Assembly: GCA_965112735.1 (NCBI GenBank)
Contig: OZ218957.1
Span: 2,790,001 to 2,854,000, forward strand
DNA length: 64,000 nucleotides
Direction: 5' to 3'
Source of the DNA: Phaeosaccion multiseriatum
Taxonomy: Eukaryota > Protista > Ochrophyta, other classes
Below the pieces are notes generated by a model. It did not search any database and was not told the origin of the DNA. It saw only the letters and a list, made by a program, of their open reading frames with translations. This document shows positions 1-64,000 of this stretch, piece by piece. A program made the position numbers and the translations under genes. Numbering within the stretch: position 1 is the stretch's first letter; each line of letters starts with the position of its first letter.

Positions 1-49
1 CCCATACACCTCCACCCACAACAGCCCGGGCCGTCTCCTTTCCCCGCAG

Positions 50-998
50 ATGTGCACTCTCTGGTACCGCCCGCCGGAGCTGCTCTTTGGATCCCGTGAG
101 TACGGCCCCGGGGTGGACGTGTGGGGGGTGGGATGTGTGTTTGCGGAGCTCATGATGAGAAGGCCGCTGTTTCAGCAGAACTCCCCTTCAGAGCTGCAGC
201 AGTTACAGAAGACGTTTCAGATCATGGGCACGCCTGTGCCGAGCAAGTGGAAGGTGAGGATGGGGGGTTGGGAGGGGGTAGGGGTGAGGGAAAGTGAGCG
301 TATTATGGTGCGTGGGGGTGGGGGGTGGATTGGTGGGTGGGGGGTTGCGTGTGAGTGTGTGCGTTTTTGTGTGTGTGTGTGTTGTCTGGTGTTTGTGCTT
401 TATCACAACCTCATGTTCCACCGTACCGCATAGAACAAAAGCGCCCGCAAACCACACATGCATTCATGTACGTACCCTCGTACTCACGCACCCACCCACC
501 CATCCCTTCCTTCCCCACCCACCCACCCACTTCCTTGCCCACTCCCTCTCTCTCTCACTCTCTCTCTCTCACATGCACCCACCCATATACCCACCCATAT
601 ACCCACTCATCCACCAACCCAACCCAACCCAGGACATGGGCTCCCTCCCCTCCTTCGTGGAGTTCGTGCCCCAGCCACCCGTCGATTTCTCCACCTTCCT
701 CACCGCCATCAGCGCAGAGGCCATGGACCTCCTTCAGCAGATGCTCCGCCTCAATCCTAGTGACCGTATTTGTGCTTCGCAGGCTTTGAGCCACGACTAT
801 TTCAAGACCAGACCAGAGGCCTCCCCGCCAGGGGATCTTCCGCTCCCTGTTGCTGCCCCTGCCCCTACCGCTTCGTTGTCGGCACCGCCGCCGCAACAGC
901 AGCAGCCTGGCGGCGACGACGTACAAGGGAAGCACCAACAGCAGCAGCAGGGAGGCACCACCGCTGCCAAGCCCTCAGTCAAGTCTCCCGCGTACTAG
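50..998 (+). CDS. Cyclin-dependent kinase, CDK7/CDKD-like; 3' part only (exons 50..253, 633..998; 5' exons are outside the window)
   Basis: Kinase subdomains VIII-XI: TLWYRPPELLFG..YGPGVDVWGVGCVFAELM and AMDLLQQMLRLNPSDRICASQALSHDYF. Acceptor cag at 47-49, donor gtgagg at 254, acceptor ag at 631-632, all phase 0. DMGSLPSFVEF resembles CDK7. Confidence 0.85.
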
Positions 999-1710
999 AC
1001 TGCCTCGGAGTGATCCCCACTCTCTCCTCCCCTCCTCCCCTCCCCTCCACCACCCCCCGCGGAGAGCCGGGGTGGCCGGTGTTGAAAGGCGCGAGAAGAA
1101 CGAGAGAAAGAGAGAAAGAGACGAGATGGACTTCTTCCTCCTCTTTTCTCTCGCACGGAACACCAACCCGAGGAACCGCCCGCAAGGGAGGGGTATGGGG
1201 TACGGGCATGGAGTGACGCCCCCCCCCCCCCCCGGAGAATGGAGGCAGGGAGGAGAAAGGGCTCTCCCGCCCGTGCCTTCCTGTATCTTTGCGGCCCCTG
1301 TCGGTGGTGGAAGGGTCAACGGAAGGTTCCGTGGCCAATGAGGAGGGCAAAGCAGCCGCGGGGTTTTTGTCGTCTTTCTTCTGTGCATTGGAGCGGAGAT
1401 GGACGGGGTGAGAAGCAGGCAGGCAAAGAGGGAGTGGATGGACAGTCTGAACAGCTCGCTCATGAGGCGTCAGCGCCTCCCTCCTCTCTGGAGGGGTGCG
1501 GTGTGGCGGCAACGCAAGCATGGAGATCGGAGGGGTTAAGGGGGATGCCGATGAGGAGCAGCAGGATAAGCACTTCGTGATCCAACACGAGGACATGAGC
1601 ACCACACAACAGCAGTAGCACAACAGCAGCTACAGCAGCAACAACACAACAGCAGCAACAGCATCAGCAGCAGCAGCAGCAGCACGGAAAAGACGCCGAA
1701 TGGAAGGGCC

Positions 1711-1750
1711 GAGTTTGTATCTCGAGTTTGTATCTCGAGTTTGTATCTCG
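1711..1750. repeat. 13-bp tandem repeat (gagtttgtatctc) x3
   Basis: Seen directly in the sequence. Confidence 0.8.
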
Positions 1751-1914
1751 CTCTCTTGTGGGCCTATGCAGCAGCATCCATCCCTCCCTCCCTCCCTCCC
1801 TCCCTCCCTGCCCTGCCCACCCACGCCCATGGGCTTCCAACTGGAGGAGGGAATGGCCGCAGAGAGGGATTGTGATGATAGGTGACGAAGGATGGATGAG
1901 CGCAGAGCACAGAT

Positions 1915-1998
1915 ACACACACCAAAGGATGAGCACAGCCACACACACCAAAGGATGAGCACAGCCACACACACCAAAGGATGAGCACAGCCACACAC
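1915..1998. repeat. 26-bp tandem repeat (ggatgagcacagccacacacaccaaa) x~3
   Basis: Identical units start at 1927, 1953 and 1979 (the last is partial). Confidence 0.85.
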
Positions 1999-2940
1999 GC
2001 TAACGTCCTCAGGACTTGCACAGCTCTTTGGACACTATGCAAGGCGTACGGTCGCGGTGCATCGCATAAGTACTTCGCAGTTTCAGCTGGTAGGTAAAGT
2101 CAGTGGCACACGCACGCAAGCACACACAGGAGCTGAGGGGCCCCTCTGCTGCCATCCGAGGCCCCCTCTGCTGCCATCCGAGGCACCCTAACACACAGGA
2201 CCTGTCTCAGCTGCTCCGACGCGAAGCTGTGGGAAGCTGTGGGAAGCTGTGGCCGCCTTTGACTGAAGCTGCCTCTGCAGGGGCATCGATACATGTATTG
2301 AGATGGAGATCGATGGGATGAAGCCGTGTCTGTGCTACCTGCACCTGCGGGGGGGGGGTTGTTTGCTTCGCTGTCTTTTCATTTAGTAACTCTGCTCAGT
2401 ATGATTTCCTAATTTCCCTCTTTATTGTACTTACTGTACTTCTATACCAACACTACTATTGTACCAGCAATTGAAGCGTAGAGAGAGTGGTTGCTTCGCC
2501 CTACGATGTACATCCCTTTCGAGCATATACATCAAAGACAAACAAACTCTTTGTCTCGTGCCACCGTAACAGAGGGGCGATGGGGTATGCCGGCAGGCAG
2601 ACATGCAACCTTACCGCCCCTCTTATCGGTTACACACACACACACACACACGAACTGTTATATCAAACCATCACACACGTCCTCACCCTGCATTCCCTCC
2701 CTCCCTCCCCTTCAGCCCCCCACCCTGCCGGGCGTTGCTACTCCGCGCTCCTCTCTCTGCGAATGCGAAGTGCGTAAGTGCCCATCTCTCACCACCCTCA
2801 GAGCGTCAGAGACGAGGCATGCAAACACCTCCCTCTATCTATCCATCCATCCATCTATCCATCCATCCCTCGATATCGCTCCTCAGCCCTCAAAGGCGCC
2901 TTCATCGACATGCAAGTCGCTCTCCTCCATATCGAAACGT

Positions 2941-5900
2941 TCAGTCCTCAAAGTCGCTCTCGCTGTCCTCCGCCCCGTCCTCCTCGCTGGCGTCGGAATC
3001 ATCGTCGTCGTCTTCCCCCTCCTCCTCATCCTCGTCATCCCCACCCATGGCAGCGTAATTCACTCTGGAGCGCTCCCTCCTCTTGGCCGGAGTGGTAGTA
3101 ACCATAGAAACCACGCAGTCCTCATCACTGTCCTCCTCCTCATCATCATCGCTGGGGGTAGCCGCAGCAGCAGCCTTCTTTCCTCCGCGCCCCTTGGCCT
3201 TGGGGGCAGCTGCTCCTGCCTCCTTCTTCGTCTTCGTCCTGACGAGCACCTTCCTCTTCCCTCCCCCTCCCGCTGCTGCTGCCGCAGTCGGCGCCTTGGC
3301 CTTCGGGGCCGCCTGCTTCTTTGGAGCCGAGGCCTTGGCAGCAGCCGGGGGCTTCCTCTTGGCCCCTGTAGCCCGCTTCACCGCCGCAGGTACGTGCTCC
3401 TCCTCCTCCTCCTCCTCGTCGTCGTCGTCGTCGTCGTCCTCCTCCTCGTCCTCATCGCTGAGGACAGCGTGCACCTGAGGGGCTGCAGCAGCGGCCCTGC
3501 GCTTGGCGTATGTCTTGGGCTTGGGCTTGTTGGCCAGGCTGTCCAGGGAGGCGAAGATGTCGTCCTCGTCTCCGTCACTGTACTCAATGCTGCCCCCGCG
3601 TGTGTCCTTCACCAAGTCAACCTCCTCTTCCTCTTCCTCCTCCTCCTCCTCCTCCTCCTCCTCCTCCTGCTGCTGCTGCTGAGGTGCCTTGGTCTTCTTC
3701 TGGGTCAGCTTCTTGCCCCCCTTAGAGGCCTTTGAAGGGGCAGCAGCCTTCGCCTTAGCCAAGCTCGTCTTGGCCTTCTTGCCTCCTCCGGCAGCAGGCG
3801 GAGCCTTTGCAGCTGGGGCCGACTTCTTGCTCTTTGTGCCGGCCTTGCCCGAGTCGTAATCGCTCTCATCGTCCTCGCTATCTCCCACGCTGAACACTTC
3901 GTCATCCTCCTCGTCTTCCTCGCTCTCCTCCTCTTCCTCGCCGCTGTCCCACTCCATCTGAGCCCTGACATTGACCGCCTTGACGGCCGCCGCTCTGGAG
4001 GAACGAGCACGCTTCTTCTCCGGTGACTTGAAGGTCGGGTCCACTTCCATCGCAACACCCTTGTCGGCTGCCCTGTCATCACCATCGTCCTCGCTGTCTG
4101 ACTCATCGCCCTCAAACTCATCCTCCTCCTCCTCCTCCGAGTCTACCTCCTTGGTCTTCTTCTTGGCCTTGCCCGCCCCCGCGCCCCCCTTGGCCTTGCC
4201 TCCTCCTGCCGGCTTCACTTTGAGGGGCGTGCCCCGGGGCCTCTTGCCGCTTGCTGCTGAGGAGGAGGCGGAGGAGGAAGCCGAGCTCTTGCTGGCGGCC
4301 TTGCTGCTAGCCTTGCTGCTGCCCCCCTTCGTTTTGGCAGCAGCGGTGGATGCCTTGGTCCTGGCACTTGCCGAGGGCAGGGCCTTACCGCTGCTCGCCG
4401 CGGCCATGTTCGCTCGGGCAATCTCAATCTTGCTCATGCCCTGCGATAGTCGGTCCATCTCCTCCATCTCATCTTCCTCCTCCTCCTCCTCTTCCACATC
4501 GGACTCGATGTCCACGACATCACCACCACCTCCACCTCCACCAAAGTCGAGGGCTTTCTTGACCACCCTGCTGCTCCCTGCCCCTGCCTTGCCCGCTCTG
4601 TTGCTGTTGCTGCTGCCCTTGCTGGCGCTGCCCTCGCTGCTGTTGCTCCCTCGACGTGCCGCCTTGGTGCCTCCTCCCCCACCCACATGAACTCCTCCAC
4701 ACACTCCAATCCTGCCCGCCTTCTCCGCCTCAGCGAACGAGATGGAGACCATTTCGCCGCCCTCGCAGGTACGGTACACATCCAACGGCTCCAGCGGTGG
4801 TAGCGCACTCACTGGCGGGGCCTTGTTACTCGCCCCCTTGCCCCCCTTTCCTCCCCTTCCCTTCCCACCCTTACCCTTGCCGGAATCCTCAAAGTCGGAG
4901 TCGTCGTCGTCGTCGTCGTATTCCTCACTGCCCTTCTTCTTGCTCCTTCCTCCTCCTCCCCTCCTACCCTTCCCACCACCACCTGCCGCCGCATTCTTCT
5001 TGGCAGCCCGTCTCTGCTTCTCCTCCTCCTGCCGCCCTTCCTCCATCCTCGCATCCAACGCATCCAACTCGCCATCAATGGCATCAAGGTCCGCCAGCCA
5101 CATGTCCGAGGGCTCCGTGGCCTTGAGGTCTGCCACCGCCTGCGTCTTCTGCGCCAGTTCCGCCTCCATCTGCTTCACCCTCTCCATGGTCAGGCTCCAG
5201 ATACGCATGCTCAGGAGGTAGTCGTAGCCCTTCGCCAGCCGACCGTAGTCGCTGCTCTCCTCCACTTCCTCGTCCTCGTCACTCCCCCCGCCCGCCTCAG
5301 CATCAGCCTGGTCAGCAGCCAGCCCCGCCCCACCCTTCTTCTTGTCGGGTAGGAAGAGGTCATAGCCCTCGGCCTCGAGCTCGTCCAGCAGGTCCTGCTT
5401 CTTGCGATTGGACACTGTGAGGGTCCGCTGCACCACCGCGAGGATGAAGCGCACCTTGTTGCTGAGCTTCCTCCACTCCGACTCCAGGACAGTCAGCATG
5501 TGAGCCTGAGTCCGCGTGAGAGAAAGAGAGAGAGAGAGGGGGGGGGGTAGGGGGGGTAGGGCAGACAGATACAAGGTGTGGGCACGGGCGTGAGTGAAGA
5601 AGAGCAAGCGATAGACACCATCCTTCTGCTTGCTCCAGGCCCTGCTTCAGACCTCCCTCCTCACTCCCCCCCCCATCCCAACCAACCCCACTCCACTTTA
5701 CGCACCCCCTCCTCGACTCAGTCTCTCTCCGTTTCTCACCTTCCTGCGGTCGTACCACTCAACGCGAAGGTCGTAGAAGGCTTCCATAATGTCGATGGGC
5801 GTCTCGTACCGCGTAATGGCGCTGCGGTGGTCAAAGAGCGTCATGTTGGTGGTGTTGACGGTGGACTCAATCTTGAAGAACTTCTCAAGCCCCCCGACTT

Positions 5901-8900
5901 GGTGCTCCAAACGGTCCAAGTCGGCAGGCAGCATGGTCACGATAAAGTGCACAGTCGAGTCGGTGTGATTCTCCTTGAAGTCTTTGATGCAGCACTGCTT
6001 CGCCGCTGCCTTGGCCTCCTCCTCCCCCTGCTGGCCGTCCCCTCCCCCCGCCGCTGCTTTGCCTGCCGCCTTGCCCTTGCCTTTGCCCTTGGTTGCAGCA
6101 GCACCACTCGCGCCGCCCGTTTTCTTCCCGTCGTCCGCGCCCACCAACAGTCCCTCCAGGAAGGTCTTGTATGTGCTGGTCCAATGCTTAACCGGCAGCT
6201 CCGTGATGACCACAGTGTCATCTTCCGTCCTCTCCAGCTTCCCTTGCACCACAAAGGCGCCATCTTTGTTGGCATCTCCCTTCTTCTTGCCCTCCTTGGG
6301 CCTCACCTCACCCCCAAAACCCCTCCACCACGGCTGCATTTGAATCATGCCCTTGCCCTTGATCTTACGACGCAGGTTGGCGACGATGTCTCTGGGGCAG
6401 TAGTTCGGCACGCTGGAGGACCAACCCGTGCCGATGCCCTCGCCTCCATTGACGAGCACCATGGGAATGACAGGCATATAGTACTCGGGCTCGATGGACA
6501 GGCCGTCGTCGTCCAGGAACTGGAGTGGGCGCGTCAGAAGGGGGAGGAGGAGGAGGAGGTGGAGGAGGAGGAGGAGTGGGGGGGGGGGGGGCGGTGAGGG
6601 TGAGGAGCAAGAGGGGATGGCAGCGAATTGGATCATCTCCTCCTGCTGGAGTGGAGGACCATTCATTCTGTATTGCCATCCAGCCTCCTGTCCCTGCCAT
6701 CTAGTGCCATCTAACCCACCTTGTGCAGCGGGCCGTCGTCCGGGTGAAAGATCATGGTGGCGATGGTTTCCAGTCTGGTGTAAATGTATCGCGCAGAGGC
6801 GGCGTCCTTGCCTCCCATGAGGCGGGTGCCGAACTGGCCCGATGGGTACAGCAAGTTGACGTTGTTGGAGCCCACAAAGTCCTGGGCCATACCCACAATG
6901 GTGCCTGGGAGCGTCAGAAGAGAGGGTGAGTGTCAGGACAGAGGGTGGGTCTCAGCAGAGCAGGCCATCGTGATTCTGGAAAGATCGAAGAACCAACTCA
7001 CTCACCTGTGAGCGAGGCCTCGCCGTGGTGGTAGGCGGAGTGCTCGGACACGTACCCCGCGAGCTGTGCCACCTTGATCTCGCTCTTGAGGTTGCGCTTG
7101 AGGCAGCTGAAGAGCACCTTGCGCTGATGAGGAGGGAGAGGGAGAGAGGAAGAGGAGGGGAGAGGATCAGGGGAGGAGGGCAAAAGGGTGGCAGGAACGG
7201 GGGGAGGGGTATGCAATCTGGAGAAGTCTTTTGTGAGGACAAGACCTCGACCTCACAACACAACACAACCCCCCCCCCTTCCCACCTACCCTACACCCTC
7301 CCCTCCTTACCCTACACGTCCTCATGGCCAGAACACCCGCCCCCCTACCCCATAATACCCTATATCCACCTGAGAAGGCTTGAAGCCGTCCACCATGGAG
7401 GGAATGGAGCGCTGATTGTCCGCCAGGCTAAAGAGGATGAGCTCTTCATTGACGAAGCTTGTGTACTTCATCGTGTCCACCTCGTAGGAGCAGTGCGTGC
7501 CGAGCTTGAAGGCGTTGAGCCAGGCCTTGCGGTCCTCCACCCTACGTTTAGGGGTTGGGTGGGGAGGGGGTGGATGGATGGAGTTGAAGAGGGGGAGGGG
7601 GAGGAAGAGGAGGAGGAGGGGGGAGAAGGAAGGAAGGCAGGGCATGCTTACTTCGTCAGTCAGGAGGTAGATACAGAGGAGGGGGGGGGGGAGATATCGG
7701 TGTCTGTCAGAGAGTGTAGACCGCTGGGAAGGGGTACCTCTCTGAGTGACAGTGCCACTCACGCACACACACCTCTTCTTGTCACACACAGCAACGCTGA
7801 CTCACCTCTTCTTGTCACACATATATACACACATACACATACACACAGCAACGCTGACTCACCTCTTCTTGTCACACACACACACATACACATACACACA
7901 GCAACGCTGACTCACCTCTTCTTGCTGAAGGCCATCTCAATGAGGTCCCCGTCCTGCCCCCCCTCCTCCCACTCGAAGGCGATAAGGTGAGTGCCTAAGT
8001 CACTGAAGTACTCCTTGGCCTCCTTGGCGGTGCTGGTGCCCAGACCTGCTCTCCATCCATCCCATCCCATCCAAGAGGCAGAGAGAGAAAGAGAGAGAGA
8101 GGGCAGAGCAAAACAGAGCCGGGCAGACGGTATTAGCTTAGTGAGTCAAGGAGGAAGAAGAATCTGACCCTGACCGAGACGTTGATCCATACCATCTGAC
8201 TCATCCATAGGGTACCATCCCCTTTCCCTCACCCTCCCATTCATTATGCCGTACTATTCATAGGGTACCATCTACCACTGACCCTTGTAGTACTTGATGG
8301 TCCATCCCTTGCCCTCCTGGTGCGAGCGTCGCCAAGCCTCGTACTCGGGCAGCGTGTAGAAGGCCTTGGACTGGCCCCTGCCATTGTTGTTGTTGTTGTT
8401 GTTGCTCAGGCCCTTGCTGACTTTAACGATGGGGGTGATGAACTCCTGCAGGAAACCGGGCACCTGAGCGAGAGAGGGGAGGAGGAGGGGGGGGAGAGTG
8501 AGGGAGGGGAGAGATAGTCCTGAGAGAGAGAGGGGAAGAGGGAGAGGAAAAGGGGGGGGGGGGCGGAGGAGCCACACAATACGAATAACCACATTACCTA
8601 CCTGTAGCAGCGAGGGCCAAAAGTTGTGAATGAAGTTGATGAGGAGGCCCTTGATGTGTGAGCCGTCGTGATCTTGATCGGTCATGATGAGCAGGTGTCC
8701 GTAGCGCATGCCCTGAGTGGAGGTGTACTCGGTGCCGTACTTGAGCCCGAGGATCTTGACCACATTGGTGATCTCGTCGTTGCCGGTCACCTGTGAGTCA
8801 GAGGGATGGGAGGGAGTAAGAGAGGAATGGTGGTAAGTGAGTGAGTCAGATTAAGGGAGCGAGCAAGAGGGGAGGATGGGGGGAGAGGAGTGAGTGAGTG

Positions 8901-10825
8901 AGCGAGTGAGTGAGCGAGTGTAGTGATTGAGGACAGGGAAAGAGTGAAAGCGAGTAGTGAGGAAAGTGACTGTGGGTAAATACAGAGATACAAAAAGCAC
9001 CCCTTCCTCCCTCTCTCCCTCCCTGACCTGCTTGGTCGTGGCATCTCGAACGTTGAGCAACTTGCCCTTGAGAGGGAACACCCCGTAATAGTCCCTCCCC
9101 ACCACCCCGAGGCCGGAAACGGCAAGCGTTTTGGCGCTGTCTCCCTCCGTGAGGATGAGCGTGCACTGCTGGCTCGCGGCCGTTCCTGCGCAGTTGGCGT
9201 CGTCAAGCTTAGGGATGCCTGTCAGCTTGCCAGATTTCTTGCCAGACTTCTTGCCCAGCTATGAGGTCACAAGAGAGAGAGAGAGGGGGGGGGGGGAGGG
9301 GAGAAGAGAGAGGAATGGATGAATGCGAAGCTGGGTCAGAAAGGGAATGGATGGGAAAGAGGAGAGGAGTAAAGCTGGGCGGATCAGCAGGAGAGTGGAT
9401 GCGATGAAGGGATGGATTGATCAGTCAGACGCCTGTGCGGACAAGTGGACTCCCCCCCCCAATACACATACACACACACACACCCACCTGCTGTTGAGAC
9501 TTGAACTTGGCCCAAGACAAGACCCTGTCCACCACGTCGCTCTTCTCCACCAGCTTGAGGAAGGCAGCGGACAGCACAGGCTTGGACCCAAAAGCAGTGG
9601 CCCTGGTGGTGAGGTTCTCCTTGGTCTGACTGTCAAAGGCCGGGTTCTCAATGAGGCAGTTGACAAAGACGCTGAGGTGATTCTTGATGTGGTTGGCCTT
9701 GACCTCTTCTTTGTTGTTCTTCTTCTTCACCACCGCCATGAGCTTCGTCGCCACCTGTGGGTAAGTGTGCGTGCGTGAGTGTGAGTGTACGTACGGGTGT
9801 GTGTGTACGTGTGTGGAGAAGCGAGCGTGTAAAGTTCAAGACACCGCCCCTCCAATCCCCTGCCCGTGCCCCCCCCCCCCCCTCTCTCTCTCTCCAGTCC
9901 CTCACCACCAACCTGATCGGCGATGAGCTGAACATGCGGCCCTCCCTTTGTCGTGCAAATGGAGTTGACGAAGGAGATATGCTGAAAGGACCCGTCACTC
10001 ACGCCCACACACACCTCCCACCGTCCATCCCCGATCACCTCCGAGGCTACGGGCTCCTCAAGTCCCTTGTACACAGATAGGTACGATTGAAAGCTCTTCA
10101 CCCCGAGACGGGTGCCGTTCAGGAACACCTGCGATGGGTCGTGTTGTGTCGTGTTGTGTGTGGGTGCGTGCGGGGGGGGGGGGGGTAGGGGAGAGGGGGT
10201 ATTCATTGACTTAGAGTAGGAATCACCTAGGAAACTGAAAGTGTGGGTAGGGGGAGAGGGGAGTGGATGGGGGAATGGGAGGGATGGGTTGGGTGTTTGT
10301 GTGTGTGCATGTGTATAGGTTTGTGTACGCGAGGCATGGGGACAAAGTTGACCAAGAGAGGAAGAGAGTGTTATTCCAAATGCCTCCCAACTAACCACAA
10401 TACAGCTCTGACTCCCTTACCATATATGCCTCTAACCACCCACCCAACTTAACGGAACAAACTCACTAACCTTGACTCTCTTCCCCTCGGACAGGCCCGA
10501 GCAGCCCGCCATATCAAAGGCCCTCTTGCTGAAGAGCGCTTCGATATCGTCATCCATGCCCGTCATGCCAAAGCGTGCCCAGTCCGGCGTGAAGGTGATG
10601 CACGTGAAGTCAGCGCCGCTGTACTTGGATATGGTGGGAGGCCTGTGGTGGTGCGGGAGGGGGAGGGAGGGAGGGGGTAGGGTTGAGGGAGGGAGGGAGG
10701 GAAGGGAGGGAGAAAGGGGGGCGAGAGAAGGAGGGACGGGGGGGGGGGAGCCCATCCCTGTCCAGCCCTGCCGCCCTCCACCCATTTATTACTCACATAG
10801 CACTGCCGCCCCGCCCCTCCCCTCT

Positions 10826-10861
<36 letters not shown>

Positions 10862-13553
10862 TCTTAGGTTGATTCCTATAAGTCAATATACTCCGCCCTC
10901 CACTCCCCTCCCCTCGTATGCTCTCGCTACTCACTCTTTGACTGTCATGTTGTCTCTGAAGACCTGCGTGTACTGCTTGCCCGAGTTGCTGTCCGCCGTG
11001 CACACCTGATGAGAGTTTGCAGTTCCAGATCGCATGCAGTTCCACCCAGTTTCAGTTCGTTAGTTTCTTGACTACTGACCTCGATATATCAACATCACCG
11101 AACATACCGAGACCACACAGAACGTTATCACATACCGATGTAACGCATCGATGACATCACATATCGACATAAAATATCGATGCTTACGTAAGTACTTGCC
11201 TCGAATTTGGTGGAGAAGATGTTGGCAAGCTTAGCCCCGTACCCGTTACGGCCCCCCGTGGTCTTCTTCTGCGCATCGTCGAAGTTGCTGCCTGAGGGTT
11301 GGAGTGGGCAGATGGCAGCAGATGGGGTGGATGAGAAGTGGACAGACGGGCGCATACGTGTGTGTGAGAGAGGGAGAGAGATAGAGAGAGACCTATTGAC
11401 AGATAGAGAGAAAGAGAGAGAGGGAAAGAGGGAGGGTGTACGCATGCTGGTCAGCAAGGCGCTGTACCATGTATCGAACGTATCGAATGGTGAACAAGAG
11501 GAAGAGTTGGGGCCATCGTTGGGGCCCTCACTGACATACGCACGGTACTGAGAGAGGCACAGGGGGGGGGGGGGGATGACTTCATTGACGCGTGTTTAAT
11601 TGACTTACCCGTAAGCAGGTTTCCGAAGATGAGCTCTGGCACGTAGCACTTGTGCTCCTGATGCATGGCAATGGGGATGCCGCTGCCGTTGTTCCACACC
11701 GAGATGGATCCACCAGAGCGGTCGACGGTCACCTGAAGGGGCGGGGGTGGGGAGTACCAGGGAGAGACAGAGGGGGGGGCAGGGGAATGAGAGAGAGAGA
11801 AGACAGAGGGTAGGGTGAGGTGGCAATAGTAGACGTGTTGCGACCCTTGCCTCATCGATTCATTTGCCTCCCCCCTGCCCTGCCCTCCCTCCCTTCCGCC
11901 CTTACCCCCCATCCGCTGCCATCCCTCCTCCCTTCCCTGACTTATTGTTACCTTGAGGGTGTCCATACCGGGGTCCCTCTGCTTGTTGTCAGCGGCGTTG
12001 ACAATGATCTCGTCGAAGATCTTGAACAGACCCGGCACGTAAGACACCACCCTGTGTGTGTAGGAGAGAGAGAGGGAGAGAGTGTAGGAGAGAGGGAGAG
12101 AGGGAGAGAGAGTGTGTATGTTTATGGGCAGGGGGGGAGAGGGGTTAAGAGAGGAGGAGGAGTTGAAAGGAGAATCAGAAGAGGAGGTAGACAGGCAATT
12201 CGGCAGGTAGACGCGTGACGGAGCGGAGGAGGGGGGGTGCCAAGCCGCCATCGGACACGGCTCGGGGGGGGCGTTATTTGTAACTGCGCGAAAGTGTGTG
12301 TTTTCTCGAGTGTAAGTAAGTGGGAGAAAGAATAAGAATGCGCATCTGCTTGCCACATGCCTGCCCATATGCTTGCCTGTTGACGAGCTTCTCACTGACG
12401 GAGTCGTAGACCCACATGGGTTGTGTCATCTGCTCACACGACCCCACTGCAAACGCAGCAGATGGATGGAGGCGTACGGACAAGAGCAGGAGGTAGGGAG
12501 GGGGGCGGGTCTGAGTCAGTGAACAGCATGTATGAGCTACAGTATCGAGTGGAAATTGCTTCCGAGGCCACACACATCTGAGGAGGGGGAATGGAAACAC
12601 CCTCATACTTTTCTTTAACCCCCCTTCCCTCATGCCCTATATGCCTCCACCCAACTCACGCCCCTCCCCTCCCCTCCCGCATGCCCCATATACCTCCACC
12701 CAACCAAACCCACCATACGAGTCGGGCCTGAGGAGGATGTGCTCGAGCTGAGTCTTCTTCTGATATATCTGTTCAATGCTGCGGCCCTTGCCCTTGGCCT
12801 TGCTCTTGCCGTGCTGCTGCTCCTCCTCCATGTCGATCACATCGACATCGGCCACGTTGACCTCGCCCAGGGGGGCGCCCTTGGCAGCCTTGGAGGTCTA
12901 ACGGGGGGGGGGGGAGGGGGAAGCAGAAAAAGTGTGAAAAAGTGCAGAGGCGGGGTGAGTGGAGCAATTAAAGTTCCAGAGAGGGTTAGGGTGAGGCCTG
13001 ATGTAGTGATGGAAGGAAGAGATATCGATGAAGGAGTGGGGAAGAACAAAGGTGCGAGTGCGAGAGAGAGGTGAGTGAGGGAAAGAGCTCGGGGGAGAGA
13101 AGAGCTTTGGCGGGAAGCGCTTCGTGAGAGAATAAAGTTGAGAAATCGTTCGCAACAGCGTAAAAGGGGCTCTGATGGGAGTGCCTCAATTACAAGGGCT
13201 TCCCATCAGAAGTAGATGACAGGGAGGAGCACCGTGGCTGAAGGAGGGGGGGGTGGGAGGGGGGGGGCTGACAAGGTAGGACTGGCCAAGGATGGGGGAG
13301 GGAAGAGGGAGCGGGAAGCAAGTCAGGTTGATTTGGCGCAGTCCGTCCCTTAGCTTCCCATATCTACTACTGTCCCTTTCCCCCAAGTCTTTTCTCGCAC
13401 ACCTCGGTGACAAAGCAACTCCTGGCTCCCTTCTCTGAAGGAAGTTTTGTCTGGGCGAAAGAGGGCAACTTTACACACCTTCTTGACCTTCTTGCCGGGC
13501 TTTGCGCGCCCCATCTCATTCTCCACGTCGTCATACATCATGGAGCTGCTCAT
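2941..13553 (-). CDS. TOP2: DNA topoisomerase II, ~20 exons, with a long acidic/Lys-rich C-terminal tail
   Basis: Motifs in order: [18 protein letters not shown]; [23 protein letters not shown]; [15 protein letters not shown]; [10 protein letters not shown]; [11 protein letters not shown]; [16 protein letters not shown]; KYYKGLGT; DGFKPSQRK; AYHHGE; [12 protein letters not shown] (catalytic Tyr); [16 protein letters not shown]. First exon 13479..13553 splices in phase 0 to 12897. Stop at 2941. Confidence 0.97.
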
Positions 13554-14319
13554 GGTCTCCCTCCTTGAGGCTATGGACGCCCCGTCCTCTGCTGCTGCTG
13601 CTCCCCCCTTTTTTGGAGTCCTCCCCTTCTCTCCCTTCCCCTAGACAACGCACAGAGTACACTGTGGCAGCTTCTAGCTGCTTCCCCTGCTGCTATTGCT
13701 TCTACTTCCCCCCTACTGCTTTTGCTGTAGACTAATGTTGTCCCCCTTTCCTCCCCTCCTCTCGCTTGCTGTGCGACGATCCGGATCAAAAGGGCCAACG
13801 GCACATTTGGGGATGGCACTATACGGCTCGTGGATACAAACGGATCCAAACGGGCAAGATCCGATCAAGATATACAGCTGAGCTTAGGAGCAGCGGATGT
13901 TGAGCAGGAGAGTGCGAGGAGGGAGCTTCTGATGCATCTCGGACCCTCGAGGGAGGAGAAGATGCAGCCGCGGGCGGAGCAACACGTAATACTCAAGAGG
14001 GAGATGAAGATTTTGGAGGAAAAGGGGAAGGAGAAGGCCAAGAGAGAAAAAGAGAAAGGCGCGAAGAACGCCTTTCGGAGGGACAGGAAGCTCGTCCTTT
14101 TCCAGCTGGAGGCGGAGTCATCAGCAGGCCGCAGAAGTAGCAGCCAGGACTTTGAGAGGGCCCTGCGAGTCAGAGGGGGGGGGGCGGGAGGAAAACGAAG
14201 GGACCAACTGGATGGCAGACGCAGAGGCCACTTCCAAGAGGCAGTGCCTGGGTAGTAGAGAAGGTGGAGAACGCAACCGGGCAGTGTACAGCGAACGGGA
14301 TCCAGGCCAGCAGCCGCGG

Positions 14320-14560
14320 TTGCCACTGCAGCCCTCCCACCTTGCCTACTCGTCGTCTCAGCGTCAGCCACGGCAGGACGAGCAATACGACTCGCCCTCT
14401 CAGCATCAGCCACGGCAGCAGCAGCAGCCATTGGTGGTACAGCAGCAGCCCTCCCACCTTGCCTACTCGTTGTCTCAGCGTCAGCCACGGCAGCAGCAGC
14501 AGCCCTCCGAGCCATACTACCCGTCGTCTCAGCGTCAGCCACGGCAGCAGCATCAGCCGG
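14320..14560 (+). repeat. Degenerate ~60-bp tandem repeat (core cgtctcagcgtcagccacggcag) upstream of the ankyrin-like pseudogene
   Basis: Four related units; translates as repeated SQRQPRQ in ORF 14152..14997. Confidence 0.6.
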
Positions 14561-14618
14561 AGCCGCAGCAGCAATCCCGCCTCCACTACTTGTCTACACA
14601 GCAGGCTCAACCTTTCAG

Positions 14619-15857
14619 GTGCCGCCTCCACCCCAGCACCAGCCGACCGACCTTTACTGTCCGCCGTCTCAGCAGCAGCAGCAGCAGCAGCACTCGCCGC
14701 AGCAGGAGCAGGACAACGTTCGACGCGAGCCGTGGCCATTTTTTTTTACGGGTGTCCGCGACTTTGGAACCGAATGCCGCAATCTATATCCGGAGCTCCA
14801 CACCGCCACGGGGGGCAAGAGGGCGGCCTCGTGGGGAGAGGTATCGCAGGACAGAACGGGGCCTGCTAATGAGGGGGAGGAGGAGGAGGAGGAGGAGGAG
14901 GAGGAGGAGGAGGAGAGGGTGGATGGGGGAGAGGAGGAGGATACCGGCGTTGCCAGTGCCAAGGCCTTGGGGGTGGAGGAGGTGCTGGAGAGCATGATAT
15001 CCTTTGTAGGGGAGGGCCACCACGTCTTCATCGCCACCGTGTGTAAGAAGTGGCAACAGCACTACAGTGTGGCATATCCTTCACTCGAGACTTCCAACCC
15101 GAGCGTGATTGAGTCCATCGAGCGCTTGCAGTGGGCCCAGGAATGTGGATACGAGCTGAGTGTGGGCACTTTCGAGGTGACGGCAGAGTACGGAGATGTA
15201 AGCGTGTGCGAGGAGGTTCATGGTTTTCCCCATCCCTGGGGCGAAACGGTCTGCAACGCCGCGGTGAGAAATTCAAGGCATGGACTGCGTGTCCTCAAGT
15301 GGCTGCGATCGGAGGACCCCCCCTAAAAGAAGCGCTGTCCTTGGTCGGAGTATGGTATCACCCGTCAAGCTGCCATATGCACGGGAATGTGGAGGCTCTG
15401 AAGTGGCTGCTGTCTGACGAAGGGGACGCGTTGTTTGACTCCAACATCTGGATGCAATCTGTACAGTCAGGGCGTATCCCTGGGATCGAGTGGGTGCTTC
15501 ACCATCCCAAGGTCAGACCAGGCAGAGATGGAGGCGTTATGGGTTATACAACGATTGGACGAAGGGGGCTATGTGGGAGGTGCAGAAGGGAAAGCTGGAA
15601 GTGCTGCAATGGCTTTATGCCAACACACGGGAGCTGTGCTCTTGGGATGAGGATGTCTGTTCTACGCATTTTATCCCGCCAAGAGCCTCTCCGTCCTCAA
15701 ACGGCTCCGATCGGAGGAGGTCTTCCCTTGGACCCGGTATGCCCACAGTACTGGAAAGACCCATTATTGGGGTGACTGGGATATGGCCCCTGCCGCCTTC
15801 GAGGCGATGAAGCAATGGGTGCACGCTAACGGCCACCCCTGCGAGTGCGAAGACTGA
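14619..15857 (+). pseudogene. Disrupted copy of the ankyrin-like repeat family (copy 1)
   Basis: Collinear with copies 2 and 3 (FVGEGHHVFIATVCKKWQQHY...EAMKQWVHANGHPCECED*). It has an in-frame TAA at 15324-15326 where the paralogs read PRKRRC/PGKKRC, followed by several frameshifts. Confidence 0.75.
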
Positions 15858-16566
15858 TCGATTCTCGCATTAAAAAGGGGATCGAGGTAGCTAGTCGTGC
15901 CCGATGAGAGGGAGAGAGAGAGAGGGGGGAGTGATGGTTTTTACTTCGTAGGTCGGGGTGGGGAGAGTGTACCAACAATAGCAACGGCCCTCACCACTCT
16001 TTATGAATGCACTTCCCTTGGATCGTGAGAGTGAAACCGTGAAACCCTCCTTCTCTATCACACAACACAACATCGCTTGGTGCGCGGGGCGGCATCAAGA
16101 GACCTCATTGGTCCGCAGTTCCTTCTCCTCCTCACGACTCGGAGCCCTCTTGTGTTGCCCTTCCCCCCCCCTCTCTCCCCCCCCTCCTCCTGGGGTGTAG
16201 AGGCGGCCTCTTTCCGGCACCCCGCTGCTCCTTCTCCCCCCGCTCCTTATGCCGCTACTGCTCGTGCCGCGACCATGCGTAGCGGCTTTCCACCATCCAT
16301 TTCCACATCTCACTGGAACTCAAAACTCGCTCCAACGTGCTTTTCTAGGTGCACGTGTTGTACTGCGATCGGAGCCTCACAACTCCTTGATAACGAGCTT
16401 GAGTTCTAGTTACAATAGTTGAGTGTTTTGTTCCGCTCCCCCACCTCCCAAACCCACCCAAACACACACACACCATCTACAAACTCCCCTCACATGTCTC
16501 TCTGATTGAGCGATTGGGAATGACGATTCACCCTTTCTCGCCCACACTTTTGACAGAAGACGCTCG

Positions 16567-17568
16567 TCAGTCTTGGCAGTGGCAGGGGTGTCCGTTTGCA
16601 TGGACCCACTGCTTCATCTCCTCGAATACATCAGCCGGCATACCCCATCCAAGACCAGAAATGTCTTTGACGAACTGTGGACATGTCCACTCGTCCCAGG
16701 GAGCCCGCACCTCCTCCGATCGGAGCCACTTCAGCATGGGTAGGCTCTTGCCCCCCCGGACCGCCCAACAGCAGACATGTTCATCCCACCTGCACAGCTC
16801 CCGTGCGTTGGCATGCAGCCATTGCAGCACCTGTAGATTGCCTTCATTGGCGGCCAAGGAAGGTCCAGCCCTCCATTTGCTTAGTCCGGTTGCAGCCTCC
16901 ATCTGAGCTCTGACCTTGGGTTGGTGCACAATCATCTGTAGCATAGGAATACACCCCCCCAACACAGCCTCTGACCACATATTGGAATCAGGAGGACCCA
17001 TGAACCCTTCCTTCAGCAGCCACTCCAGAACCTCCACATTGTCGCACTTGACAGCGTGGATGCCCATGCCAGTTTCCGACCAAAGACATCGCCTCTTTCT
17101 GGGTACGTCCTCGAATCGCAACCACTTGAGGATACGCAGCCCATGTCGAGCATTCCTCACCGCGGCTTTGCAGGCCTCTTCGTCCCACGGACATTCCAGA
17201 CTGTGAAGCTCCTCGCACACGCTCACATCTCCGTACTCTGCCGCCGCCCTGAAAGTGCCCACACTCAGCTCGTACCCATACCCCTTGGCCCAATGCAAAC
17301 GCTCGACAGACTCAACAATGCTGGAAAATGTAGTCTCCCCTGAAGGATATGCCACACTGTAGTGCTCTTGCCACTCCTTACACACGGTGGCGAGGAAGGC
17401 GTGGTGGCCCTTCCCCACAAAGGGTATGACCAGGGACACGGCTTTCTGCATGACTTCCTCCATCCTCAAGGCCTTGGCCCTGACCGCGTACGTCTCCTGA
17501 AGCATCTTTTTTCGTACAGGTGCTGTTGCTTGTTGCTTCTTGATCCTCTTCCTCCCTAAGTGGCTCAC
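16567..17568 (-). CDS. Intronless ankyrin-like repeat protein (copy 2); first in-frame ATG near 17505
   Basis: Repeats of the type C..AA..G.L..L.WL....PWDE (e.g. CPWDEEACKAAVRN, AANEGNLQVLQWLHAN); F-box-like N-terminal FLATVCKEW segment. Confidence 0.75.
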   Translation of the reverse strand: MSHLGRKRIKKQQATAPVRKKMLQETYAVRAKALRMEEVMQKAVSLVIPFVGKGHHAFLATVCKEWQEHYSVAYPSGETTFSSIVESVERLHWAKGYGYELSVGTFRAAAEYGDVSVCEELHSLECPWDEEACKAAVRNARHGLRILKWLRFEDVPRKRRCLWSETGMGIHAVKCDNVEVLEWLLKEGFMGPPDSNMWSEAVLGGCIPMLQMIVHQPKVRAQMEAATGLSKWRAGPSLAANEGNLQVLQWLHANARELCRWDEHVCCWAVRGGKSLPMLKWLRSEEVRAPWDEWTCPQFVKDISGLGWGMPADVFEEMKQWVHANGHPCHCQD

Positions 17569-17787
17569 AGGGCCGACTCCGAATGACCAACGTGCCCTCG
17601 TAGTTTAAACCAGCAGACAAAAGAGAGGAAAAATCGAAGCCGTGCTTGGCGATCAAGCCCATCGTACACTTATCTCTCCGCGCCTGCCTTCTTCTTCCCC
17701 GGCAAAGTCAAACTTGTCCCCGTCCCTTCTCTCATCATATCAAACTTCACTAAAGAAACAGCTGACACCCTTCGGTATATCAGGCAT

Positions 17788-18888
17788 ATGGTGAACGCGA
17801 AGAGAAGGAAGGAGGAGTGCATGGAGGGGCGGGACCAGAAGCAGGACGACAAGCGGCTCCAGCCAGCTCCACCCACTGACTCCTCGGGGGCGGCAAAGCA
17901 TACTTTGCATGGAGGGGTGTCAGCAGCTCCACATCCCGCCGCCCTCGCTGCTGTAAGCGAGGGAAGCAATGTTGAGACTTTCGAAGCTTGCAACGAGACC
18001 CTGGCTCAGGCGGTGCTGCTCGGCGTAGTCATGGGGTGGACTGGTGGGGGCCATGATTTCTTCGTAGCGGCGGTGAGCAAAGAGTGGAAGGGACTCTACA
18101 GGCATCTCTTTCCGGCCAAGACAACGCTTCGCAGGAGGATGGTGGAGTCTGTGGAGCGCTTGAGCTGGGCCAGGAAATACGGGTGTGAGCTGAGTGTCAA
18201 GACGTTTGAAGATGCAGTCCAGTACGGAGATGTGGGTGTCTGCAAGGCTCTTCACAGCATGGGCTGTGCCTGGGATGCGAGAGTGTGTGAGGTTGCTGCG
18301 AGGAATGAGAGGCACGGACTCAGCATCCTCCAGTGGCTGCGGACGGAGGAACTTCCCGGCAAGAAAAGATGCTTGTGGGATGAACAAGTGTGTGACGAAG
18401 CAGCTGGACAGGGGAGGCTGGAGATGCTGGAGTGGATGCTCGCAGAAGAGGCGAATGCGCCATTTAATTACATGCTTTTGGCGGCATCTATTGAGTCGAA
18501 GCGTCTTTGTGTGGTCGAGTGGGTGTTGGAACATCCCAAGGTCAAAGCTCGGATGGAGGTGGCAGGAAAATGCAGCTGGTGGGGGTATGGGCCTGTCTGG
18601 GCGGCCATGCACAGCAATCTCGAAGTGCTGCAATGGTTTCATGCAAACGCACGGGAGCTGTTCAGATGGGGTGAGGATATCTGTGGTGATGCAGTGTATT
18701 CCGCAAAGAGCCTCTCCATGCTGAAATGGCTCCGCTCAGAGGAGGTCATGTGTCCCTGGGACAGGAGGGCATGCCCACACTCTTGGAAAGTCGAATTTGG
18801 TGATGACTGGGATATGCCCCCTGCCGCCTTTGAGGAGATGAAGCAGTGGGTGCATGCCAATGGACACCCCTGCGCCTGCGAGGACTGA
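17788..18888 (+). CDS. Intronless ankyrin-like repeat protein (copy 3), 366 aa
   Basis: Same repeat type (CLWDEQVCDEAAGQGRLEMLEWML), FVAAVSKEWK, and the shared C-terminus MKQWVHANGHPCACED. Confidence 0.8.
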   Translation: MVNAKRRKEECMEGRDQKQDDKRLQPAPPTDSSGAAKHTLHGGVSAAPHPAALAAVSEGSNVETFEACNETLAQAVLLGVVMGWTGGGHDFFVAAVSKEWKGLYRHLFPAKTTLRRRMVESVERLSWARKYGCELSVKTFEDAVQYGDVGVCKALHSMGCAWDARVCEVAARNERHGLSILQWLRTEELPGKKRCLWDEQVCDEAAGQGRLEMLEWMLAEEANAPFNYMLLAASIESKRLCVVEWVLEHPKVKARMEVAGKCSWWGYGPVWAAMHSNLEVLQWFHANARELFRWGEDICGDAVYSAKSLSMLKWLRSEEVMCPWDRRACPHSWKVEFGDDWDMPPAAFEEMKQWVHANGHPCACED

Positions 18889-20530
18889 CTGAGCAGACGA
18901 AGACGCGACTCTACTTTCATCCCACGTGTCAGCACCAGAGCCCTCAAGTACAGCAGGGCGTACAACACCTCCCCGCCCTCTTCCTTCCCGATACAAGCAA
19001 AGAGGGACTCTTTGACTATCGTGTGTAGCTGTGGCATTGCAGATCCGCATGGTCCTTGTTCGTAAAGATCAATGACTTGTTCCCTGATTGGTGGCGCTGT
19101 AATCGAAACCGGCAGACTTAATTTGATGTGTCATGCTGAGCTTCCCCTCTCTTGCTTGTGTGTGACTAGAGGACTTCCGCGACCCCAGGCATGAGAAGTT
19201 CGGTAAGTTCGTCAAGGAACAAATGATGGAAGGAAGCACAAGATACTCTTACCAGAGACATCCGCGCACACTCACGGCGAGGAAAGAGACTTGAGAATGC
19301 CATTGAAATCATTAAGCGGGGTTCAAACAAATTTAAAACTAACAAGCGCCGGGAGCCTTGGAGCACGCGCACACCCACACCCACACCCACACTGAACGCA
19401 CTGCTCTCTCCCTCTCTCTCTCTCTCTCTCCGTACGCCGTCCCCTTGGCCCTGCCTACCTGCGTGAGACGTGGGTCAGCAGACGGTAGACAATTAATCCA
19501 GCTCGGAACCCGCGGAGGTCGGACCGCGGCACAAATCAACACAAGGCACAAAGTGAATTTAACTCTCTGCTGCTCACTCCTCCGCCCTTCCTTCAGCTTA
19601 TTACTTTGATTGAAGCGATGGCGCTACCTTCACCATCAGAATCACTCAAGTTTGAAGGGCGGGGCCATCAACACCTGGCTACACATCATGCCATCCATCC
19701 ACCCGTCGCCGCTGCTGCTGGAGCAGTCGAAGCAGTCCGTCTCACCCCCTTCCTCCCTCCCTCTCTCCCTCCATCCCTCCCTCTCGCACGCTCTCGACTG
19801 ACCAATGCTTCCTCCCTCCCTCTGCCCCGCCCACCCTCACACGGTCAGCCGGAAGGGAGGGGATGCAGCAGAGCATGCGAAGCAGAGGCCGAGGCCGCTC
19901 CACCCTTACACAAAGTGGGGGTCAAATCGGCCTCGGTCGCTCAGAGTGCTGACGCTGATGTATCTCCAATGGCACCAACTGCTGCTGCTCCTGCTGCTGC
20001 TACTTCTGCTGAGAGTAGCAGCGTATGGGTCATTGTGTCTCTCTTCTCCACACCCTCATACCTCACGCGGCAAGCAAGAAGGTAGCTTGGAAACCCCGCC
20101 TCTCTGCCCCCCGGGGCTCCGGGGCTCTGAGAATGAACGCCTGACACCTGACACCTGGCCGCGGAGCAAGTGGGGCACTCAATCGCGTAGGCGGGCGTTT
20201 CGGAGGGAGGCGTTGCTCTCAGCGCACACTCTCCCTCTGCGAACACCGCGCCCCCCCCCCCCCCTAGCTTGCTCCACAGGGCTGCTCCCTTCGCACAGTG
20301 CCCTAGTCACTGTGGGTCTAGGATGCACACACGTGGACATGCTCTCCCTCCCCAGCAGTGACCTTGCCTCCCTCTCCTCGGCCTCTCTGCCGAGCTGCTA
20401 CTTGCCCTTCCTTCCCGCACCGTCAGCGGAGGACTCGTCGAAAGGAAGGCCTCTGAAGGCCTCTACTTAAAAGGCCCCTGTCTCTGCTTTGCCGCCTCCT
20501 GCCACAAGGAGCGACTCATAAGCGAGAGAC

Positions 20531-22031
20531 TCAGGACGATGCGTCTCGGGCGCGTTTCGCCGGTGCTTCTGCCGTGTCACCACCCTGAGCAGCATCAGCA
20601 GCAGTAGTAGTAGTAGTAGAAGCAGCGGGGGTGCCTCTCTTGATCCCTCCCCCTTCTCCTCCTCCTCCTCCTACTCCCCTGGGAGGCGTCATACCCCCCC
20701 CCGTCCCTGCCTTGGCCGCGGCGGCCTTTGCTAAGCCCTTGGCCTTCTCCTGCTCGATGAGTTGGCTCACCACCCTACAAATGTCGTCGACATTGGCCAA
20801 GGCCCCATCCCCGACGTCCCCACACGCCAGCTTCTTCTCCACGGGAAAAACCACCTCCACCCCCCCCAGCTCTTTGAGCGAGTCCAGCTGCCTGCGGGTG
20901 AGGGGGTGAGCCCACATGTACGTGTTCATGGCGGGACACACGACAAGCGGCTTGGGCGTGGCGAAATCCCAGGCTCGCACTATGCTCGTCTGATGGGGTG
21001 GGGTGGGGTGGGGCAATGGAGGGTGGGATAGTGGGTGGGTGGGTGGAGGTGAAGAGGAGACGTTGGGGAGAGGGAGAGGGAGAGAGGTGGCAGGAGAATC
21101 AACGAACGCCGTACGTATTGGAGAAGGGGAAGAATGGGTGGGATGAATGGATGGGGTGAATGGTATGAAGGACTGACCCACTCAGGGTTGCTAACCACAC
21201 CAGCTTCAGTATGAGTTTCTGCTACTCACTACTCACTACTCACTCACCACGAGGTTGTCACACAAGCCGTTGGCCATCTTAGCGAGGGTGTTGGCGGAGA
21301 GGGGCGCACACACGAGGATGTCTGCCCAGTTGCGTAGCTGTAGCAGTATTGCAGTGCAGTACACACCGGCAGGAGGGGAGGGGGGGTAAGCGGGTGGGAG
21401 GAGAGAGGAGGAGAGAGGAGGGGAGGGGAGGGGAGGGGAGAGAAGGGAGAAGGGGGGGGTGAGCACAAAAGAGGGACTGAAGAAAAGGGAAGGGAACCAG
21501 AACGAAGGACCTGGCACGGGGGCTTTTGCTTCTTACGTACGTGGATGTGCATGACGGGATCGCCCACTTCCCGCCAGTTGGACCAATCCTCTTCGTCAGT
21601 GAACAGCTCCACGGCGGGCTTCAGCCCCTGGAAGGCTGCGTGAGCCACAGGGTCGTACTGCTCGGCGCTGTTCATAAAGTGCTGCGCCTTCTGCGTCACT
21701 ACGATGCGGACCTGGCCGAATAGAGGGGAGTGAGCCAGTCAGTCAGCAGTAGTCCAAGCAGTGGTCGGCGGCAAGGAAGACGGAACGAGAAGACTCGAGA
21801 AAAGGTATTCAAGATCCGGGCTACTGGCCCACCTCTCACCTCTGCCTGTTTGCTGAGCTCCACCGCGATCTTAGGGCCCTTGATTGTGGCCACACTGCCG
21901 GTCAAACACAGCAAGAGGCGAGGCTTGCGCAGGCCCTCGCAAAAGCTAGTCGACCTCGCCTTTCCGGGAGAGATGAGAGGCCCGGCGGTACCAGGCCCCC
22001 CACCCGAGCTTCCATTCTCTCCGCCGCCCAT
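20531..22031 (-). CDS. PPCDC: Phosphopantothenoylcysteine decarboxylase (HAL3/CoaC flavoprotein); exons 21840..22031, 21541..21711, 21248..21337, 20531..20989
   Basis: LLLCLTGSVATIK, VMHIHLRNWADILVCAPLSANTLAKMANGLCDNL, PAMNTYMWAHP, KKLACGDVGDGALA; in-frame GT-AG junctions. Confidence 0.93.
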
Positions 22032-22410
22032 TACAGCCTAAATTCCCTCTCTCCTTGCCCCCTGTTCTCCCCTGTTCTCCCGGGAGGCCTTTTGTCTCTC
22101 TCTCACTCGCTACAACGTACGCGAAAAATCTCCCGAAGTTCTGTGCGCTTGCCAGCGACGAGGCCTTTCCTTCGACGGTGCAGCGTTCTTTGCAAAGAGC
22201 TACACCTTCCTACTCTCTCTTCTGCTGTTCGTCCTTAGTACCGTGCAATGAAGAAGAGAGGTGGAGGAGGAGGAGAAAGGAGAGAAGAAAGAAAGCAGAA
22301 AAAAAACGCAAACTGTACCCAGGGGGTACGCCCACTCTGCAAACGAGGGTGCGTTGTAAAGGGGATAGAGAAAGCAAGAGAGAGAGGGAGAGGAACGACA
22401 GCGATAGACG
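22032..22410. promoter_or_regulatory. Probable bidirectional promoter between the divergent PPCDC and NDUFS4 genes
   Basis: Head-to-head ATGs 379 bp apart; inferred from position only. Confidence 0.45.
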
Positions 22411-24008
22411 ATGCAGGCGTCTCTGAGAGCCAGCAGGGCGGTGGTGGCGGGATTTTCGAGGGGTTCTCTGGGGCGGCAGGTATCACGACAAGGACCAGCA
22501 GCAGTAGCAGCAGCTGCGCCAGTGCGATGGATGTCCAACGTGCCGGCGGCAGAAGAGGAGGAGGTGGACCCTGCCGTGGCAGAGATTGAGAGGAAGAAGA
22601 TCTTGGCGGAGGCTTTGGTAGAACGTGAGTGCCGGAGAGGGGAGGGTGATTGCACCGAGAGAGAGAGGAACAGAGGAAAGACGCGAAGGGAGAGAGCACA
22701 GGCAGGGGAAGCGAGCTTGGGCTGCGTCGCATTTGCTGCAGAGCCCGAAAACCGTACACAGGGCAACGCTGCGTTCTCTACTCTCAGCCCTCGAGTGCCC
22801 TACTATTGCTCCAAAGGGGGTCGAAGGAAGACGGAAAAGGGGGAAGAGGGTAGTCATGCCGGCCTCAGAGCAGTTTATGATCGATCGCTTTGGTGGTGAT
22901 GCGTGAATGGACAAGAAGTGTCTCGATGCCATTGTATGCTTATCCTCGCCCCTAAAAGTGAGGTCAGAGACGTCTACAATCTGCCGTGTTCCCTCACCCC
23001 TCCCCCTCCGCGCCCACCCTTTTCCCATTCCGCTTTACTCGCAATGAATGAATCGGCCCATTCACAGGCGTGGCACCTCTGCAGCTCGATCATGACATCG
23101 TGCTGCCCCTGGGCATCGACGATAAATCAGAGATTGGCCTATTGGCGGCCCAGCCCAAGGGGGAGATGAAGAGGAAGGTGATGATCTACAGGCCTTGTCA
23201 ATCCGCCACATCGAGGTACGTACACGTCTCTCTATGTGTCCACATCTTTGTGCCTCTGTCCGCCTTTCTTCTCTTCTTCTCTCTCTGTCTCCCTCTCTGT
23301 CTATCTCTTGTGGCTCCCTCTCTTTCTTGCCCTCTCTCCTTTGGTCTCTTTCTGTTTTGTCTCTTGTCGCTCTGCTCTCTACATTTCTCTCTCTCTCTCT
23401 GTGTTTCTGTCTCCCTCTCCCTGTCTCTGTCTGCCAGTCACTCTATGGCAAGCAAGGCTTTTGTCTATTGCACATCATGACACACTGCCTTTCTCTCCCC
23501 CTCTCCCTCCCTTCGTCCCTCCCTCCCTCCCTCCCCCTCTCTCTCTCCCTAATGATATATCTCGTCGTTACACAACAGTTTCGGCATGGAAAAGAGGTAC
23601 TGGCTCATCGAGCACGAGCCCACCGAGGTGTGGTCCAATCCCTTGATGGGGTGGACATTCACAGGTGACACACAGGCCCGAAACGCGCAGAATAAGAATT
23701 TGCGCTTCTCATCCGCAGAAGACGCGGTGGAGTTTTGCAAGCAGCACGGTTGGGACAACTATCAAGTGTATGAGGACAACAACGACCGAAGCATTGAGGC
23801 ACAGGGCAAGCACAAGTATCAGCAGAACTTCCTCGCGCCGGATGTGGAACTCGATATCAAAAAGAAGAAGAAGAGGACAAAGAAGTTTCAGACGCCCACC
23901 AAGCTCGCGTCGCACTATTTCCGGCCGCTGACATTCCACGGAGAGGCGAGGGTGGACCAGCACGGGCCCAATGGAGGGCAGTTCACCGAGTCGAGCAGCA
24001 GCAAATAG
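22411..24008 (+). CDS. NDUFS4: Mitochondrial complex I subunit NDUFS4-like; exons 22411..22624, 23068..23215, 23579..24008
   Basis: Arg/Ser-rich mitochondrial presequence; RKVMIYRPCQSATSS; WSNPLMGWTFTGD; LRFSSAEDAVEFCKQHGW; KYQQNF. Confidence 0.88.
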
Positions 24009-24931
24009 GACAGTTACAACAGTTACATTTTTAGACAGTCCAGGAAGGAAGGAAGAGAATGGTTGGTAGCAGCAGCAGAAGTCGAGGGAGGAAGAAGGGA
24101 GAGGATAGGGAGGGGGGGAAGGGGGAGGGGGGTGGGGAGCAGCGTGGGGGGGGAGTCTCGTTGCGAGCATTAAAAGCCCCTCCTCCTGACTGTGTATAGT
24201 GGGAAGGAGGAGAAGCTTTCTTTAAAAAATTATAAGAATAAACCACGTAATAAAGAGAGAGGGAGAAGGAAGGGAGCTTTCTTTCTCGCTCTCTCTCTCT
24301 CTCGCGTTTCTTTTTTTGTGTGCGGAAGCCTCTTCTGATGTCGGAGCTCTCTCTCTCTGTCACTCTCTCTACCCAGCCTGTTGTAAGCGCACAAGGAAGG
24401 ATGGATGAGTGCCTGGCTGGCTGCCTGTCTGTCTGTCTGTCTGTCTGTCTGTCTGGCTGGCTGGCTGCCTTCAAGACACTCCTGTGTTCGACCCTCATCT
24501 CGATACTGTTCCCTCGATGCCTTCAAACTGTTCCCTCGTTGTCTCGATACTGTTTCATTCCCTGCTCTTCCCCACGGCCCTTGTCGCTGTGCGGGTGAGC
24601 CTCTTCCACAGGCACGCACTCAACTGAGGCGCCACCCACACCCACACCCAATCAATAGTGGATAGGAGGGGACCCAAACAAGGGTAGGTTGGGCGGCGGG
24701 GGAAGCAAGCGCGGCGCGTGTTGCTTCGCCCTGCCCTGCCGACCTGAGCTGAGCTGTGAGCCACCGCCTCGCCCCCCCCCCACCTCTCTCTCTCTCTCTC
24801 GATGGGATGGTTAAAGACTCGGGACAGTAGGCCCTTGCCGCTGACGCGCACCCCCCCTCTCGGCCTCGCTCCTTGGGCCGGGCCATTCGGTGGCGGCGGC
24901 ACATGCTTCTACAGCTACTTTCTTCACCAAG

Positions 24932-24962
<31 letters not shown>

Positions 24963-25279
24963 ACTGCTACCCAAGTCAGCGCGAAAAGCAGCGAAGGGAA
25001 GGAAGGCGAGCTCAAAAGGCGCAACGCTCTTGGGCCACACAAGACCACTCTCGCCCTGGAGAATTCCACCCCCCCTGCCTCCAGTGCCACTCTCCTGTGG
25101 ACTTTTTGTGGAGGTACCGATCCCTCCTCGACATGGGGTAGACCGAAAGAACGATGCGCACGAGCATTCCAGACGAGGGTTCGACGAGAAAGCCATGTCA
25201 AAGAAGGGGAGAAGCAGCAGCAGTCCCCATCATATACTCTACAAGGTACCACTCCACTTCGCTCGTTTGCTCTCGCAAT

Positions 25280-25692
25280 TTAGGAAGTGCCCGCCTCCTT
25301 CTCCTGCTCTTTCCTCTCCTCCCCCTCCACCTCCTCCTTCCCCTCCTCCTCCAGCAGCGAATGGTGCGTGTACAACTTCAGTACCACTTGCTCAAACGGC
25401 CCGCAGTGTCTGACGCTCATCTCCTTGAAACCCACCGGGCCCCACGTGTTGCAAATGAGTCTACAGCCCCGTCGTAGAGCGGTTTGTAGGCGGGGCCTAA
25501 GCTCCGCAATGGCCTCTGGTAGGAGGTAGAGGATTATTACGGTCGCTGAGGGTAGGGGGTGGGGGTTGATGATGGGAGGGAGGGCCAGGGTAGGAGTAGT
25601 TAGAGGACAGAACAGACAGGAAGACAGGCTTCCCCCAACGCGCTCACGTATCAATTGCCTTCATTCTTCTCTGCAGTCGCGTCGACTGCCTG

Positions 25693-25730
<38 letters not shown>

Positions 25731-26576
25731 GATGGAGCTGAGCGTTTGGGACAGTCCCTCTGCCTCATCAGACTGGGCACTCACTCACTCAGTCACTCAC
25801 TCACTCACCCACTCACTCACTCACCCGAGCTGAGGTCCAGCTCTCGAAGATCGCCCTCAACCACGCTCACTCGCTCCTGCACTTCCCTCCTCTCTGCCCC
25901 CACTGCCGCACGAAAGTCACGCACTAAATAAGGCTCCACCTCCACGCCTGAGTTGAGGGAGGGAATACAGGCATGTGAGTGCATCCAAGGGGGACAAGAC
26001 CAAGTTAGTAAGGACCCTCGGGCGCGGTAGGCAGGTTGGCACGTCAACAAGGAAGTAAGGGAGGTCGAGGAAGCCCGAGGCTCTCATGATCCTAATAGGG
26101 CACCCCTCCCCTCTCACATCCCTCTTTCCCGGCCGCGAGAGAGGGGAGACAGGAGAGAGGATGCTAAGAGAGAGAGGGGAGGAGGACGAGGGGGGGTGGA
26201 ACTCGTACCTGTCGCTCTCGCTCCAAGCTTGGCCGCTGCGATGCAGATACGCCCATCGCCGCAGCCCAAGTCCATTACAACCTGGGAGGAGCGAGGGTCA
26301 GGTCAGGTAGGTAGGCCTTGGGCGAGAGTGGGCGTCTGGAAGATGAATAGAAGCAACAGACCCCCCTCTTTATAAGCTCTCCTTTCCCTTTCCTCCTTTT
26401 CTCACATCTTGCTCGGTGATCTGCGCAAAGATCATCATGTCTTGGACAACATCCCTATCGGACTGGCAGGGCGGGGCCAGGGAGTCTCCCTCAATCCACT
26501 TGGGTAGCACATCGTCTTCCTCCTCCTCCTCCTCCTCCTCCTCCTCCTCCTCCTCGTACTGCAGTGGCTGCTCCAT
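25280..26576 (-). CDS. Class I SAM-dependent methyltransferase; exons 26406..26576, 26209..26281, 25825..25947, 25280..25545 (upstream ATG at 26639 possible)
   Basis: Spliced product has VVMDLGCGDGRICIAAAK, GVEVEP, VVEGD, ATVIILYLLP. Confidence 0.85.
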
Positions 26577-27149
26577 AGCAGGCCAAGGGGAAGAAGGGGG
26601 GGTCGAGGAACTTGTGAGTTGGAAATGGACCATGCCCATATTCCCTGGCAGTAAGAGTTTTAGTTTCCCCCTTCTTCACTTTTTGCTTACTGGATATCAA
26701 AAACCGCCCTGTGTCTGACGGTCACTGCAACAGCAATTGATTTTGCGGATCAGCAAGGCAGAAGGCGGCGAAGCTTGTTGAGTGGTGGACAGCAGGACGT
26801 ATATTCGCCAGCACTACACAGAGGAGAGGGAACCTCGGTATTACAGTTGCAGTTTTGGGGGGAGCGTGGAACAGGCTTTCGGGGTGAGGGAAAGTGAGCA
26901 ACTCGGCGTTAGAGAGTACTCGTCAACAAGCCATCAAAAGAAGGACACAGGAGTGGGTAGAGACAATCATCAACCGCGGTATGCTTGGGCCTGACTGATA
27001 ATGGTGAGTCAAGATCATCAAGTTCTGAACACGCACGAGTGCACGTGCAGGAACTCTCCGCGGGTAGTTGAGGTAGCCGATGTACCTTTCTCCCCCTTTT
27101 GTTTTTGTGTGTGTGTACTGCAATGAGGGACGGATAGGTTGGGAGGAGA

Positions 27150-29027
27150 ATGGTTGGGAGTGGGTCTCAGGCTGCGGAAGGTCCTGTCTTGTTGGTGTGT
27201 CCGTGTGTCCGAATACTACATTCGGAGAGCGAAGAGAGACGTTGTGTGTCTTGGCGTCGTGTGTTGCGCGGTGCTCCGGCTCTCATTCAAGAGCTTAGGA
27301 GAGTCATGTACGAGCTGCTTCCGACCTGGGGACCTCGCAAGGATGACAAAGGAAAGGTTGCCGCTGTTAGGGCCGGTTTTTGTACGTGTGCACCCCACGT
27401 CTCTCACCGACCTTCTGCCCTCTCCCTCCTCCCCCCTTTCCCTTTTCTCTCTTCCTCTCTCCTCTCTCTCTATCAATCTATCCATGTTTCGATGTACCTG
27501 CCTCTTTCCCTCCTTACCTCTCCTCTCGTATCTACCTCTCTCCTCCCCCCCTCCTTGGAATCCTTCTTCCCTCCATCCCTCCCTCAGGCTGATATTGTGA
27601 TACTCGTCTCCATTGGGGCTGGCGTCTTCGCTGGCAACCTCTTGCTCGGCCGTGCGGCCGCTCGCCTAAATGATCGGCGCCTCCGGGCAATGCGGGAGGT
27701 GGGCTCTGTCTACACACACGACCTCAGCAACAGGGCCAGGAGCCTGCTAATCAAGTACCGCTACCCGGAGCCCTCCACTTTTCTTGGTTGTGGTGTGCTT
27801 GATACCGATATCGATATCGACATTGAAGGCGCACAGCAGGTTGACGACGAGGACTATGACGAGGTAGAGGAGGAGGAGGAGGAGGAGGAGGGAAGGAATG
27901 GGGTAACGCAGCAAGAGGAGGCAGAGGGGGGGCAGGGAAGACAGGAACTAGGTTCTAATGTTGCCTGCAGCAGCAGTGAGAGGGAGCGAGAACACATGGG
28001 ATTGGGAGGAGGGGGAGGAGGGGGCGCCGATGATGCCGACATGGATGCGGCCGGGGCGTTGCCTGACTCAAGGGAAGCGAACGGGGCGAGGTCTTTGCTG
28101 TCCTGGGGCAACAGGAGGGACAGCACGCGGACAACCAACACGTCTGGTACCTTTCGGAGCTCCTGGCGTAGACGCTTGGGTAAGTGCCGCCCCCGGGCCC
28201 GGAGCAACAGCAGTCGCCCCACGGGCATTAGCTTCTCGCCGCATGGCTCCTTCACAAAGGGCGTACCGACGAAGTACACCGAAGCCAGGCTCGTACGAAG
28301 CGGAGACGAAGGAGGAGGGGGCTGCGGCGAAGACGACCAGGTAGTTGGGCAAAAGCAGCAGCAGCAGCAGCGACACTGTGGCTGCAACAGCACGTCACAC
28401 CCAAGTGAAGAAGAGGACGAGCATGTGTGTATGGAGAGGAGGGGGAGTCTGCATCACTTGGTTGCAGATAAGGATGGGAGGCCAGACAGGCTCAGCCAAG
28501 GTGACGGGGAGATGTGCCTGATCTGCCTCGAACCGTACCAACCGGGGGACGCGCTAGTGATGCTCCCGTGCAGACACGTCTTCCACGAGGCTTGTGCGGA
28601 GAGCTGGTTTGCCTCCCGCAAGACGTGCCCGCTGGACCGGCTTGATCTCAACGTGCTGGCTACGGAGATGGTCGAGGCGGAGAAGAGGGCGGCAGCAGCA
28701 GCGGCCGTAGCGAAGAAGCAGCGGAAGAAGGAGGAGCGAAAGCAGCAGCGCCAGCAGAAGCGGGAGCAGCGGCAGCAGCGGGGCAGGAAGGGACTCACGG
28801 GTCGTTTGGCTCGCAACATGAACAAAGCTCGGCACTGGAGGGGTGGGTGTGGGTCTCGGCGCGCTGTAGTGGCGGAGGGTGTGCCTGTGAGCAGCGGGAG
28901 TGCGCGCAGCACCGCAACGGGCCAGGAGCACTGCGACACCACCACCACCGGCACTGTCATCATGACCAGCCATTCATCCGTTGGGCACCTGCAACCCCAA
29001 TCACCACCAGGAGCAGCAACCGAGTAG
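27150..29027 (+). CDS. Transmembrane RING-H2 protein (putative E3 ligase); probable intron ~27357..27587, 5' end uncertain
   Basis: CLICLEPYQPGDALVMLPCRHVFHEACAESWFASRKTCPLDR (RING-H2 with last ligand Asp); hydrophobic IVILVSIGAGVFAGNLLLG after a pyrimidine-rich acceptor. Confidence 0.75.
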   Translation: MVGSGSQAAEGPVLLVCPCVRILHSESEERRCVSWRRVLRGAPALIQELRRVMYELLPTWGPRKDDKGKVAAVRAGFCTCAPHVSHRPSALSLLPPFPFLSSSLLSLYQSIHVSMYLPLSLLTSPLVSTSLLPPSLESFFPPSLPQADIVILVSIGAGVFAGNLLLGRAAARLNDRRLRAMREVGSVYTHDLSNRARSLLIKYRYPEPSTFLGCGVLDTDIDIDIEGAQQVDDEDYDEVEEEEEEEEGRNGVTQQEEAEGGQGRQELGSNVACSSSEREREHMGLGGGGGGGADDADMDAAGALPDSREANGARSLLSWGNRRDSTRTTNTSGTFRSSWRRRLGKCRPRARSNSSRPTGISFSPHGSFTKGVPTKYTEARLVRSGDEGGGGCGEDDQVVGQKQQQQQRHCGCNSTSHPSEEEDEHVCMERRGSLHHLVADKDGRPDRLSQGDGEMCLICLEPYQPGDALVMLPCRHVFHEACAESWFASRKTCPLDRLDLNVLATEMVEAEKRAAAAAAVAKKQRKKEERKQQRQQKREQRQQRGRKGLTGRLARNMNKARHWRGGCGSRRAVVAEGVPVSSGSARSTATGQEHCDTTTTGTVIMTSHSSVGHLQPQSPPGAATE

Positions 29028-30156
29028 GCGGAGCAGCGCCCGAGTAGGCGGAGCAGCCATGCCATCATTTGCCATCATCCAGCAGCACTGTAATTGGACA
29101 CGTGGGCAGGTCATCCTTTTGATATTGATGTCTACATGGAGACATTATTTCACGGTGGATCGGTTGAGTTGATGTCCATTTTTCGGGGGGGCGACTGACT
29201 GACTGACTGACTGACTGACTCACCACTCCGCACCGTCAACTGAAGGGTATGGTCCGTCGACCTCGTGGGTGAGGCAGGCAGTCGCAGTGAATTTTTTGTG
29301 AGTTTTGTGCACTGAGAAGAGGCCGATCGATCAGCGTGCCACTCAGACAGCAGCAAGCTCAGCAGACCGAACGTAAGGTTAGGTAGAATGAATCAAATTA
29401 TCGGAGGGGAAAAAGTACCACAGAGATGAGGGTTCGGTTTTTTTGAGTGTATAGAACCGAACGTAAGGTTTTTGGGTAGAATGAATCAAATCAAAGGAAA
29501 GAAGAAAGAAAAGGAATAGTTAGGGATTTTTGAGTCTATGCTCGGGTTTTATAGTGTAGAATGCTTATGTATATTAGTGTAGTTTTTCTATAATTTATGT
29601 ATACTGATACCACGCATCTATTGGTGTAAACCGGTAATAAAGTATGGCAGAAAATGGATAAAATGACCCGGGGCAACAGCCCTTCGCTATGTGTGTGTGA
29701 GAGAGAGAAGGGTAAAGCGAAAGATTGGAGGAGGGGGGGTGCGCAAGTGTGCTTGTGGTAAGGTTGAACTCTGAAGGCACGGAAACAAAAGTAAAGAGGC
29801 AAGGGGGAGAGGGGCGGGGGTGAGCGCATACTTCATCCATCCACCCCCAAGTTTCCTCTCCCCCTCCCCATCTCTCGCGCCTTTGCCTACCTCACCACCC
29901 CGTCCCGTGCTGCACTCGAGGCGGGGGTTGACGATTCACAGCAGCCCCAGCCGCCGTGGCCGTCTTGTCCCCACACAAGAGAAACACACTTGCTCCTTTC
30001 CTCTCCTCTCCTCTCTTCGAAGACCCAACTCACTCACTCAACTCGCCCCGCGTCCACATCCATTGGCAGTCTTGATGCCGCCGTTGGTTGGTAAGTTGAT
30101 TATGACTTGTTCCATCGCTGCTACTTCCATTTGAAAACCACTGTGTAGTGACTTTC

Positions 30157-33100
30157 CTAACTGCGGTAGGCTCCAAAGCCGTAGCTCTTCCCTTGACCAG
30201 AGGGTGCCGTTGATGATGATGACGACGATAGAACTGGTGACGATGCTACTGCTCCTGCGCTGCTGCTACTAGCTGCGAAGGGGGAATAGCTCGTCACGGG
30301 GGCTGGGGGGGTGGAGGAGGGTGGTGGTGATGATGGTACTGATGCCATTCCTCCTCCGGGGCTGCCACTGCGGTAGGCCCCGAAGCCGTAGCTCGGACTC
30401 GCTCCTCCTGAGCTGCTGGCTCTGCTGCTGATGCTGCTGGCTCCTGGCATAGGGGCAGAGCTCGTCACCGGAGCCGTCGCCGCTCGTGCCACCGGTGCAG
30501 GCGGTGCGACGGCCATTCCTCCTCCAGGGCTGCCGCTGCGGTACGCTCCGAAGCCATAGCTGGGAGACATGCCTCCTGAGCTGCTGCTGCTGCTGCCGCT
30601 GCTGCTGCTGGTGGCTCCCACAGGCGAGTAGCTCGCCATGGGAGCAGACGCTGCTGCCGGTGCTGCTGATCCGGACGACGAAAATGCCACTCCTCCAGGG
30701 CTGCCGCTACGGTAGGCCCCGAAGCCATAACTCCTGCCTCCTCCTCCGCTGGTGCCTCCGACCACAGGCGAGAAGCTTCTCGAGGGAGCTGACGATGATG
30801 GTCCGGAGCTGATGGGGTTGAATCCAAAGCCGGAAGAAGGAGAGCTGGACCCTGCGGATGAGGCTCCTGCTGCGCTGTCGCGGTAGGCTCCGAAGGGTGA
30901 GTAGCTCCTTGTGGCTCCTCCAGCGCCGATGCGGGTCGGTCCGGAAGGCGCAAAGTTCGATGGAGCAGACGATGACCGACCGGAAGGCGATGACGGTGGG
31001 ACGGCCATTCCCCCTCCAGGGCTGCCATCACGGTAGGCTCCAAAGCCGTAGCTGCGAGACATACCTCCTGAGCTGCTGCTGCTGCCGCTGGTGAGGCTGC
31101 TGGCTCCGGCAGAGGAGAAGCTCGACACAGAGGCAGTGGCTGATGGTGAAGATGAGGCGGAGGGCGGTACCGCCATTCCTCCTCCGGGGCTGCCCTCACG
31201 GTACGCCCCAAAGCCGTAGCTGGGAGACTTTCCTCCTGAGCTGCTGCTGCTGGCTCCGACAGGTGAGAAGCTCGTAGGGGGGGCAGCAGTAGAGGCTGCT
31301 GATCCCGAGCTGCTGGGGTTGAAGCCGAAGCCGGAAGAGGGAGAGCCCGTCGCGGATGCGGACGGTGGGACGGCCATTCCTCCTCCAGCGCTGCCGTCGC
31401 GGTAAGCCCCGAAGCCATAGCTCTTAGACATGCCTCCTGAACTGCTGATGCTGCTGCTGCTGGCTCCGACAGGCGAGAAGCTGGACACGGGAGCAGAAGC
31501 AGATGAAGATGCTGCTGGTGACGCGAAGGCGGACGGCGGTACTGCCATTCCTCCTCCAGGGCTGCCCTCACGGTACGCCCCAAAGCCGTAGCTCTTAGAC
31601 ATGCCCCCTGAGCTGCTGCTGGCTCCGACAGGGGAGAAGCTGGTTGGTGCAGAAGTAGCGGTTGCTGGTCCGGAGCTGCTGGGGTTGAATCCAAAGCCGG
31701 AAGAAGGAGAGCTGGTCACTGGGGCAGAGGGTACGACTGCCATTCCTCCTCCAGGGCTGCCGCTGCGGTATGCTCCAAAGCCATAGCTCTTAGACATGCC
31801 TCCTGAACTGCTGACGCTGCTGCTGCTGGCTCCGACAGGCGAGAAGCTGGACACGGGAGCAGAAGCAGATGAAGATGTTGCTGGTGGCGCGAAGGCGGAC
31901 GGCGGTACTGCCATTCCTCCTCCAATGCTGCCGTCACGATAGGCCCCGAAGCCGTAGCTCTTAGACATGCCTCCTGAGCTGCTACTGCTGGCTCCGACAG
32001 GGGAGAAGCTTGTAGGGGCAGAAGTACCGGTTGCTGGTCCGGAGCTGCTGGGGTTGAAGCCGAAGCCGGAAGAAGGAGAGCTGGTCACTGGGGCAGATGG
32101 TACGACTGCCATTCCTCCTCCAGGGCTGCCGCTGCGGTATGCTCCAAAGCCATAGCTCTTAGACATTCCACCGGAGCTGCTGCTGCCGCTGCTAAAGCTG
32201 CTTGCGCCAGGAGGCGAGTAGCTCGTCACGGGAGTGGGAGGAGCAGAAGGAGACGCTGCTGATGACGCAAAGGCGGACGGCGATGAGGCCATTCCTCCAG
32301 GGCTTCCTCCAGCAGGGTCGTCACGGTAGGCCCCGAAGCCATAGCTCAAGTAGTTCATGCCGCCTGCGCTACTACTGCTGCTGCTGCTGGCTCCGACAGA
32401 CGAGAAGCTCACGGGAGCGGACGCTGCTGGCGCGGCGGATCCGGACGGCGCGGATGTGGACGGTGGGACGGCCATTCCTCCTCCGGGGCTGCCGCTGCGG
32501 TAGGCACCGAAGCCATAGCTCTTAGACATGCCTCCTGAGCTGCTGCTGGTTCCGACAGGGGAGAAGCTGGTTGGAGCAGAAGTAGAAGCTGCCGGTCCCG
32601 AGCTGCTGGGGTTGAAGCCAAAGCCGGAAGAGGGGGAGCTAGGCGCTGACGCGGACGGTGCGACGGCCATACCTCCTCCAGGGCTGCCGCTGCGGTAGGC
32701 CCCGAAGCCATAGCTCTTAGACATTCCTCCTCCTCCTCCGCTGCTGGCTCCGGCAGGCGAGAAGCTCGTCACTGGGGCAAAAGCGGATGCTGCTGCTGGC
32801 GCGGCGGATCCGGACGGTGCGGATGCGGACGGTGGTGGGACGGCCATTCCTCCTCCGGGGCTGCCGCTGCGGTAGGCACCGAAGCCATAGCTCTTAGACA
32901 TGCCTCCTGAGCTGCTGCTGCTGGTTCCGAGAGGGGAGAAGCTTGTGGGGGCAGAAGTAGAGGTTGCTGGTCCGGAGCTGCTGGGGTTGAATCCGAAGCC
33001 GGAAGAAGGGGAGCTGGGCGCTGAGGCTGACGGCGACGCCATTCCTCCTCCAGGGCTGCCCTCACGGTAGGCCCCAAAGCCATAGCTGGGAGACATTCCT

Positions 33101-36100
33101 CCGGAGCTGCTGCTGCTGCTACTACTGCTGCCGCCAGGAGGCGAGTAGCTCGTGACGGGAGTAGAAGCAGACGCTGCTGCTGGTGAAGATGAGGCGGAAG
33201 GCGGTACTGCCATTCCTCCTCCCGGGCTGCCCGCACGGTAGGCCCCGAAGCCGTAGCTGGGCGACTTTCCACCTGAGCTGCTGCTGCTGCTGCCGCTGCT
33301 GAAGCTGCTGGCTCCGGCAGAGGAGAAGCTCGACACAGGAACAGTCACTGGTGATGGCACTGACGAGGATGGTGGAACGGCCATTCCTCCTCCAATGCTT
33401 CCGTCGCGGTAAGCTCCAAAGCCATAGCTCTTAGACATGCCTCCTGAGCTGCTGCTGGTTCCGACAGGCGAGAAGCTTGTTGGGGCAGAAGTAGAGGTTG
33501 CTGGTCCGGAGCTGCTGGGGTTGAAGCCGAAGCCGGAAGAAGGAGAGCTGGGCGCTGAGGCTGACGGCGACGCCATTCCTCCTCCAGGGCTGCCCTCACG
33601 GTAGGCCCCAAAGCCATAGCTGGGAGACATTCCTCCGGAGCTGCTGCTGCTGCTACTACTGCTGCCGCCAGGAGGCGAGTAGCTCGTGACGGGAGTAGAA
33701 GCAGACGCTGCTGCTGGTGAAGATGAGGCGGAAGGCGGTACTGCCATTCCTCCTCCCGGGCTGCCCGCACGGTAGGCCCCGAAGCCGTAGCTGGGCGACT
33801 TTCCACCTGAGCTGCTGCTGCTGCTGCCGCTGCTGAAGCTGCTGGCTCCGGCAGAGGAGAAGCTCGACACAGGAACAGTCACTGGTGATGGCACTGACGA
33901 GGATGGTGGAACGGCCATTCCTCCTCCAATGCTTCCGTCGCGGTAAGCTCCAAAGCCATAGCTCTTAGACATGCCTCCTGAGCTGCTGCTGGTTCCGACA
34001 GGCGAGAAGCTTGTTGGGGCAGAAGTAGAGGTTGCTGGTCCGGAGCTGCTGGGGTTGAAGCCGAAGCCGGAAGAAGGAGAGCTGGGCGCTGAGGCTGACG
34101 GCGACGCCATTCCTCCTCCAGGGCTGCCCTCACGGTAGGCCCCAAAGCCATAGCTGGGAGACATTCCTCCGGAGCTGCTGCTGCTGCTACTACTGCTGCC
34201 GCCAGGAGGCGAGTAGCTCGTGACGGGAGTAGAAGCAGACGCTGCTGCTGGTGAAGATGAGGCGGAAGGCGGTACTGCCATTCCTCCTCCCGGGCTGCCC
34301 GCACGGTAGGCCCCGAAGCCGTAGCTGGGCGACTTTCCACCTGAGCTGCTGCTGCTGCTGCCGCTGCTGAAGCTGCTGGCTCCGGCAGGCGAGAAGCTCG
34401 ACACAGGAACAGTCACTGGTGATGGCATTGACGAGGATGGTGGAACGGCCATTCCTCCTCCAATGCTTCCGTCGCGGTAAGCTCCAAAGCCATAGCTCTT
34501 AGACATGCCTCCTGAGCTGCTGCTGGTTCCGAGAGGGGAGAAGCTTGTGGGGGCAGAAGTGGAGGTTGCTGGTCCGGAGCTGCTGGGGTTGAATCCAAAG
34601 CCGGAAGAAGGGGAGCTGGGCGCTGAGGCTGACGGCGATGCCATTCCTCCTCCAGGGCTGCCCTCACGGTAGGCCCCAAAGCCATAGCTGGGAGACATTC
34701 CACCTGAGCTGCTGCTGCTGCTGCTGCTGCTGCTGCCGCCAGGAGGCGAGTAGCTCGTGACGGGAGTAGAAGCAGACGCTGCTGATGAAGATGAGGCGGA
34801 AGGCGGTGATGCCATTCCTCCTCCAGGGCTGCCCTCACGGTAGGCGCCAAAGCCGTAGCTGGGAGACACTCCACCTGAGCTGCTGCTGCTGCTGCTGGTG
34901 CCGCTGCTGAAGCTGCTGGCGCCAGGAGGCGAGTAGCTCGTCACAGGGACAGTTGCTACTGATGGCATTGAAGAGGTGGGCGCTGATGCCATTCCTCCTC
35001 CAATGCTGCCGTCACGATAGGCCCCGAAGCCGTAGCTCTTAGACATGCCTCCTGAGCTGCTACTGCTGGCTCCGACAGGGGAGAAGCTGGTTGGTGCAGA
35101 AGTAGCGGTTGCTGGTCCGGAGCTGCTGGGGTTGAATCCAAAGCCGGAAGAAGGAGAGCTGGTCACTGGGGCAGAGGGTACGACTGCCATTCCTCCTCCA
35201 GGGCTGCCGTCGCGGTAGGCTCCAAAGCCATAGCTCTTAGACATGCCTCCTGTGACGCTGACAGCAGGGGAGTAGCTCCTGACCACAACAGGCGCTGCTG
35301 GTGAAGATGAAGCGGCCGGTGGGGATGCCATTCCCCCTCCGGGGCTGCCATCGCGGTAGGCTCCAAAGCCATAGCTGGGAGATGCTCCTCCTGAGCTGCT
35401 GCTGCCGCTGCTGCTGATGCTACCGCCGCTGGCTGCGACAGACGAGAAGCTCGACACGGGAGCAGGCGCGGAGGGTGACGCAAAGGCAGAGGGCGATGAG
35501 GCCACTCCTCCGGGGCTGCCGTCGCGGTAGGCTCCGAAGCCGTAGCTCTTAGACATGCCTCCTGAGGTGCTGCCTCCGACAGGTGAGAAGCTCGCCACGG
35601 GAGCAGACGTAGAGGCTGCTGGTCCGGAGCTGCTGGGGTTGAAGCCGAAGCCGGAAGAGGGGGAGCTAGGTGCTGATGCCATTCCTCCAGAGCTTCCTCC
35701 AGCAGGCTCGTTGCGGTAGGCTCCAAAGCCGAAGTCTGTAAAGCGGGAAGGGCTCTTGTTCATGATCGAGTAGCTCGTCACAGGGACGCCAGTCAGTGGT
35801 GACACTGGCGCTTTTGCTGCGGGTGCGGATGCCATTCCTCCTCCAGGGCTGCCCTCTCGGTAGGCTCCAAAGCCGTAGTTCGTAGACATGCCTCCTGAGG
35901 AGCTGCTGCTGCTGCCGCCGCTGATGAAGCTGCTCGTGCTGCTGCTGGCTCCGGGAGACGAGAAGCTCGATACAGGGGCAGTGGCTGATGAGGAAGATGA
36001 GGAGGAGGGCGGCACTGCCATTCCTCCTCCGGGGCTGCCCTTGCGGTAGGCCCCGAAGCCATAATCGATCGACATTCCTTCTGCTGCTGCCGCTGCGCTG

Positions 36101-39100
36101 CTACTACTGCTGCTGCTACCGCTGCCGTATCCCGAAGGAGAGTAGGCAGAAGGTACTGCCATTCCGCCTCCGGGGCTGCCGCTGCGGTAGGCCCCGAAAC
36201 CGTAGTCAACCGACGCACCTCCTGGGCTGCTGCTGCTGGCTCCGCCAGGCGAGAAGCTCGTTGGGGCAGAAGTAGAGGCTGCTGGTCCGGAGCTGCTGGG
36301 GTTGAAGCCGAAGCCGGAAGAAGGGGAGCTAGGTGCTGATGCCATTCCTCCTCCAGAGTTTCCTCCAGCAGGCTCGTTGCGGTAGGCGCCAAAGCCGAAG
36401 TCTGTAAAGCGGGAAGGGCTCTTGTTCATGATCGAGTAGCTCGTCACAGGTGTGCCTGTCAGTGGCGAAATTGGCGCTGATGCGGGCGGTGCGACGGCCA
36501 TTCCTCCTCCAATGCTGCCGTCGCGGTAGGCTCCAAAGCCGTAGTTCGTAGACATGCCTCCTGAGGAGCTGCTGCTGCTGCTGCCGCCGCCGCTGGTGAA
36601 GCTGCTCGTGCTGCTGCTGGCTCCGGGAGACGAGAAGCTCGATACAGGGGCAGTGGCCGATGAGGAAGATGAGGAGGAGGGCGGTACTGCCATTCCTCCT
36701 CCGGGGCTGCCCTTGCGGTAGGCCCCAAAGCCATAATCGATCGACATTCCTTCTGCTGCTGCCGCGCTGCTACCGCTGCTGCTGCCGTATCCCGAAGGGG
36801 AGTAGGCGGACGCCGACGCCGACGCCATTCCTCCTCCGGGGCTGCCGCTGCGGTAAGCTCCGAAGCCGTAATCGGCCGACATTCCTCCTGAGCTGCTGCT
36901 GCTACTGCTGCTGCTGGCTCCGGCGGACGAGAAGCTCGACACTGGAGCGGGTGCTGAGGGTGACGCAAAGGCAGAGGGCGACGAGGCCATTCCTCCTCCA
37001 GAGCTTCCTCCAGCAGGCTCGTTGCGGTAGGCGCCAAAGCCGTAGTCTGCGAAGCGGGAAGGGCTCTTGTTCATGATGGAGTAGCTCGTCACAGGTGTGC
37101 CTGTCAGTGGTGACACTGGCGCTTTTGCTGCTGGTGCGGATGCCATTCCTCCTCCAGGGCTGCCCTCTCGGTAGGCTCCAAAGCCGTAGCTCGGAGACAT
37201 GCCTCCTGAGCTGCTGCCACTCGCCCCAACAGGGGAGGAGAAGCTTGTCTTGGGAGCAGAAGTAGACGCTGCTGCTGCTGCTGGTGGTGGTGGTGGTGGC
37301 GTGGCGGGGTTGAATCCGAAGCCGTTAGACGAGCTGGTCACTGGAGCTGAGACTTGTGCCATTCCTCCTCCAGGGCTGCCGCTGCGGTATGCTCCAAAGC
37401 CGTAGTCTGCTGTGGCTGCGGATCCAGAGGGGGATGTCGCCATTCCTCCAGGGCTGTTGCCGCCGCTGCTGGCACGGTGATCTCCTCCAAAGGGGGAGTA
37501 GCTCTTCTTCATTCCTCCTCCGCTGCTGCTGCTGGCTCCCGCAGGCGCGAAGCTCGGCACGGGAGCAGAAGTAGTAGCTGCTGGGCTCGAGCTGCTGGGG
37601 TTGAATCCGAAACCATTAGAAGAAGAGCTCGTCGCTGGTGCTGAGGGTGGTGCTGATGCCATTCCTCCTCCAGGGCTGCCGCTGCGGTATGCTCCAAAGC
37701 CGTAGCTCGGAGACGCTCCACCTGAGCTGCTGCTGCTGCTCGCGCTGCTGCTGCTGCCTCCACTGGTGAAGCTGCTCGTGCTGCTGCTGCTGGCTCCGGG
37801 AGACGAGACGCTCGACACAGGGGCAGTGGCCGATGAGGAAGATGAGGAGGACGGCGGTACTGCCATTCCTCCTCCGGGGCTGCCCTTGCGGTAGGCCCCG
37901 AAGCCGTAGTCTGCGAAGCGGGAAGGGCTGTCCTTGTTGTTGTTCATAATCGAGTAGCTCGTCACAGGGGCGCCGGTCACGGGTGACACTGCCGCTGTTG
38001 CGGGCGGTGCGACGGCCATTCCTCCTCCGATGCTGCCGTCACGGTAGGCTCCAAAGCCGTAGCTCGGAGACGCTCCTCCTGAGCTGCTGCTGCTGCTGCT
38101 GCTGCTGCTGGCTCCGGGAGACGAGAAGCTCGATACAGGGGCAGTGGACGATGAGGAAGATGAGGAGGAGGGCGGTACTGCCATTCCTCCTCCGGGGCTG
38201 CCCTTGCGGTAGGCCCCAAAGCCATAATCGATCGACATTCCTTCTGCTGCTGCGCTGCTGCTGCCGCCGCCGTATCCGGAAGGCGTGTAGCTCGCGGACG
38301 ACACGGCCGGCGAGGCCATTCCTCCTCCAGGGCTGCCCTCACGGTACGCCCCAAACCCATAGCTGGGAGACGCTCCTCCTCCGCTGCTGCCGGTGCTACT
38401 GCTGCTGCCACTGCTGGCTCCGGCAGGCGAGAAGCTCACCTTGGGAGCAAACGCCGCCGGTGAGGAAGAGGAGGCGGAGGGCGGTACTGCCATTCCTCCT
38501 CCAGGGCTGCCCTCACGGTAGGCCCCAAAGCCATAGCTCGGCGACATTCCTCCTGAGCTGCTGCTGCTGCTACTGCTGCTGGCTCCGGCGGACGAGAAGC
38601 TCGACACGGGAGCGGGTGCTGAGGATGAAGAGAAAGCGGACGGCGCTGATGCCATTCCTCCTCCAGAGCTTCCTCCAGCAGGCTCGTTGCGGTAGGCGCC
38701 AAAGCCGTAGTCTGCGAAGCGGGAAGGGCTCTTGTTCATGATGGAGTAGCTCGTCACAGGTGTGCCTGTCAGTGGCGACACTGCTGACTCGCTGCGGTAG
38801 GCCCCGAAGCCATAGCTCCTCGTTCCTGAGCTGCTGGTACTGGTGCTGCTGAAGCCGCTAGGGGAAAAGCTGGTCCTTGGGGCGGGCGGAGCTGCTGCTG
38901 CCACTGGTGCTGGTGCGAACGCCGCTCCTCCAGAGGGGGGGCTGCCGTTGCGGTAGGCTCCGAAGCCGTAGTCTCCAAAGCGGGAAGGGCTGTCCTTGTT
39001 GTTGTTCATAATCGAGTAGCTCGTCACAGGGGCGCCGGTCACTGGCGACACTGCTGCCGTTGCGGGTGGCATCAGTGACATGCCTCCAATGCTGCCGCTG

Positions 39101-42100
39101 CGGTAGGCCCCGAAGCCGTAGCTCACAGGCGCTGAGCTGCTGCTGCTGCTGGTGCTGACAGTAGTTGTTGCTGGGGGGGTGGAAGGGTTGAATCCAAAGC
39201 CGGAAGAAGCGGAAGTCGGTGGTGGGGGTGATGCCATTCCTCCTCCGGGGCTGCCGCTGCGGTGGTCACCCCACGGAGCGTAGCTCTTACCCGCCCCTCC
39301 TGCGCTGCCAGCTGCTGCTGCTGCGCCACTTGCGCTTGCTCCTGCTCCTGCTCCGCCAACGGGAGTGTAGCTGACAGCGGGGGGAGGCGGTGCTGACACA
39401 GGTGCTGATTTGATCGAAACGGTGCTGGTGCTGGTGGTACCCGTGCTGCTGGTGGTGCTGGTGGAGTGGTCACCGCCGAAACGGGCATAGCTCCTCGCCA
39501 TGTCTCCCGCACTGCTCTGGTAGGCGCCGATGGGAGGAGAAGGGGGGCTCACCGGAGCCGGGGGCGCTGGAGACACGGGGGCGGAGGGTTCCACTTCCAC
39601 TCGGCCAGGGCTGCTGCTCCGATGATCTCCTCCGAAGCGCGAGTAGCTCTTGCCGGTAGGAGCGCCGTTGCTCGAGGGTGCAGCTGCTGCTGGCTGCTGG
39701 TGATGAAGCGGTGGTGCCACACCTCCGGAGCTGGCGCGGCTGTCCTTGTAAGGAGAGTAGCTGGTCACGGGCGCCGTGGCTGGAGGCGCTTGCTGCTGCT
39801 GGGGTGGCGGTGCCTGCGGTCGTGGCGGGGCTTGAGGTCGTGGTGCGCGTACCGCAGGCGTGATGCCTGAAACGGTGCCGAAGTCTCCAAAGGCGGGTTG
39901 GCTGCGAGTACGGCTCGAAGACGACTGATTTCCGCTGCCGGCGTTGTTGGCGCCACGGTCATCACCAAAGAAGGCGTTGCGCGTCAAGACCTTGTTGTGG
40001 GAGGTGCGGTAGGCGCCGAAGGAGGAGTAGCTCCTGACGATGACGGGCGGCTCGCCCGAGGGAGGGCCGGAGCGGTAGTCACCGAATCGTGAGTAGCTCT
40101 TGCTTGCAGGAGGGGCGGGCGCGGGGGCGACAGGTGCCGTGGTGGGTGTGCTGCCTCCTGCTCCGCTGTCGCGATTGAATCCGAAGGGCGGGGGTGAGCT
40201 GCTCGCTGGTGCCGCCGGTGGTGGCGGTGGCGGTGAGGACGACGATACCGGGCGGCTGTAGTCACCGAAGCGACTGTAGCTCTTCTTGGCAGGAGGAGAT
40301 GCGGGTGGTGGGGCTTGCGCCTGGGGGGGGGGCGGGGGAGGGGGCGCTGCTCTTCCTGCTGGTGGTGGTGGTGGGGGCGCTCTCGCTCCTCCTCCTCCTC
40401 CGGGGCTGCTGCGGTAGTCGCCGAAGCGGCTGTAGCTCTTGGGAGGTGGGCTAGGTGCTTGGGCTGGGGGCATCGGTGGTGCTCCTGCTGCTGACGCGCC
40501 CTGAGGAGCGGCGTTACCACCGCCGAAGAAGGCGCCGGAGCCGACGGGAGGACGTTGAACAGGTGCTGCCCTGACGGGTGCCGCAGGTCGAGCTTGAGGT
40601 GGGGGCGGAGGCCTTGCGGCAGGGGGGGCTTGGGGTCGTGCAGATGAGCCGGTGGGGCCGCGGTAGGCTCCGAAGGGAGAATAGCTCTTGCGCCCCTGCT
40701 GCTGCTGCTGCTGCTGCTGTTGCTGTTGCTGCTGCTGTTGCTGTGCTGCCCGCTGCTGTTGCTGCATTGCTGCTGCTGCTGCTGCCTGTGCCTGGCCTCC
40801 CTGCTGGGGTGGCCTTGCTACCTGTCCTCCCTGCTGGGGCGGCTGCTGCTGCATGCGTGCTTGTGGCGGTTGGGGGGCGCCGGGGGGGGCTCTGGGGGGG
40901 GCGTTGGCGGCCGCAGCCTGCCTGAGCTGCTGCTGCTGCCGCTCCAGCTGCTGCTGCTGCTGAAGCACCAACTGCTGCTGCTCCTGGTAACTGCTCTCGG
41001 TGTCGAACTGAGGAGTGGGGAAAGAGTGGAGGTGGGGTGGGGAGGGGAGGGGAGGGAGGGCAGGAGAGGAGAGGACGGAGAGGGTGAGTGAAATTGGTAT
41101 TCGACGTTTCGTTCGCGCGTGGAGCACGGTGTACATGCACAAACACGCACGCGCACTACACAAGCCGCTCGACATTTACGTCATAAATCGAGGCAAGCAG
41201 GAAGTCATGGCAGAAGGAGGAGGGCATGCGCACCCACACACACACAGAGACAGAGGCTGACAAGTGCAGGAGGAGTAGAGTATGCATGCACACACACACA
41301 CAGAGACAGAGAGAGACGGAGGTTGACAAGTGCAGGAGGAGTAGAGTATGCATGCACACACACACACACACATGTAACACAAGAGAAATAGCCCCCCTTG
41401 CATTGCGTGCACTCCTCCTTCTGCACTCCTCCTTGCCTCAACATGACGTCCAAGAGCAGAAGGAAGAGGACACGCACGCACACACACACACACGCAACAC
41501 GAGAGACAAAAGGAATAGATCCCCCCGCTTGTGTGGCATGTGTGTGTGTGTAAATGTGCATGCCCTCCTCCTCCTGCCCCACCCACGCATCATGTCGGAG
41601 AGCGCAGAAGGGAGGTGCAGCCAGCCCAACCCAACCCAACCGCCATCACATCTCAACCCCCTCCCTCCTCAGTGTACTAACCTTTGATGCTTGCTGTGCG
41701 GCGAAGAGGGCCACAGCCCCGGCTCCTACACCGAGCTCCACCTTGTTGTCCTCAACGAACGCGCCCACGTCGCCACCTCCGGCGTCCTTCCACACCTTCT
41801 GGATGGTGGTGGAGAACATGGTATTGATCTCGTCACTGCCATCGCCAACCTGCTGCATTGCCTTACTGCCTGCTTGCTGCACCGCCTCGCTGCCTGCTTG
41901 CATGGCGTCGCTGCCTGCTTCCTGCATGTACTCGGTGCCTGCTTCCTGCATAGCCTCGCTGCCTGCCTGCATGGCGTCGGTGCCGGCTTGCTGCATGGCC
42001 TGTGTCGTCTGCTGCACGGCCTCTGTGGCTGCTGAAGTCGCTGACCCGGCACTCTGCATCGCATCTACCGCTACGTCCGCCGACTGCGTCTGCACCACAT

Positions 42101-43322
42101 CCACTACTGCCTCCACCGTCTCTGTAACGGCGGGGACGGCGTTGCTTGCTGCTGCTGTTACTGCTGTCACCGCATTTACCGCTGCCTCGGCCACCTCTGG
42201 GATGGCGTCGGGAGGAGGCGCTGAGGAGGCCGCTGTTGACGCTGCTGCTGCTGCCGCCGCTGCCGCCGCTGCTGCTCCTGCTGCTACTGCTGGAACACTG
42301 GAGGGCTTCTTGGGCTCCAACACCACACCGTACGGAGTTGTACCCCCCACTGCTTTCTCGAACATTACCTCCTTCAGCTTGGGTTCTCGCGGACCCGGTG
42401 CAGGTGCCTCGACCACCTTGGCCGGGACAGGGGCAGGCTCAGGCTTTGGCACAGGCGCAGGCGCCTCCACCTTCTTGACCTGCTGCACCTCCGGCTCTGC
42501 TGCCGTTGTAGGAGCGGCCGCCTTTGCTGGAGGCACAGTCAGAGGCAAGCCGGAAGAGTGATGATCCACCACGGCCCAGCCCGAGTCCATGAGCGGATCT
42601 TGCCGGTAGGTGAAGCTGTACCGCGCGTCCCCCACCGTGCGATCTGTTTCGCCAGGGGACACCCACGAGTAGGAGTAGTAGCCCGTGTTGATGGCCACCG
42701 TGTTGGTAATCATGCGCGCATTTGGCCGGTTGTTGGACAGCTGCAGCTCGGGCAGCTTGGCAAAGAAGGTCAAGTAGTCCAAAATCTCCTTGGGCGTGGT
42801 GCGCATCTCCTCCGGGCCCCACAGCACCGCATCCTTCCCATACAACTTGGCCGCCTGCTGAGCAGCGTCCTTCTCCCCCGACCCCAGCGTCCTCAACCAT
42901 TCGTCCGTGGCAGACAGCACGCCATCCAGCTTGGTGGGGGCCGGCGCTGCGGCTGTCCCTTCCTCCCCCCCCTCCTCTGCACGTGCCGCGGCTGCTTGCA
43001 GTCCCGCCATGCCCGCAAATGCGGCCGCCGCTGCCCCCCGCACGCTAAGTTCAAACGCCTCCAGCACCGACTCCCTAGTCACGCTACCCCCCCCCCTGGC
43101 GGCCATCTCCGCCGCGCTCTCTGACTCCCATACCTCCCTCCCCGTCCCCTTGAGCACTCCCGGTGTTCCCTGCTGCGAGCGCGTACTGCCAGACACCAAC
43201 CGCCCTCGAAAAGGAGCTCCAGACACTAAACGAGAGGTGGGCAACTGAAAGGCTTGCACACTACTTGTGCCGGCGAAGCCCGCCACCGCGGCAAAGCCGC
43301 AGCAGTAGCTAGGCACCCTCAT
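30157..43322 (-). CDS. Giant (~4160 aa) plastid-targeted iota-carbonic-anhydrase-domain / YGFGAYR-repeat protein; exons 41682..43322 and 30157..41007
   Basis: Donor AAG|gttagt at 41682/41681 and acceptor ccccactcctcag|TTC at 41008/41007 are both phase 0. Signal peptide plus VQA|FQL. COG4875-like domain (LYGKDAVLW..R.TP.EI.DY..FF..INTGYYSY..ARYSFTY..WAVVDHHSSGLP). The 10.85-kb second exon is uninterrupted and has ~50 [YF]GFGAYR motifs. Confidence 0.8.
32870..35000 (-). repeat. Near-perfect 534-bp (178-aa) coding tandem repeat, ~3.5-4 units, inside the giant exon
   Basis: Sequence at 33301 recurs at 33835. Alternative-frame ORFs at 33345, 33879 and 34413 are offset by exactly 534, and the first two translate identically. 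Confidence 0.9.
42545..42930 (-). other. Iota-class carbonic anhydrase-like (SnoaL/CaMKII association-domain fold) domain within the giant gene
   Basis: Diagnostic ARYSFTY and HHSSxxP motifs of COG4875/LCIP63-type proteins. Confidence 0.82.
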
Positions 43323-43770
43323 GCTCTACAGCGGAGGAGTGTGTGGTTCCCGGATCCCCGTTTTGTATGAACAGCAAGGAAATCAGTTTTAACGTGCAAA
43401 AACTGAAATTGACTTCAAATTGCAGGGCAAATTGCAGGGCAGATGGCTTTTTCGATCCTTTTTGGGGGGCAAGCTGTTTTAAGACGCACTTGCGACGGTA
43501 ATTTATTTTGAGTCTCCACTTGGAGCTTGCTGTTGCTCGCAGCCCTTTGTCTTCGCGAACTGTTGGAGTTGCTCCTTGAACGGTTGGCTGAGGGTCAGGG
43601 GGGCCATGGTGAGCGATGGGGCCTGGGTGGTCGCAGGGCAATAACAGTCGACCTCTGACGTGCAATCCGCTTCGGTGCATCTATCTGCTATCGTCGGTGC
43701 AGCTGGCGTGCTATCTGCCATCGGCCGGCGGCCGATAGCATGCGTATCGAGAATGTGGTCGGCTAGAAGT

Positions 43771-43977
43771 GGCGAACGACGCTTCCCCCTCTTGTGGCGG
43801 CAGTCGCAGCACGCGTGGCGGCTCTGGCGCCGTTGCAGGGGCCAGTACAGCACCTCTCTGCGCTCCATTCATCCCCAAGGGGGCCACACCTGGAGAGGGA
43901 GGGACAGGATACACGAGGAGGGGGGCAAGGGGTCGATGAGGGTAGGCGAGGCAAGGAGAATGGGCATTGACCTCGCC
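43771..43977 (-). repeat. Dispersed ~205-bp element, copy A (inverted relative to copy B at 62398..62609)
   Basis: Its reverse complement aligns closely by eye with 62398..62609 (caatgcccattctccttgcct...ccctccctctccaggtgtggcccccttggggatgaatggagcgca...gcgtcgttcgcc). Confidence 0.9.
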
Positions 43978-46063
43978 CCCAGACAAACACTGACAAGAAA
44001 CACACAAACACACACACGACAAATAAACACACAGGTACAGACACCACGCATTTGCACAGCCCGCGCGCACACACACACACACACGCGGGGCGCGGCACTT
44101 GTCTCACTTACCCTTGCACACACGCGCGCGGCACTTGCCTCACTTACCCTTAAAGAGCTCCGCCCGATTGAGAGCAGCACCGTGGACTTGACAGCACACA
44201 TGGTCCAAGGCGTTGCGCCGTCTCCATTACCGCCCGTCCCATCGACGGCAGAGTGCACGTGTGTGGCAGAGAGGAGAACATCCTGCAAAGAGGAGAGGGC
44301 AGTTTGCCCACCATAGTCCACCGCGCCTCGTCTGCAGACTCTCTCCCACTCTTTGCTTGCTCATGGTGCTCATGGTCGCTGCAACCAAGTCGATACCGTG
44401 ATAGCTCACTATCTCCGCCAGAGGCAGGGCCTTGCCGCAAGCCTCACGCGTCTCGATACTCCGGCACTTGCACCACCTCTTTGACGCCAAGTCCGGTTAG
44501 TCGAGCGTAGCATAGCCTCGGGGGGGGGCGAGCTGGAGCCTTCTCGCCACCCTCCTTTCGGTCCCGCCCCCTCCCCCTTTACGCCCTGTGAAGCGATGGC
44601 GCTGCCCGCTGACATTCAGATAGGGCTGCTGAGATGTTTATTGAAACCTCGGGGAAGGGAGTGAATGGGGCGTTCTTCCTCCTCCATTTTTCCCTATTCT
44701 TCCTTAAATGAGGGACGGTCGGAGGACTGAGAAAAGGAAGGACAGTAGAGGGAAAAGGAGAAGCAGCAGTACAGGACCACCTCAGAAAGGTAGAGTACTT
44801 CGGGGGGGGGGGGGAGTGTATACTAACCTCCTGCACCAGTCTTCTTGTGACTTGTTATTTTCAAATTTCAAATACACATCACCAGCTGGTGATCTTGAGA
44901 CGTTGGTGATTCGCTCACACAGCGTTACTTTTGGACAACCATAGATGGCATTAGGAGTGCGATCCATCTTCGCGCGGGAGATTTGGCGTAGGACACTCGC
45001 AGGCACTCACTGCGTCCCTTTGCTTCGCTCGGAGGAGATTGGCGTGTCTTTGGAATAAACCCAGGGGCGGTCATCAGTGGATATTGCTGTTAGGCAGCAC
45101 AGATGGCACCAAACCAAAGGGTGAAGGGTGAAGGAGCAGGATGGCACCAAATGAATCCACACACCCCTCTTCTCTTCGTGCGAAGTATGCTGGACCAAAG
45201 GAGCTCTGTCCTGTCCCCGCTCCTTTCTGCCCTCCCCTTCTGACGCGGCACAAAAAGCCTTGGCACTCTTCCATCACCATGACTTCACTTCACTTCAGTG
45301 CACTTCGTGCCATCCATGCCAAGCTGCCGGAGCACTCTCATCTGTTCCCAAAATACCACAGCCCTGCTGCTCTGGCTGCTGCTGCTGCTGCTGCTCGAGA
45401 GCGGCCACACAGTAAAGTGAAACGCTCACTGAGCGACAGCCCCTCCCTCCCTCCCTCCCTTACTCACTCACTCACCCTCTCCTCTTTCTTCAAAATTGTG
45501 CGCAGCCCCCACCGCCCGCCCCGCCGCGCCTCCCTCCTGTACAATATTGCAAGACAGGGCGTTATCCTCACTCCTGTCTGTGTGTCTGCCTGTCCACCTG
45601 TGTGTGTGTGGCGTGGTGTTGTCTGGCTGGCCACCTCCTCGTCAACAGAGGGAAGGTCGCGCCAAATGCGCAAAGCGGGTGGGGAAGACAGGCGGGTACG
45701 GTATACCACCAGTGGCAGCAATCCGCGGTGGCACTGGTCCATCTCCCTCCCTCCCTCCCTCTTTCTCTCTCTCCCTCTCTGAAATGGAAGGAAGGCTACG
45801 GAGGCCTACAGACCACATTCTTGGCTCCGCACCGTGCCTCTTCTAACCACAACTCTCTCTCTCTCTTGTCCCTTTCGTTCCCACTCCCCTCTTCATATGC
45901 CTCTCGTCTCCCTTTCCCCTCACAACCACACCCCCAACCCAAGTCCCCCATATGCCTACGCCGCCCCGCTTTGGCAGTCTCTTCTTCGCTCTGCCATACC
46001 TCTCTCCCTCCCTCTCTTCCTCTCCTCTGCCCCATCCACTGCCATCCCCTCTCTGTCTGTCTC

Positions 46064-48299
46064 TCAGCCCTGCATCTGTGCATACTCCTTGAGAATGCTG
46101 CTGGCAATGACCAGATGCTGCACCTCGGATGTGCCCTCGTATATCTGACAGTAGAGACATATAGGGAGAGAAGAGGCGTATGGGTGGGGAGGGTAGGGGA
46201 GGGAGAGTACAGGCGTATGGGTGGGGAGGGCAGAGGAGAGAGAGTAGAGGCGTATGGGTGGGGAGGGTAGAGGAGAGTGAGTAGAGGCGTATGGGTGGGG
46301 AGGGTAGAGGAGAGAGTAGAGGCGTATGGGTGGGGAGGGTAGAGGAGAGAGTGAGTACAGGCGTATGGGTGGGGAGGGTAGAGGAGAGAGAGTAGAGGCG
46401 TATGGGTGGGGAGGGCAGAGGAGAGAGAGAGTAGAGGCGTATGGGTGGGGAGGGTAGAGAAGAGAGAGAGTAGAGGCGTATGGGTGGGGAGGGCAGAGGA
46501 GAGAGTAGAGGCGTATGGGTGGGGAGGGCAGAGGAGAGAGAGAGTAGAGGCGTATGGGTGGGGAGGGTAGAGGAGAGAGAGTAGAGGCGTATGGGTGTGG
46601 AGGGCAGAGGAGAGAGAGTAGAGGCGTATGGGTGGGGAGGGTAGAGGAGAGAGAGTAGAGGCGTATGGGTGGGGAGGGTAGAGGAGAGTGAGTAGAGGCG
46701 TATGGGTGGGGAGGGTAGAGGAGAGAGAGTAGAGGCGTATGGGTGGGGAGGGTAGAGGAGAGAGAGTAGAGGCGTATGGGTGTGGAGGGCAGAGGAGAGA
46801 GAGTAGAGGCGTATGGGTGGGGAGGGTAGAGGAGAGAGAGTAGAGGCGTATGGGTGGGGAGGGTAGAGGAGAGTGAGTAGAGGCGTATGGGTGGGGAGGG
46901 TAGAGGAGAGAGAGTAGAGGCGTATGGGTGGGGAGGGTAGAGGAGAGAGAGAGTACAGGCGTATGGGTGGGGAGGGTAGGGGAGGGAGAGTAGAGGCGTA
47001 TGGGTGGGGAGGGTAGAGGAGAGAGAGGAGAGGCGTATGGGTAGGGAGGGCAGAGGAGAGAGAGTAGAAGCGTATGGGTGGGGAGGGCAGAGGAGAGAGA
47101 GAGTAGAGGCGTATGGGTGGGGAGGGTAGAGGAGAGAGAGAGTAGAGGCGTATGGGTGGGGAGGGTAGAGGAGAGAGAGAGTAGAGGCGTATGGGTGGGG
47201 AGGGAAGAGGAGAGAGTAGAGGCGTATGGGTGGGGAGGGCAGAGGAGAGAGAGTAGAGGCGTATGGGTGGGGAGAGCAGAGGAGAGAGAGAGTAGAGGCG
47301 TATGGGTGGGGAGGGTAGAGGAGAGAGAGAGAGTAGAGGCGTATGGGTGGGGAGGGCAGAGGAGAGAGAGTAGAGGCGTATGGGTGGGGAGGGCAGAGGA
47401 GAGAGAGTAGAGGCGTATGGGTGGGGAGGGTAGAGAAGAGAGAGTAGAGGCGTAAGGGTGGGGAGGGCAGAGGAGAGAGAGTAGAGGCGTATGGGTGGGG
47501 AGGGTAGAGAAGAGAGAGAGTAGAGGCGTAAGGGTGGGGAGGGCAGAGGAGAGAGAGTAGAGGCGTATGGGTGGGGAGGGTAGAGAAGAGAGAGAGAGTA
47601 GAGGCGTATGGGTGGGGAGGGTAGAGGAGAGAGCGTAGAGGCGTACGGTGAGGATCAGGAGAAGCGGCACGGCACGGCTCGCATGAGAGGTGCAAAACGC
47701 AGTAAGAGTCGGGGAGAGACGAGGGAGGCCTGATTGGGTGTACCTCAGTAAACCCCACAAACTACACACGCAGCAGGCAAGGCCCCAACGGTTACCATCA
47801 CTTCGGAGGTTCCAACAGAGAGCGCATCAGGTGACGGAGAGGCGCAGATGCGAACCGCTTCCCTCTCATTCTCCTCTCCCCTCCACTCCCTTCCTTTGTC
47901 ATCTCTCCTCCCCTCCCCTCTCTCCTGTCCTCTCCTCTCTGCAGTAACGTACCTCTGTAATTCGAGCGTCGCGGTAGTGCCTCTCCGCCGGCATCTCAGT
48001 CACGTAACCCTGTGGGATGGGGTGAAAGGGTGTGCGATGGTGTGTAAACAAGTGTGCACAAGGTACAGCAGTGGTAGTGGGGTGGAAACGGTGTGTCGCG
48101 GTGATACACTAAGAGGGTGTAGGCGTTGAGATATTGTACAGGGCCCCTCCCTCCCTCCCTCCCTCCCTCCCTGATCCTCTCCCAAAGCCAACGCACCATT
48201 CCCCCCAGGACTTGTATGGCTTGGTGCGAGCAGAACGTAGCGGCCTGCAAAGAAGAACGAAGCGATTCACAGAGACCAAGACGCAGCAGTAGTAGGAGT

Positions 48300-48333
<34 letters not shown>

Positions 48334-50430
48334 GCAGCAGCAGAAGTTTTGAAATAATAGGGCGCAAGAGGTAGCAGCAGCAGTAGCAGAGGCAGTAGCA
48401 GCAGCAGCAGTAGCAGCAGCAGTGGTAGAGCGGGTCTCGTGTCCCCTGCCCCTTCCCACACCTCCATCTACTCTCCCTCACCCCTCCCCCGCCCCTCCCC
48501 ACCTTCCCTGCCCCTTCCGTGCCCCCTCCTTTAAGTCAATGAATGTGCCCCTGCTCCCTCCCCGCAGCCTCACCTCACTGGCAAAGAGCTTGGCCATAGC
48601 GGCTTCCTTGGTGAAGCTCTCTCCTCTGTCCTTGGCCATTGCCGCCTTCCAAGTGAGCAGGCGGGCGGCGTCGATCTGAGACGCCATTTGTGAAATTTTG
48701 AGCTGAATCGCATACATGGAACTGATGGGCTGATCAAAGGCCTTGCGGGTCCGTGCGTATCTTCGTATGTGTTGTGAATGTGAAGGGAAGTGAAGTGAAT
48801 GTGAGCACGTTGGGACGACGTACATGGGGGGTGACGGAGAGAGGTTGAGTAGGTAAGACGAGGGGAGGAGGGAGGGAGGGAGGGAGGGAGGGAGATGAGC
48901 CAAGGGGTGAGGTCAGTGCCATGAAGGAGCTCAACATCGTGCTGCCAACGAAACGCCTTTGGCCTTCACCACCCCCTTTCCCTCTCCATCTTCTTCCCAT
49001 GCAAACGTCTCTATCGTAACGGAAGAGAAAGAGAGGCAGACCCACCCATCCGACCCCCCGACCATCTGAGAAACACAAACCGACCAAGTACCGAGAGTTT
49101 CGACTTACTTGACTGCGCAATCGAGTGAGGCCTGAGCAATGCCTACCGCCTGCCCAGCGATGCCGATACGCCCTGCATCAAGCGAGCCCATGGCAATCTT
49201 GAAGCCGCTGCCTTCGCTGCCGAGCATGCAGGAGGCGGGCACTCGGCAGTCTTCGAAGATGAGGTTGGCTGTTGACGACGCGCGTATGCCCAACTTGTCC
49301 TCCTTCTTGCCCAGAGAGAAGCCGGGGAGGCTCTTGTCCACGATGAAGGCAGTGATTCCCTGAGGGAGGGAGGGATTGGGGTGAGGAAGGGAGAGAGGGG
49401 GAAGGAGGGAACGAGGGAGGGAGGGAGGGGGAAGAGTGAGGGAGTGAGTGGGTGGGTGAGGTGGGGCGACGAGTGAGTTGAGTTGAGTGAGTGAGCGAGC
49501 GGGCGGGGTGGATTGAGTGCACGAGTAGATAGGCGAGTGAGTGAGTAGGCGAGTGACAGCATGAAGGAGCAAGCCGTTGAGCGTGCAACTGAGCGAGCGA
49601 TCGATTGTGGGCGTGAGTGAGAGATTGTGGGAGCGTGCGAGGTGCCAATACAAATGTCCACCCCTCCCCTCTGTTCCACTCCCCTCTCCCCCCGCCCCCC
49701 TCCCCTCCTATTCCGTCCCCACCTTGTTCTTCTTGGCGTCCGGCAGGGACTGCGCAAACACAATGGCGGCATCAGCTTCATACGAGCTCGTGATCCAGGC
49801 CTTCGTGCCGTTGAGCACGAAAGAGTCCCCATCCCGCACCGCCTGGGTGCTCGCCGCCCCTGCATCGCTGCCGTTTCCCGGCTCGCTGAGGGCGAAGCAG
49901 CCCAGCTTCTCCCCAGTGGCGAAGGGCTTCAGCCATTCCTCTTTCTGCTCCGGAGTGCCGAACTTGTCAACGGGCCCGCAGAACAGCGAGTTGTGGACGG
50001 ACATGACCACGCCCGTGCTGGCACAACCCCGACTAATCTCCTCCATCGCAATCGCGTAGGCCATCGTGTCCAGGCCAGAGCCTCCGTACTCGTCTCCAAT
50101 GGCCACCCCCATGAGCCCCATCTCCCCCAATTCTTTGACGGCCTCTGCCGGGTACTCGTGCTTCTGGTCCCACTGCCCCGCCTTGGGCGCCAGGCGGTCG
50201 TCCGCATACTTGCGGCACATCTCCCTGATCATCTGGTGCTCCTCGGGGAGGCTGCTCATCGTCAAGTAGGAGCGCCGCGACGATGTGCTGCTCGCCCCAC
50301 CGGCAGGTTCGCTCCTTCTACTCCTTGAGGGCCCCGCCGCAGAGGAGACTTGAGGTGTGAGTAATCGAGTTCCGCAGAGCCCTCGCTGGCCACCAATGAC
50401 CCGCCGACCAGTCATCCGCACAGCCATCAT
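46064..50430 (-). CDS. ACADS: Mitochondrial short-chain acyl-CoA dehydrogenase; 6 exons (~49723..50430, 49108..49360, 48573..48760, 48196..48245, 47952..48010, 46064..46145)
   Basis: [103 protein letters not shown]. Confidence 0.95.
46171..47645. repeat. G-rich minisatellite, ~37-bp unit (gtagaggcgtatgggtggggaggg[t/c]agagga(ga)n), ~40 copies, in the last ACADS intron
   Basis: Seen directly; unit length varies with the GA count. Confidence 0.95.
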
Positions 50431-50992
50431 TGTGGCCTCGCGTCTGCTGTTCAAGGAAGAGCAGACACTCTATTCAGGGACGAGACAGAACAAGTTCAAC
50501 GAAGAAAGGGGGGAGGAAGTTGCCCTTGTTCGCAGGAGAAGGAAGAGCTCAACTTCCAGGGACAAGGAAGAGTAGCAATCAAGTGATTTGCGAAGGGGTG
50601 ATAGTTACTCTCGCCTCTATATCAAGGAAGAGCTATCACCACAGAAGGCGGGAGACAAGGTGGGTGGTTGTTCAACCCACACAGCCCAGCGCAGCGTAAG
50701 CTTACGTAAGGTGAGGTGAGGGCAGGGAGGATTATCGGATTATCAACGAATCAATCAATCAGGACAGAGAGGGCGCGCATAGACATAGGCTGCTGAGAGC
50801 GCTGCGAGAACGCGAAGTCGCTGCTGCAGAAGAAGTCCCTGAGCGTCGATCTCTTAGCGGCGCTCTCCTGAAGCAATCGCTCTTGCTCGTCTTTGGCGGA
50901 CTGTCCGACTGCCGCTAGAAGCGCTCAAGAGAGAGAGCAGCCGCAGCGGAAGGAGGGACAGGAGCAGGAGCAGGAGGAAGGGCTCAGGCAGG

Positions 50993-51236
50993 ATGTCAAA
51001 GTAAGTCGCAACATACGCCCATGATGAGGGGAAGTCTCAGCCAAGGTCGATTGCAACCGCTCCAGCAAGCACCACAAAAGAAGAGCTTGAAGGTGGAAAG
51101 GGGCCGAGAGAAAGACAGAAGATGTGTACATTTACTGGGGGTTGCAGTCCTTCTCCTTGTTCTGCCTCCGCCTCCGCCTCCGCCTCCCCAGCCATGCCCC
51201 TCTGTGGCCCCGCCCGGCCCTTCCCTTGCCAGTATC

Positions 51237-51302
<66 letters not shown>

Positions 51303-53549
51303 AGAAAGATAGAAGATCTATACAGATTTAGTGAGGGTTGTGGTTCTTCTGCTTCTCCTGCTCCCGCCTCCGCCTCCGCCTCCTCAGCCACGCCCCTCTG
51401 TGTGGCGCGGTCCTTCCTTTGCCAGTCTCTATTTCTCCCCCCCCCTCTCTCTCTCTCTTTCTCTCTTTCTCTCTCTCGCTCCCTCTCTCTCTCTCTGTGG
51501 TGTGTGTGTACCTGTCTCTTTGTCCATCCTTGTCTCGCTCTCTCCCCTCCTCTCTCTCTGTCGGCACGATTCGCTTTGTTTTGTGTGAACCCGCTGCGGA
51601 CGCCTAACCTGCAGGTTCTGTAGGTCCTATCTCCCCTTCTCACCCCCACCTCCCCCCTCTTCCCCCTCTCTGCTCTCCAAAGGTTTGGCCGCACGCAGCG
51701 ACCCCCCCCAGGCTACGATGTAATCGAGCCCACGCTCACAGCCCTGGAGAACGAGCTCAGAGACAGTGAGTTGTTAAGGGACACCCGTGCAAACAGTCCA
51801 CAGCGCGGGGGGCAGGGTGTCAGAGATAGGGTTCAGGGGTGGAAGTGGTGAGAGGGCAGACTTTGCTGAACCGTCGAAGCCAGCTCAACCGAGGGGGTTG
51901 GCTCCAAAGGGAACGTCGTGACGGGTGCAGGTTTCTCCACCCGACCAGCCAAGCAGTCGAGGCAGGAAGGAGCCCGTAGGGAGAGGTGGCTTGATTCCGT
52001 CCCTTCCCTTCTCTGGGTGGCGCAGTTCTCACCCTTCCGTCTCTCTCTCCTCCTCCGTCTGTTGATTCCCCCTCCTCTCTCTCCCACCCTCTCTCCCTCT
52101 CTCTCTGCGTGTCTTTGAGGTGATCCATCCACTTAGTCACTCACTAACTCACTCACTCACTCACTCACTGACTCACGTTGGCCGCCCCCCATACACCTCT
52201 CACTCACTCACGTGGCTCACCCATGTTGTCTCTCTCTATCTCTCTCTCTGCAGAGGTGAACGAGCCACACGAGGGCCTGCGGAAGAATGAGTCGCTGTGG
52301 CCAGTACACCAGATCAACTGGCAGAAGAGGTGGGAGAGGGAAGGAGACGGAGGGTAGATAGAAGCCTAAGACTTGAGGGAGGGAAGGGCAGACAGCAGCC
52401 GTCCAGAGGCACAGCCGCACAGGCGGGCGGGGGGGTCCAGTGAGGGAGGAGGGGGCAGGGGAACGAAGGGCGGGTGAAGAGCTTCGTGCTTCTCTACCGC
52501 AAGTACCCGTACCCGCACATACGCACACACGCACACACACGCATCCACACACCCACAGACCACTCACTCATCGCTCTCCCCACCCACCCACCCACCCACG
52601 CACACTCAAACCACTTACTCATACTCTCCCCACCCACACACATACACACGCAACCACGCCCCCCCCCTCGCAGCCGCTACGTCTTCGATATGTACGTGCT
52701 GTACAAGCGCATCAGCAAGCAGGTGTACGACTACTGCTGCAGGAACAAGGTGAGTGAGTGAGTGAGTGAGTGAGTGAGGAGTGGGGGAATGCGTGAGTGA
52801 GTATGTGCGTGAGTGCGTGAGTGAGTGAGAGTGAGTGAGTGAGTGAGCCCATGAATGGGACCGGTATTGACGCCTGTCTCCTACACCTTTTTGTAGCGTG
52901 TGGATGTACCATCGATTTGGAACTGCACTGAAATGAAATTGTCCATATGCGTGGATACGATAAACAGATCATCGATGCGGCGCTGTGTGCCAAGTGGAAG
53001 AAGCGGGGCTACGAGCGGCTGTGCTCCACTTACGTCATTAACACGCGCAACTTCAAGTTTGGCACCACGAGCATCTGCAGAGTACCCCGACACTGTCTGG
53101 CGGATGGGCAGGTGGGTGGGTAGGGAGAGGACAGCGGAGGAGGAGGAGGAGGAGGAGGAGGAGGAGGAGGAGGAGGAGGAGGAGAGGGAGGAGGAGAGGG
53201 TGGATTGACAAACACCGTGATACATGTGATAGATTGATGAAGGAGAGCTTGATTGGCCGTTTCTAACGTACTGTCTAACAACAGCACATCATGCACACCA
53301 CACACACGCACGCTTCCACTGACTCAGGTGGTGGAGGACCCCAATACGGGCTGCAGGGGGTGCTCTTCGGGCCCAGGGGGGCAAAGGAACATCTTCGGGA
53401 ACAAGTATGGACAGTACCTGGCCTCCATCCAGGTGGGTGTGGAGTGGACTTGGGGTGTTGAATTTGTGTCCTGATCAATGTGTGTGGTTGTCGTAAGGCG
53501 CACCCACAACACGTCTCTTTTGCAGTCTAACTGACCCCCCTCCCTTCCC

Positions 53550-53619
<70 letters not shown>

Positions 53620-54004
53620 TGTGTGTTGCATTATCGACGTTTGCTGTGCACTTCTGTGTGTGTACTGTGTTGAGTAGGTGGCGAGAGAGAAGAAGAGGGA
53701 GGCAGCGGCCAAGCGAGTAGCGCAACAAGGGCAGGCAGGACGAGGAGGAGCGGTAGGAGGGGGAGGGGGGGCAGGACCAAGTCAGGAGGAGGAGCAGGAG
53801 GAGCAGGAGGAGAAGAGCAAGAAGGGAGAGGACTCCGACACAGACTCGGAGGCAGAAGGTCCCACCGTGTGGGCGCAGGACGACAACGAAGCGGAGTTGA
53901 GGCCCGACGGAGCGGAGGGGGAGGAGGAGGAGGAAGGGGGCGGCAAGAGGAAGGGAGGAGCCCCGACGGCGAAGGGGGGTATGGCGAAGCGACCCAAGTA
54001 TTGA
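50993..54004 (+). CDS. BUD31: BUD31/G10/Cwf14 spliceosomal protein with C-terminal extension; exons ~50993..51000, 51683..51765, 52254..52329, 52674..52749, 52968..53111, 53328..53432, 53678..54004
   Basis: [65 protein letters not shown], GCRGC; 8-nt first coding exon ATGTCAAA|gtaagt. Confidence 0.9.
51241..51301. repeat. (TC)n microsatellite in BUD31 intron 1
   Basis: About 30 perfect TC units. Confidence 0.95.
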
Positions 54005-54251
54005 GATGTAGAGAGAGAGAGAGTGTGTGTGTTGGTGGGTTGGTTGGACTGGCCGCGCAGGAGGCCCCGCTCAAAGCCCCCTGCTGGGAGAGGAGGACTA
54101 ATGGCTCGCCTCCGTCTTTCGAATGAACTGCATCCATGCAGTGGAATGGAAAATAGAAAAAAATGCTCCAGACTAAGGCGCAAGGTGCAGTCATCGTCAC
54201 CATCACAATCATCATCATCATAACCTTCTTTTTACTGTTGTTGGTTGACAC

Positions 54252-55780
54252 TTCAAGGAGACAAGTACATGTAGGTCAGGATTTTTGCCACTCTCTCTAC
54301 GACGACCCGGCCACAGTACAGGCGGGGGGTGGAGGGGACGAGCGGGCGGTGCTGGCGCCCCTCATGTTGTGTCCATTCGCACCCACGACGCCGCACCTGG
54401 GCAGAAAGCCGCGTGTAGCTTTCTACTCAACAAGCTTGTTACCTTCTACACTCAACAAGCTTATTGCCCTGGCTTGTGAGTGAGGCACCACCCGTGGAAG
54501 AGAGGTCACCACAATATACATGCCCCGCCCCGCTCTGGGCAGCCTGCAGACGGCAGTCTTTGGTGTTGCCTTCCCCTTGTGCGCTCATCTTCCCTTCCGT
54601 CCCCTCCAACCCCCTCTCTGCCGATATAGCCTTTGTATCATGTACATGTTTGCCCTCCCTTGCCCATATGCCCGCGTTTCTAGCCCGACTCCACATCACA
54701 TCGACTAACTGTATGCCTGCCAGCCAAGGTGCGTATCGATGGGAAAGGGCCACTTCACTTCAATACTTGTAGGCTGATTACACCGGCCAGACCACGCATC
54801 AACATCAACATCAACATGGAGGACCATTATGTGCACCGTTGCTCCTCTCCCTCCGCCTCGTCCTCTTGGCTTGTCCGCCGTCTTCCCTCGGCCGACCGAT
54901 CGACACGGCTTTTCTCTCTTCTTCTTCCTCGCAGGAGGTTGAGTTTCATCTCACACCGAGGTCGGTGTGAGACTGGAAGGAATGAAGGCTGGGTGGCTGT
55001 GATCGTGCTTGGGGGGGGGGGTGGTCCGCTCCACACCCACATCGCTGCCCTCGCGAGGTCCACAGACGGATGGAAGGCTGCTTCTTCCCTTGGCCTTTGC
55101 AAGCAATCAATTGCTGCTGCTGCTGTTGTTGCTGCTGCTTGTCGACGGTGCTTTCCTTTGCCCCTGTCACTGACTCTGGAGTGCTGTTATCTGTGGTCTC
55201 TCGGCGCATGACGACGAACGAATGGTGGAATGGCAGCGCAGAACAAGCGGAACAGCGACAAGGCCCTTCTGTAATTAACTGTGGTGCGTGAGAAGATAAG
55301 GGGGGCGAGAGCGACAACGATGGAGCAGCAGCAGTACCAGCAGCATGGGGTATGGCGACAGAAGGAGTCAGGTGGGGACCGACAGAGAAGTGTGCTGGTG
55401 GTGGGTGCAGCGAAGCAGAGAGGGCAGAAGATAAAATGACTAGGAGTGCGTCTACCTACGTTGGAATAGATTGATTGGAGGCGCTCTTACGTTCCATCGT
55501 CATCGTCCGCGGCGAACAGGAGCTCCATTGCCGCGCCCCCGCCCGTGGGCGCAGTCAGCTTCATGACCTTGAAGCCAGCGCTGCTGCCACCCAGAGCCGA
55601 TAGGTTCCGTCCCACCAGCACTGCCGCCGTAAGTTCGCTCCAACATGCTCGATCTATCGTCGTTTTGCCCTTCTTTAGGCCTGCCTTGTTCGCCGCCCCC
55701 CGTGCCTTTCCTGCCGCCCCTATCGAAGCTTTGGGGTTTGCCCTCCTTCCCGATCCTCGGGCAACGCCGCGAGCTCCCAT
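54252..55780 (-). CDS. Possible spliced hypothetical gene, divergent from the carotenoid oxygenase-like gene
   Basis: ATG at 55780 opens MGARGVARG...FAADDDDGT, ending at a gtaag donor (55490). A downstream cag-preceded segment encodes VRRRGCEW...RVAKILTYMYLSP*. No recognisable domain. Confidence 0.3.
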
Positions 55781-56224
55781 GCGGCTGTCAAGGCGGTGAT
55801 GGAGAGAGACAGAGGGGCAGAAAGCGATAGGTTGGGCCTTGAGGGAGCAACGACAGATTCCACACACCACACACACACACATTCTCCTTCGCCGCAAAAC
55901 TCTCGACGCATTTGGGAACAGGAAAGAGCGGCTTTTGCAGCAGCCATACCTTGAAAGCTTAGCTACGGATCCTCGGATCATGCTTGTGCTGTTAAGCTTA
56001 AGCTTACCCTGCTGCTACTTTTGCTTTTGTGCTCCTCCTCTCCTTTGGAGGGCAGAACTGGAATTGAAACCGGAAGTGGGCCCCCCCCAAGTGCATGTAG
56101 GGGCAAATGAGTTGGCAGCCTCTTGATGTTACGACGGGAGAAGAAGACCCTCTCTGTCTCTCCCTTCATGGACGACTAAACGCAGAGGAAGAGAAGGAGT
56201 GGAGTTCGCCCTGAGAGAGGAGTA

Positions 56225-59200
56225 ATGAAGGCCCCCTCATCACTTGCTGCTGCAGCCCACGCGGTCTTCGCCTTCGCTCTTTGGCGCCAGTCGGCGACTG
56301 CCTTCACGGTCCCTGCATCTGTGGCACCACAGGGTGGGCTGCGCAGTAGCAGCAGCCGCATTAGCGGAGGCGGATGTGGTTGCGGATATTCCACCGTCGG
56401 CCTCAGTCGTCGTCAGGGCGAGGCGCAGCCGCTGGACGCACAGACCCATGGAGGAGGGCGAAGTGAGAAGCAGAGTAAGCTCTGGGCGGCGAAGACTTCG
56501 AGTGCTTGGGATAACGACGCATGGCTGAATTGCTTCCAATCAGCAGATACAATAGGCCATTACGAGTTGCAACCAGACGAAGGGTAAGCAGGAGGAGGTG
56601 GGTGAAAATAGTGGGACATGAAGCGAGTCATGCACTGCTGGTTGCAACGAATCAACCCGCTACCGCGTTGATTTTTACTCTTCTGACACCCGTATCCACC
56701 CCTCCACCCCCGCACCCACTCGCCACTCCCTCCCTTTCTCCCTCCCTCCTCCCTCCCTCCCCCCCCCCTTCTCCCTCCCTCCCTGCCTCGCAGTAGTGGC
56801 GCCATCCCCTCTGACATGTCTGGCACTGTGTACAGCGTCGGGCCCGCCAAGTTCGAGGTACAGGGGCAGCTCATCGGCAACCCGTTCCGCGGTGACGGCA
56901 TGGCCTGTGCAGTATCCTTTGCGGACGGAAAGGCGTACTTTAGAAACGACTTTATCAAGACCAAGGCAAGTAGGAAGAGGTGGGGTTGGACATTAAGGGG
57001 ATAGGAGGAGGTCGGAGGGGCGGGAAGGGAGGCGATGGCTGGCTATGTACCTACTCCTCGTCCCTCTGCGTCTTTTCTCTCTCGCAATGCGCGGCTGTCG
57101 GTGCTGCTGCCCGTTGGAGCAGCTCGCAGCAGCTGGCGTATGAGCTGCCCTTGTCCGATATTTGCTTCTCTGCTGACGCCCTCCCGCCGTGTTGTTGTTA
57201 TGTTTGCTGTCGTCTTTTATCTTCAGGGCATGAAGAAGGAGAGATTGGCCGGAAAGGTGAGCATGTTGATAGCGATAGCGATAGCGTCCGTCGCTAGACC
57301 ATTGGACCGATCCACCCATTTTTCTATAAATGCACCACCCCTGCTCTATGCCAGAGAGCTGAGCTGCTTGAGCAACCCACCTCCTTTCAACTCGCCCCTG
57401 TCTTGTTGTTGCTGCTGCTGTGGCTCTTTTGCGCTGCACACTTGTCTGCCTTGCCTTGCTTGCCTCCGCGCCTTTTGCCTTCATGTGTCATCCATCACCT
57501 GTGTGCGGCCGTGCAGGTGGTGTTCTCCAAGAAGCCGCTTTCCTGGGAAGGTGGTTGGGTAGAGCAGTTCTTAGAGAGGGGCAAGAACGTTGCCAATCGA
57601 GGCATCGTGTTTTGGGGAAACAGGCTTCATGTCATGTGGGATTCTCAGAATCCGTGGAAGGTGAGTCAGTGGTGGAGCGAGTGGAGGGGGGGAGGGAGGG
57701 AGGAAGTATTGGAGGGAGGAAGGGAGGGAGGACGATAGTCCAAAGGGGTGAAGCGACAGACACAGGAGTTCCTGTGAAGCCAGACACTCGATTTGGAAGA
57801 AGGGAGGGCGTGGGTAGGGAGAGAACTATGGTACGGACTCGAGGAAGGGCGAGGCCATGGAAGAGGCCAATGAGAGAGTCGGGAATGGCGCTGATTCTGA
57901 TGCAAAGAGCATTGGGAAGGAGGGAGGGAAGGAAGGAAGGAAGGAAGGAAGGAAGGGAGGGAGGGCGGGAGGGAAGGAGAGGGAGAGAGGAGTGGGCTGC
58001 AGAGTGGAGATCACACTTTTCCTCCGTCCAGCTCTCCTCCCCTGGCCTTCTGTTGTCTTCTCTTCCTGCTATTCGCCCCCTCCCTAATTTGACATGGCCT
58101 CGCCCCCTCCCTCCTCCGACACTCTCATATACAACACCCCTCCCCAAACCCAATCAGGTGGACCCCAAGAACCTTGAGACCTTCTTTCAGGACGATGTGC
58201 GCAAGCAGCTGAAAAACTCAGACGCCGGGGGTGGCGAGTCCTTCGGAGCCCGGCCTATGCTTGACGCCAAGACACAACGCCTCGTTAACGCGGGGGTGAG
58301 CGGGGGGGGCAACCTGGCGTTACGCGCCTTTAACGACAAGTACGTCGTGGCCAGTCCGCCGGGCAGGGTGGACCAGCGGCTGCCCAATGTGGGGTCGGCG
58401 GGGGCGGTGGTGCCTGCCTTTGGTCTGACGAGTCGCTATGCCGTCTTCTCGGTGTCCTCCTTGGCGCTCGACCGAGTGCCTTACACTCTGGGCTTTAAGA
58501 GCATCGAGCAGGCGCTCACGCAGGATGTAGGCGCAGGAACGGTGCTCGCGTTGGTGCCTCGCAACGGGGGCAGCAAGAACGACCCCGTCACAGAGGTGAA
58601 GGTCGATGCGCACATGTGCGTGGGTGTGGCCAACGCCTTTGATGATGACAGCAGCGACTCCACCGTCGTTATCGACCTCATCCGGGCGAACCCCCTCTTT
58701 TCCGGAGGGGCGAAGAAGACGAAAACTGCCAACCTGAAGGGCAAAGTGGCGTGGGATAAACTCGATTACGGCGCGGATGTGCCCCTATGGCAGCTCGTGA
58801 GGTACACGGTCAACACGGCCGCACAGACACACTCGAGTCAAGTGTTGTGTCACCATCACGTGCACGAGCATGCCGTGGTGGCACCCAGCGTGAGTGCGCA
58901 GAAGCACCGCTACGTCTACGCCGCCATTGGAAGGGACGACAATAGCGACAGCAGTGGTAGTAGTGGCGGTGGTAGTGGGGTGGGAAGGGCATCCCCACCG
59001 CAGGGAATCGTCAGGATAGATACAGAGCACAGCGACCCAGCAGGGGCGGCGGAAAAGTGGTTTCCGGAGGAGGATGGAAAGTTCACTGGTGCCATTAGCT
59101 TCGTGCCTCGGGCAGCGGTAGGGCAGGGGGAGGGGGAGGGAGGAGTGGACGGCAGCAGCAGTAGCAGCAGCAGTAGTAGCGGGAAGGAGGACGACGGTTA

Positions 59201-60067
59201 CATCGTCGCCACGCTGCTCAACGGGAAGGACAAGACGACAGAGATGGTGAGAGAGGAGGGATAGGGATACTCTTTGCATATCCGCTGTCATCCTCTTCTC
59301 TCTCGCTCTATATGTGTGTGTCTCTCCCTCGCTGTTCCTCTCTCTTCTCTCTCCTCTCTCTCTCTCTCCCTCTCGCTCTTCCTCTCTCCCTCTCCCCCCC
59401 CCCCTCTCTCTTCCTTTCTCTCGCCATTCTCTCCGTCACCCCTCCCCTCACTGACACCCCTCCCTGTTGCCTCCCATATCCATGTACGTGCGTGCGTACG
59501 TCGTGCGTGTTCTTATTCCCTCGCTTATTGACCGAGAGCAGGTGATCCTAGACGCCTCTGCGATCTCGTCGGGGCCCGTGTGCCGCCTCCCCATCAAGGG
59601 AGCTCTCCCCCCCTCCACACACGCCACCTTCGCAGAGGGCATCACTTGGGCTCCCGACATACTAAAAAAGGTGAGTATGTGTGTGTGTGCGCGCGTGTGT
59701 TTTGTGTGTGTGTGTGTGTGTGGGTGTGTGGGTGGGTGGATGTGCCTGTATGTGCGTGTGTGCGTGTGTGTGCATGTGGGTGGGCTTGATCATACCAATC
59801 TTTACAATGCTCTTTCCCTTTGGTTGAGCCCTTTCCACCATGTCCCCTCCACGCTCCTGGCGAATCAGCGACGCCTCGCCTCCCTTACCTCATCTTGCCC
59901 TGCCTTTCTCCCCCCCCTCCCTCATCTCCCCTGATGCATCTACACAGAGCTTCCTGTTAGTAGGGCTCTTCCGCCGCAAGGGCTGGAGCGAGGTCAAGTC
60001 GGACTTCAGCGGGCTGGGCATGAACACGCTCGACGACCTGCTTACAGACCCGCGGGAGGAGCCGTAG
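56225..60067 (+). CDS. Plastid-targeted carotenoid oxygenase (RPE65/CCD family) homolog, degenerate active site; exons 56225..56583, 56797..56965, 57227..57256, 57517..57660, 58158..59246, 59542..59670, 59948..60067
   Basis: Signal peptide plus ATA|FTV; GAIPSDMSGTVYSVGPAKF, NPFRGDGM, NVANRGIVFWGNRL, VDPKNLET, KHRYVY, FVPR..EDDGYI, ILDA..GPVCRL, THATF. Confidence 0.85.
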
Positions 60068-60493
60068 AACCAACACGTTTGTTTGTTAGAGGCAGAGATA
60101 CAGAGGTGGAGGGCCTGAGGGGCCGAGGCACGGAATGAACTTTGCTCGTGCACCCGTTGGAGGGACATAAATATCGATACGCCCAATTACTACAAAAGTA
60201 ACTCGACCTCATCAACCGTTTATTCCTCGACGAGTATTGTCGCATCACACTCTCTCTGGGCTCTTCCCTACTTCTTTCCCTTTCCAAGAGGAGGCCGAGG
60301 GCCCATACCTCACCGGAAGAGAAGCTGCGACGCACAGAGACACAAAGGTTATAAAAAGGGGTAAAAAGGACCCTCTAGTTTATCATTAAATTTTAAAATT
60401 TAAAGGTACCACTAATTCTCTAGTGGTCTTTCTCCCCTATCTCTCGTTATTTCTCGATCTAATCCCTAATGAGATCAAGCATATGTTCTCGAT

Positions 60494-61247
60494 CTAATCC
60501 ATGATGAGATCAAGCATATCTTCGATAACTTCACCCTGAAGAGGCCAAGACAAAAGACACAAGGGCAGGAGGAAGGGCAGGAGTAAGTACATGGAAGGCG
60601 GGCATGGCAAGTCAAGACAAGGCAAAGGCAAGCAAAACGGCAAAACGGACCGAGGCAAGAATAGGCAAGGCAAGGCAAAAGCAAGAATAAAGCAAGACAG
60701 ACAAGAGAGATTAAGGGGAGACAAAAGGCAAAAGGCAAAAGCAAGGTCAAATGGTAAAAGGCCAGTCAAAGTATGGCAGCAAAAGCAAGATAGTCGGTTC
60801 CCGCCCGAGACATATGACGGACCTTGTTGTTCATGTAGTCGAATCGGAGGGGCAGGAAGTAGTCGAGTGCCTCGGGGGCGGTGTTGATTTGGATGCCTCC
60901 GAGCAAGGCAATCTTGTTCTTGACTCCCCCTGCTCCCGCCTTGACAATGTCCTGCATCAGCACATCCTGTGAGTCGTAAATGGCATAGGGGAGCTCCACG
61001 CTGGGGTTCTCAGCGTCCGCCAGCCGCTTTCCGTGGGGGAGGATGAGCTCCTGCACCACTCCCTGCTGGAAGTCGGTGAACTGCTGAATCTTGGTGGAAA
61101 TGGGAAGCCCGCCCTCCACAATGCCCTTGACGTAGTTGGAGGCCGCCACCGCGCTTCCACAGCAAGTGTCCACCAGCTCAATTCCTCGGCGCTCCACCTT
61201 GCCCACCTGCCCGGTGGTGGCAACACCGACGTGGGGCCCGTACACAA

Positions 61248-61287
<40 letters not shown>

Positions 61288-61896
61288 CATGTGTGTGCGT
61301 GTGTGAGGGGAGAGGGGGGAGGGGGGGCGCACTGGATGAGATGGTGTTCATGTTCTTGCTCCCTCCTTCCCTTCTCGGTACCCTACCCTACTGCTGCTTA
61401 CCAGGCAGGACCCATCGTCGGGAATATGCGCCGCCATAGCACCGAAGCCCGTGTTGCCTGCAAAGGGGAAGCCAGACAGGCCTCCAAGGTTAAAGTTGTT
61501 GCCGTAGATCTTGACAAAGTCGTCCTCCAGCTGCCTGGCAAGCTCATCGCAGCACAGGGAGGTGGCCAGGAGCGTGTTGTTCTCGGTGTATCCCCTGTCG
61601 GCGAGGGCCTTGCACACACGGGTCTCGAGCTGCTGGTTGGAGAGCGCCTTGGGGAAGATGGAGGTCACCTTTCCGTCGTATTCCGTGGGCTTGGGGGCCG
61701 ATTTGAAGAGGTTGGCCACCACCTCCATCACTCCGCCCTTGCTAGAAGCTTCCGCACTCAATTTGGAGGAAACAGCCGCGCTGTGCACTGGGCGCGCCGA
61801 AGGAAGCACAAAGGCGGACCCCACCGACATGGTGGAGAGCAGGAGCAGCGGCAGCAGCATGCTAGCGCGCTCGGAGCGGACAGAGGTAGGGGCCAT
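60494..61896 (-). CDS. Plastid-targeted LCIB-family / theta-type carbonic anhydrase, ~320 aa; exons 61402..61896, 60823..61248, 60494..60535
   Basis: Signal peptide plus GSA|FVL; LLATSLCCDEL, FNLGGLSGFPFAGNTGFGAMAAHIPD, YGPHVG, CCGSAVAA, LLGGIQINT; the Cys/His/Cys metal ligands of the LCIB family are present. Confidence 0.92.
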
Positions 61897-62255
61897 GATT
61901 AATCTATCTCTTTTGTTTTGCGTGGTCTTTTATGTGCGGGGTGTTATGATACAAATCGATTGCATGCCCCATCTCGCTCGTATATGTTTGCAACGCACTG
62001 GCGCAAGGAGTCCGAAATTCCTTTTCGTCCTTTAAGACTGATGTCAGGACCCTCAGAGCATGCAAGCTGGGGCCATAGGGCCCTGGCGGCCCTTTGTGCT
62101 GCCCATCGCCCCCCGCCGGCCCCTCAGCCCTGCCTGCCCCCATAGACCATACTGTAGCCGGGGCCTCTGGGCGTTTCATGCCCATATACCTTTTTCAGAT
62201 AAGGATTACATGTGAGCCACTAGCGCCTCGAGGCACGCGCAAGCCGTGAATGCGT

Positions 62256-62259
<4 letters not shown>

Positions 62260-62336
<77 letters not shown>

Positions 62337-62366
62337 GTGTGTGTGTGCGTGTGTGTTGTGTGTGTG
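62260..62366. repeat. (TG)n microsatellite immediately before dispersed element copy B
   Basis: Seen directly. Confidence 0.95.
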
Positions 62367-62397
62367 TTGTTTATTATCATCCAGCGCTTATCTTTAG

Positions 62398-62609
62398 GCA
62401 AGGCCAATGCCCATTCTCCTTGCCTAGCGTACCCTCATCGACCCCTTGCTCCCCCCCTCATTTTTCCTGTCCCTCCCTCTCCAGGTGTGGCCCCCTTGGG
62501 GATGAATGGAGCGCACCAGGAGAGGGGCACTGTACTGGCCCCTGCAACGGCGACAACGCCGCCACGCGTGCTGCGACTGCCCCTGCAAGAGGGGAAAGCG
62601 TCGTTCGCC
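62398..62609 (+). repeat. Dispersed ~205-bp element, copy B
   Basis: Matches the reverse complement of 43771..43977, with a 6-nt indel. Confidence 0.9.
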
Positions 62610-63257
62610 TCCACTTGCCAGCAGCCCCGCCTACCCAGCCAGGAGGAGGCCTGCTATTGCTGCCTCCTCTCCCCTACCTCCACCCATGGAGTTCCCCATC
62701 ACTCACCATGGCCCCCTCGGGGTCTGGGCTCAGAGAAGGCAGCAGCCAAGGTTCGCAGCGCCGCCCTCAGCCACCAGCACACGTCCCGCGAGAAACCCTC
62801 GCTCGTCCCTCGACCCGTCCCAATCTGAGAATCTCGAGCTTTTCTTTGCCTCCCCTGGAGAGGGGCACCACTGTGACACGTTCGCATTCCCATGGATTGC
62901 AACATGGGAGTAGCAGCATGTGTTCCCACAGCAGCAGCAGCACAGGGACCGCGGCTTGTGAGGGGATTTGTGGCTGGTGGCGCTGCTGGCTGGTGGTGCT
63001 CTTGCTGCACACCTTGTTGCCGCCCATTGTGGTCGTTCTTGGGAGGCAGTCAGGCGCAGCAGGGCCCAAGCCCAAGCACTGGTACTCTCCGTTAAGGTTA
63101 CCGCGTCGGCATGTCGTGCTGTTCGGGGGTATTCTTCGCTTGCTTGATCGGGCTCAGCAGGATCCTCCCGACGTCGTCCCGACTAGCTGTGAGCTGATGA
63201 CACGCTGAGTTGTTGTTCGGGCTTTTGTTTGGCCTCGTCAGCTCTAAGCGTTCCCTT

Positions 63258-63701
63258 CTATGCGTGTATGGCGGCAATGTCCAGCTTGTCTTCCAGCCAT
63301 GTGTGGCTGCGGCAGGGGCCCAACGTGGCCGACGGATGGGCCGAGGCGGGTGGGCGAGTTGGGATGGTTTGTTATGTGGAAGCGAAGGGAGGGAAACCCC
63401 AACGGGGGGGGGGAGAAACGGCGAGGGCAGAGCGCATTAGGGAGGGCGAGAAGCGTATATAGACATAGTTCAACCAACACTAACACTTCCCCCCCCCCCC
63501 CGGCCTTATGCGGTGGGAGAACTGTTCAGTTGCGTGCTTCGTCAAGCAATGGGTGAGCAGAGCAAGCAGCAGAGCATTGATCGCGAGTGCGTGCGCTCAC
63601 CGTGCCAATGCGATGAGGTTGATAGATAGAGCATCCTTGCAGAACTCATGACTGGAGAGGAGCGCCAGCGTGTCTTCCAGGCTCAGCTGGTTGTGCTCAT
63701 A
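63258..63701 (-). CDS. Probable last exons (63601..63701, 63258..63306) of an unknown gene entering from beyond the window end
   Basis: cag|YEHNQLSLEDTLALLSSHEFCKDALSINLIALAR|gtgagc joins in phase 2 to cag|..HTWLEDKLDIAAIHA*; no family recognised. Confidence 0.35.
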
Positions 63702-64000
63702 CTGCCGCAGCGCGGGGCAGGGGCAGGGGAAGGGAAGGAGGAGAGGGTGGAGAAACAGGAGGAGGAGAAGAAAAGGAAGAGAGCCATCCATAAGGAGGAG
63801 CAGAGAGCAGAGCAGAGTAGAGCCAGCGCCATGGAAGCATTTTCGGCAGTTTCAGAGGTGGTATGCGTAGGTCTGGGGGAAAGAAAGATGCAAACTCACT
63901 TACAGAGCCGCACACACACACACATACACACACACAATGCACAGAATGGCAGAGACGTTACACACACACAAACCGATGGAAAGGGAGAGAGAGGCAGAGA

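Follow-up and report, generated by a model that had tools for sequence, protein, structure and literature searches.

Two long minus-strand open reading frames (ORFs) of Phaeosaccion multiseriatum, found in the 64,000-nucleotide stretch of DNA that was analysed (the window), are most likely the two exons of one nuclear gene, as judged from their splice signals. The predicted product of 4163 aa (about 395 kDa) would combine a plastid-type leader, a divergent iota-carbonic-anhydrase (iota-CA)-like domain that is probably not an active CA, and a very long repeat array. The function proposed, which we put at somewhat short of an even chance, is that of a plastid scaffold on a plan like that of cyanobacterial CcmM, with a pseudo-CA hub, a multivalent sticker array and Rubisco as the best-fitting partner.

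Gene model and N-terminal targeting

The features of the joined model are as follows.
43251..43322, minus strand: start codon and predicted signal peptide (aa 1-24) by translation, with cleavage motif VQA/F and Phe at +1
43131..43250, minus strand: transit-peptide-like stretch (aa 25-64) by composition (5 Ser, 4 Thr, 5 Arg, 1 Lys, 0 Asp, 1 Glu)
42513..42965, minus strand: single divergent iota-CA-like domain (COG4875 / CaMKII-AD / NTF2-fold), by homology and predicted fold
42810..42821, minus strand: active-site loop LWG-PEE with a two-residue deletion, which takes out the catalytic Thr, by alignments and HMMER against 3h51
41736..42512, minus strand: acidic low-complexity linker, Pro/Ala-rich with poly-Ala and (AMQxAG)n, by translation and composition
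41697..41735, minus strand: hydrophobic patch LGVGAGAVALFAA (aa 530-542) by translation, immediately ahead of the donor
41008..41681, minus strand: predicted intron, phase 0, 674 nt, with (GT)n microsatellites and a polypyrimidine tract, by matrix scores
40678..41007, minus strand: Q-rich start of exon 2 (aa 1-110 of exon 2) by translation
39118..40677, minus strand: degenerate N-terminal repeats rich in Pro, whose stickers vary (KSYSRFGDYR, KSYSPFGAYR, KSYAPWGDHR and others)
30160..39117, minus strand: canonical array of 51 units on SYGFGAYR-x-GSPGGGMA, by repeat alignment and motif counts
30157..30159, minus strand: stop codon, by translation

By translation, ORF 1 runs from 43322 to 41646 on the minus strand (558 aa up to an in-frame stop) and ORF 2 from 41175 to 30157 on the same strand (3672 aa), with a frame open for about 11 kb; joined, they give exons of 547 and 3616 aa. 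The donor at 41681 reads AAG/GTTAGT, and the acceptor consists of a long polypyrimidine tract followed by CAG/TTC, with 41008 as the last intron base. Splice sites were scored with a matrix built from the topoisomerase II gene next to it, using 11 introns that homology supports. The donor scores 11.8 with the leave-one-out matrix, a score that no more than 12 of the window's 6570 GT sites attain (donors this strong are expected by chance at about 0.09 per kb per strand), and no other strong donor was found with the topoisomerase II intron matrix on the minus strand of 30157-43322. Within the interval no other donor or acceptor scores as high as these two, which pair in phase 0; the frame stays open from the acceptor on, and the 56 codons of ORF 2 upstream of the acceptor are translated polypyrimidine tract. 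An earlier sequence-only reading of this DNA had proposed a phase-0 intron joining the two ORFs, and the top-scoring, in-phase sites argue for it; the ORF coordinates and architecture elements that it described are likewise all present at their positions. The same gene or a close relative was not found in the protein and metagenome collections searched, nothing matching was found in the JGI metagenomes, and no orthologue with the same fusion was found, the 150 best of the 462 relatives of the domain all being no longer than 954 aa.

The cleavage site carries the ochrophyte-type 'A/F' motif, recognised by eye in the sequence, and the first 38 aa beyond it are S/T/R-rich and contain no acidic residue. 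Phe at +1 followed by an acid-free S/T/R stretch is, under the ASAFind/HECTAR criteria, the plastid signature of red-type complex plastids. The plastid-type N-terminus claimed earlier agrees with the residues present, and the protein, given the splice, is probably chloroplast-targeted. The signal peptide would direct it into the ER, and Phe at +1 with the transit-peptide-like stretch would direct it onward to the plastid stroma, which in the host alga would be a plastid import signal of the secondary, red-type kind. We know of no precedent for the import of a protein of ~395 kDa across four membranes.

Exon 1 residues 271-547 have a pI of 4.25, and the linker contains a 69-nt tandem repeat (41867-41997) and matched no Pfam family. 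The patch LGVGAGAVALFAA has 13 residues and a 19-residue Kyte-Doolittle mean of about 1.1 (hand calculation), is absent from the top hydropathy windows of exon 1, and falls short of a standard membrane span in both length and hydrophobicity.

The carbonic-anhydrase-like domain

The earlier claim that the domain is homologous to the iota-CA/COG4875 family is supported. The domain matches PDB 3h51 with E 3.8e-9 (phmmer) and has 462 homologues, 81 of them at E<=1e-10, the best being 47-52% identical. The AlphaFold model has a pLDDT of 95.1 and a pTM of 0.86, and in Foldseek it returned 3h51 first (E 6.5e-12, TM 0.73-0.78), with an NTF2-like alpha+beta cone fold. When exon 1 was compared using HMMER, as the sequence-only reading had suggested, the 3h51 match stood, and Pfam models were reached below threshold only: CaMKII_AD (PF08332) gave E 0.05 and 14.2 bits against a cut-off of 22.1, unlike in the aligned relatives, which match it in 14 of 14 cases. 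NCBIfam TIGR02246 gave no match for the domain. The relatives come from ochrophytes; some begin with a plastid-type ASA/FAP leader, and some (e.g. P0041 and P0006) carry a C-terminal membrane tail.

The active-site loop reads LWG--PEEMR here and LWGTVSEE.R in relatives. The catalytic Thr (equivalent to All2909 T106, Bn86287 T486 and Tp Thr62), a position at which 82 of 83 relatives have the residue, is deleted in the alignment, and the shortened loop retains no Ser or Thr. The Ser neighbouring it (74/84 sequences) is replaced by Pro, and the Phe beside the catalytic Tyr (82/84 sequences; Tp Phe78) by Leu. The catalytic Tyr itself (Y124/Y503; 84/84 sequences) is kept, as is DHHSS, shared with ochrophyte relatives, so the His and Ser of HHSS are retained. 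In both metal-free iota-CAs that have been assayed, replacing this Thr by Ala (T106A, T486A) abolishes activity (PMC8132391), and the Phe adjoining the catalytic Tyr lines the CO2 pocket of iota-CA, as Tp Phe78 (PMC8395977). Judged from these distant assayed homologues, CA activity has probably been lost because the catalytic Thr is deleted, and the domain would most likely not hydrate CO2. The earlier claim that the polypeptide generates CO2 is weakened and finds no support, given the missing Thr and the changes to Pro and Leu. Whatever the role in relation to Rubisco, the residues present make this look like a clear case of an enzyme fold converted to a non-catalytic module. Since iota-CA-family domains dimerise through beta-sheets, the domain may be a hub for oligomerisation, or active iota-CA paralogues may dock on it; a domain-domain beta-sandwich interface has been described for the family (PMC8395977).

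Known members (LCIP63 of Thalassiosira, Bn86287 of Bigelowiella, All2909 of Anabaena, COG4875/COG4337 and 3H51) share the fold, family, Tyr and HHSS with this domain, and LCIP63 also shares a plastid-type leader. Whereas iota-CAs have 3-4 tandem domains, a single domain is fused here to a giant disordered array, and unlike them the protein lacks the catalytic Thr, has the adjacent Ser and pocket Phe replaced, and falls below family-model thresholds.

The repeat array compared with Rubisco scaffolds

The array of exon 2 comprises ~61 units in all (about 3500 aa), and its last sticker is the C-terminal end of the protein. Each canonical unit contains a second motif, V[T/S]S[F/Y]SP or GFGFNP...TSFSP, inside a Ser-rich spacer. 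There are 51 exact GFGAYR cores, spaced 35-107 aa apart (median 57.5), and 15 copies of GFGFN, and with the 11-kb open frame, these two counts and this spacing the repeats are far beyond chance. The 51 GFGAYR cores occur in 20 nucleotide versions that differ only synonymously, which indicates that the motif is under purifying selection; the array also contains 534-nt super-repeats at 98% identity. Composition of the repeats is S 31%, G 18%, A 13% and P 11-13%, with no Cys, and the pI of the region is 9.9. AlphaFold, given 28 units as alignment, predicted no secondary structure for the repeat unit (pLDDT 54, pTM 0.11), and the array is predicted to be disordered. The repeats matched neither Pfam, its RbcS-like families included, nor PDB; the output of two protein searches was dominated by low-complexity word matches and is uninformative.

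Pyrenoid linkers have evolved repeatedly, share no sequence, and only a handful are known; to our knowledge PYCO1 is the only linker known from the red plastid lineage, and even within the diatoms it is not conserved. The array resembles EPYC1 (Chlamydomonas), PYCO1 (Phaeodactylum), CsLinker (Chlorella) and SUPA1 (Ulva) in being disordered, basic and repetitive, its pI of 9.9 being close to the 10.03 of PYCO1. Predicted disorder, basic pI and a conserved motif every ~57 aa uphold the linker-like character given to the repeats in the sequence-only reading. The sticker spacing falls inside the range of 20-120 residues between repeated elements used in pyrenoid linker searches (FLIPPer criteria), a spacing compatible with bridging Rubisco holoenzymes. 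The aromatic stickers KWSPRGGS and GTGYNP of PYCO1 loosely resemble YR-x-GSPGGGM and GFGFNP here, a likeness of motif that amounts to a lead. Against these likenesses, valency is ~61 here and 5-6 in known linkers, and length is 3616 aa here and about 300-600 in known linkers; a valency and a mass (~395 kDa) ten-fold beyond known linkers count against the linker reading. Known linkers also have structured or helix-forming stickers, and the linker criteria ask for repeated elements that are helical or that fold on binding; in the free unit here neither helix nor strand is predicted. None of the known linkers has an enzyme-like domain.

The earlier statement that no described protein has such a combination overlooks cyanobacterial CcmM, the beta-carboxysome scaffold, in which a gamma-CA domain is joined to 3-5 SSUL modules that bind Rubisco. 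If the splice is real, the likeness is one of architecture only: CcmM and the protein here both place a CA-family domain and a linear repeat array in one polypeptide. The repeats of CcmM bind Rubisco multivalently and condense it, and the same is proposed by analogy for the array here. The CA domain of CcmM is inactive in certain cyanobacteria, where it serves as an oligomeric hub recruiting a separate CA; this matches the dead-looking domain here. The two CA classes are unrelated, however (gamma left-handed beta-helix versus iota NTF2 fold), CcmM has folded SSUL domains where ~61 disordered units with a 7-residue sticker are found here, and the predicted gene is eukaryotic, nuclear and intron-containing, unlike that of CcmM. 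Homology to CcmM was rejected on the NTF2 fold and on repeats without Pfam or PDB match, which make the protein an analogue and not a member. CsoS2, the alpha-carboxysome scaffold, is also a large disordered repeat protein, in which repeated short motifs bind Rubisco and give the compartment its organisation, but it is bacterial, about 900 aa long and without a CA-like domain, and its repeats are unrelated to those here. The carboxysomal CA of some bacteria is an iota-CA.

Alternative readings and proposed function

A fused plastid protein with an active iota-CA domain, which both makes CO2 and condenses Rubisco, would fit the family membership, the confidently predicted fold and the retained Tyr and HHSS His/Ser, and the mechanism of the diatom Mn-type iota-CAs is less defined than that of the metal-free enzymes. 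It is very unlikely, given the deletion of a Thr essential in two enzymes, the loop without Ser/Thr, the two further near-invariant pocket residues that are changed, and scores below the CaMKII_AD and TIGR02246 thresholds where CaMKII_AD matches all 14 aligned relatives; pyrenoid CO2-concentrating models moreover need CA confined to the lumen of matrix-traversing membranes, which avoids futile cycling (reviewed in PMC13655443). If the ORFs were two genes, the first would encode a 558-aa plastid iota-CA-like protein with a hydrophobic tail; the second would have a separate start and lack a plastid signal, and its giant low-complexity product would act in a condensate of the cytosol or nucleus. 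Exon 1 does meet its own stop 12 codons beyond the putative donor, its read-through end (hydrophobic patch and short polar Arg-containing tail) resembles the C-terminal anchors of P0041 and P0006, and for ORF 2 an ATG lies in frame at 41175, with Met codons also present in the Q-rich part; Q-rich plus FG/YG-rich sequences, as here, are known from nucleoporin-like and stress-granule proteins. This arrangement is nevertheless unlikely, in view of a donor of such rare strength 33 nt ahead of the stop, the best acceptor lying in phase exactly at the onset of coding-like sequence, the polypyrimidine origin of the first 56 residues from the 41175 ATG, and a patch of a mere 13 residues.

The composition of the repeats (31% Ser, 11-13% Pro, 18% Gly), with regularly spaced Tyr in Gly-rich motifs, could also suit a secreted structural or adhesive glycoprotein of a wall, scale or mucilage matrix, routed by its signal peptide into the secretory pathway, with O-glycosylated Ser/Pro repeats and resilin-like Tyr/Phe cross-links. 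The Tyr-containing motifs resemble those of elastomeric or adhesive proteins, the size is typical of extracellular matrix, and the repeat family is an orphan and lineage-specific; the plastid signature at the N-terminus, the plastid-targeted members in the family of the N-terminal domain and the lack of Cys in the repeats make this distinctly unlikely. A similarly small chance is given to a plastid or periplastidial scaffold without a Rubisco link, organising for instance membranes, a different condensate or a layer of iota-CA that surrounds the plastid. Its targeting and scaffold anatomy would be identical to those of the preferred reading, other algae place iota-CAs at envelope or periplastidial positions, and the hydrophobic patch could allow peripheral membrane association, but no alternative client is positively indicated, and the sticker spacing and basic charge agree with Rubisco linkers.

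Under the preferred reading, that of a CcmM-like plastid scaffold, the ~61 YGFGAYR aromatic/Arg stickers with their Ser/Gly/Ala/Pro spacers would form a scaffold of very high valency that condenses or tethers a multivalent partner, with Rubisco as the candidate client. A Rubisco or pyrenoid role for the giant protein is plausible by analogy. The fuller proposal, that it forms the pyrenoid matrix, with ~60 stickers binding form ID Rubisco and the head docking an active iota-CA, has a low probability. If true, the CcmM design would have been reached independently, the pseudo-iota-CA head oligomerising and anchoring the source of CO2 at the Rubisco condensate; among eukaryotic linkers the protein would be the first to carry a CA-family module, and its valency would far exceed that of every linker known. 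If it is a linker, carboxysomes and pyrenoids would have converged on a CA-like hub plus Rubisco-binding repeats, and the array would provide a new short sticker motif for form ID Rubisco and a natural test of extreme valency against condensate properties. Even without a link to Rubisco, this is a 9-kb repeat array whose six-residue core has been kept invariant by selection.

Gene model and neighbourhood

The giant gene is a candidate two-exon gene on the minus strand, and its parts are as follows:

43322-41646, minus strand: ORF 1, 558 codons to the stop
First intron base 41681, minus strand: candidate donor AAG/GTTAGT, 12 codons (33 nt) before the ORF 1 stop
Last intron base 41008, minus strand: candidate acceptor CAG/TTC after a polypyrimidine tract
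41175-30157, minus strand: ORF 2, 3672 codons

The predicted intron is 674 nt long, lies in phase 0 and contains (GT)n microsatellites, and the joined product has 547 + 3616 = 4163 residues (~395 kDa). The first 56 codons of ORF 2 (41175-41008, minus strand) are translated polypyrimidine tract opened by an in-frame ATG at 41175, which an automatic gene caller could pick as a start, splitting the locus into two genes.

Splice signals were scored with position matrices built from 11 well-supported introns (100-374 nt) of the neighbouring topoisomerase II gene. The training donors are of the (A/C)AG|GT(G/T/C)(A/G)G(T) type, one being an identical AAG|GTTAGT, and the training acceptors have a polypyrimidine tract followed by CAG or TAG. 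Across 40900-41800 the matrices ranked 41681 as the best donor and 41008 as the best acceptor, and their pairing as the best in-frame, stop-free combination. The donor at 41681 scores 11.8 with the identical training donor left out, a value reached or exceeded by 12 of the 6570 GT dinucleotides on both strands of the window, several of which are true topoisomerase donors, and it is the sole strong minus-strand donor found by the matrix scan within 30157-43322. Such sites occur at ~0.09 per kb per strand, so a donor of this strength just before the ORF stop is unlikely to have arisen by chance, and the splice signals make the two-exon model likely. Exon and intron could not be told apart by their GC content at the codon positions. 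The coordinates, phase and lengths of the two-exon model put forward in the sequence-only reading all proved correct when the ORFs and the junction were re-read. The chief rival model makes exon 1 a whole gene by itself; read through the donor, it would end in a 13-residue hydrophobic patch and a short Arg-containing tail, recalling the membrane tails at the C-termini of two relatives of its carbonic anhydrase (CA)-like domain.

The surrounding features of the window are:

2900-12400, minus strand: topoisomerase II gene, interrupted by 13 or more introns of about 100-490 nt, from exon-by-exon alignment to homologues
27150-29027 (plus strand), 16567-18888 and 57420-59264 (plus strand): neighbouring genes, comprising a RING-H2 finger ORF, two ankyrin-repeat ORFs and an RPE65/carotenoid-cleavage-dioxygenase exon

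The RING-H2 finger ORF runs towards the giant gene's 3' end in convergent orientation, and no link to carbon concentration is evident for the RING-H2, ankyrin-repeat or RPE65/carotenoid-cleavage-dioxygenase genes. A minisatellite with strong strand bias (GC skew about +0.6) lies at 45796-47769, ~2.5 kb upstream of the start of the giant gene, and yields a spurious 657-codon ORF with a repetitive translation and no Pfam match. Over all exons, topoisomerase II has about the same identity, 50-57 %, to its homologues from brown algae, oomycetes, a pelagophyte, a dinoflagellate and plants, and the closest match to its C-terminal region is Choristocarpus (53 %); at these identities to the named homologues, no close sequenced relative is present in the collections. 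Exact look-up of the exon-1 ORF and the RING-finger ORF in protein collections returned no record, which, with no full-search match more than 53 % identical, places the source genome and transcriptome outside these collections.

Predicted targeting sequence and carbonic anhydrase-like domain

Residues 1-24 read as a predicted signal peptide ending VQA|F, and the 38 residues past this cleavage site, many of them Ser, Thr or Arg, include no acidic residue. An A|F motif followed by an acid-free Ser/Thr/Arg stretch is the stromal-protein signature of red-type complex plastids under the established ASAFind/HECTAR criteria, and the giant protein is thus predicted to be targeted to the plastid. Residues ~130-260 form the CA-like domain and match the Xanthomonas COG4875 structure 3H51 (E 3.8e-9), which is regarded as an apparent iota-CA and was the template on which the diatom enzyme was modelled (PMC8132391, PMC8395977). 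Searched exhaustively with HMMER, 1.84 billion representatives yielded 462 relatives of the domain, the best only 47-52 % identical, with Ectocarpus and Chrysoparadoxa among those named. AlphaFold modelled the domain at pLDDT 95 from an 84-sequence alignment, and Foldseek ranked 3H51 at the top, ahead of NTF2-like proteins and CaMKII hubs. With sequence and fold in agreement, membership of the iota-CA family by descent is secure.

Crystallography and mutagenesis have defined Thr, Tyr, His and Ser as the active residues of iota-CA (PMC8132391; diatom enzyme numbering in PMC8395977), and replacement of either Thr or Tyr by Ala abolishes activity in both metal-free iota-CAs assayed (PMC8132391). 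The Tyr and the His and Ser of the HHSS motif are retained here, whereas the active-site loop reads LWGPEEMR in place of the LWGTVSEE-R of relatives, with two residues missing, Ser changed to Pro and no hydroxyl residue left. The catalytic Thr, which 82 of the 83 aligned relatives have, is deleted, and the gap falls at the same place in the loop when HMMER aligns the domain to 3H51. The Phe adjoining the catalytic Tyr in 82 of 84 sequences is Leu in this domain, which also falls below the Pfam CaMKII_AD and NCBIfam TIGR02246 thresholds; CaMKII_AD is matched by all 14 of 14 aligned relatives. The Thr deletion, the altered pocket residues and the missed family thresholds argue that the domain is probably a pseudo-enzyme, and the catalytic CA proposed from the sequence-only reading, through which the protein could generate CO2, is weakened by the missing Thr, the Ser-to-Pro change and the Phe-to-Leu change in the pocket.

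Several brown-alga-type relatives (P0070, P0080, P0095 and P0119) have extra residues inserted immediately behind the catalytic Thr, along with degenerate versions of HHSS (HCTFS, HYSFA, HCSFS), and their CA-like domains sit within acidic low-complexity and coiled-coil proteins. In this group the iota-CA fold has apparently become a non-catalytic module repeatedly. Since family domains dimerise and form higher oligomers through the beta-sandwich interface (PMC8395977), a hub or docking function would be the most economical reading of the domain in the giant protein.

Linker and repeat array

Residues 263-547 are acidic (pI about 4.3) and comprise Pro/Ala-rich sequence, a poly-Ala run and (AMQxAG)n repeats, with a short hydrophobic patch at the end. 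Exon 2 continues with a Q-rich stretch of ~110 residues, ~10 degenerate Pro-rich units with variant stickers (KSYSRFGDYR, KSYSPFGAYR, KSYAPWGDHR) and 51 canonical units, the last sticker lying directly before the C-terminal end. The canonical consensus is S-x-S-Y-G-F-G-A-Y-R-x-G-S-P-G-G-G-M-A, a Ser/Ala/Pro spacer, a poly-Ser run and GGM; the spacer holds a second motif, V-[T/S]-S-[F/Y]-S-P, or GFGFNP...TSFSP in 15 units. Spacing from core to core has a median of 57.5 residues (range 35-107). The repeats consist of 31 % Ser, 18 % Gly, 13 % Ala and 11 % Pro with no Cys (pI 9.9), and AlphaFold gave the repeat unit no secondary structure (pLDDT 54).

The 51 GFGAYR cores occur in 20 nucleotide versions that differ only synonymously, while flanking positions vary, which is direct evidence of a translated frame and of purifying selection on the peptide motif. 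Three super-repeats of 534 nt (three units, 178 aa) at 32914-34815 share 98 % identity, with a fourth at 88 %, which points to gene conversion or a recent expansion. The array is therefore young in part, and its assembled copy number is at risk of error because the super-repeats are nearly identical.

Searches of Pfam, NCBIfam and PDB sequences returned only noise for the repeats and for the exon-1 linker, which had no family match, and two JGI metagenome scans, using the repeat-unit alignment and exon 1, contained no relative. One word-indexed protein search with residues 100-290 of exon 1 and another with residues 560-1100 of exon 2 gave no match; these negatives indicate that no identical protein of the allowed length range is in the collection, and are uninformative on distant relatives because low-complexity words filled the 8000-candidate limit.

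Candidate function of the giant protein

Many identical short aromatic/Arg motifs lie on a flexible, basic, Ser-rich chain behind a CA-like head and a plastid-type import signal, an anatomy that reads as a sticker-and-spacer scaffold. The spacing of the stickers lies within the range of 20-120 residues by which pyrenoid linkers are searched for, and the charge of the repeats matches that of the Rubisco linkers PYCO1 and EPYC1. PYCO1 also sets aromatic stickers within Gly/Ser/Pro, and its KWSPRGGS and GTGYNP loosely resemble YR-x-GSPGGGM and GFGFNP, a likeness that is at most suggestive. The valency of ~61 is ten-fold beyond that of any known linker. The closest architectural precedent is the cyanobacterial carboxysome scaffold CcmM, in which a gamma-CA domain is joined to 3-5 Rubisco-binding SSUL modules and which condenses Rubisco. 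The CA domain of CcmM is inactive in some species and acts as a hub recruiting a separate CA. In some bacteria, according to the literature, iota-CAs act as carboxysomal CAs.

The sticker anatomy, the linker-like spacing and charge and the CcmM precedent point to a CcmM-like plastid scaffold as the tentative best explanation overall, in which the repeats would tether or condense Rubisco and the pseudo-CA head would multimerise and may dock an active iota-CA. A pyrenoid role is a reasonable hypothesis, with a specific function at Rubisco or in the pyrenoid judged rather unlikely. A secreted O-glycosylated structural protein could have the composition of the giant protein as well. Identity as an FG-nucleoporin was set aside, as the protein lacks an anchoring domain and the array is linked by its splice signals to the signal-peptide exon.

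The gene and the architecture described in the sequence-only reading are real and unusual, and its CA is probably not catalytic; its statement that no such fusion was known to it overlooked the CA-family domain and Rubisco-binding repeats of CcmM. On the two-exon model, the giant protein joins a CA-family module to a multivalent disordered scaffold whose repeats form an orphan family, a design that has a bacterial precedent.

Follow-up and report, generated by a model that had tools for sequence, protein, structure and literature searches.

A predicted plastid sticker-spacer scaffold with an iota-carbonic-anhydrase-like head in Phaeosaccion multiseriatum

We analysed a 64,000-nt stretch of Phaeosaccion multiseriatum DNA (the window), the minus strand of which carries a gene predicted to have two exons (43322..41682 and 41007..30157, spliced) and a product of 4,163 aa (~395 kDa). 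From its sequence, this product is best described as a putative plastid sticker-spacer scaffold with a carbonic anhydrase (CA)-like head, and the repeat tail appears to be the last exon of this larger gene, not a stand-alone gene. Binding of Rubisco by the tail is plausible. That the protein joins its CA-like head, through a multivalent tail with Rubisco as the most plausible client, to the pyrenoid matrix is the interpretation that we favour, tentatively.

Gene model, presequence and head domain

Exon 1 (41682-43322, minus strand) lies upstream of the tail and encodes the presequence and the CA-like domain. Exon 2 (30157-41007, minus strand) is a single open exon of 3,616 codons, with one stop, the terminal one, over 10,851 nt, compared with 43-144 stops in each of the remaining five frames. 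The intron inferred between them (41008..41681, minus strand; 674 nt) is of the GT-AG type, with an AAG/GTTAGT donor, a (GT)n/(CA)n-rich body, a long polypyrimidine tract and a CAG acceptor; its GC content is 0.56 versus 0.64 in the adjoining exons. It is in phase 0 at both ends, and the joined CDS is divisible by 3 with one terminal stop. The exon 1 ORF reaches the consensus donor and meets a stop 11 codons downstream, and the Gln/Ala-rich composition carries on across the exon junction. Position 41007, at which the preliminary description ended the tail, is the first base past the CAG acceptor and its polypyrimidine tract; the tail frame opens farther upstream, at an ATG in position 41175.

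By inspection, codons 1-24 (43251..43322, minus strand) form an ER-type signal peptide, consisting of MR, an uncharged hydrophobic stretch and the c-region TSSVQA, with a peak KD hydropathy of 1.73 (12-residue window) and V and A at -3 and -1. Codons 25-62 (43137..43250, minus strand), also delimited by inspection, are transit-peptide-like, with Phe at +1 (VQA/FQLP) and 5 R, 1 K, 9 S/T and zero D/E among 38 residues. For haptophytes, ochrophytes and dinoflagellates, the criterion given in the literature (PMC8132391) is a transit peptide whose first residue is aromatic. Judged by eye, the two stretches together resemble a bipartite plastid presequence.

Codons 124-262 (42537..42953, minus strand) were assigned by phmmer, AF2 and Foldseek to an NTF2-like/CaMKII-association-domain fold of the iota-CA type. 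This domain matched PDB 3H51 (phmmer E 2e-9) and the three-domain LCIP63-like protein P0001 (E 1.6e-25), and its AF2 model (pLDDT 77) had 3H51 as the top Foldseek match (E 3.7e-10, TM 0.64/0.73). These matches show the head to be homologous to iota-type CAs and CA-like by homology and fold. In the alignment the DHHSS motif (HHSS) was present and the conserved Thr of LLPT/LWGT was missing; a Pfam search of the head returned DUF4440 alone, under its cutoff, and an NCBIfam search gave zero matches. The missing Thr, the sub-cutoff Pfam score and the NCBIfam result count against the favoured interpretation. LCIP63-type iota-CAs are built of CaMKII-AD domains that bear an (H)HHSS motif; they belong to the chloroplast CO2-concentrating mechanism and assemble into high-mass multimers (PMC6776030). 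The bipartite-like presequence and the iota-CA-like domain together would place the tail in a plastid carbon-concentrating context; the preliminary description had guessed as much, and its guess fits the predicted presequence, Phe at +1 and the head domain. Next come a linker rich in Pro, Ala and Lys, a poly-Ala run and, at codons 415-500 (41823..42080, minus strand), acidic (D/E)AMQ(E/Q)AG short repeats, with TRF periods of 24/45/69 at 41851-42000.

The repeat tail and selection on its motif

Motifs were counted on the translation of 30157-41175 (minus strand). The exact motif [YF]GFGAYR occurs 51 times (49 Y, 2 F) at a median spacing of 57.5 aa (mean 59.6, range 35-107 aa). FGAYR occurs 54 times and FG[AGD][YD][RH] 60 times, which gives nine variants besides the exact copies, among them KSYSPFGAYR, KSYSRFGDYR, KSYSRFGGDHR and KSYAPWGDHR. 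The tail also holds GFGFNP (n = 15), S[YF]SP (n = 31), exact GSPGGGMA (n = 33) and G[SI][PIA]GG (n = 46).

The first part of exon 2, residues 548-1168 (39145..41007, minus strand), is Gln-rich and then Pro-rich, and has eight degenerate stickers [KR]SY[SA]x[FW]G..[RH], a pI of 10.9 and a net charge of +29. The regular array of 51 units follows at residues 1169-4163 (30160..39144, minus strand), each unit consisting of GGMS[KP]S-YGFGAYR-x-GSPGGGMA, an A/P/S spacer and PV[TS]S[FY]SP-G-A-Ser run; 14 of the 15 GFGFNP copies lie here. The sticker, [KP]S-YGFGAYR-x-GSPGGGMA, is ~17 residues long and recurs 51 times, every ~57 aa. A C-terminal sticker, GKSYGFGAYRS, is followed directly by the TAG stop (30157..30183, minus strand).

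The tail is rich in S (about 27.6-30%), G (16.3%), A (13.4%) and P (12.8%), has a pI of 9.9 and a net charge of +85, and contains 302 aromatic residues and 108 Arg; no Trp was found in the repeats. A check of the tail for Cys, an anchoring or wall-binding domain, and a transmembrane or GPI-like end found none; Asn sequons are few, and the Asn of GFGFNPS precedes Pro. AF2 gave a pLDDT of 57 and a pTM of 0.14, with neither a helix of at least 4 residues nor a strand of at least 3, and the tail is predicted to be disordered. The preliminary description, which had put the numbers at ~51 exact motifs and ~10 variants at ~55-60-aa spacing, had the protein closing on the motif and proposed a disorder prediction, agrees with these results.

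It had also claimed that the motif stays constant while the spacers drift, and a codon comparison of 41 aligned units (pairwise differences per column) bears this out. Over the seven motif columns, synonymous differences were 0.10-0.63 (mean ~0.39) and nonsynonymous differences were zero, save 0.10 at the Y/F position, whereas the columns adjoining the motif differed nonsynonymously in 0.4-0.8 of pairs. Since the motif codons vary synonymously while their flanks change amino acid, purifying selection, and not recent copying, accounts for the constancy of the motif. The newest expansion is a 534-bp (178 aa, three-unit) higher-order repeat present three times at 33085..34686 (minus strand). Copies B and C are the same and copy A is 97.9% identical, 11 nt apart (8 synonymous, 3 nonsynonymous); copy number within the identical block might be influenced by assembly. 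At the other repeat lags tested, no 300-nt window exceeded 90% nucleotide identity, and with this single block above 90% the array is old. Further satellites are present elsewhere in the window.

Rubisco linkage and its alternatives

Under the favoured interpretation, which assumes a host with a pyrenoid and red-type Rubisco, the N-terminus would route the protein via the ER into the complex plastid, and the mature protein would bear one iota-CA-like NTF2 domain, trailed by the basic disordered tail with its 51 stickers and interspersed PV[TS]S[FY]SP and GFGFNP aromatic elements. Such a tail may act as a multivalent sticker-spacer scaffold, with its Tyr/Phe and Arg stickers, set among Gly/Ser/Ala/Pro spacers, making many weak contacts; the partners would be other stickers and, as the most plausible client, Rubisco, a symmetric oligomer. 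These contacts would yield a condensate or gel of low mobility, either the pyrenoid matrix or a layer upon it, that keeps the CA-like head beside the carboxylase; functional parallels are diatom PYCO1 and the cyanobacterial protein CcmM, which joins a CA domain to Rubisco-binding repeats. A carbonic anhydrase within the diatom pyrenoid matrix has a precedent in PtCA1. The tail lies within every computable criterion for finding pyrenoid linkers: FLIPPer uses at least 3 repeats, largely disordered sequence, a pI >8 and a spacing of 20-120 residues (PMC11570498), and the expected linker period is ~60 aa.

Several observations count against a linker. The valency of 51 and the mass of ~395 kDa exceed those of proven linkers about tenfold, in keeping with the remark in the preliminary description that valency far exceeds that of known linkers. 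The repeats lack Trp and a predicted helix, unlike the stickers of EPYC1, CsLinker and SUPA1, and a Ser/Pro/Ala/Gly composition after a signal peptide also suits a secreted structural protein. The two algal iota-type CAs with a known location, LCIP63 and Bn86287, occupy the stromal periphery and not the pyrenoid (PMC6776030, PMC8132391), which counts against a place in the pyrenoid matrix. Relatives of the repeat unit were absent from 1.84 billion proteins, JGI metagenomes, the PDB and the literature; the architecture is known from a single protein, which counts against the favoured interpretation.

The peripheral location of LCIP63 and Bn86287 would fit a plastid protein that does not bind Rubisco, the tail of which self-associates via Tyr/Phe-Arg contacts into a gel or layer that keeps the CA-like head round the pyrenoid or at the periphery of the stroma and serves as a diffusion barrier or in recapturing CO2. 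PYCO1 demixes by itself through aromatic stickers (PMC10288592), and the 302 aromatics and 108 Arg among Gly/Ser-rich spacers are consistent with such behaviour. We nevertheless regard this as unlikely, as the ~57-aa period and the design of sticker plus Gly run resemble Rubisco-bridging linkers, and the invariant 7-mer with its conserved 8-residue follower suggests a defined binding site, because generic aromatic stickiness tolerates Tyr/Phe/Trp exchange and only one motif position does so here. A secretory fate is also rather unlikely. The signal-peptide-like N-terminus could instead take the protein to the cell surface or into scales, wall or mucilage, where the tail, glycosylated or cross-linked through Tyr, would serve as a structural, elastomeric or adhesive polymer that displays an external CA. 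The very large size and the Ser/Pro/Ala/Gly-rich, fast-evolving tandem array speak for this, as does the repeat, which we take to resemble resilin (SYGAPGGGN) and abductin (GGFGGMGGG) motifs. The bacterial homologues of the head, too, are predicted to be periplasmic or extracellular (PMC8132391). Against it stand Phe at +1 and the 38 acid-free residues with 6 basic ones, a signature of red-derived complex plastids and not of the secretory proteins of such cells, together with the lack in the tail of Cys, an anchoring or wall-binding domain, and a transmembrane or GPI-like end, the few Asn sequons, and the Pro after the GFGFNPS Asn.

It is improbable that exon 2 is a separate gene, unspliced to the CA-like exon, whose low-complexity product would work in the cytosol or nucleus, for instance as an FG-nucleoporin-like or prion-like granule scaffold. 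The junction was deduced from the DNA alone, the ATG at 41175 opens the frame, and FG-type dipeptides (YGFG, GFGFNP) are plentiful among spacers with few charges. However, the 56 codons past that ATG are a CT-rich tract closing on CAG, typical of a 3' splice region, the upstream ORF meets its consensus donor with a stop 11 codons on, the intron phases agree, and Gln/Ala richness spans the junction; the ~57-aa period and basic sticker also differ from FG-Nup repeats. An open frame without function, running through a GC-rich minisatellite, is highly improbable, as is an artefact of assembly: two 534-bp copies are 100% identical and other satellites occur in the window, but the other frames have 43-144 stops where this one has a single stop over 10,851 nt, motif variation is synonymous only, and most units have <90% nucleotide identity to their neighbours.

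Comparison with known systems

The head shares with LCIP63-type iota-CAs (CaMKII-AD/COG4875; PDB 3H51) the fold, the HHSS motif, conserved W, LY, Y, ARY-F-Y and W positions, and a plastid presequence (predicted here). It differs in having one CA-like domain, compared with 2-4 in diatom LCIP63-type proteins, at 27-34% identity, with the LLPT Thr lost and a Pfam score below cutoff. The giant tail is absent from known LCIP63-type members and from 77/77 metagenome homologues.

PYCO1, the pyrenoid Rubisco linker of Phaeodactylum tricornutum, binds RbcS through KWSPRGGS, the Trp of which docks on the GGS of a neighbouring sticker, and its GTGYNP motif self-associates in a Tyr-dependent manner (PMC10288592). 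The parallel with the tail is closer than the preliminary description noted, with motifs of three classes following one another in a shared cyclic order: TS[YF]SPxG, KSYGFGAYRxGSPGGG and GFGFNP in the tail, and [ST]YSSMPG, KNYSMVKWSPRGGS and GTGYNP in the printed sequence of PYCO1 (PMC10288592). Class 1 reads [ST]YS..PG in both; class 2 is K-x-Y-x-hydrophobic-x-x-aromatic plus Arg and then a Gly-Gly-Ser/Gly run; and class 3, G-x-G-[YF]-N-P, lies 22 residues after the sticker aromatic in the tail versus 21 in PYCO1. Both proteins have a bipartite plastid presequence (predicted here), are basic (pI about 10), and consist of Ser/Gly/Ala/Pro-rich, Met-containing, prion-like tandem repeats with short linear stickers in place of folded domains. 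Homology lacked statistical support (hhalign E 0.17; Smith-Waterman against shuffles, z 0.6-1.4), and the tail had no match in the PDB. The proposed sticker-spacer anatomy agrees with the motif selection, ~57-aa spacing, pI of 9.9 and predicted disorder. Tyr/Phe stand in the tail stickers where PYCO1 has its critical Trp, the tail has 51 units of ~57-66 aa compared with 6 of ~80 aa, and the protein is 4,163 aa long compared with 592 aa; it has a fused CA-like head, which PYCO1 does not, and lacks the C-terminal RbcL motif of PYCO1 (AAEWGSMNQ-type).

The green-lineage linkers EPYC1, CsLinker and SUPA1 (FLIPPer class) are likewise disordered and basic, with repeats of ~40-60 aa and an aromatic or basic sticker. 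Several Chlamydomonas pyrenoid proteins reportedly carry their motif at the extreme C-terminus, as the tail does. The green stickers are predicted or observed alpha-helices, of which none is predicted in the tail, and number 5-6 versus 51; Trp is critical in those of EPYC1, as in PYCO1, and these linkers have neither sequence similarity to the tail nor an enzymatic domain.

CcmM of beta-carboxysomes and CsoSCA of alpha-carboxysomes physically couple a CA(-like) domain to Rubisco-binding elements, making the enzyme an integral part of the Rubisco condensate, and the architecture or logic is alike here, with Rubisco binding putative. CcmM combines a gamma-CA domain with folded SSUL repeats, and CsoSCA is said to be a beta-type CA with one disordered peptide, whereas the protein here is eukaryotic and predicted to be plastid-targeted, and combines a head of the iota-type NTF2 fold with a tail of 3,600 aa, predicted to be disordered, whose repeats are short linear motifs.

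AaPPAP28, a chlorarachniophyte candidate linker of 2,209 aa, has 90 copies of the short motif [D/E]-x-P-K-S, every ~6 residues and in mid-protein only, and is likewise without homologues, even in close relatives (PMC10927497). It offers a precedent for a candidate linker of great size and high valency, but has neither an aromatic sticker nor a CA domain. Both it and the protein described here are very large, species-specific, mostly disordered plastid proteins (plastid location and disorder being predicted here) with dozens of short repeats.

Repeat anatomy of the tail and selection on its motif

Translation of the minus strand revealed an unbroken open frame of 3,672 codons (30157-41175) containing 51 exact copies of [YF]GFGAYR, termed the sticker herein, 49 with an initial Tyr and two with Phe. 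Exact copies were spaced at a median of 57.5 aa (mean 59.6 aa, range 35-107 aa), which bears out the preliminary description of about 50 copies at 55-60-aa spacing; its approximately 10 variants compare with nine degenerate forms in our script count (FGAYR, n = 54; FG[AGD][YD][RH], n = 60). The other features it had noted were likewise found as described, namely GFGFNP (n = 15), S[YF]SP (n = 31), the GSPGGGMA follower (33 exact copies), S/G/P/A-rich spacers, and a sticker at the C-terminal end. Ser (27.6%), Gly (16.3%), Ala (13.4%), and Pro (12.8%) together made up 70% of the tail, that is, the product of exon 2 (30157-41007, minus strand). Its coding frame has a single stop, versus 43-144 in the five remaining frames; the C terminus, GKSYGFGAYRS, is followed by TAG and then by more AT-rich, UTR-like DNA.

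Alignment of 41 of the 51 listed units gave the consensus S-S-G-G-M-S-[KP]-S-YGFGAYR-x-GSPGGGMA, after which an Ala/Pro/Ser spacer leads to A-P-V-[TS]-S-[FY]-S-P-x-G-A and a Ser run. Nine columns were invariant: G, F, G, A, Y, and R of the sticker, the next G, and two G positions in the follower. In the array, 14 of the 51 units had an additional insert, SSPSSGFGFNPSSSGPA; the 15th GFGFNP sits in a degenerate region upstream of the array. The first half of the regular array (30160-39144) is built on a higher-order repeat of four units, among them SYSIMNKSPSRF[AT]D[YF]GFGAYRNEPAGG units, and the second half on ones of two and three units. The region 5' of the array is Gln-rich, then Pro-rich, with eight degenerate stickers (KSYSPFGAYR, KSYSRFGDYR twice, KSYSRFGDYSR, RSYSSFGAYR, KSYSRFGGDHR, RSYARFGGDH, and KSYAPWGDHR), from which the extended sticker can be written as [KRP]-S-Y-(G or S[PR])-F-G-[AD]-Y-R.

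Codon usage within the motif was mixed: Tyr was encoded by TAC 25 and TAT 24 times, Phe by TTT 30 and TTC 21, Gly by GGG 25, GGA 20, GGC 4, and GGT 2, Arg by CGC 31, CGT 18, and CGA 2, and Ala by all four codons. In pairwise comparisons of the 41 units, the seven motif columns differed synonymously in 10-63% of pairs (mean ~39%), with no nonsynonymous differences except for 10% at the Tyr/Phe position, versus nonsynonymous differences in 40-80% of pairs in the columns directly flanking the motif. Because gene conversion would have evened out silent sites as well, this pattern indicates purifying selection, rather than homogenization, that acts on the sticker together with the GS-GGGMA behind it and, to a lesser degree, on S-[FY]-S in mid-unit. 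The earlier proposal that the sticker is selected while the spacers drift is thus upheld, and a single gene copy sufficed to show it. Recent duplication was seen in one 534-bp block present in three copies (33085-34686, minus strand; two identical, the third 97.9% identical), and at the remaining tested lags (57 to 356 aa) no 300-nt window exceeded 90% nucleotide identity. With two higher-order copies 100% identical, the real copy number at 33085-34686 may depart from the assembly.

Gene model and carbonic-anhydrase-like head

The first 56 codons of the mechanically called frame are a CT-rich tract with a terminal CAG at 41008, and position 41007, the end coordinate in the preliminary description, is the first base of exon 2. 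Upstream, an ATG-initiated ORF running downward from 43322 reaches AAG|GTTAGT at 41682/41681, with a stop 11 codons beyond. Joining this exon 1 (41682-43322, minus strand) to exon 2 across a putative 674-nt intron (41008-41681) leaves both boundaries in phase 0 and yields 4,163 aa (~395 kDa) with a sole, terminal stop. The intron has a GC content of 0.56 versus 0.64 in the exons, and Gln/Ala richness carries on across the junction. From these features, splicing of exon 1 to exon 2 into a head-tail fusion protein is quite probable. Low-complexity tracts rich in (GT)n/(CA)n occur in the inferred intron and at 43980-44110 upstream of the gene, and look like a microsatellite habit of the genome as a whole.

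The remaining window is ordinary eukaryotic DNA with introns. A topoisomerase II gene lies in ORF pieces at 2941-12395 on the minus strand (DNA_topoisoIV at 2941-5607 and 5698-6666; a weak Pfam HATPase_c match at 11451-12395), which marks the genome as eukaryotic and intron-containing; its C-terminal piece carries a low-complexity tail that is acidic and BSP-like. A RING-H2 finger ORF of 625 aa (27150-29027, plus strand) is convergent with the giant gene, an ORF with an RPE65/carotenoid-oxygenase domain occupies 57420-59264 (plus strand), and two ankyrin-repeat ORFs lie on opposite strands at 16567-18888; these neighbors have no obvious functional tie to the giant gene. A 37-bp minisatellite (46166-47645, ~39 copies, 92% match) is strongly purine-rich on the plus strand, with a GC skew of 0.60 in the 46-48 kb bin, and yields a spurious minus-strand ORF of 657 codons without a Pfam match. 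Scans of the window for tRNAs and Rfam families gave no hit.

Exon 1 starts with MRVPSYCCGFAAVAGFAGTSSVQA, which by eye resembles a signal peptide, followed by F-QLPTSRLVSGAPFRGRLVSGSTRSQQGTPGVLKGTGR, a stretch of 38 residues with six basic, nine Ser/Thr, and zero acidic. In haptophytes, ochrophytes, and dinoflagellates, plastid proteins are recognized by a signal peptide plus a transit peptide with an aromatic first residue (PMC8132391). The signal-peptide-like start, VQA|F, and the acid-free basic 38 residues match this red complex-plastid rule, as judged by eye, and would be consistent with plastid import. A transmembrane anchor in exon 1 was rejected, as poly-Ala alone exceeds KD 1.6.

Head residues ~124-262 matched PDB 3H51 (phmmer, E 2e-9), annotated as a 'putative CaMKII association domain'. 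AF2 modeled the head (pLDDT 77) as an NTF2-like barrel of alpha+beta type, for which 3H51 was again the top Foldseek match (E 3.7e-10, TM 0.64/0.73), so that both phmmer and Foldseek point to a CaMKII-AD/NTF2-like fold. In diatoms, iota-carbonic anhydrases (iota-CAs) consist of CaMKII-AD domains marked by the motif (H)HHSS; they are low-CO2-induced chloroplast CCM proteins that form large multimers, and the motif was defined in the same work (PMC6776030); 3H51 shares 38-42% identity with proven iota-CAs (PMC8132391). In our alignment the head VDHHSSGLP lined up with the HHSS of all comparators, with W, LY, Y, ARY-F-Y, and W likewise kept at their conserved positions. The conserved Thr of LLPT/LWGT is absent, its column falling inside a 2-residue deletion (LWG--PEEM); the corresponding Thr is essential only in related COG4337 enzymes (PMC8132391). 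The head (42537-42953, minus strand) thus lacks an otherwise invariant Thr, yet keeps HHSS and the conserved Tyr. No family profile scored above its curated cutoff, the only hit being Pfam DUF4440 at 20.3 bits versus a cutoff of 25.2, and neither PF08332 nor NCBIfam matched the head. We take DUF4440 to belong to the same NTF2-like superfamily. Because the Thr is lost, the score falls under the Pfam cutoff, and NCBIfam gave no match, we assign the head as an iota-CA-like domain of uncertain activity, which may lack catalysis or have diverged in mechanism.

The closest head relative found was P0001 (E 1.6e-25, 34% identity), an LCIP63-like protein with a signal peptide and three tandem CaMKII-AD/HHSS domains, encoded at 71-1399 of locus L001 (a 2,861-bp Logan ERR2041015 contig). 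Its family is labeled 'SgcJ/EcaC family oxidoreductase' in NCBIfam, which conflicts with the carbonic-anhydrase literature. Short acidic repeats of the form (D/E)AMQ(E/Q)AG (41823-42080, minus strand) separate the CA-like domain from the basic tail; a poly-Ala run of 12 residues and a linker rich in Pro, Ala, and Lys come before them. Exon 1 has a pI of 4.7 versus 9.9 in the tail, and these opposite charges could allow intra- or intermolecular electrostatic pairing.

Linker-class properties and searches for relatives

The homology-independent criteria of FLIPPer, which led to CsLinker and SUPA1, are at least three repeats, a largely disordered sequence, a pI >8, and stickers 20-120 residues apart (PMC11570498); the expected linker period is ~60 aa. 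The tail has tandem repeats far in excess of three with a conserved element (51 exact motifs, nine invariant columns in 41 units), a spacing entirely within the 20-120-residue interval, and a pI of 9.90 (9.58 for the whole protein), with a net charge of +85. Of its 108 Arg, 57 fall within the motif; aromatic residues total 302, and there are one Trp and no Cys. An AF2 model of one unit, with 41 paralogous units as alignment, had a pLDDT of 57 and a pTM of 0.14, with no helix of four or more residues and no strand of three or more, which, with the 70% S+G+A+P, predicts a largely disordered tail. DSSP identified just a three-residue helical turn within the motif (positions 13-15), so no helix of at least four residues was predicted on the sticker; a repeating helical sticker is the one linker-class trait that the prediction did not show. 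The sticker of PYCO1, the Phaeodactylum tricornutum pyrenoid Rubisco linker, is likewise a short linear motif, helical only once bound (PMC10288592).

No relatives of the tail were recovered. A profile of the 41 units had zero matches among 1.84 billion representative proteins; at 56 positions, a single-copy relative could miss the threshold, and a multi-copy relative should have scored. Word-indexed homology searches with tail residues 1800-3000 and with the whole exon-1 protein returned nothing at E <= 1e-3 among at most 8,000 candidates, a set that low-complexity words had probably taken up, so that both negatives are weak. The pattern [SF]x[SD]YGFGAYR had five matches in JGI metagenome contigs, none of which was confirmed; the unit profile and a 356-aa stretch gave chance-level matches only in the PDB, the tail repeats matched no Pfam or PDB domain, and nothing relevant to FGAYR, GFGFNP, SYGFGA, or GSPGGGMA was found in a corpus of ~8.4 million full-text papers. 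Homologues of the head were detected in metagenomes (n = 77, 26-36% identity), and none of the 77 carried an FGAYR-type tail. Going by contig names, most of their contigs are presumably bacterial or soil-derived. Eight 'FGAYR' strings at these loci were rejected as antisense-frame artefacts of the conserved ARY.F.Y segment. PYCO1, AaPPAP28 (a chlorarachniophyte candidate linker; PMC10927497), and EPYC1 are each species- or clade-specific; by analogy, the absence of tail relatives is a typical linker trait.

PYCO1 is the sole proven linker for red-type Rubisco, with repeats of ~80 aa, a pI of 10.0, a prion-like composition, and no homologues outside P. tricornutum. Its KWSPRGGS binds RbcS as a tetrad in which every Trp docks on a neighbor's GGS, and its GTGYNP element mediates Tyr-dependent self-association. 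The PYCO1 repeat (sequence in the paper's supplement) reads AP[ST]YSSMPGQ...GSGPxKNYSMVKWSP[RQ]GGS, a Gly/Ser-rich stretch, GTGYNPAQ, and an Ala/Ser-rich stretch; the tail has PVTS[YF]SPxG-Ser run-GGMSKSYGFGAYRxGSPGGGMA...SSGFGFNPSSSGPA.... Three element classes are shared in identical cyclic order. The sticker skeleton also corresponds (Tyr at 0, hydrophobic at +2, aromatic at +5, followed by Arg and by a Gly run), and 22 residues separate the sticker aromatic from G-x-G-Ar-N-P in the tail versus 21 in PYCO1. The 15 GFGFNP copies fit the G-x-G-aromatic-N-P of GTGYNP, a six-residue match too short to establish homology. PYCO1's sticker parts (K, aromatic, S-P, R, and GG run) occur in the tail in rearranged form; KWSP[RQ] with its essential Trp does not, and the tail's single Trp lies outside the regular array. 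The likeness in motif order was noticed post hoc, and neither hhalign of the PYCO1 repeat against the 41-unit alignment (E 0.17, probability 0.4%) nor Smith-Waterman comparison of the tail with PYCO1 (z 0.57-1.43 over 500 composition-matched shuffles) found significant similarity. Homology to PYCO1 was rejected as unsupported by these tests, despite the common motif order; we claim a common grammar and no family membership.

Proposed role and comparison with known systems

We tentatively favor, at slightly less than an even chance, a plastid sticker-spacer scaffold whose tail would form a low-mobility condensate that retains the CA-like head. Rubisco is put forward as the likeliest client on account of the repeat period, stickers followed by Gly runs, a grammar resembling that of PYCO1, and a head of the CCM type. 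A scaffold in the plastid with no binding to Rubisco seems unlikely; in its favor, LCIP63 and Bn86287 are peripheral in the stroma. The signal-peptide-like start would also suit a secreted structural polymer bearing an external CA, a reading that the apparent match to the red complex-plastid rule leaves similarly improbable; even then, the repeats joined to a CA head would form a family not reported before. That exon 2 belongs to a separate cytosolic low-complexity gene has the matching phase-0 boundaries against it, and is given little credence; an open frame without function is barely credible beside the synonymous-only variation of the motif. An FG-nucleoporin was rejected because the inferred N terminus pairs a presequence of secretory or plastid type with a CA-like domain, Pfam shows no nucleoporin domain, and the sticker is basic and recurs every ~57 aa.

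A bolder and doubtful version of the scaffold makes the protein a eukaryotic counterpart of CcmM, in which a single plastid-targeted polypeptide of ~395 kDa would join an iota-CA-like head to a 51-valent Tyr/Phe-Arg array, and the array in its own right would condense Rubisco as the matrix protein of a pyrenoid of the red lineage. The array might then derive from the ancestral repeat of PYCO1, diverged past detection, CA:linker stoichiometry would be fixed, and the matrix would take the form of a near-solid gel.

Pyrenoids account for roughly one third of the CO2 fixed worldwide, and Rubisco-condensing linkers are known in few species, all lineage-specific (EPYC1, CsLinker, SUPA1, PYCO1, and hornwort RbcS-STAR). 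We know of no linker for most red-plastid algae, and none has been identified in the centric diatom T. pseudonana either. The gene thus provides a concrete, testable candidate linker of unusual design. If confirmed, it would provide a short, previously unknown peptide that binds red-type Rubisco, reveal convergence or deep homology of PYCO1-type stickers between lineages, and offer insight into how valency sets condensate material properties.

Among known systems, CcmM couples CA to Rubisco in carboxysomes and is a precedent for such coupling; to our knowledge, covalent coupling of the CA-Rubisco-linker type is so far found only in bacterial carboxysomes. CcmM combines a gamma-CA domain with SSUL RbcS-like repeats, whereas the head here has an NTF2 fold, so that the protein is at most an analogue of CcmM and not a member. 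Identity with Ulva SUPA1 was rejected, SUPA1 being 291 aa with helical repeats. PtCA1 is a carbonic anhydrase located inside a diatom pyrenoid matrix, and AaPPAP28 is a precedent for a very large, high-valency candidate linker. The disordered multivalent linker is a kind already known; what is new here is the sequence, the size, the fusion to a CA-like domain, and a valency of 51 versus 4-6 in proven linkers, a difference of ~10-fold.

Follow-up and report, generated by a model that had tools for sequence, protein, structure and literature searches.

We analyzed a 64,000-nucleotide stretch of the Phaeosaccion multiseriatum genome (the window; contig OZ218957.1, positions 2,790,001 to 2,854,000), in which a minus-strand gene is predicted to join a plastid-type leader and a carbonic anhydrase (CA)-type domain to a very long repeat tail. 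Exon 1 (41682-43322, minus strand) begins with an ATG at 43322, comprises 547 codons and ends at an AAG/GTTAGT donor whose GT is at 41681. Exon 2 is predicted to start at 41007, at the first in-frame AG past the last stop, which lies behind a long pyrimidine tract. The features of the locus, from the start of the predicted protein to its end, are:

43251-43322, minus strand: signal peptide, residues 1-24, with the cleavage-type motif VQA/F25 (translation and match to the leader of the paralog L002)
43137-43250, minus strand: stromal transit-peptide-like stretch, residues 25-62, Ser/Thr/Arg/Gly-rich (translation)
43083-43136, minus strand: acidic spacer, residues 63-80 (translation)
42978-43082, minus strand: thylakoid-transfer-like element, residues 81-115 (position and layout compared with relatives, Kyte-Doolittle (KD) hydropathy, AlphaFold2)
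42537-42953, minus strand: iota-CA-type domain (COG4875, CaMKII-AD / NTF2-like), residues 124-262 (3h51 match, AlphaFold2, Foldseek)
42813-42821, minus strand: site of a two-residue deletion, W168-G169-P170 (hmmalign of 294 domains)
42297-42536, minus strand: Pro/Ala/Lys/Glu-rich linker, residues 263-342 (pLDDT mostly < 60, no predicted secondary structure)
42216-42296, minus strand: poly-Ala tract, residues 343-369 (19-residue KD mean, KD19, of 1.76, the top hydrophobic 19-mer of exon 1)
41784-42212, minus strand: long predicted helices, residues 371-513, with AMQ-type short repeats (AlphaFold2)
41685-41741, minus strand: proposed membrane anchor, residues 528-546 (KD19, additive insertion sum, pLDDT, genome search)
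41008-41681, minus strand: inferred intron of 674 nt, GT...AG, with CA microsatellites inside
30157-41007, minus strand: exon 2, a 3616-codon Ser/Gly/Ala/Pro-rich repeat tail (ORF translation)

Gene model and plastid leader

The exon 1 donor and the acceptor before 41007 keep phase with the 3616-codon repeat ORF, and we infer that the two exons are spliced to encode a single fusion protein. The exons were analyzed separately, by the sequence of each. If the intron were retained, sometimes or always, the product would be a stand-alone protein of 558 residues, and the repeat ORF would be a separate product or not be joined to it. The splice is predicted from genomic sequence, the frame of exon 1 continues for 11 codons beyond the donor (after K547) to a stop, and these read-through codons hold an R-R pair just past the hydrophobic stretch at the end of exon 1. 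Retention is nonetheless unlikely in our view, given the phase of the donor and acceptor, the strong pyrimidine tract before an acceptor that is the first in-frame AG past the last stop, and the lack of a credible start or targeting signal in the repeat ORF itself. The intron also looks like others in the same genome; the homology-defined introns of the theta-CA genes L008 and L009 resemble it in their GTAAGC...CAG ends. The spliced gene is the model used below.

The head of exon 1 reads as a bipartite presequence of the type used by complex red plastids, having a predicted signal peptide, a Phe at +1 and an acid-poor transit peptide. A first-pass annotation of this DNA had described a signal peptide ending at VQA/F25 and an Arg/Ser transit peptide, and both were found in the exon 1 translation. 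Residues 1-35 share 49% identity with the L002 leader (BLASTP E = 6e-5). Nine further plastid-type leaders of the same genome also show the small-x-small/F cleavage pattern, its carriers being PsbO, a PsbP-like protein, HCF136, theta-CAs and iota-CA paralogs. Residues 25-62 contain no Asp or Glu, the first acid being E63. An acidic patch between the transit peptide and the basic motif is also found in L002, PsbO, the PsbP-like protein and HCF136 of this genome.

The thylakoid-transfer-like element

Between the transit peptide and the CA-type domain, residues 81-115 comprise a V-T-R-E-S motif (R83, E84), an amphipathic acidic turn, a second Arg (R94) that is 11 residues beyond R83 and directly precedes an Ala-rich run, and A-R-A/E116. 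The run (residues 96-113) is uncharged and 18 residues long, with 13/18 Ala (72%), and is followed by A113-R114-A115/E116; because of this Ala content, the A-x-A site is hardly informative. The element occupies the position of the [ST]-R-[RK] motif and hydrophobic domain in L002, P0007 (Chrysoparadoxa), P0012 (Phaeothamnion), P0015 (Ascophyllum), P0159 (metagenomic), P0152, P0009 and P0034. Every complete secondary-plastid sequence in the close clade has a second hydrophobic run 20-40 residues ahead of the domain, and the motif before it is S-R-R in P0159, T-R-R in P0152, R-R in P0009 and P0034, and R-K in L002, P0007 and P0015. Four lumen proteins of the same genome (PsbO, PsbU, PsbP-like and HCF136) have the same layout of transit peptide, acidic spacer, basic residue, A/G-rich run and A-x-A; there was no PsbQ match in the genome. 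The leaders of L008 and L009, the two theta-CA leaders readable in the genome, are without a transfer domain; the comparison leaves out the tandem theta-CA copies L011, whose exon structure is unclear.

Several properties of the element suggest decay. The fusion protein has T-R-E where its relatives show S/T-R-R or R-K, and so lacks the consecutive arginines of a Tat transfer peptide. The net charge of the 12 residues ahead of the run is -2, compared with 0 to +2 in PsbO, PsbU, PsbP-like and HCF136 and +4 in L002, such that the positive n-region of a Tat transfer peptide is also missing. The best 15-mer KD of the run was 1.36, lower than in any of the four lumen controls (1.63-1.96) and higher than in the stromal controls (0.73-0.76). 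Tat signal peptides resemble the element in their weakly hydrophobic Gly/Ala-rich core, basic residue in the cleavage region and A-x-A, and differ from it in having an arginine pair and an n-region that is not negative; Tat tolerates even conservative changes to the arginine pair poorly (PMC7317946). Local alignment of the leader part with that of L002 gave marginal similarity (z = 2.3, shuffle p = 0.03), and alignment to the other relatives gave no significance beyond this score. Homology of the element is therefore based on position and layout, not sequence.

Overall, these comparisons partly support a thylakoid transfer peptide at this position, probably a degenerate remnant of the Tat-type thylakoid-targeting domain predicted for the sister enzymes. 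The Ala-rich stretch ending in A-x-A before acidic residues that the first-pass annotation had read as a lumen transfer peptide is present, and its position and layout agree with those of L002, the twin-Arg ochrophyte orthologs and the four lumen proteins. As a working transfer peptide it is degenerate, with R-E at the arginine position, a net-negative n-region and the weakest h-region of the set, and the caveats attached to the original claim (no clear twin Arg, a short hydrophobic segment) were apt.

Some observations run counter to such decay. The uncharged run and A-x-A persist, and R94 meets a minimal description of "one positive charge plus hydrophobic core". The PsbP-family protein of the same genome also has a single Arg (T-R-Q), and the Ascophyllum ortholog P0015 is similarly acidic after its R-K, so a relaxed motif may still work in this lineage.

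AlphaFold2 rendered residues 83-114 as a single continuous 32-residue helix of moderate confidence (pLDDT about 70-75). This helix could instead stay in the mature protein for peripheral membrane binding or self-association, with head and tail both in the stroma. Residues 84, 88 and 91 set acids on one face of it with V/L/F opposite, and it lies outside the NTF2-like fold, which begins near residue 131. The prediction has little alignment depth behind it at this position, Ala-rich helices are readily predicted, and a conserved amphipathic pattern was not seen in the relatives; we consider a retained helix rather unlikely and prefer to regard the element as a remnant targeting domain.

The CA-type head, the proposed anchor and the repeat tail

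The head domain matched PDB 3h51 in both single-sequence (phmmer, E = 2e-9) and profile (E = 4e-17) searches, and had a weak match to DUF4440 in Pfam. Its AlphaFold2 model is of high confidence (pLDDT 96-98), with 3h51 as the top Foldseek match (TM-score by target 0.78-0.80). Word-index protein searches with queries of 547 and 270 residues were blank, Ala-rich words having probably swamped the candidates; relatives were obtained instead with a four-paralog HMMER profile, which found 1257 at E <= 0.001, and an L002 word search.

The fusion protein retains the pocket residues Tyr183, H254, H255, S256 and S257 (HHSS, 254-257), in columns conserved in 286-289 of 294 aligned domains. However, the two-residue deletion at W168-G169-P170 takes out the catalytic Thr and its neighbor. 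The Thr column holds Thr in 278 and Ser in 6 of the 294 domains, and the fusion protein is the sole gap; the adjacent Ser (277/294) is replaced by the only Pro in that column. The family Thr-Tyr spacing of 15 agrees with Thr62/Tyr77 of tp-iota-CA (PMC8395977), and two characterised iota-CAs depend on the Thr, since its change to Ala abolishes activity in all2909 (Thr106) and Bn86287 (PMC8132391). By this alignment, the head domain is probably inactive as a CA, and with the catalytic Thr lost a lumenal CO2-supplying enzyme from this gene, as had been proposed, is unlikely. The head may still have a residual or altered activity. That the rest of the pocket is intact and the fold predicted with high confidence argues for continued selection on the domain.

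Among the closest known proteins is LCIP63 / tp-iota-CA of Thalassiosira pseudonana, which shares the domain family, the HHSS and catalytic Tyr and a bipartite plastid presequence, and whose domain mediates oligomerisation (PMC6776030, PMC8395977); dimers and tetramers are known from the domain family (PMC8395977). LCIP63 contains four active domains, all with the Thr, lacks a thylakoid-targeting domain and is found at the stromal periphery. The fusion protein, by contrast, combines a single Thr-less domain with a transfer-like element and some 3600 residues of tail.

Beyond the head and linker, the poly-Ala tract has the lowest additive insertion sum in exon 1, as well as its highest hydropathy, which indicates that Ala runs alone yield hydrophobic peaks in this protein. 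AlphaFold2 placed helices at 371-412 and 415-513 (pLDDT 55-74), and an ESM Atlas feature search with residues 371-547 returned no look-alike. The hydrophobic stretch quoted in the first-pass annotation as a single-pass anchor just before the intron is indeed present (VELGVGAGAVALFAA, residues 528-542). A membrane span at this position is not supported. Its core (L530-A542) is only 13 residues long and includes three Gly; its KD19 is 1.12 (threshold 1.6), which ranks fifth in exon 1; and its additive insertion sum, with scale values after Hessa et al. 2005, is +8.8, compared with +0.2 and -3.9 for TM-like segments of the relatives P0005 and P0040. The AlphaFold2 pLDDT over the stretch is < 50. 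Both of its flanks are acidic: downstream, Q-Q-A-S-K (K547) is followed by an exon 2 start with one Asp and two Glu in ten residues, and the basic cluster usual on the stromal side of an anchor is absent. The 63-residue C-terminal module had no second copy in the 67-Mb genome (self-match only), and none of the paralogs or orthologs read extends so far.

Two UbiE-type family matches at residues 490-546 were below threshold (E = 0.02-0.04, 13-14 bits compared with Pfam/NCBIfam cut-offs of 158-216), and the G-x-G-x-G look of the stretch was consequently treated as chance.

The tail has a highest KD19 of 1.08 and hence no TM-like segment. With K+R at 153 and D+E at 68 its net charge is about +85; a tail of this kind would fit the stroma better than the lumen, which is positively charged.

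Possible topology, origin and role of the fusion protein

In the topology proposed by the first-pass annotation, the weak transfer peptide works, the head is in the lumen, residues 528-546 stop transfer, and the stromal tail tethers the matrix to the membrane. In concept this resembles diatom theta-CA and the alpha-type CAH3 of Chlamydomonas, in which a thylakoid-targeting domain precedes a CA that supplies CO2 within the pyrenoid, although both are soluble in the lumen, keep their active sites intact and fall into CA classes other than iota. The leader does match the layout of the four lumen proteins of this genome, one of which (PsbP-like) is single-Arg, and the basic tail fits the stromal side. 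Bacterial Tat is reported to integrate C-tail-anchored proteins (PMC10924467), but the candidate anchor falls well short of TM-like segments in hydrophobicity and would be followed by ~3600 residues, not by a short tail. We judge this topology improbable in light of the short, Gly-containing core with its low hydropathy, unfavorable insertion sum, low model confidence and net acidic downstream flank, the more hydrophobic poly-Ala tract, the R-E and net-negative n-region, and the missing Thr. It is equally doubtful that the degenerate signal brings the head, folded but catalytically silent, into the lumen of the pyrenoid-crossing thylakoid, with the chain spanning the membrane and the 3600-residue basic tail in the stroma; if true, this would be a physical tether between the Rubisco matrix and the thylakoid made from a retired lumenal enzyme.

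That the entire protein, including its tail, enters the lumen by Sec with R94 and the Ala-rich run as the signal is very unlikely. In its favor, a disordered tail would be Sec-compatible, one positive charge lies immediately ahead of the run, and unidentified densities have been reported from the lumen of thylakoids that penetrate diatom pyrenoids (bioRxiv 10.1101/2023.10.26.564148). On the other hand, PsbO and PsbU of this genome have Sec-type signals that are more hydrophobic than the run, the Arg at -2 in the cleavage region is of a kind typical of Tat signals and avoided by Sec, and ~3600 residues at net +85 would need to be moved into a compartment that is itself positively charged. We know of no precedent for the Sec threading of such a whole protein into the lumen.

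The explanation we favor, and to which we give about an even chance, is that the gene encodes a soluble stromal scaffold whose NTF2-like head is probably inactive and is preceded by a lumen signal in decay. Exon 1 would consist of a plastid presequence (signal and transit peptide) followed by a degenerate Tat-type remnant. The remnant would descend from a single-domain iota-CA ancestor of the lumen type, L002 being the better-preserved copy of that ancestor. After duplication, one copy would have been joined to the giant basic disordered repeat tail, and would then have lost the basic residue that completes the twin-arginine pair (R-E at present), the positive charge of its n-region and the catalytic Thr of the CA pocket, while its hydrophobic core drifted toward poly-Ala. 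Lumen targeting would thereby be lost, and the product would be located in the stroma, possibly in the pyrenoid matrix, with its head serving as an oligomerisation or binding module, not an enzyme.

Also among the closest known proteins are L002 and the ochrophyte single-domain iota-CAs (P0007, P0012, P0015 and the metagenomic P0159), whose domains are 46-58% identical to that of the fusion protein and which share the order of signal peptide, transit peptide, [ST]-R-x, hydrophobic run and domain. Those proteins are 228-267 residues long, have the Thr intact, mostly carry RR or RK, have a predicted lumenal location, and are without linker, helices or repeat tail. The Rubisco linkers EPYC1 and PYCO1 are similar in kind, in being long basic disordered repeat proteins sent to the plastid; they have no enzyme-derived head and no transfer-like element.

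The fusion protein is, then, unlikely to be a membrane-bound CO2-releasing enzyme and is more likely a scaffold headed by a retired enzyme domain, for which oligomerisation and binding partners would be more relevant than CA activity. Its relatives may be of wider interest. To our knowledge only two iota-CAs have been localised, one from a diatom and one from a chlorarachniophyte, the latter reportedly periplastidal. The diatom enzyme is at the stromal periphery (PMC6776030, PMC8395977), and the lumenal CA of diatoms is theta-CA. We found no description of a lumen-targeted iota-CA in the literature searched, the coverage of which was incomplete. The leaders read here predict thylakoid-targeting domains, in some cases with a complete twin arginine, in ochrophyte single-domain iota-CAs (L002 and those of Chrysoparadoxa, Phaeothamnion, Ascophyllum and Vaucheria). 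If this is true, a lumenal iota-CA would be a candidate for the enzyme serving the bestrophin-fed lumen route in other ochrophytes.

Gene structure and layout of the protein

On the minus strand, the reading frame of the gene opens with the ATG at 43322 and runs for 547 codons to the AAG/GTTAGT donor, with exon 1 ending at 41682, and all strings quoted in the first-pass annotation were found in the exon 1 translation. In unspliced sequence the giant repeat ORF is in a different frame from exon 1. The putative start of exon 2, at 41007, is the first in-frame AG past the last upstream stop and is preceded by a long pyrimidine tract; splicing at this AG would bring the repeat ORF into phase with exon 1. 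The resulting intron (674 nt) is rich in CA microsatellites, which are likewise abundant in two homology-defined theta-CA introns of the same genome. An unspliced isoform of 558 residues, in which the exon 1 frame would continue for 11 further codons past the donor and then stop, seems improbable beside a donor and a candidate acceptor that would join the two frames. Exons 1 and 2 were each analyzed separately, and the features of exon 1 are as follows.

Features of the exon 1 product
Residues 1–24, minus strand: signal peptide, ending VQA/F25
Residues 25–62, minus strand: acid-free Ser/Thr/Arg/Gly stretch
Residues 63–80, minus strand: acidic spacer
Residues 81–85, minus strand: V-T-R-E-S motif
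Residues 96–113, minus strand: Ala-rich uncharged run, then A-R-A/E116
Residues about 124–262, minus strand: CA-type domain
Residues 263–342, minus strand: Pro/Ala linker
Residues 343–369, minus strand: poly-Ala tract
Residues 371–513, minus strand: AMQ-type repeats, long helical
Residues 528–542, minus strand: VELGVGAGAVALFAA

The repeat tail is basic (K+R 153 versus D+E 68) and disordered. Residues 343–513 (window 41784–42296) form ~170 residues of nearly continuous helix in the AlphaFold2 model, made up of the poly-Ala tract, an Ala/Val-rich part and short AMQ-type repeats, and no look-alike of this region was found in the genome or in an ESM Atlas feature search. Elsewhere on the minus strand, the long open frames at 45796–47769 consist of a tandem Pro/Leu/Ser/Thr-rich unit; this region resembles tandemly repeated DNA more than a gene, and the GC skew of the 2-kb composition bin 46001–48000 is 0.60.

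The CA-type domain and its catalytic threonine

The domain matched 3h51, a Xanthomonas COG4875 structure, with E = 2e-9 as a single sequence and E = 4e-17 with a profile built from four paralogs; the only Pfam match was a weak one to DUF4440. AlphaFold2 modeled residues 131–258 with pLDDT 96–98 (60-row alignment), and 3h51 was also the top Foldseek match of the model. Three more copies (L002, L003 and L004), sharing 57–59% identity with this one across the domain, occur in the 67-Mb genome of 22 contigs; judging from the open frames read, these are short proteins that stand alone. A full HMMER search returned 1257 relatives, the nearest named ones being from the ochrophytes Chrysoparadoxa, Phaeothamnion, Ascophyllum, Vaucheria and Ectocarpus. 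Convincing TM-like segments are present in two relatives, at the C-terminus of the Ectocarpus protein P0005 (810 aa), downstream of ankyrin-like and two CA-type domains, and at the N-terminus of P0040 (251 aa). Proteins of the iota-CA type that are anchored in a membrane may thus occur elsewhere.

The pocket of iota-CA contains a Thr whose change to Ala abolishes activity in two characterized enzymes, the other pocket residues being Tyr, His and Ser (PMC8132391). In the T. pseudonana COG4875 enzyme these are Thr62, Tyr77, His139 and Ser141, with the Thr 15 residues ahead of the Tyr (PMC8395977). When 294 domains from 256 proteins were aligned with hmmalign, the residue in the catalytic column was Thr in 278 cases and Ser in another 6, and the only gap in that column was in the window's protein. 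Two residues are missing from it (G-T-V-S-E-E to G-P-E-E), a deletion that keeps the frame in the assembly, and it alone has Pro at the adjacent Ser column. Tyr183 and HHSS are retained, and the Phe following the Tyr is replaced by Leu. Because the catalytic Thr is deleted, the CA activity of the head domain has probably been lost or altered. The earlier proposal of a lumenal CA supplying CO2 is therefore left without its functional core for this gene; it still stands, as a prediction, for the paralog L002, which retains the Thr, and its orthologs.

The transfer-like element in controls, relatives and this gene

The positive controls were four lumen proteins encoded in this genome, PsbO, PsbU, a PsbP-family protein and HCF136; PsbU was readable from an internal exon only, and the N-terminus was readable in the other three. 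Those three begin with a signal peptide (Phe at +1), an acid-free transit peptide and a short acidic patch, followed by a basic motif (K-K in PsbO, S-R-R-G-F-M in HCF136, no more than T-R-Q in the PsbP-family protein), an Ala/Val/Gly-rich uncharged run of 20–28 residues and a small-x-small site. The PsbU exon has K-K, then the run and the small-x-small site. In the PsbP-family protein L014 (G000:C10:1048262-1048675), the lumen-type leader has a single Arg, T-R-Q-H-F-F, where a twin arginine would stand, and this lineage may have relaxed the motif.

The same layout was seen in the window's protein and in L002 (G000:C4:24501-24923), whose leader is well formed: V-T-R-K plus one more Lys, then a run of 20 residues and A-E-A. 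In all complete secondary-plastid members of the close clade that were retrieved, a second hydrophobic run lies 20–40 residues ahead of the domain. It is preceded by S-R-R in the metagenomic P0159, which has a full tripartite leader, by T-R-R in P0152, R-R in P0009 and P0034, R-K in P0007, P0015 and L002, and a single Arg in P0012. The resemblance to a thylakoid transfer peptide noted in the first-pass annotation is thus real and a family trait, and the family most likely descended from a Tat-exported ancestor. Since the leader similarity of the window's protein to L002 is marginal (z = 2.3, p = 0.03) and alignment of its leader with those of other relatives showed none, this argument is one of position and layout.

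Two theta-CA genes, of which one is inside the window, have a signal peptide and transit peptide only. Theta-CA (LCIB-family) genes are numerous in this genome, with 31 exon matches representing roughly 15 genes, some of them in tandem arrays, with about seven copies on C1 (G000:C1:6098453-6112595) and four on C9 (C9:3573381-3583536). One, at C4:21963-22674, is <2 kb from an iota-CA gene, and that at window 60832–61647 is 18 kb from the iota-CA-type gene studied here.

In this gene the element itself is degenerate. The family's basic motif is T-R-E, three Glu come next, and the following Arg is R94, 11 residues on. Net charge over the 12 residues before the run is −2, versus +4 in L002, 0 to +2 in the four lumen controls and −1 in the stromal theta-CAs; the best 15-mer KD is 1.36, versus 1.82, 1.63–1.96 and 0.73–0.76, respectively. 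The run (residues 96–113) is 72% Ala, which makes an A-x-A nearly automatic. Sec import of the whole protein into the lumen would make use of R94 and this run, and is very unlikely; the cleavage region has an Arg in position −2, a Tat-type, Sec-avoiding feature. Overall, the element resembles a Tat-type signal in decay. Changes to the arginine pair, even conservative ones, are poorly tolerated by Tat, and some transport is possible with one positive charge and a sufficiently hydrophobic core (PMC7317946). As a single-Arg PsbP-family leader and an acidic Ascophyllum leader (P0015) exist, residual function may persist. Retention of helix 83–114 as a peripheral helix is unlikely.

The proposed anchor and the place of the gene in its family

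The first-pass annotation had suggested a possible membrane anchor at residues 528–542, and the data do not support a membrane span in this protein. The hydrophobic core is 13 residues (L530–A542), three of them Gly, and the best 19-residue KD mean is 1.12 against a classical cut-off of 1.6, which ranks within exon 1 below the poly-Ala tract (1.76), the Ala/Val-rich helix, the signal peptide and the transfer-like run region. A simple additive insertion sum, on the scale of Hessa et al. (2005), is +8.8, compared with +0.2 and −3.9 for the TM-like segments of P0005 and P0040. AlphaFold2 gave pLDDT <50 at 521–536 and 44–48 for a short helix at 533–546. The upstream flank is acidic, and so, on balance, is the downstream one (K547 and the first residues of exon 2), which lacks the usual basic cluster. 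The 63-residue C-terminal module of exon 1 had no other match in the genome, and the repeat tail has no hydrophobic segment (highest KD19 = 1.08). The earlier model, in which a lumenal head, this span and a stromal tail would tether matrix to membrane, is quite unlikely. Residues 490–546 (window 41685–41850) gave NCBIfam matches below threshold (E = 0.02–0.04) to methyltransferases of the UbiE type, in their N-terminal part, with V-E-L-G-V-G-A-G at the position of the Gly-rich SAM loop; these matches are probably due to chance.

We read the gene as coding for a head that derives from an iota-CA and keeps the relic of a transfer signal. Signal and active site have both decayed in one paralog, the one with the giant tail, which fits release and reuse as a scaffold head. 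We hypothesize that an iota-CA copy was released from a role as a lumenal enzyme and now heads a stromal scaffold that is soluble and has a basic, disordered tail, a reading to which we give about an even chance. Oligomerization is known for the iota-CA domain family (PMC8395977). LCIP63 lacks a thylakoid-targeting domain and is located at the stromal periphery (PMC6776030), whereas this protein has a transfer-like element.

In diatoms, a theta-CA serves as the lumenal CA (bioRxiv 10.1101/2023.10.26.564148), and no description of a lumen-targeted iota-CA was found in the literature searched, the coverage of which was incomplete. The L002 leader, together with the RR or RK of ochrophyte orthologs (P0159, P0152, P0007 and P0015, with a single Arg in P0012), predicts a lumenal iota-CA in ochrophytes, and this family-wide targeting domain is a more useful lead than the gene itself.
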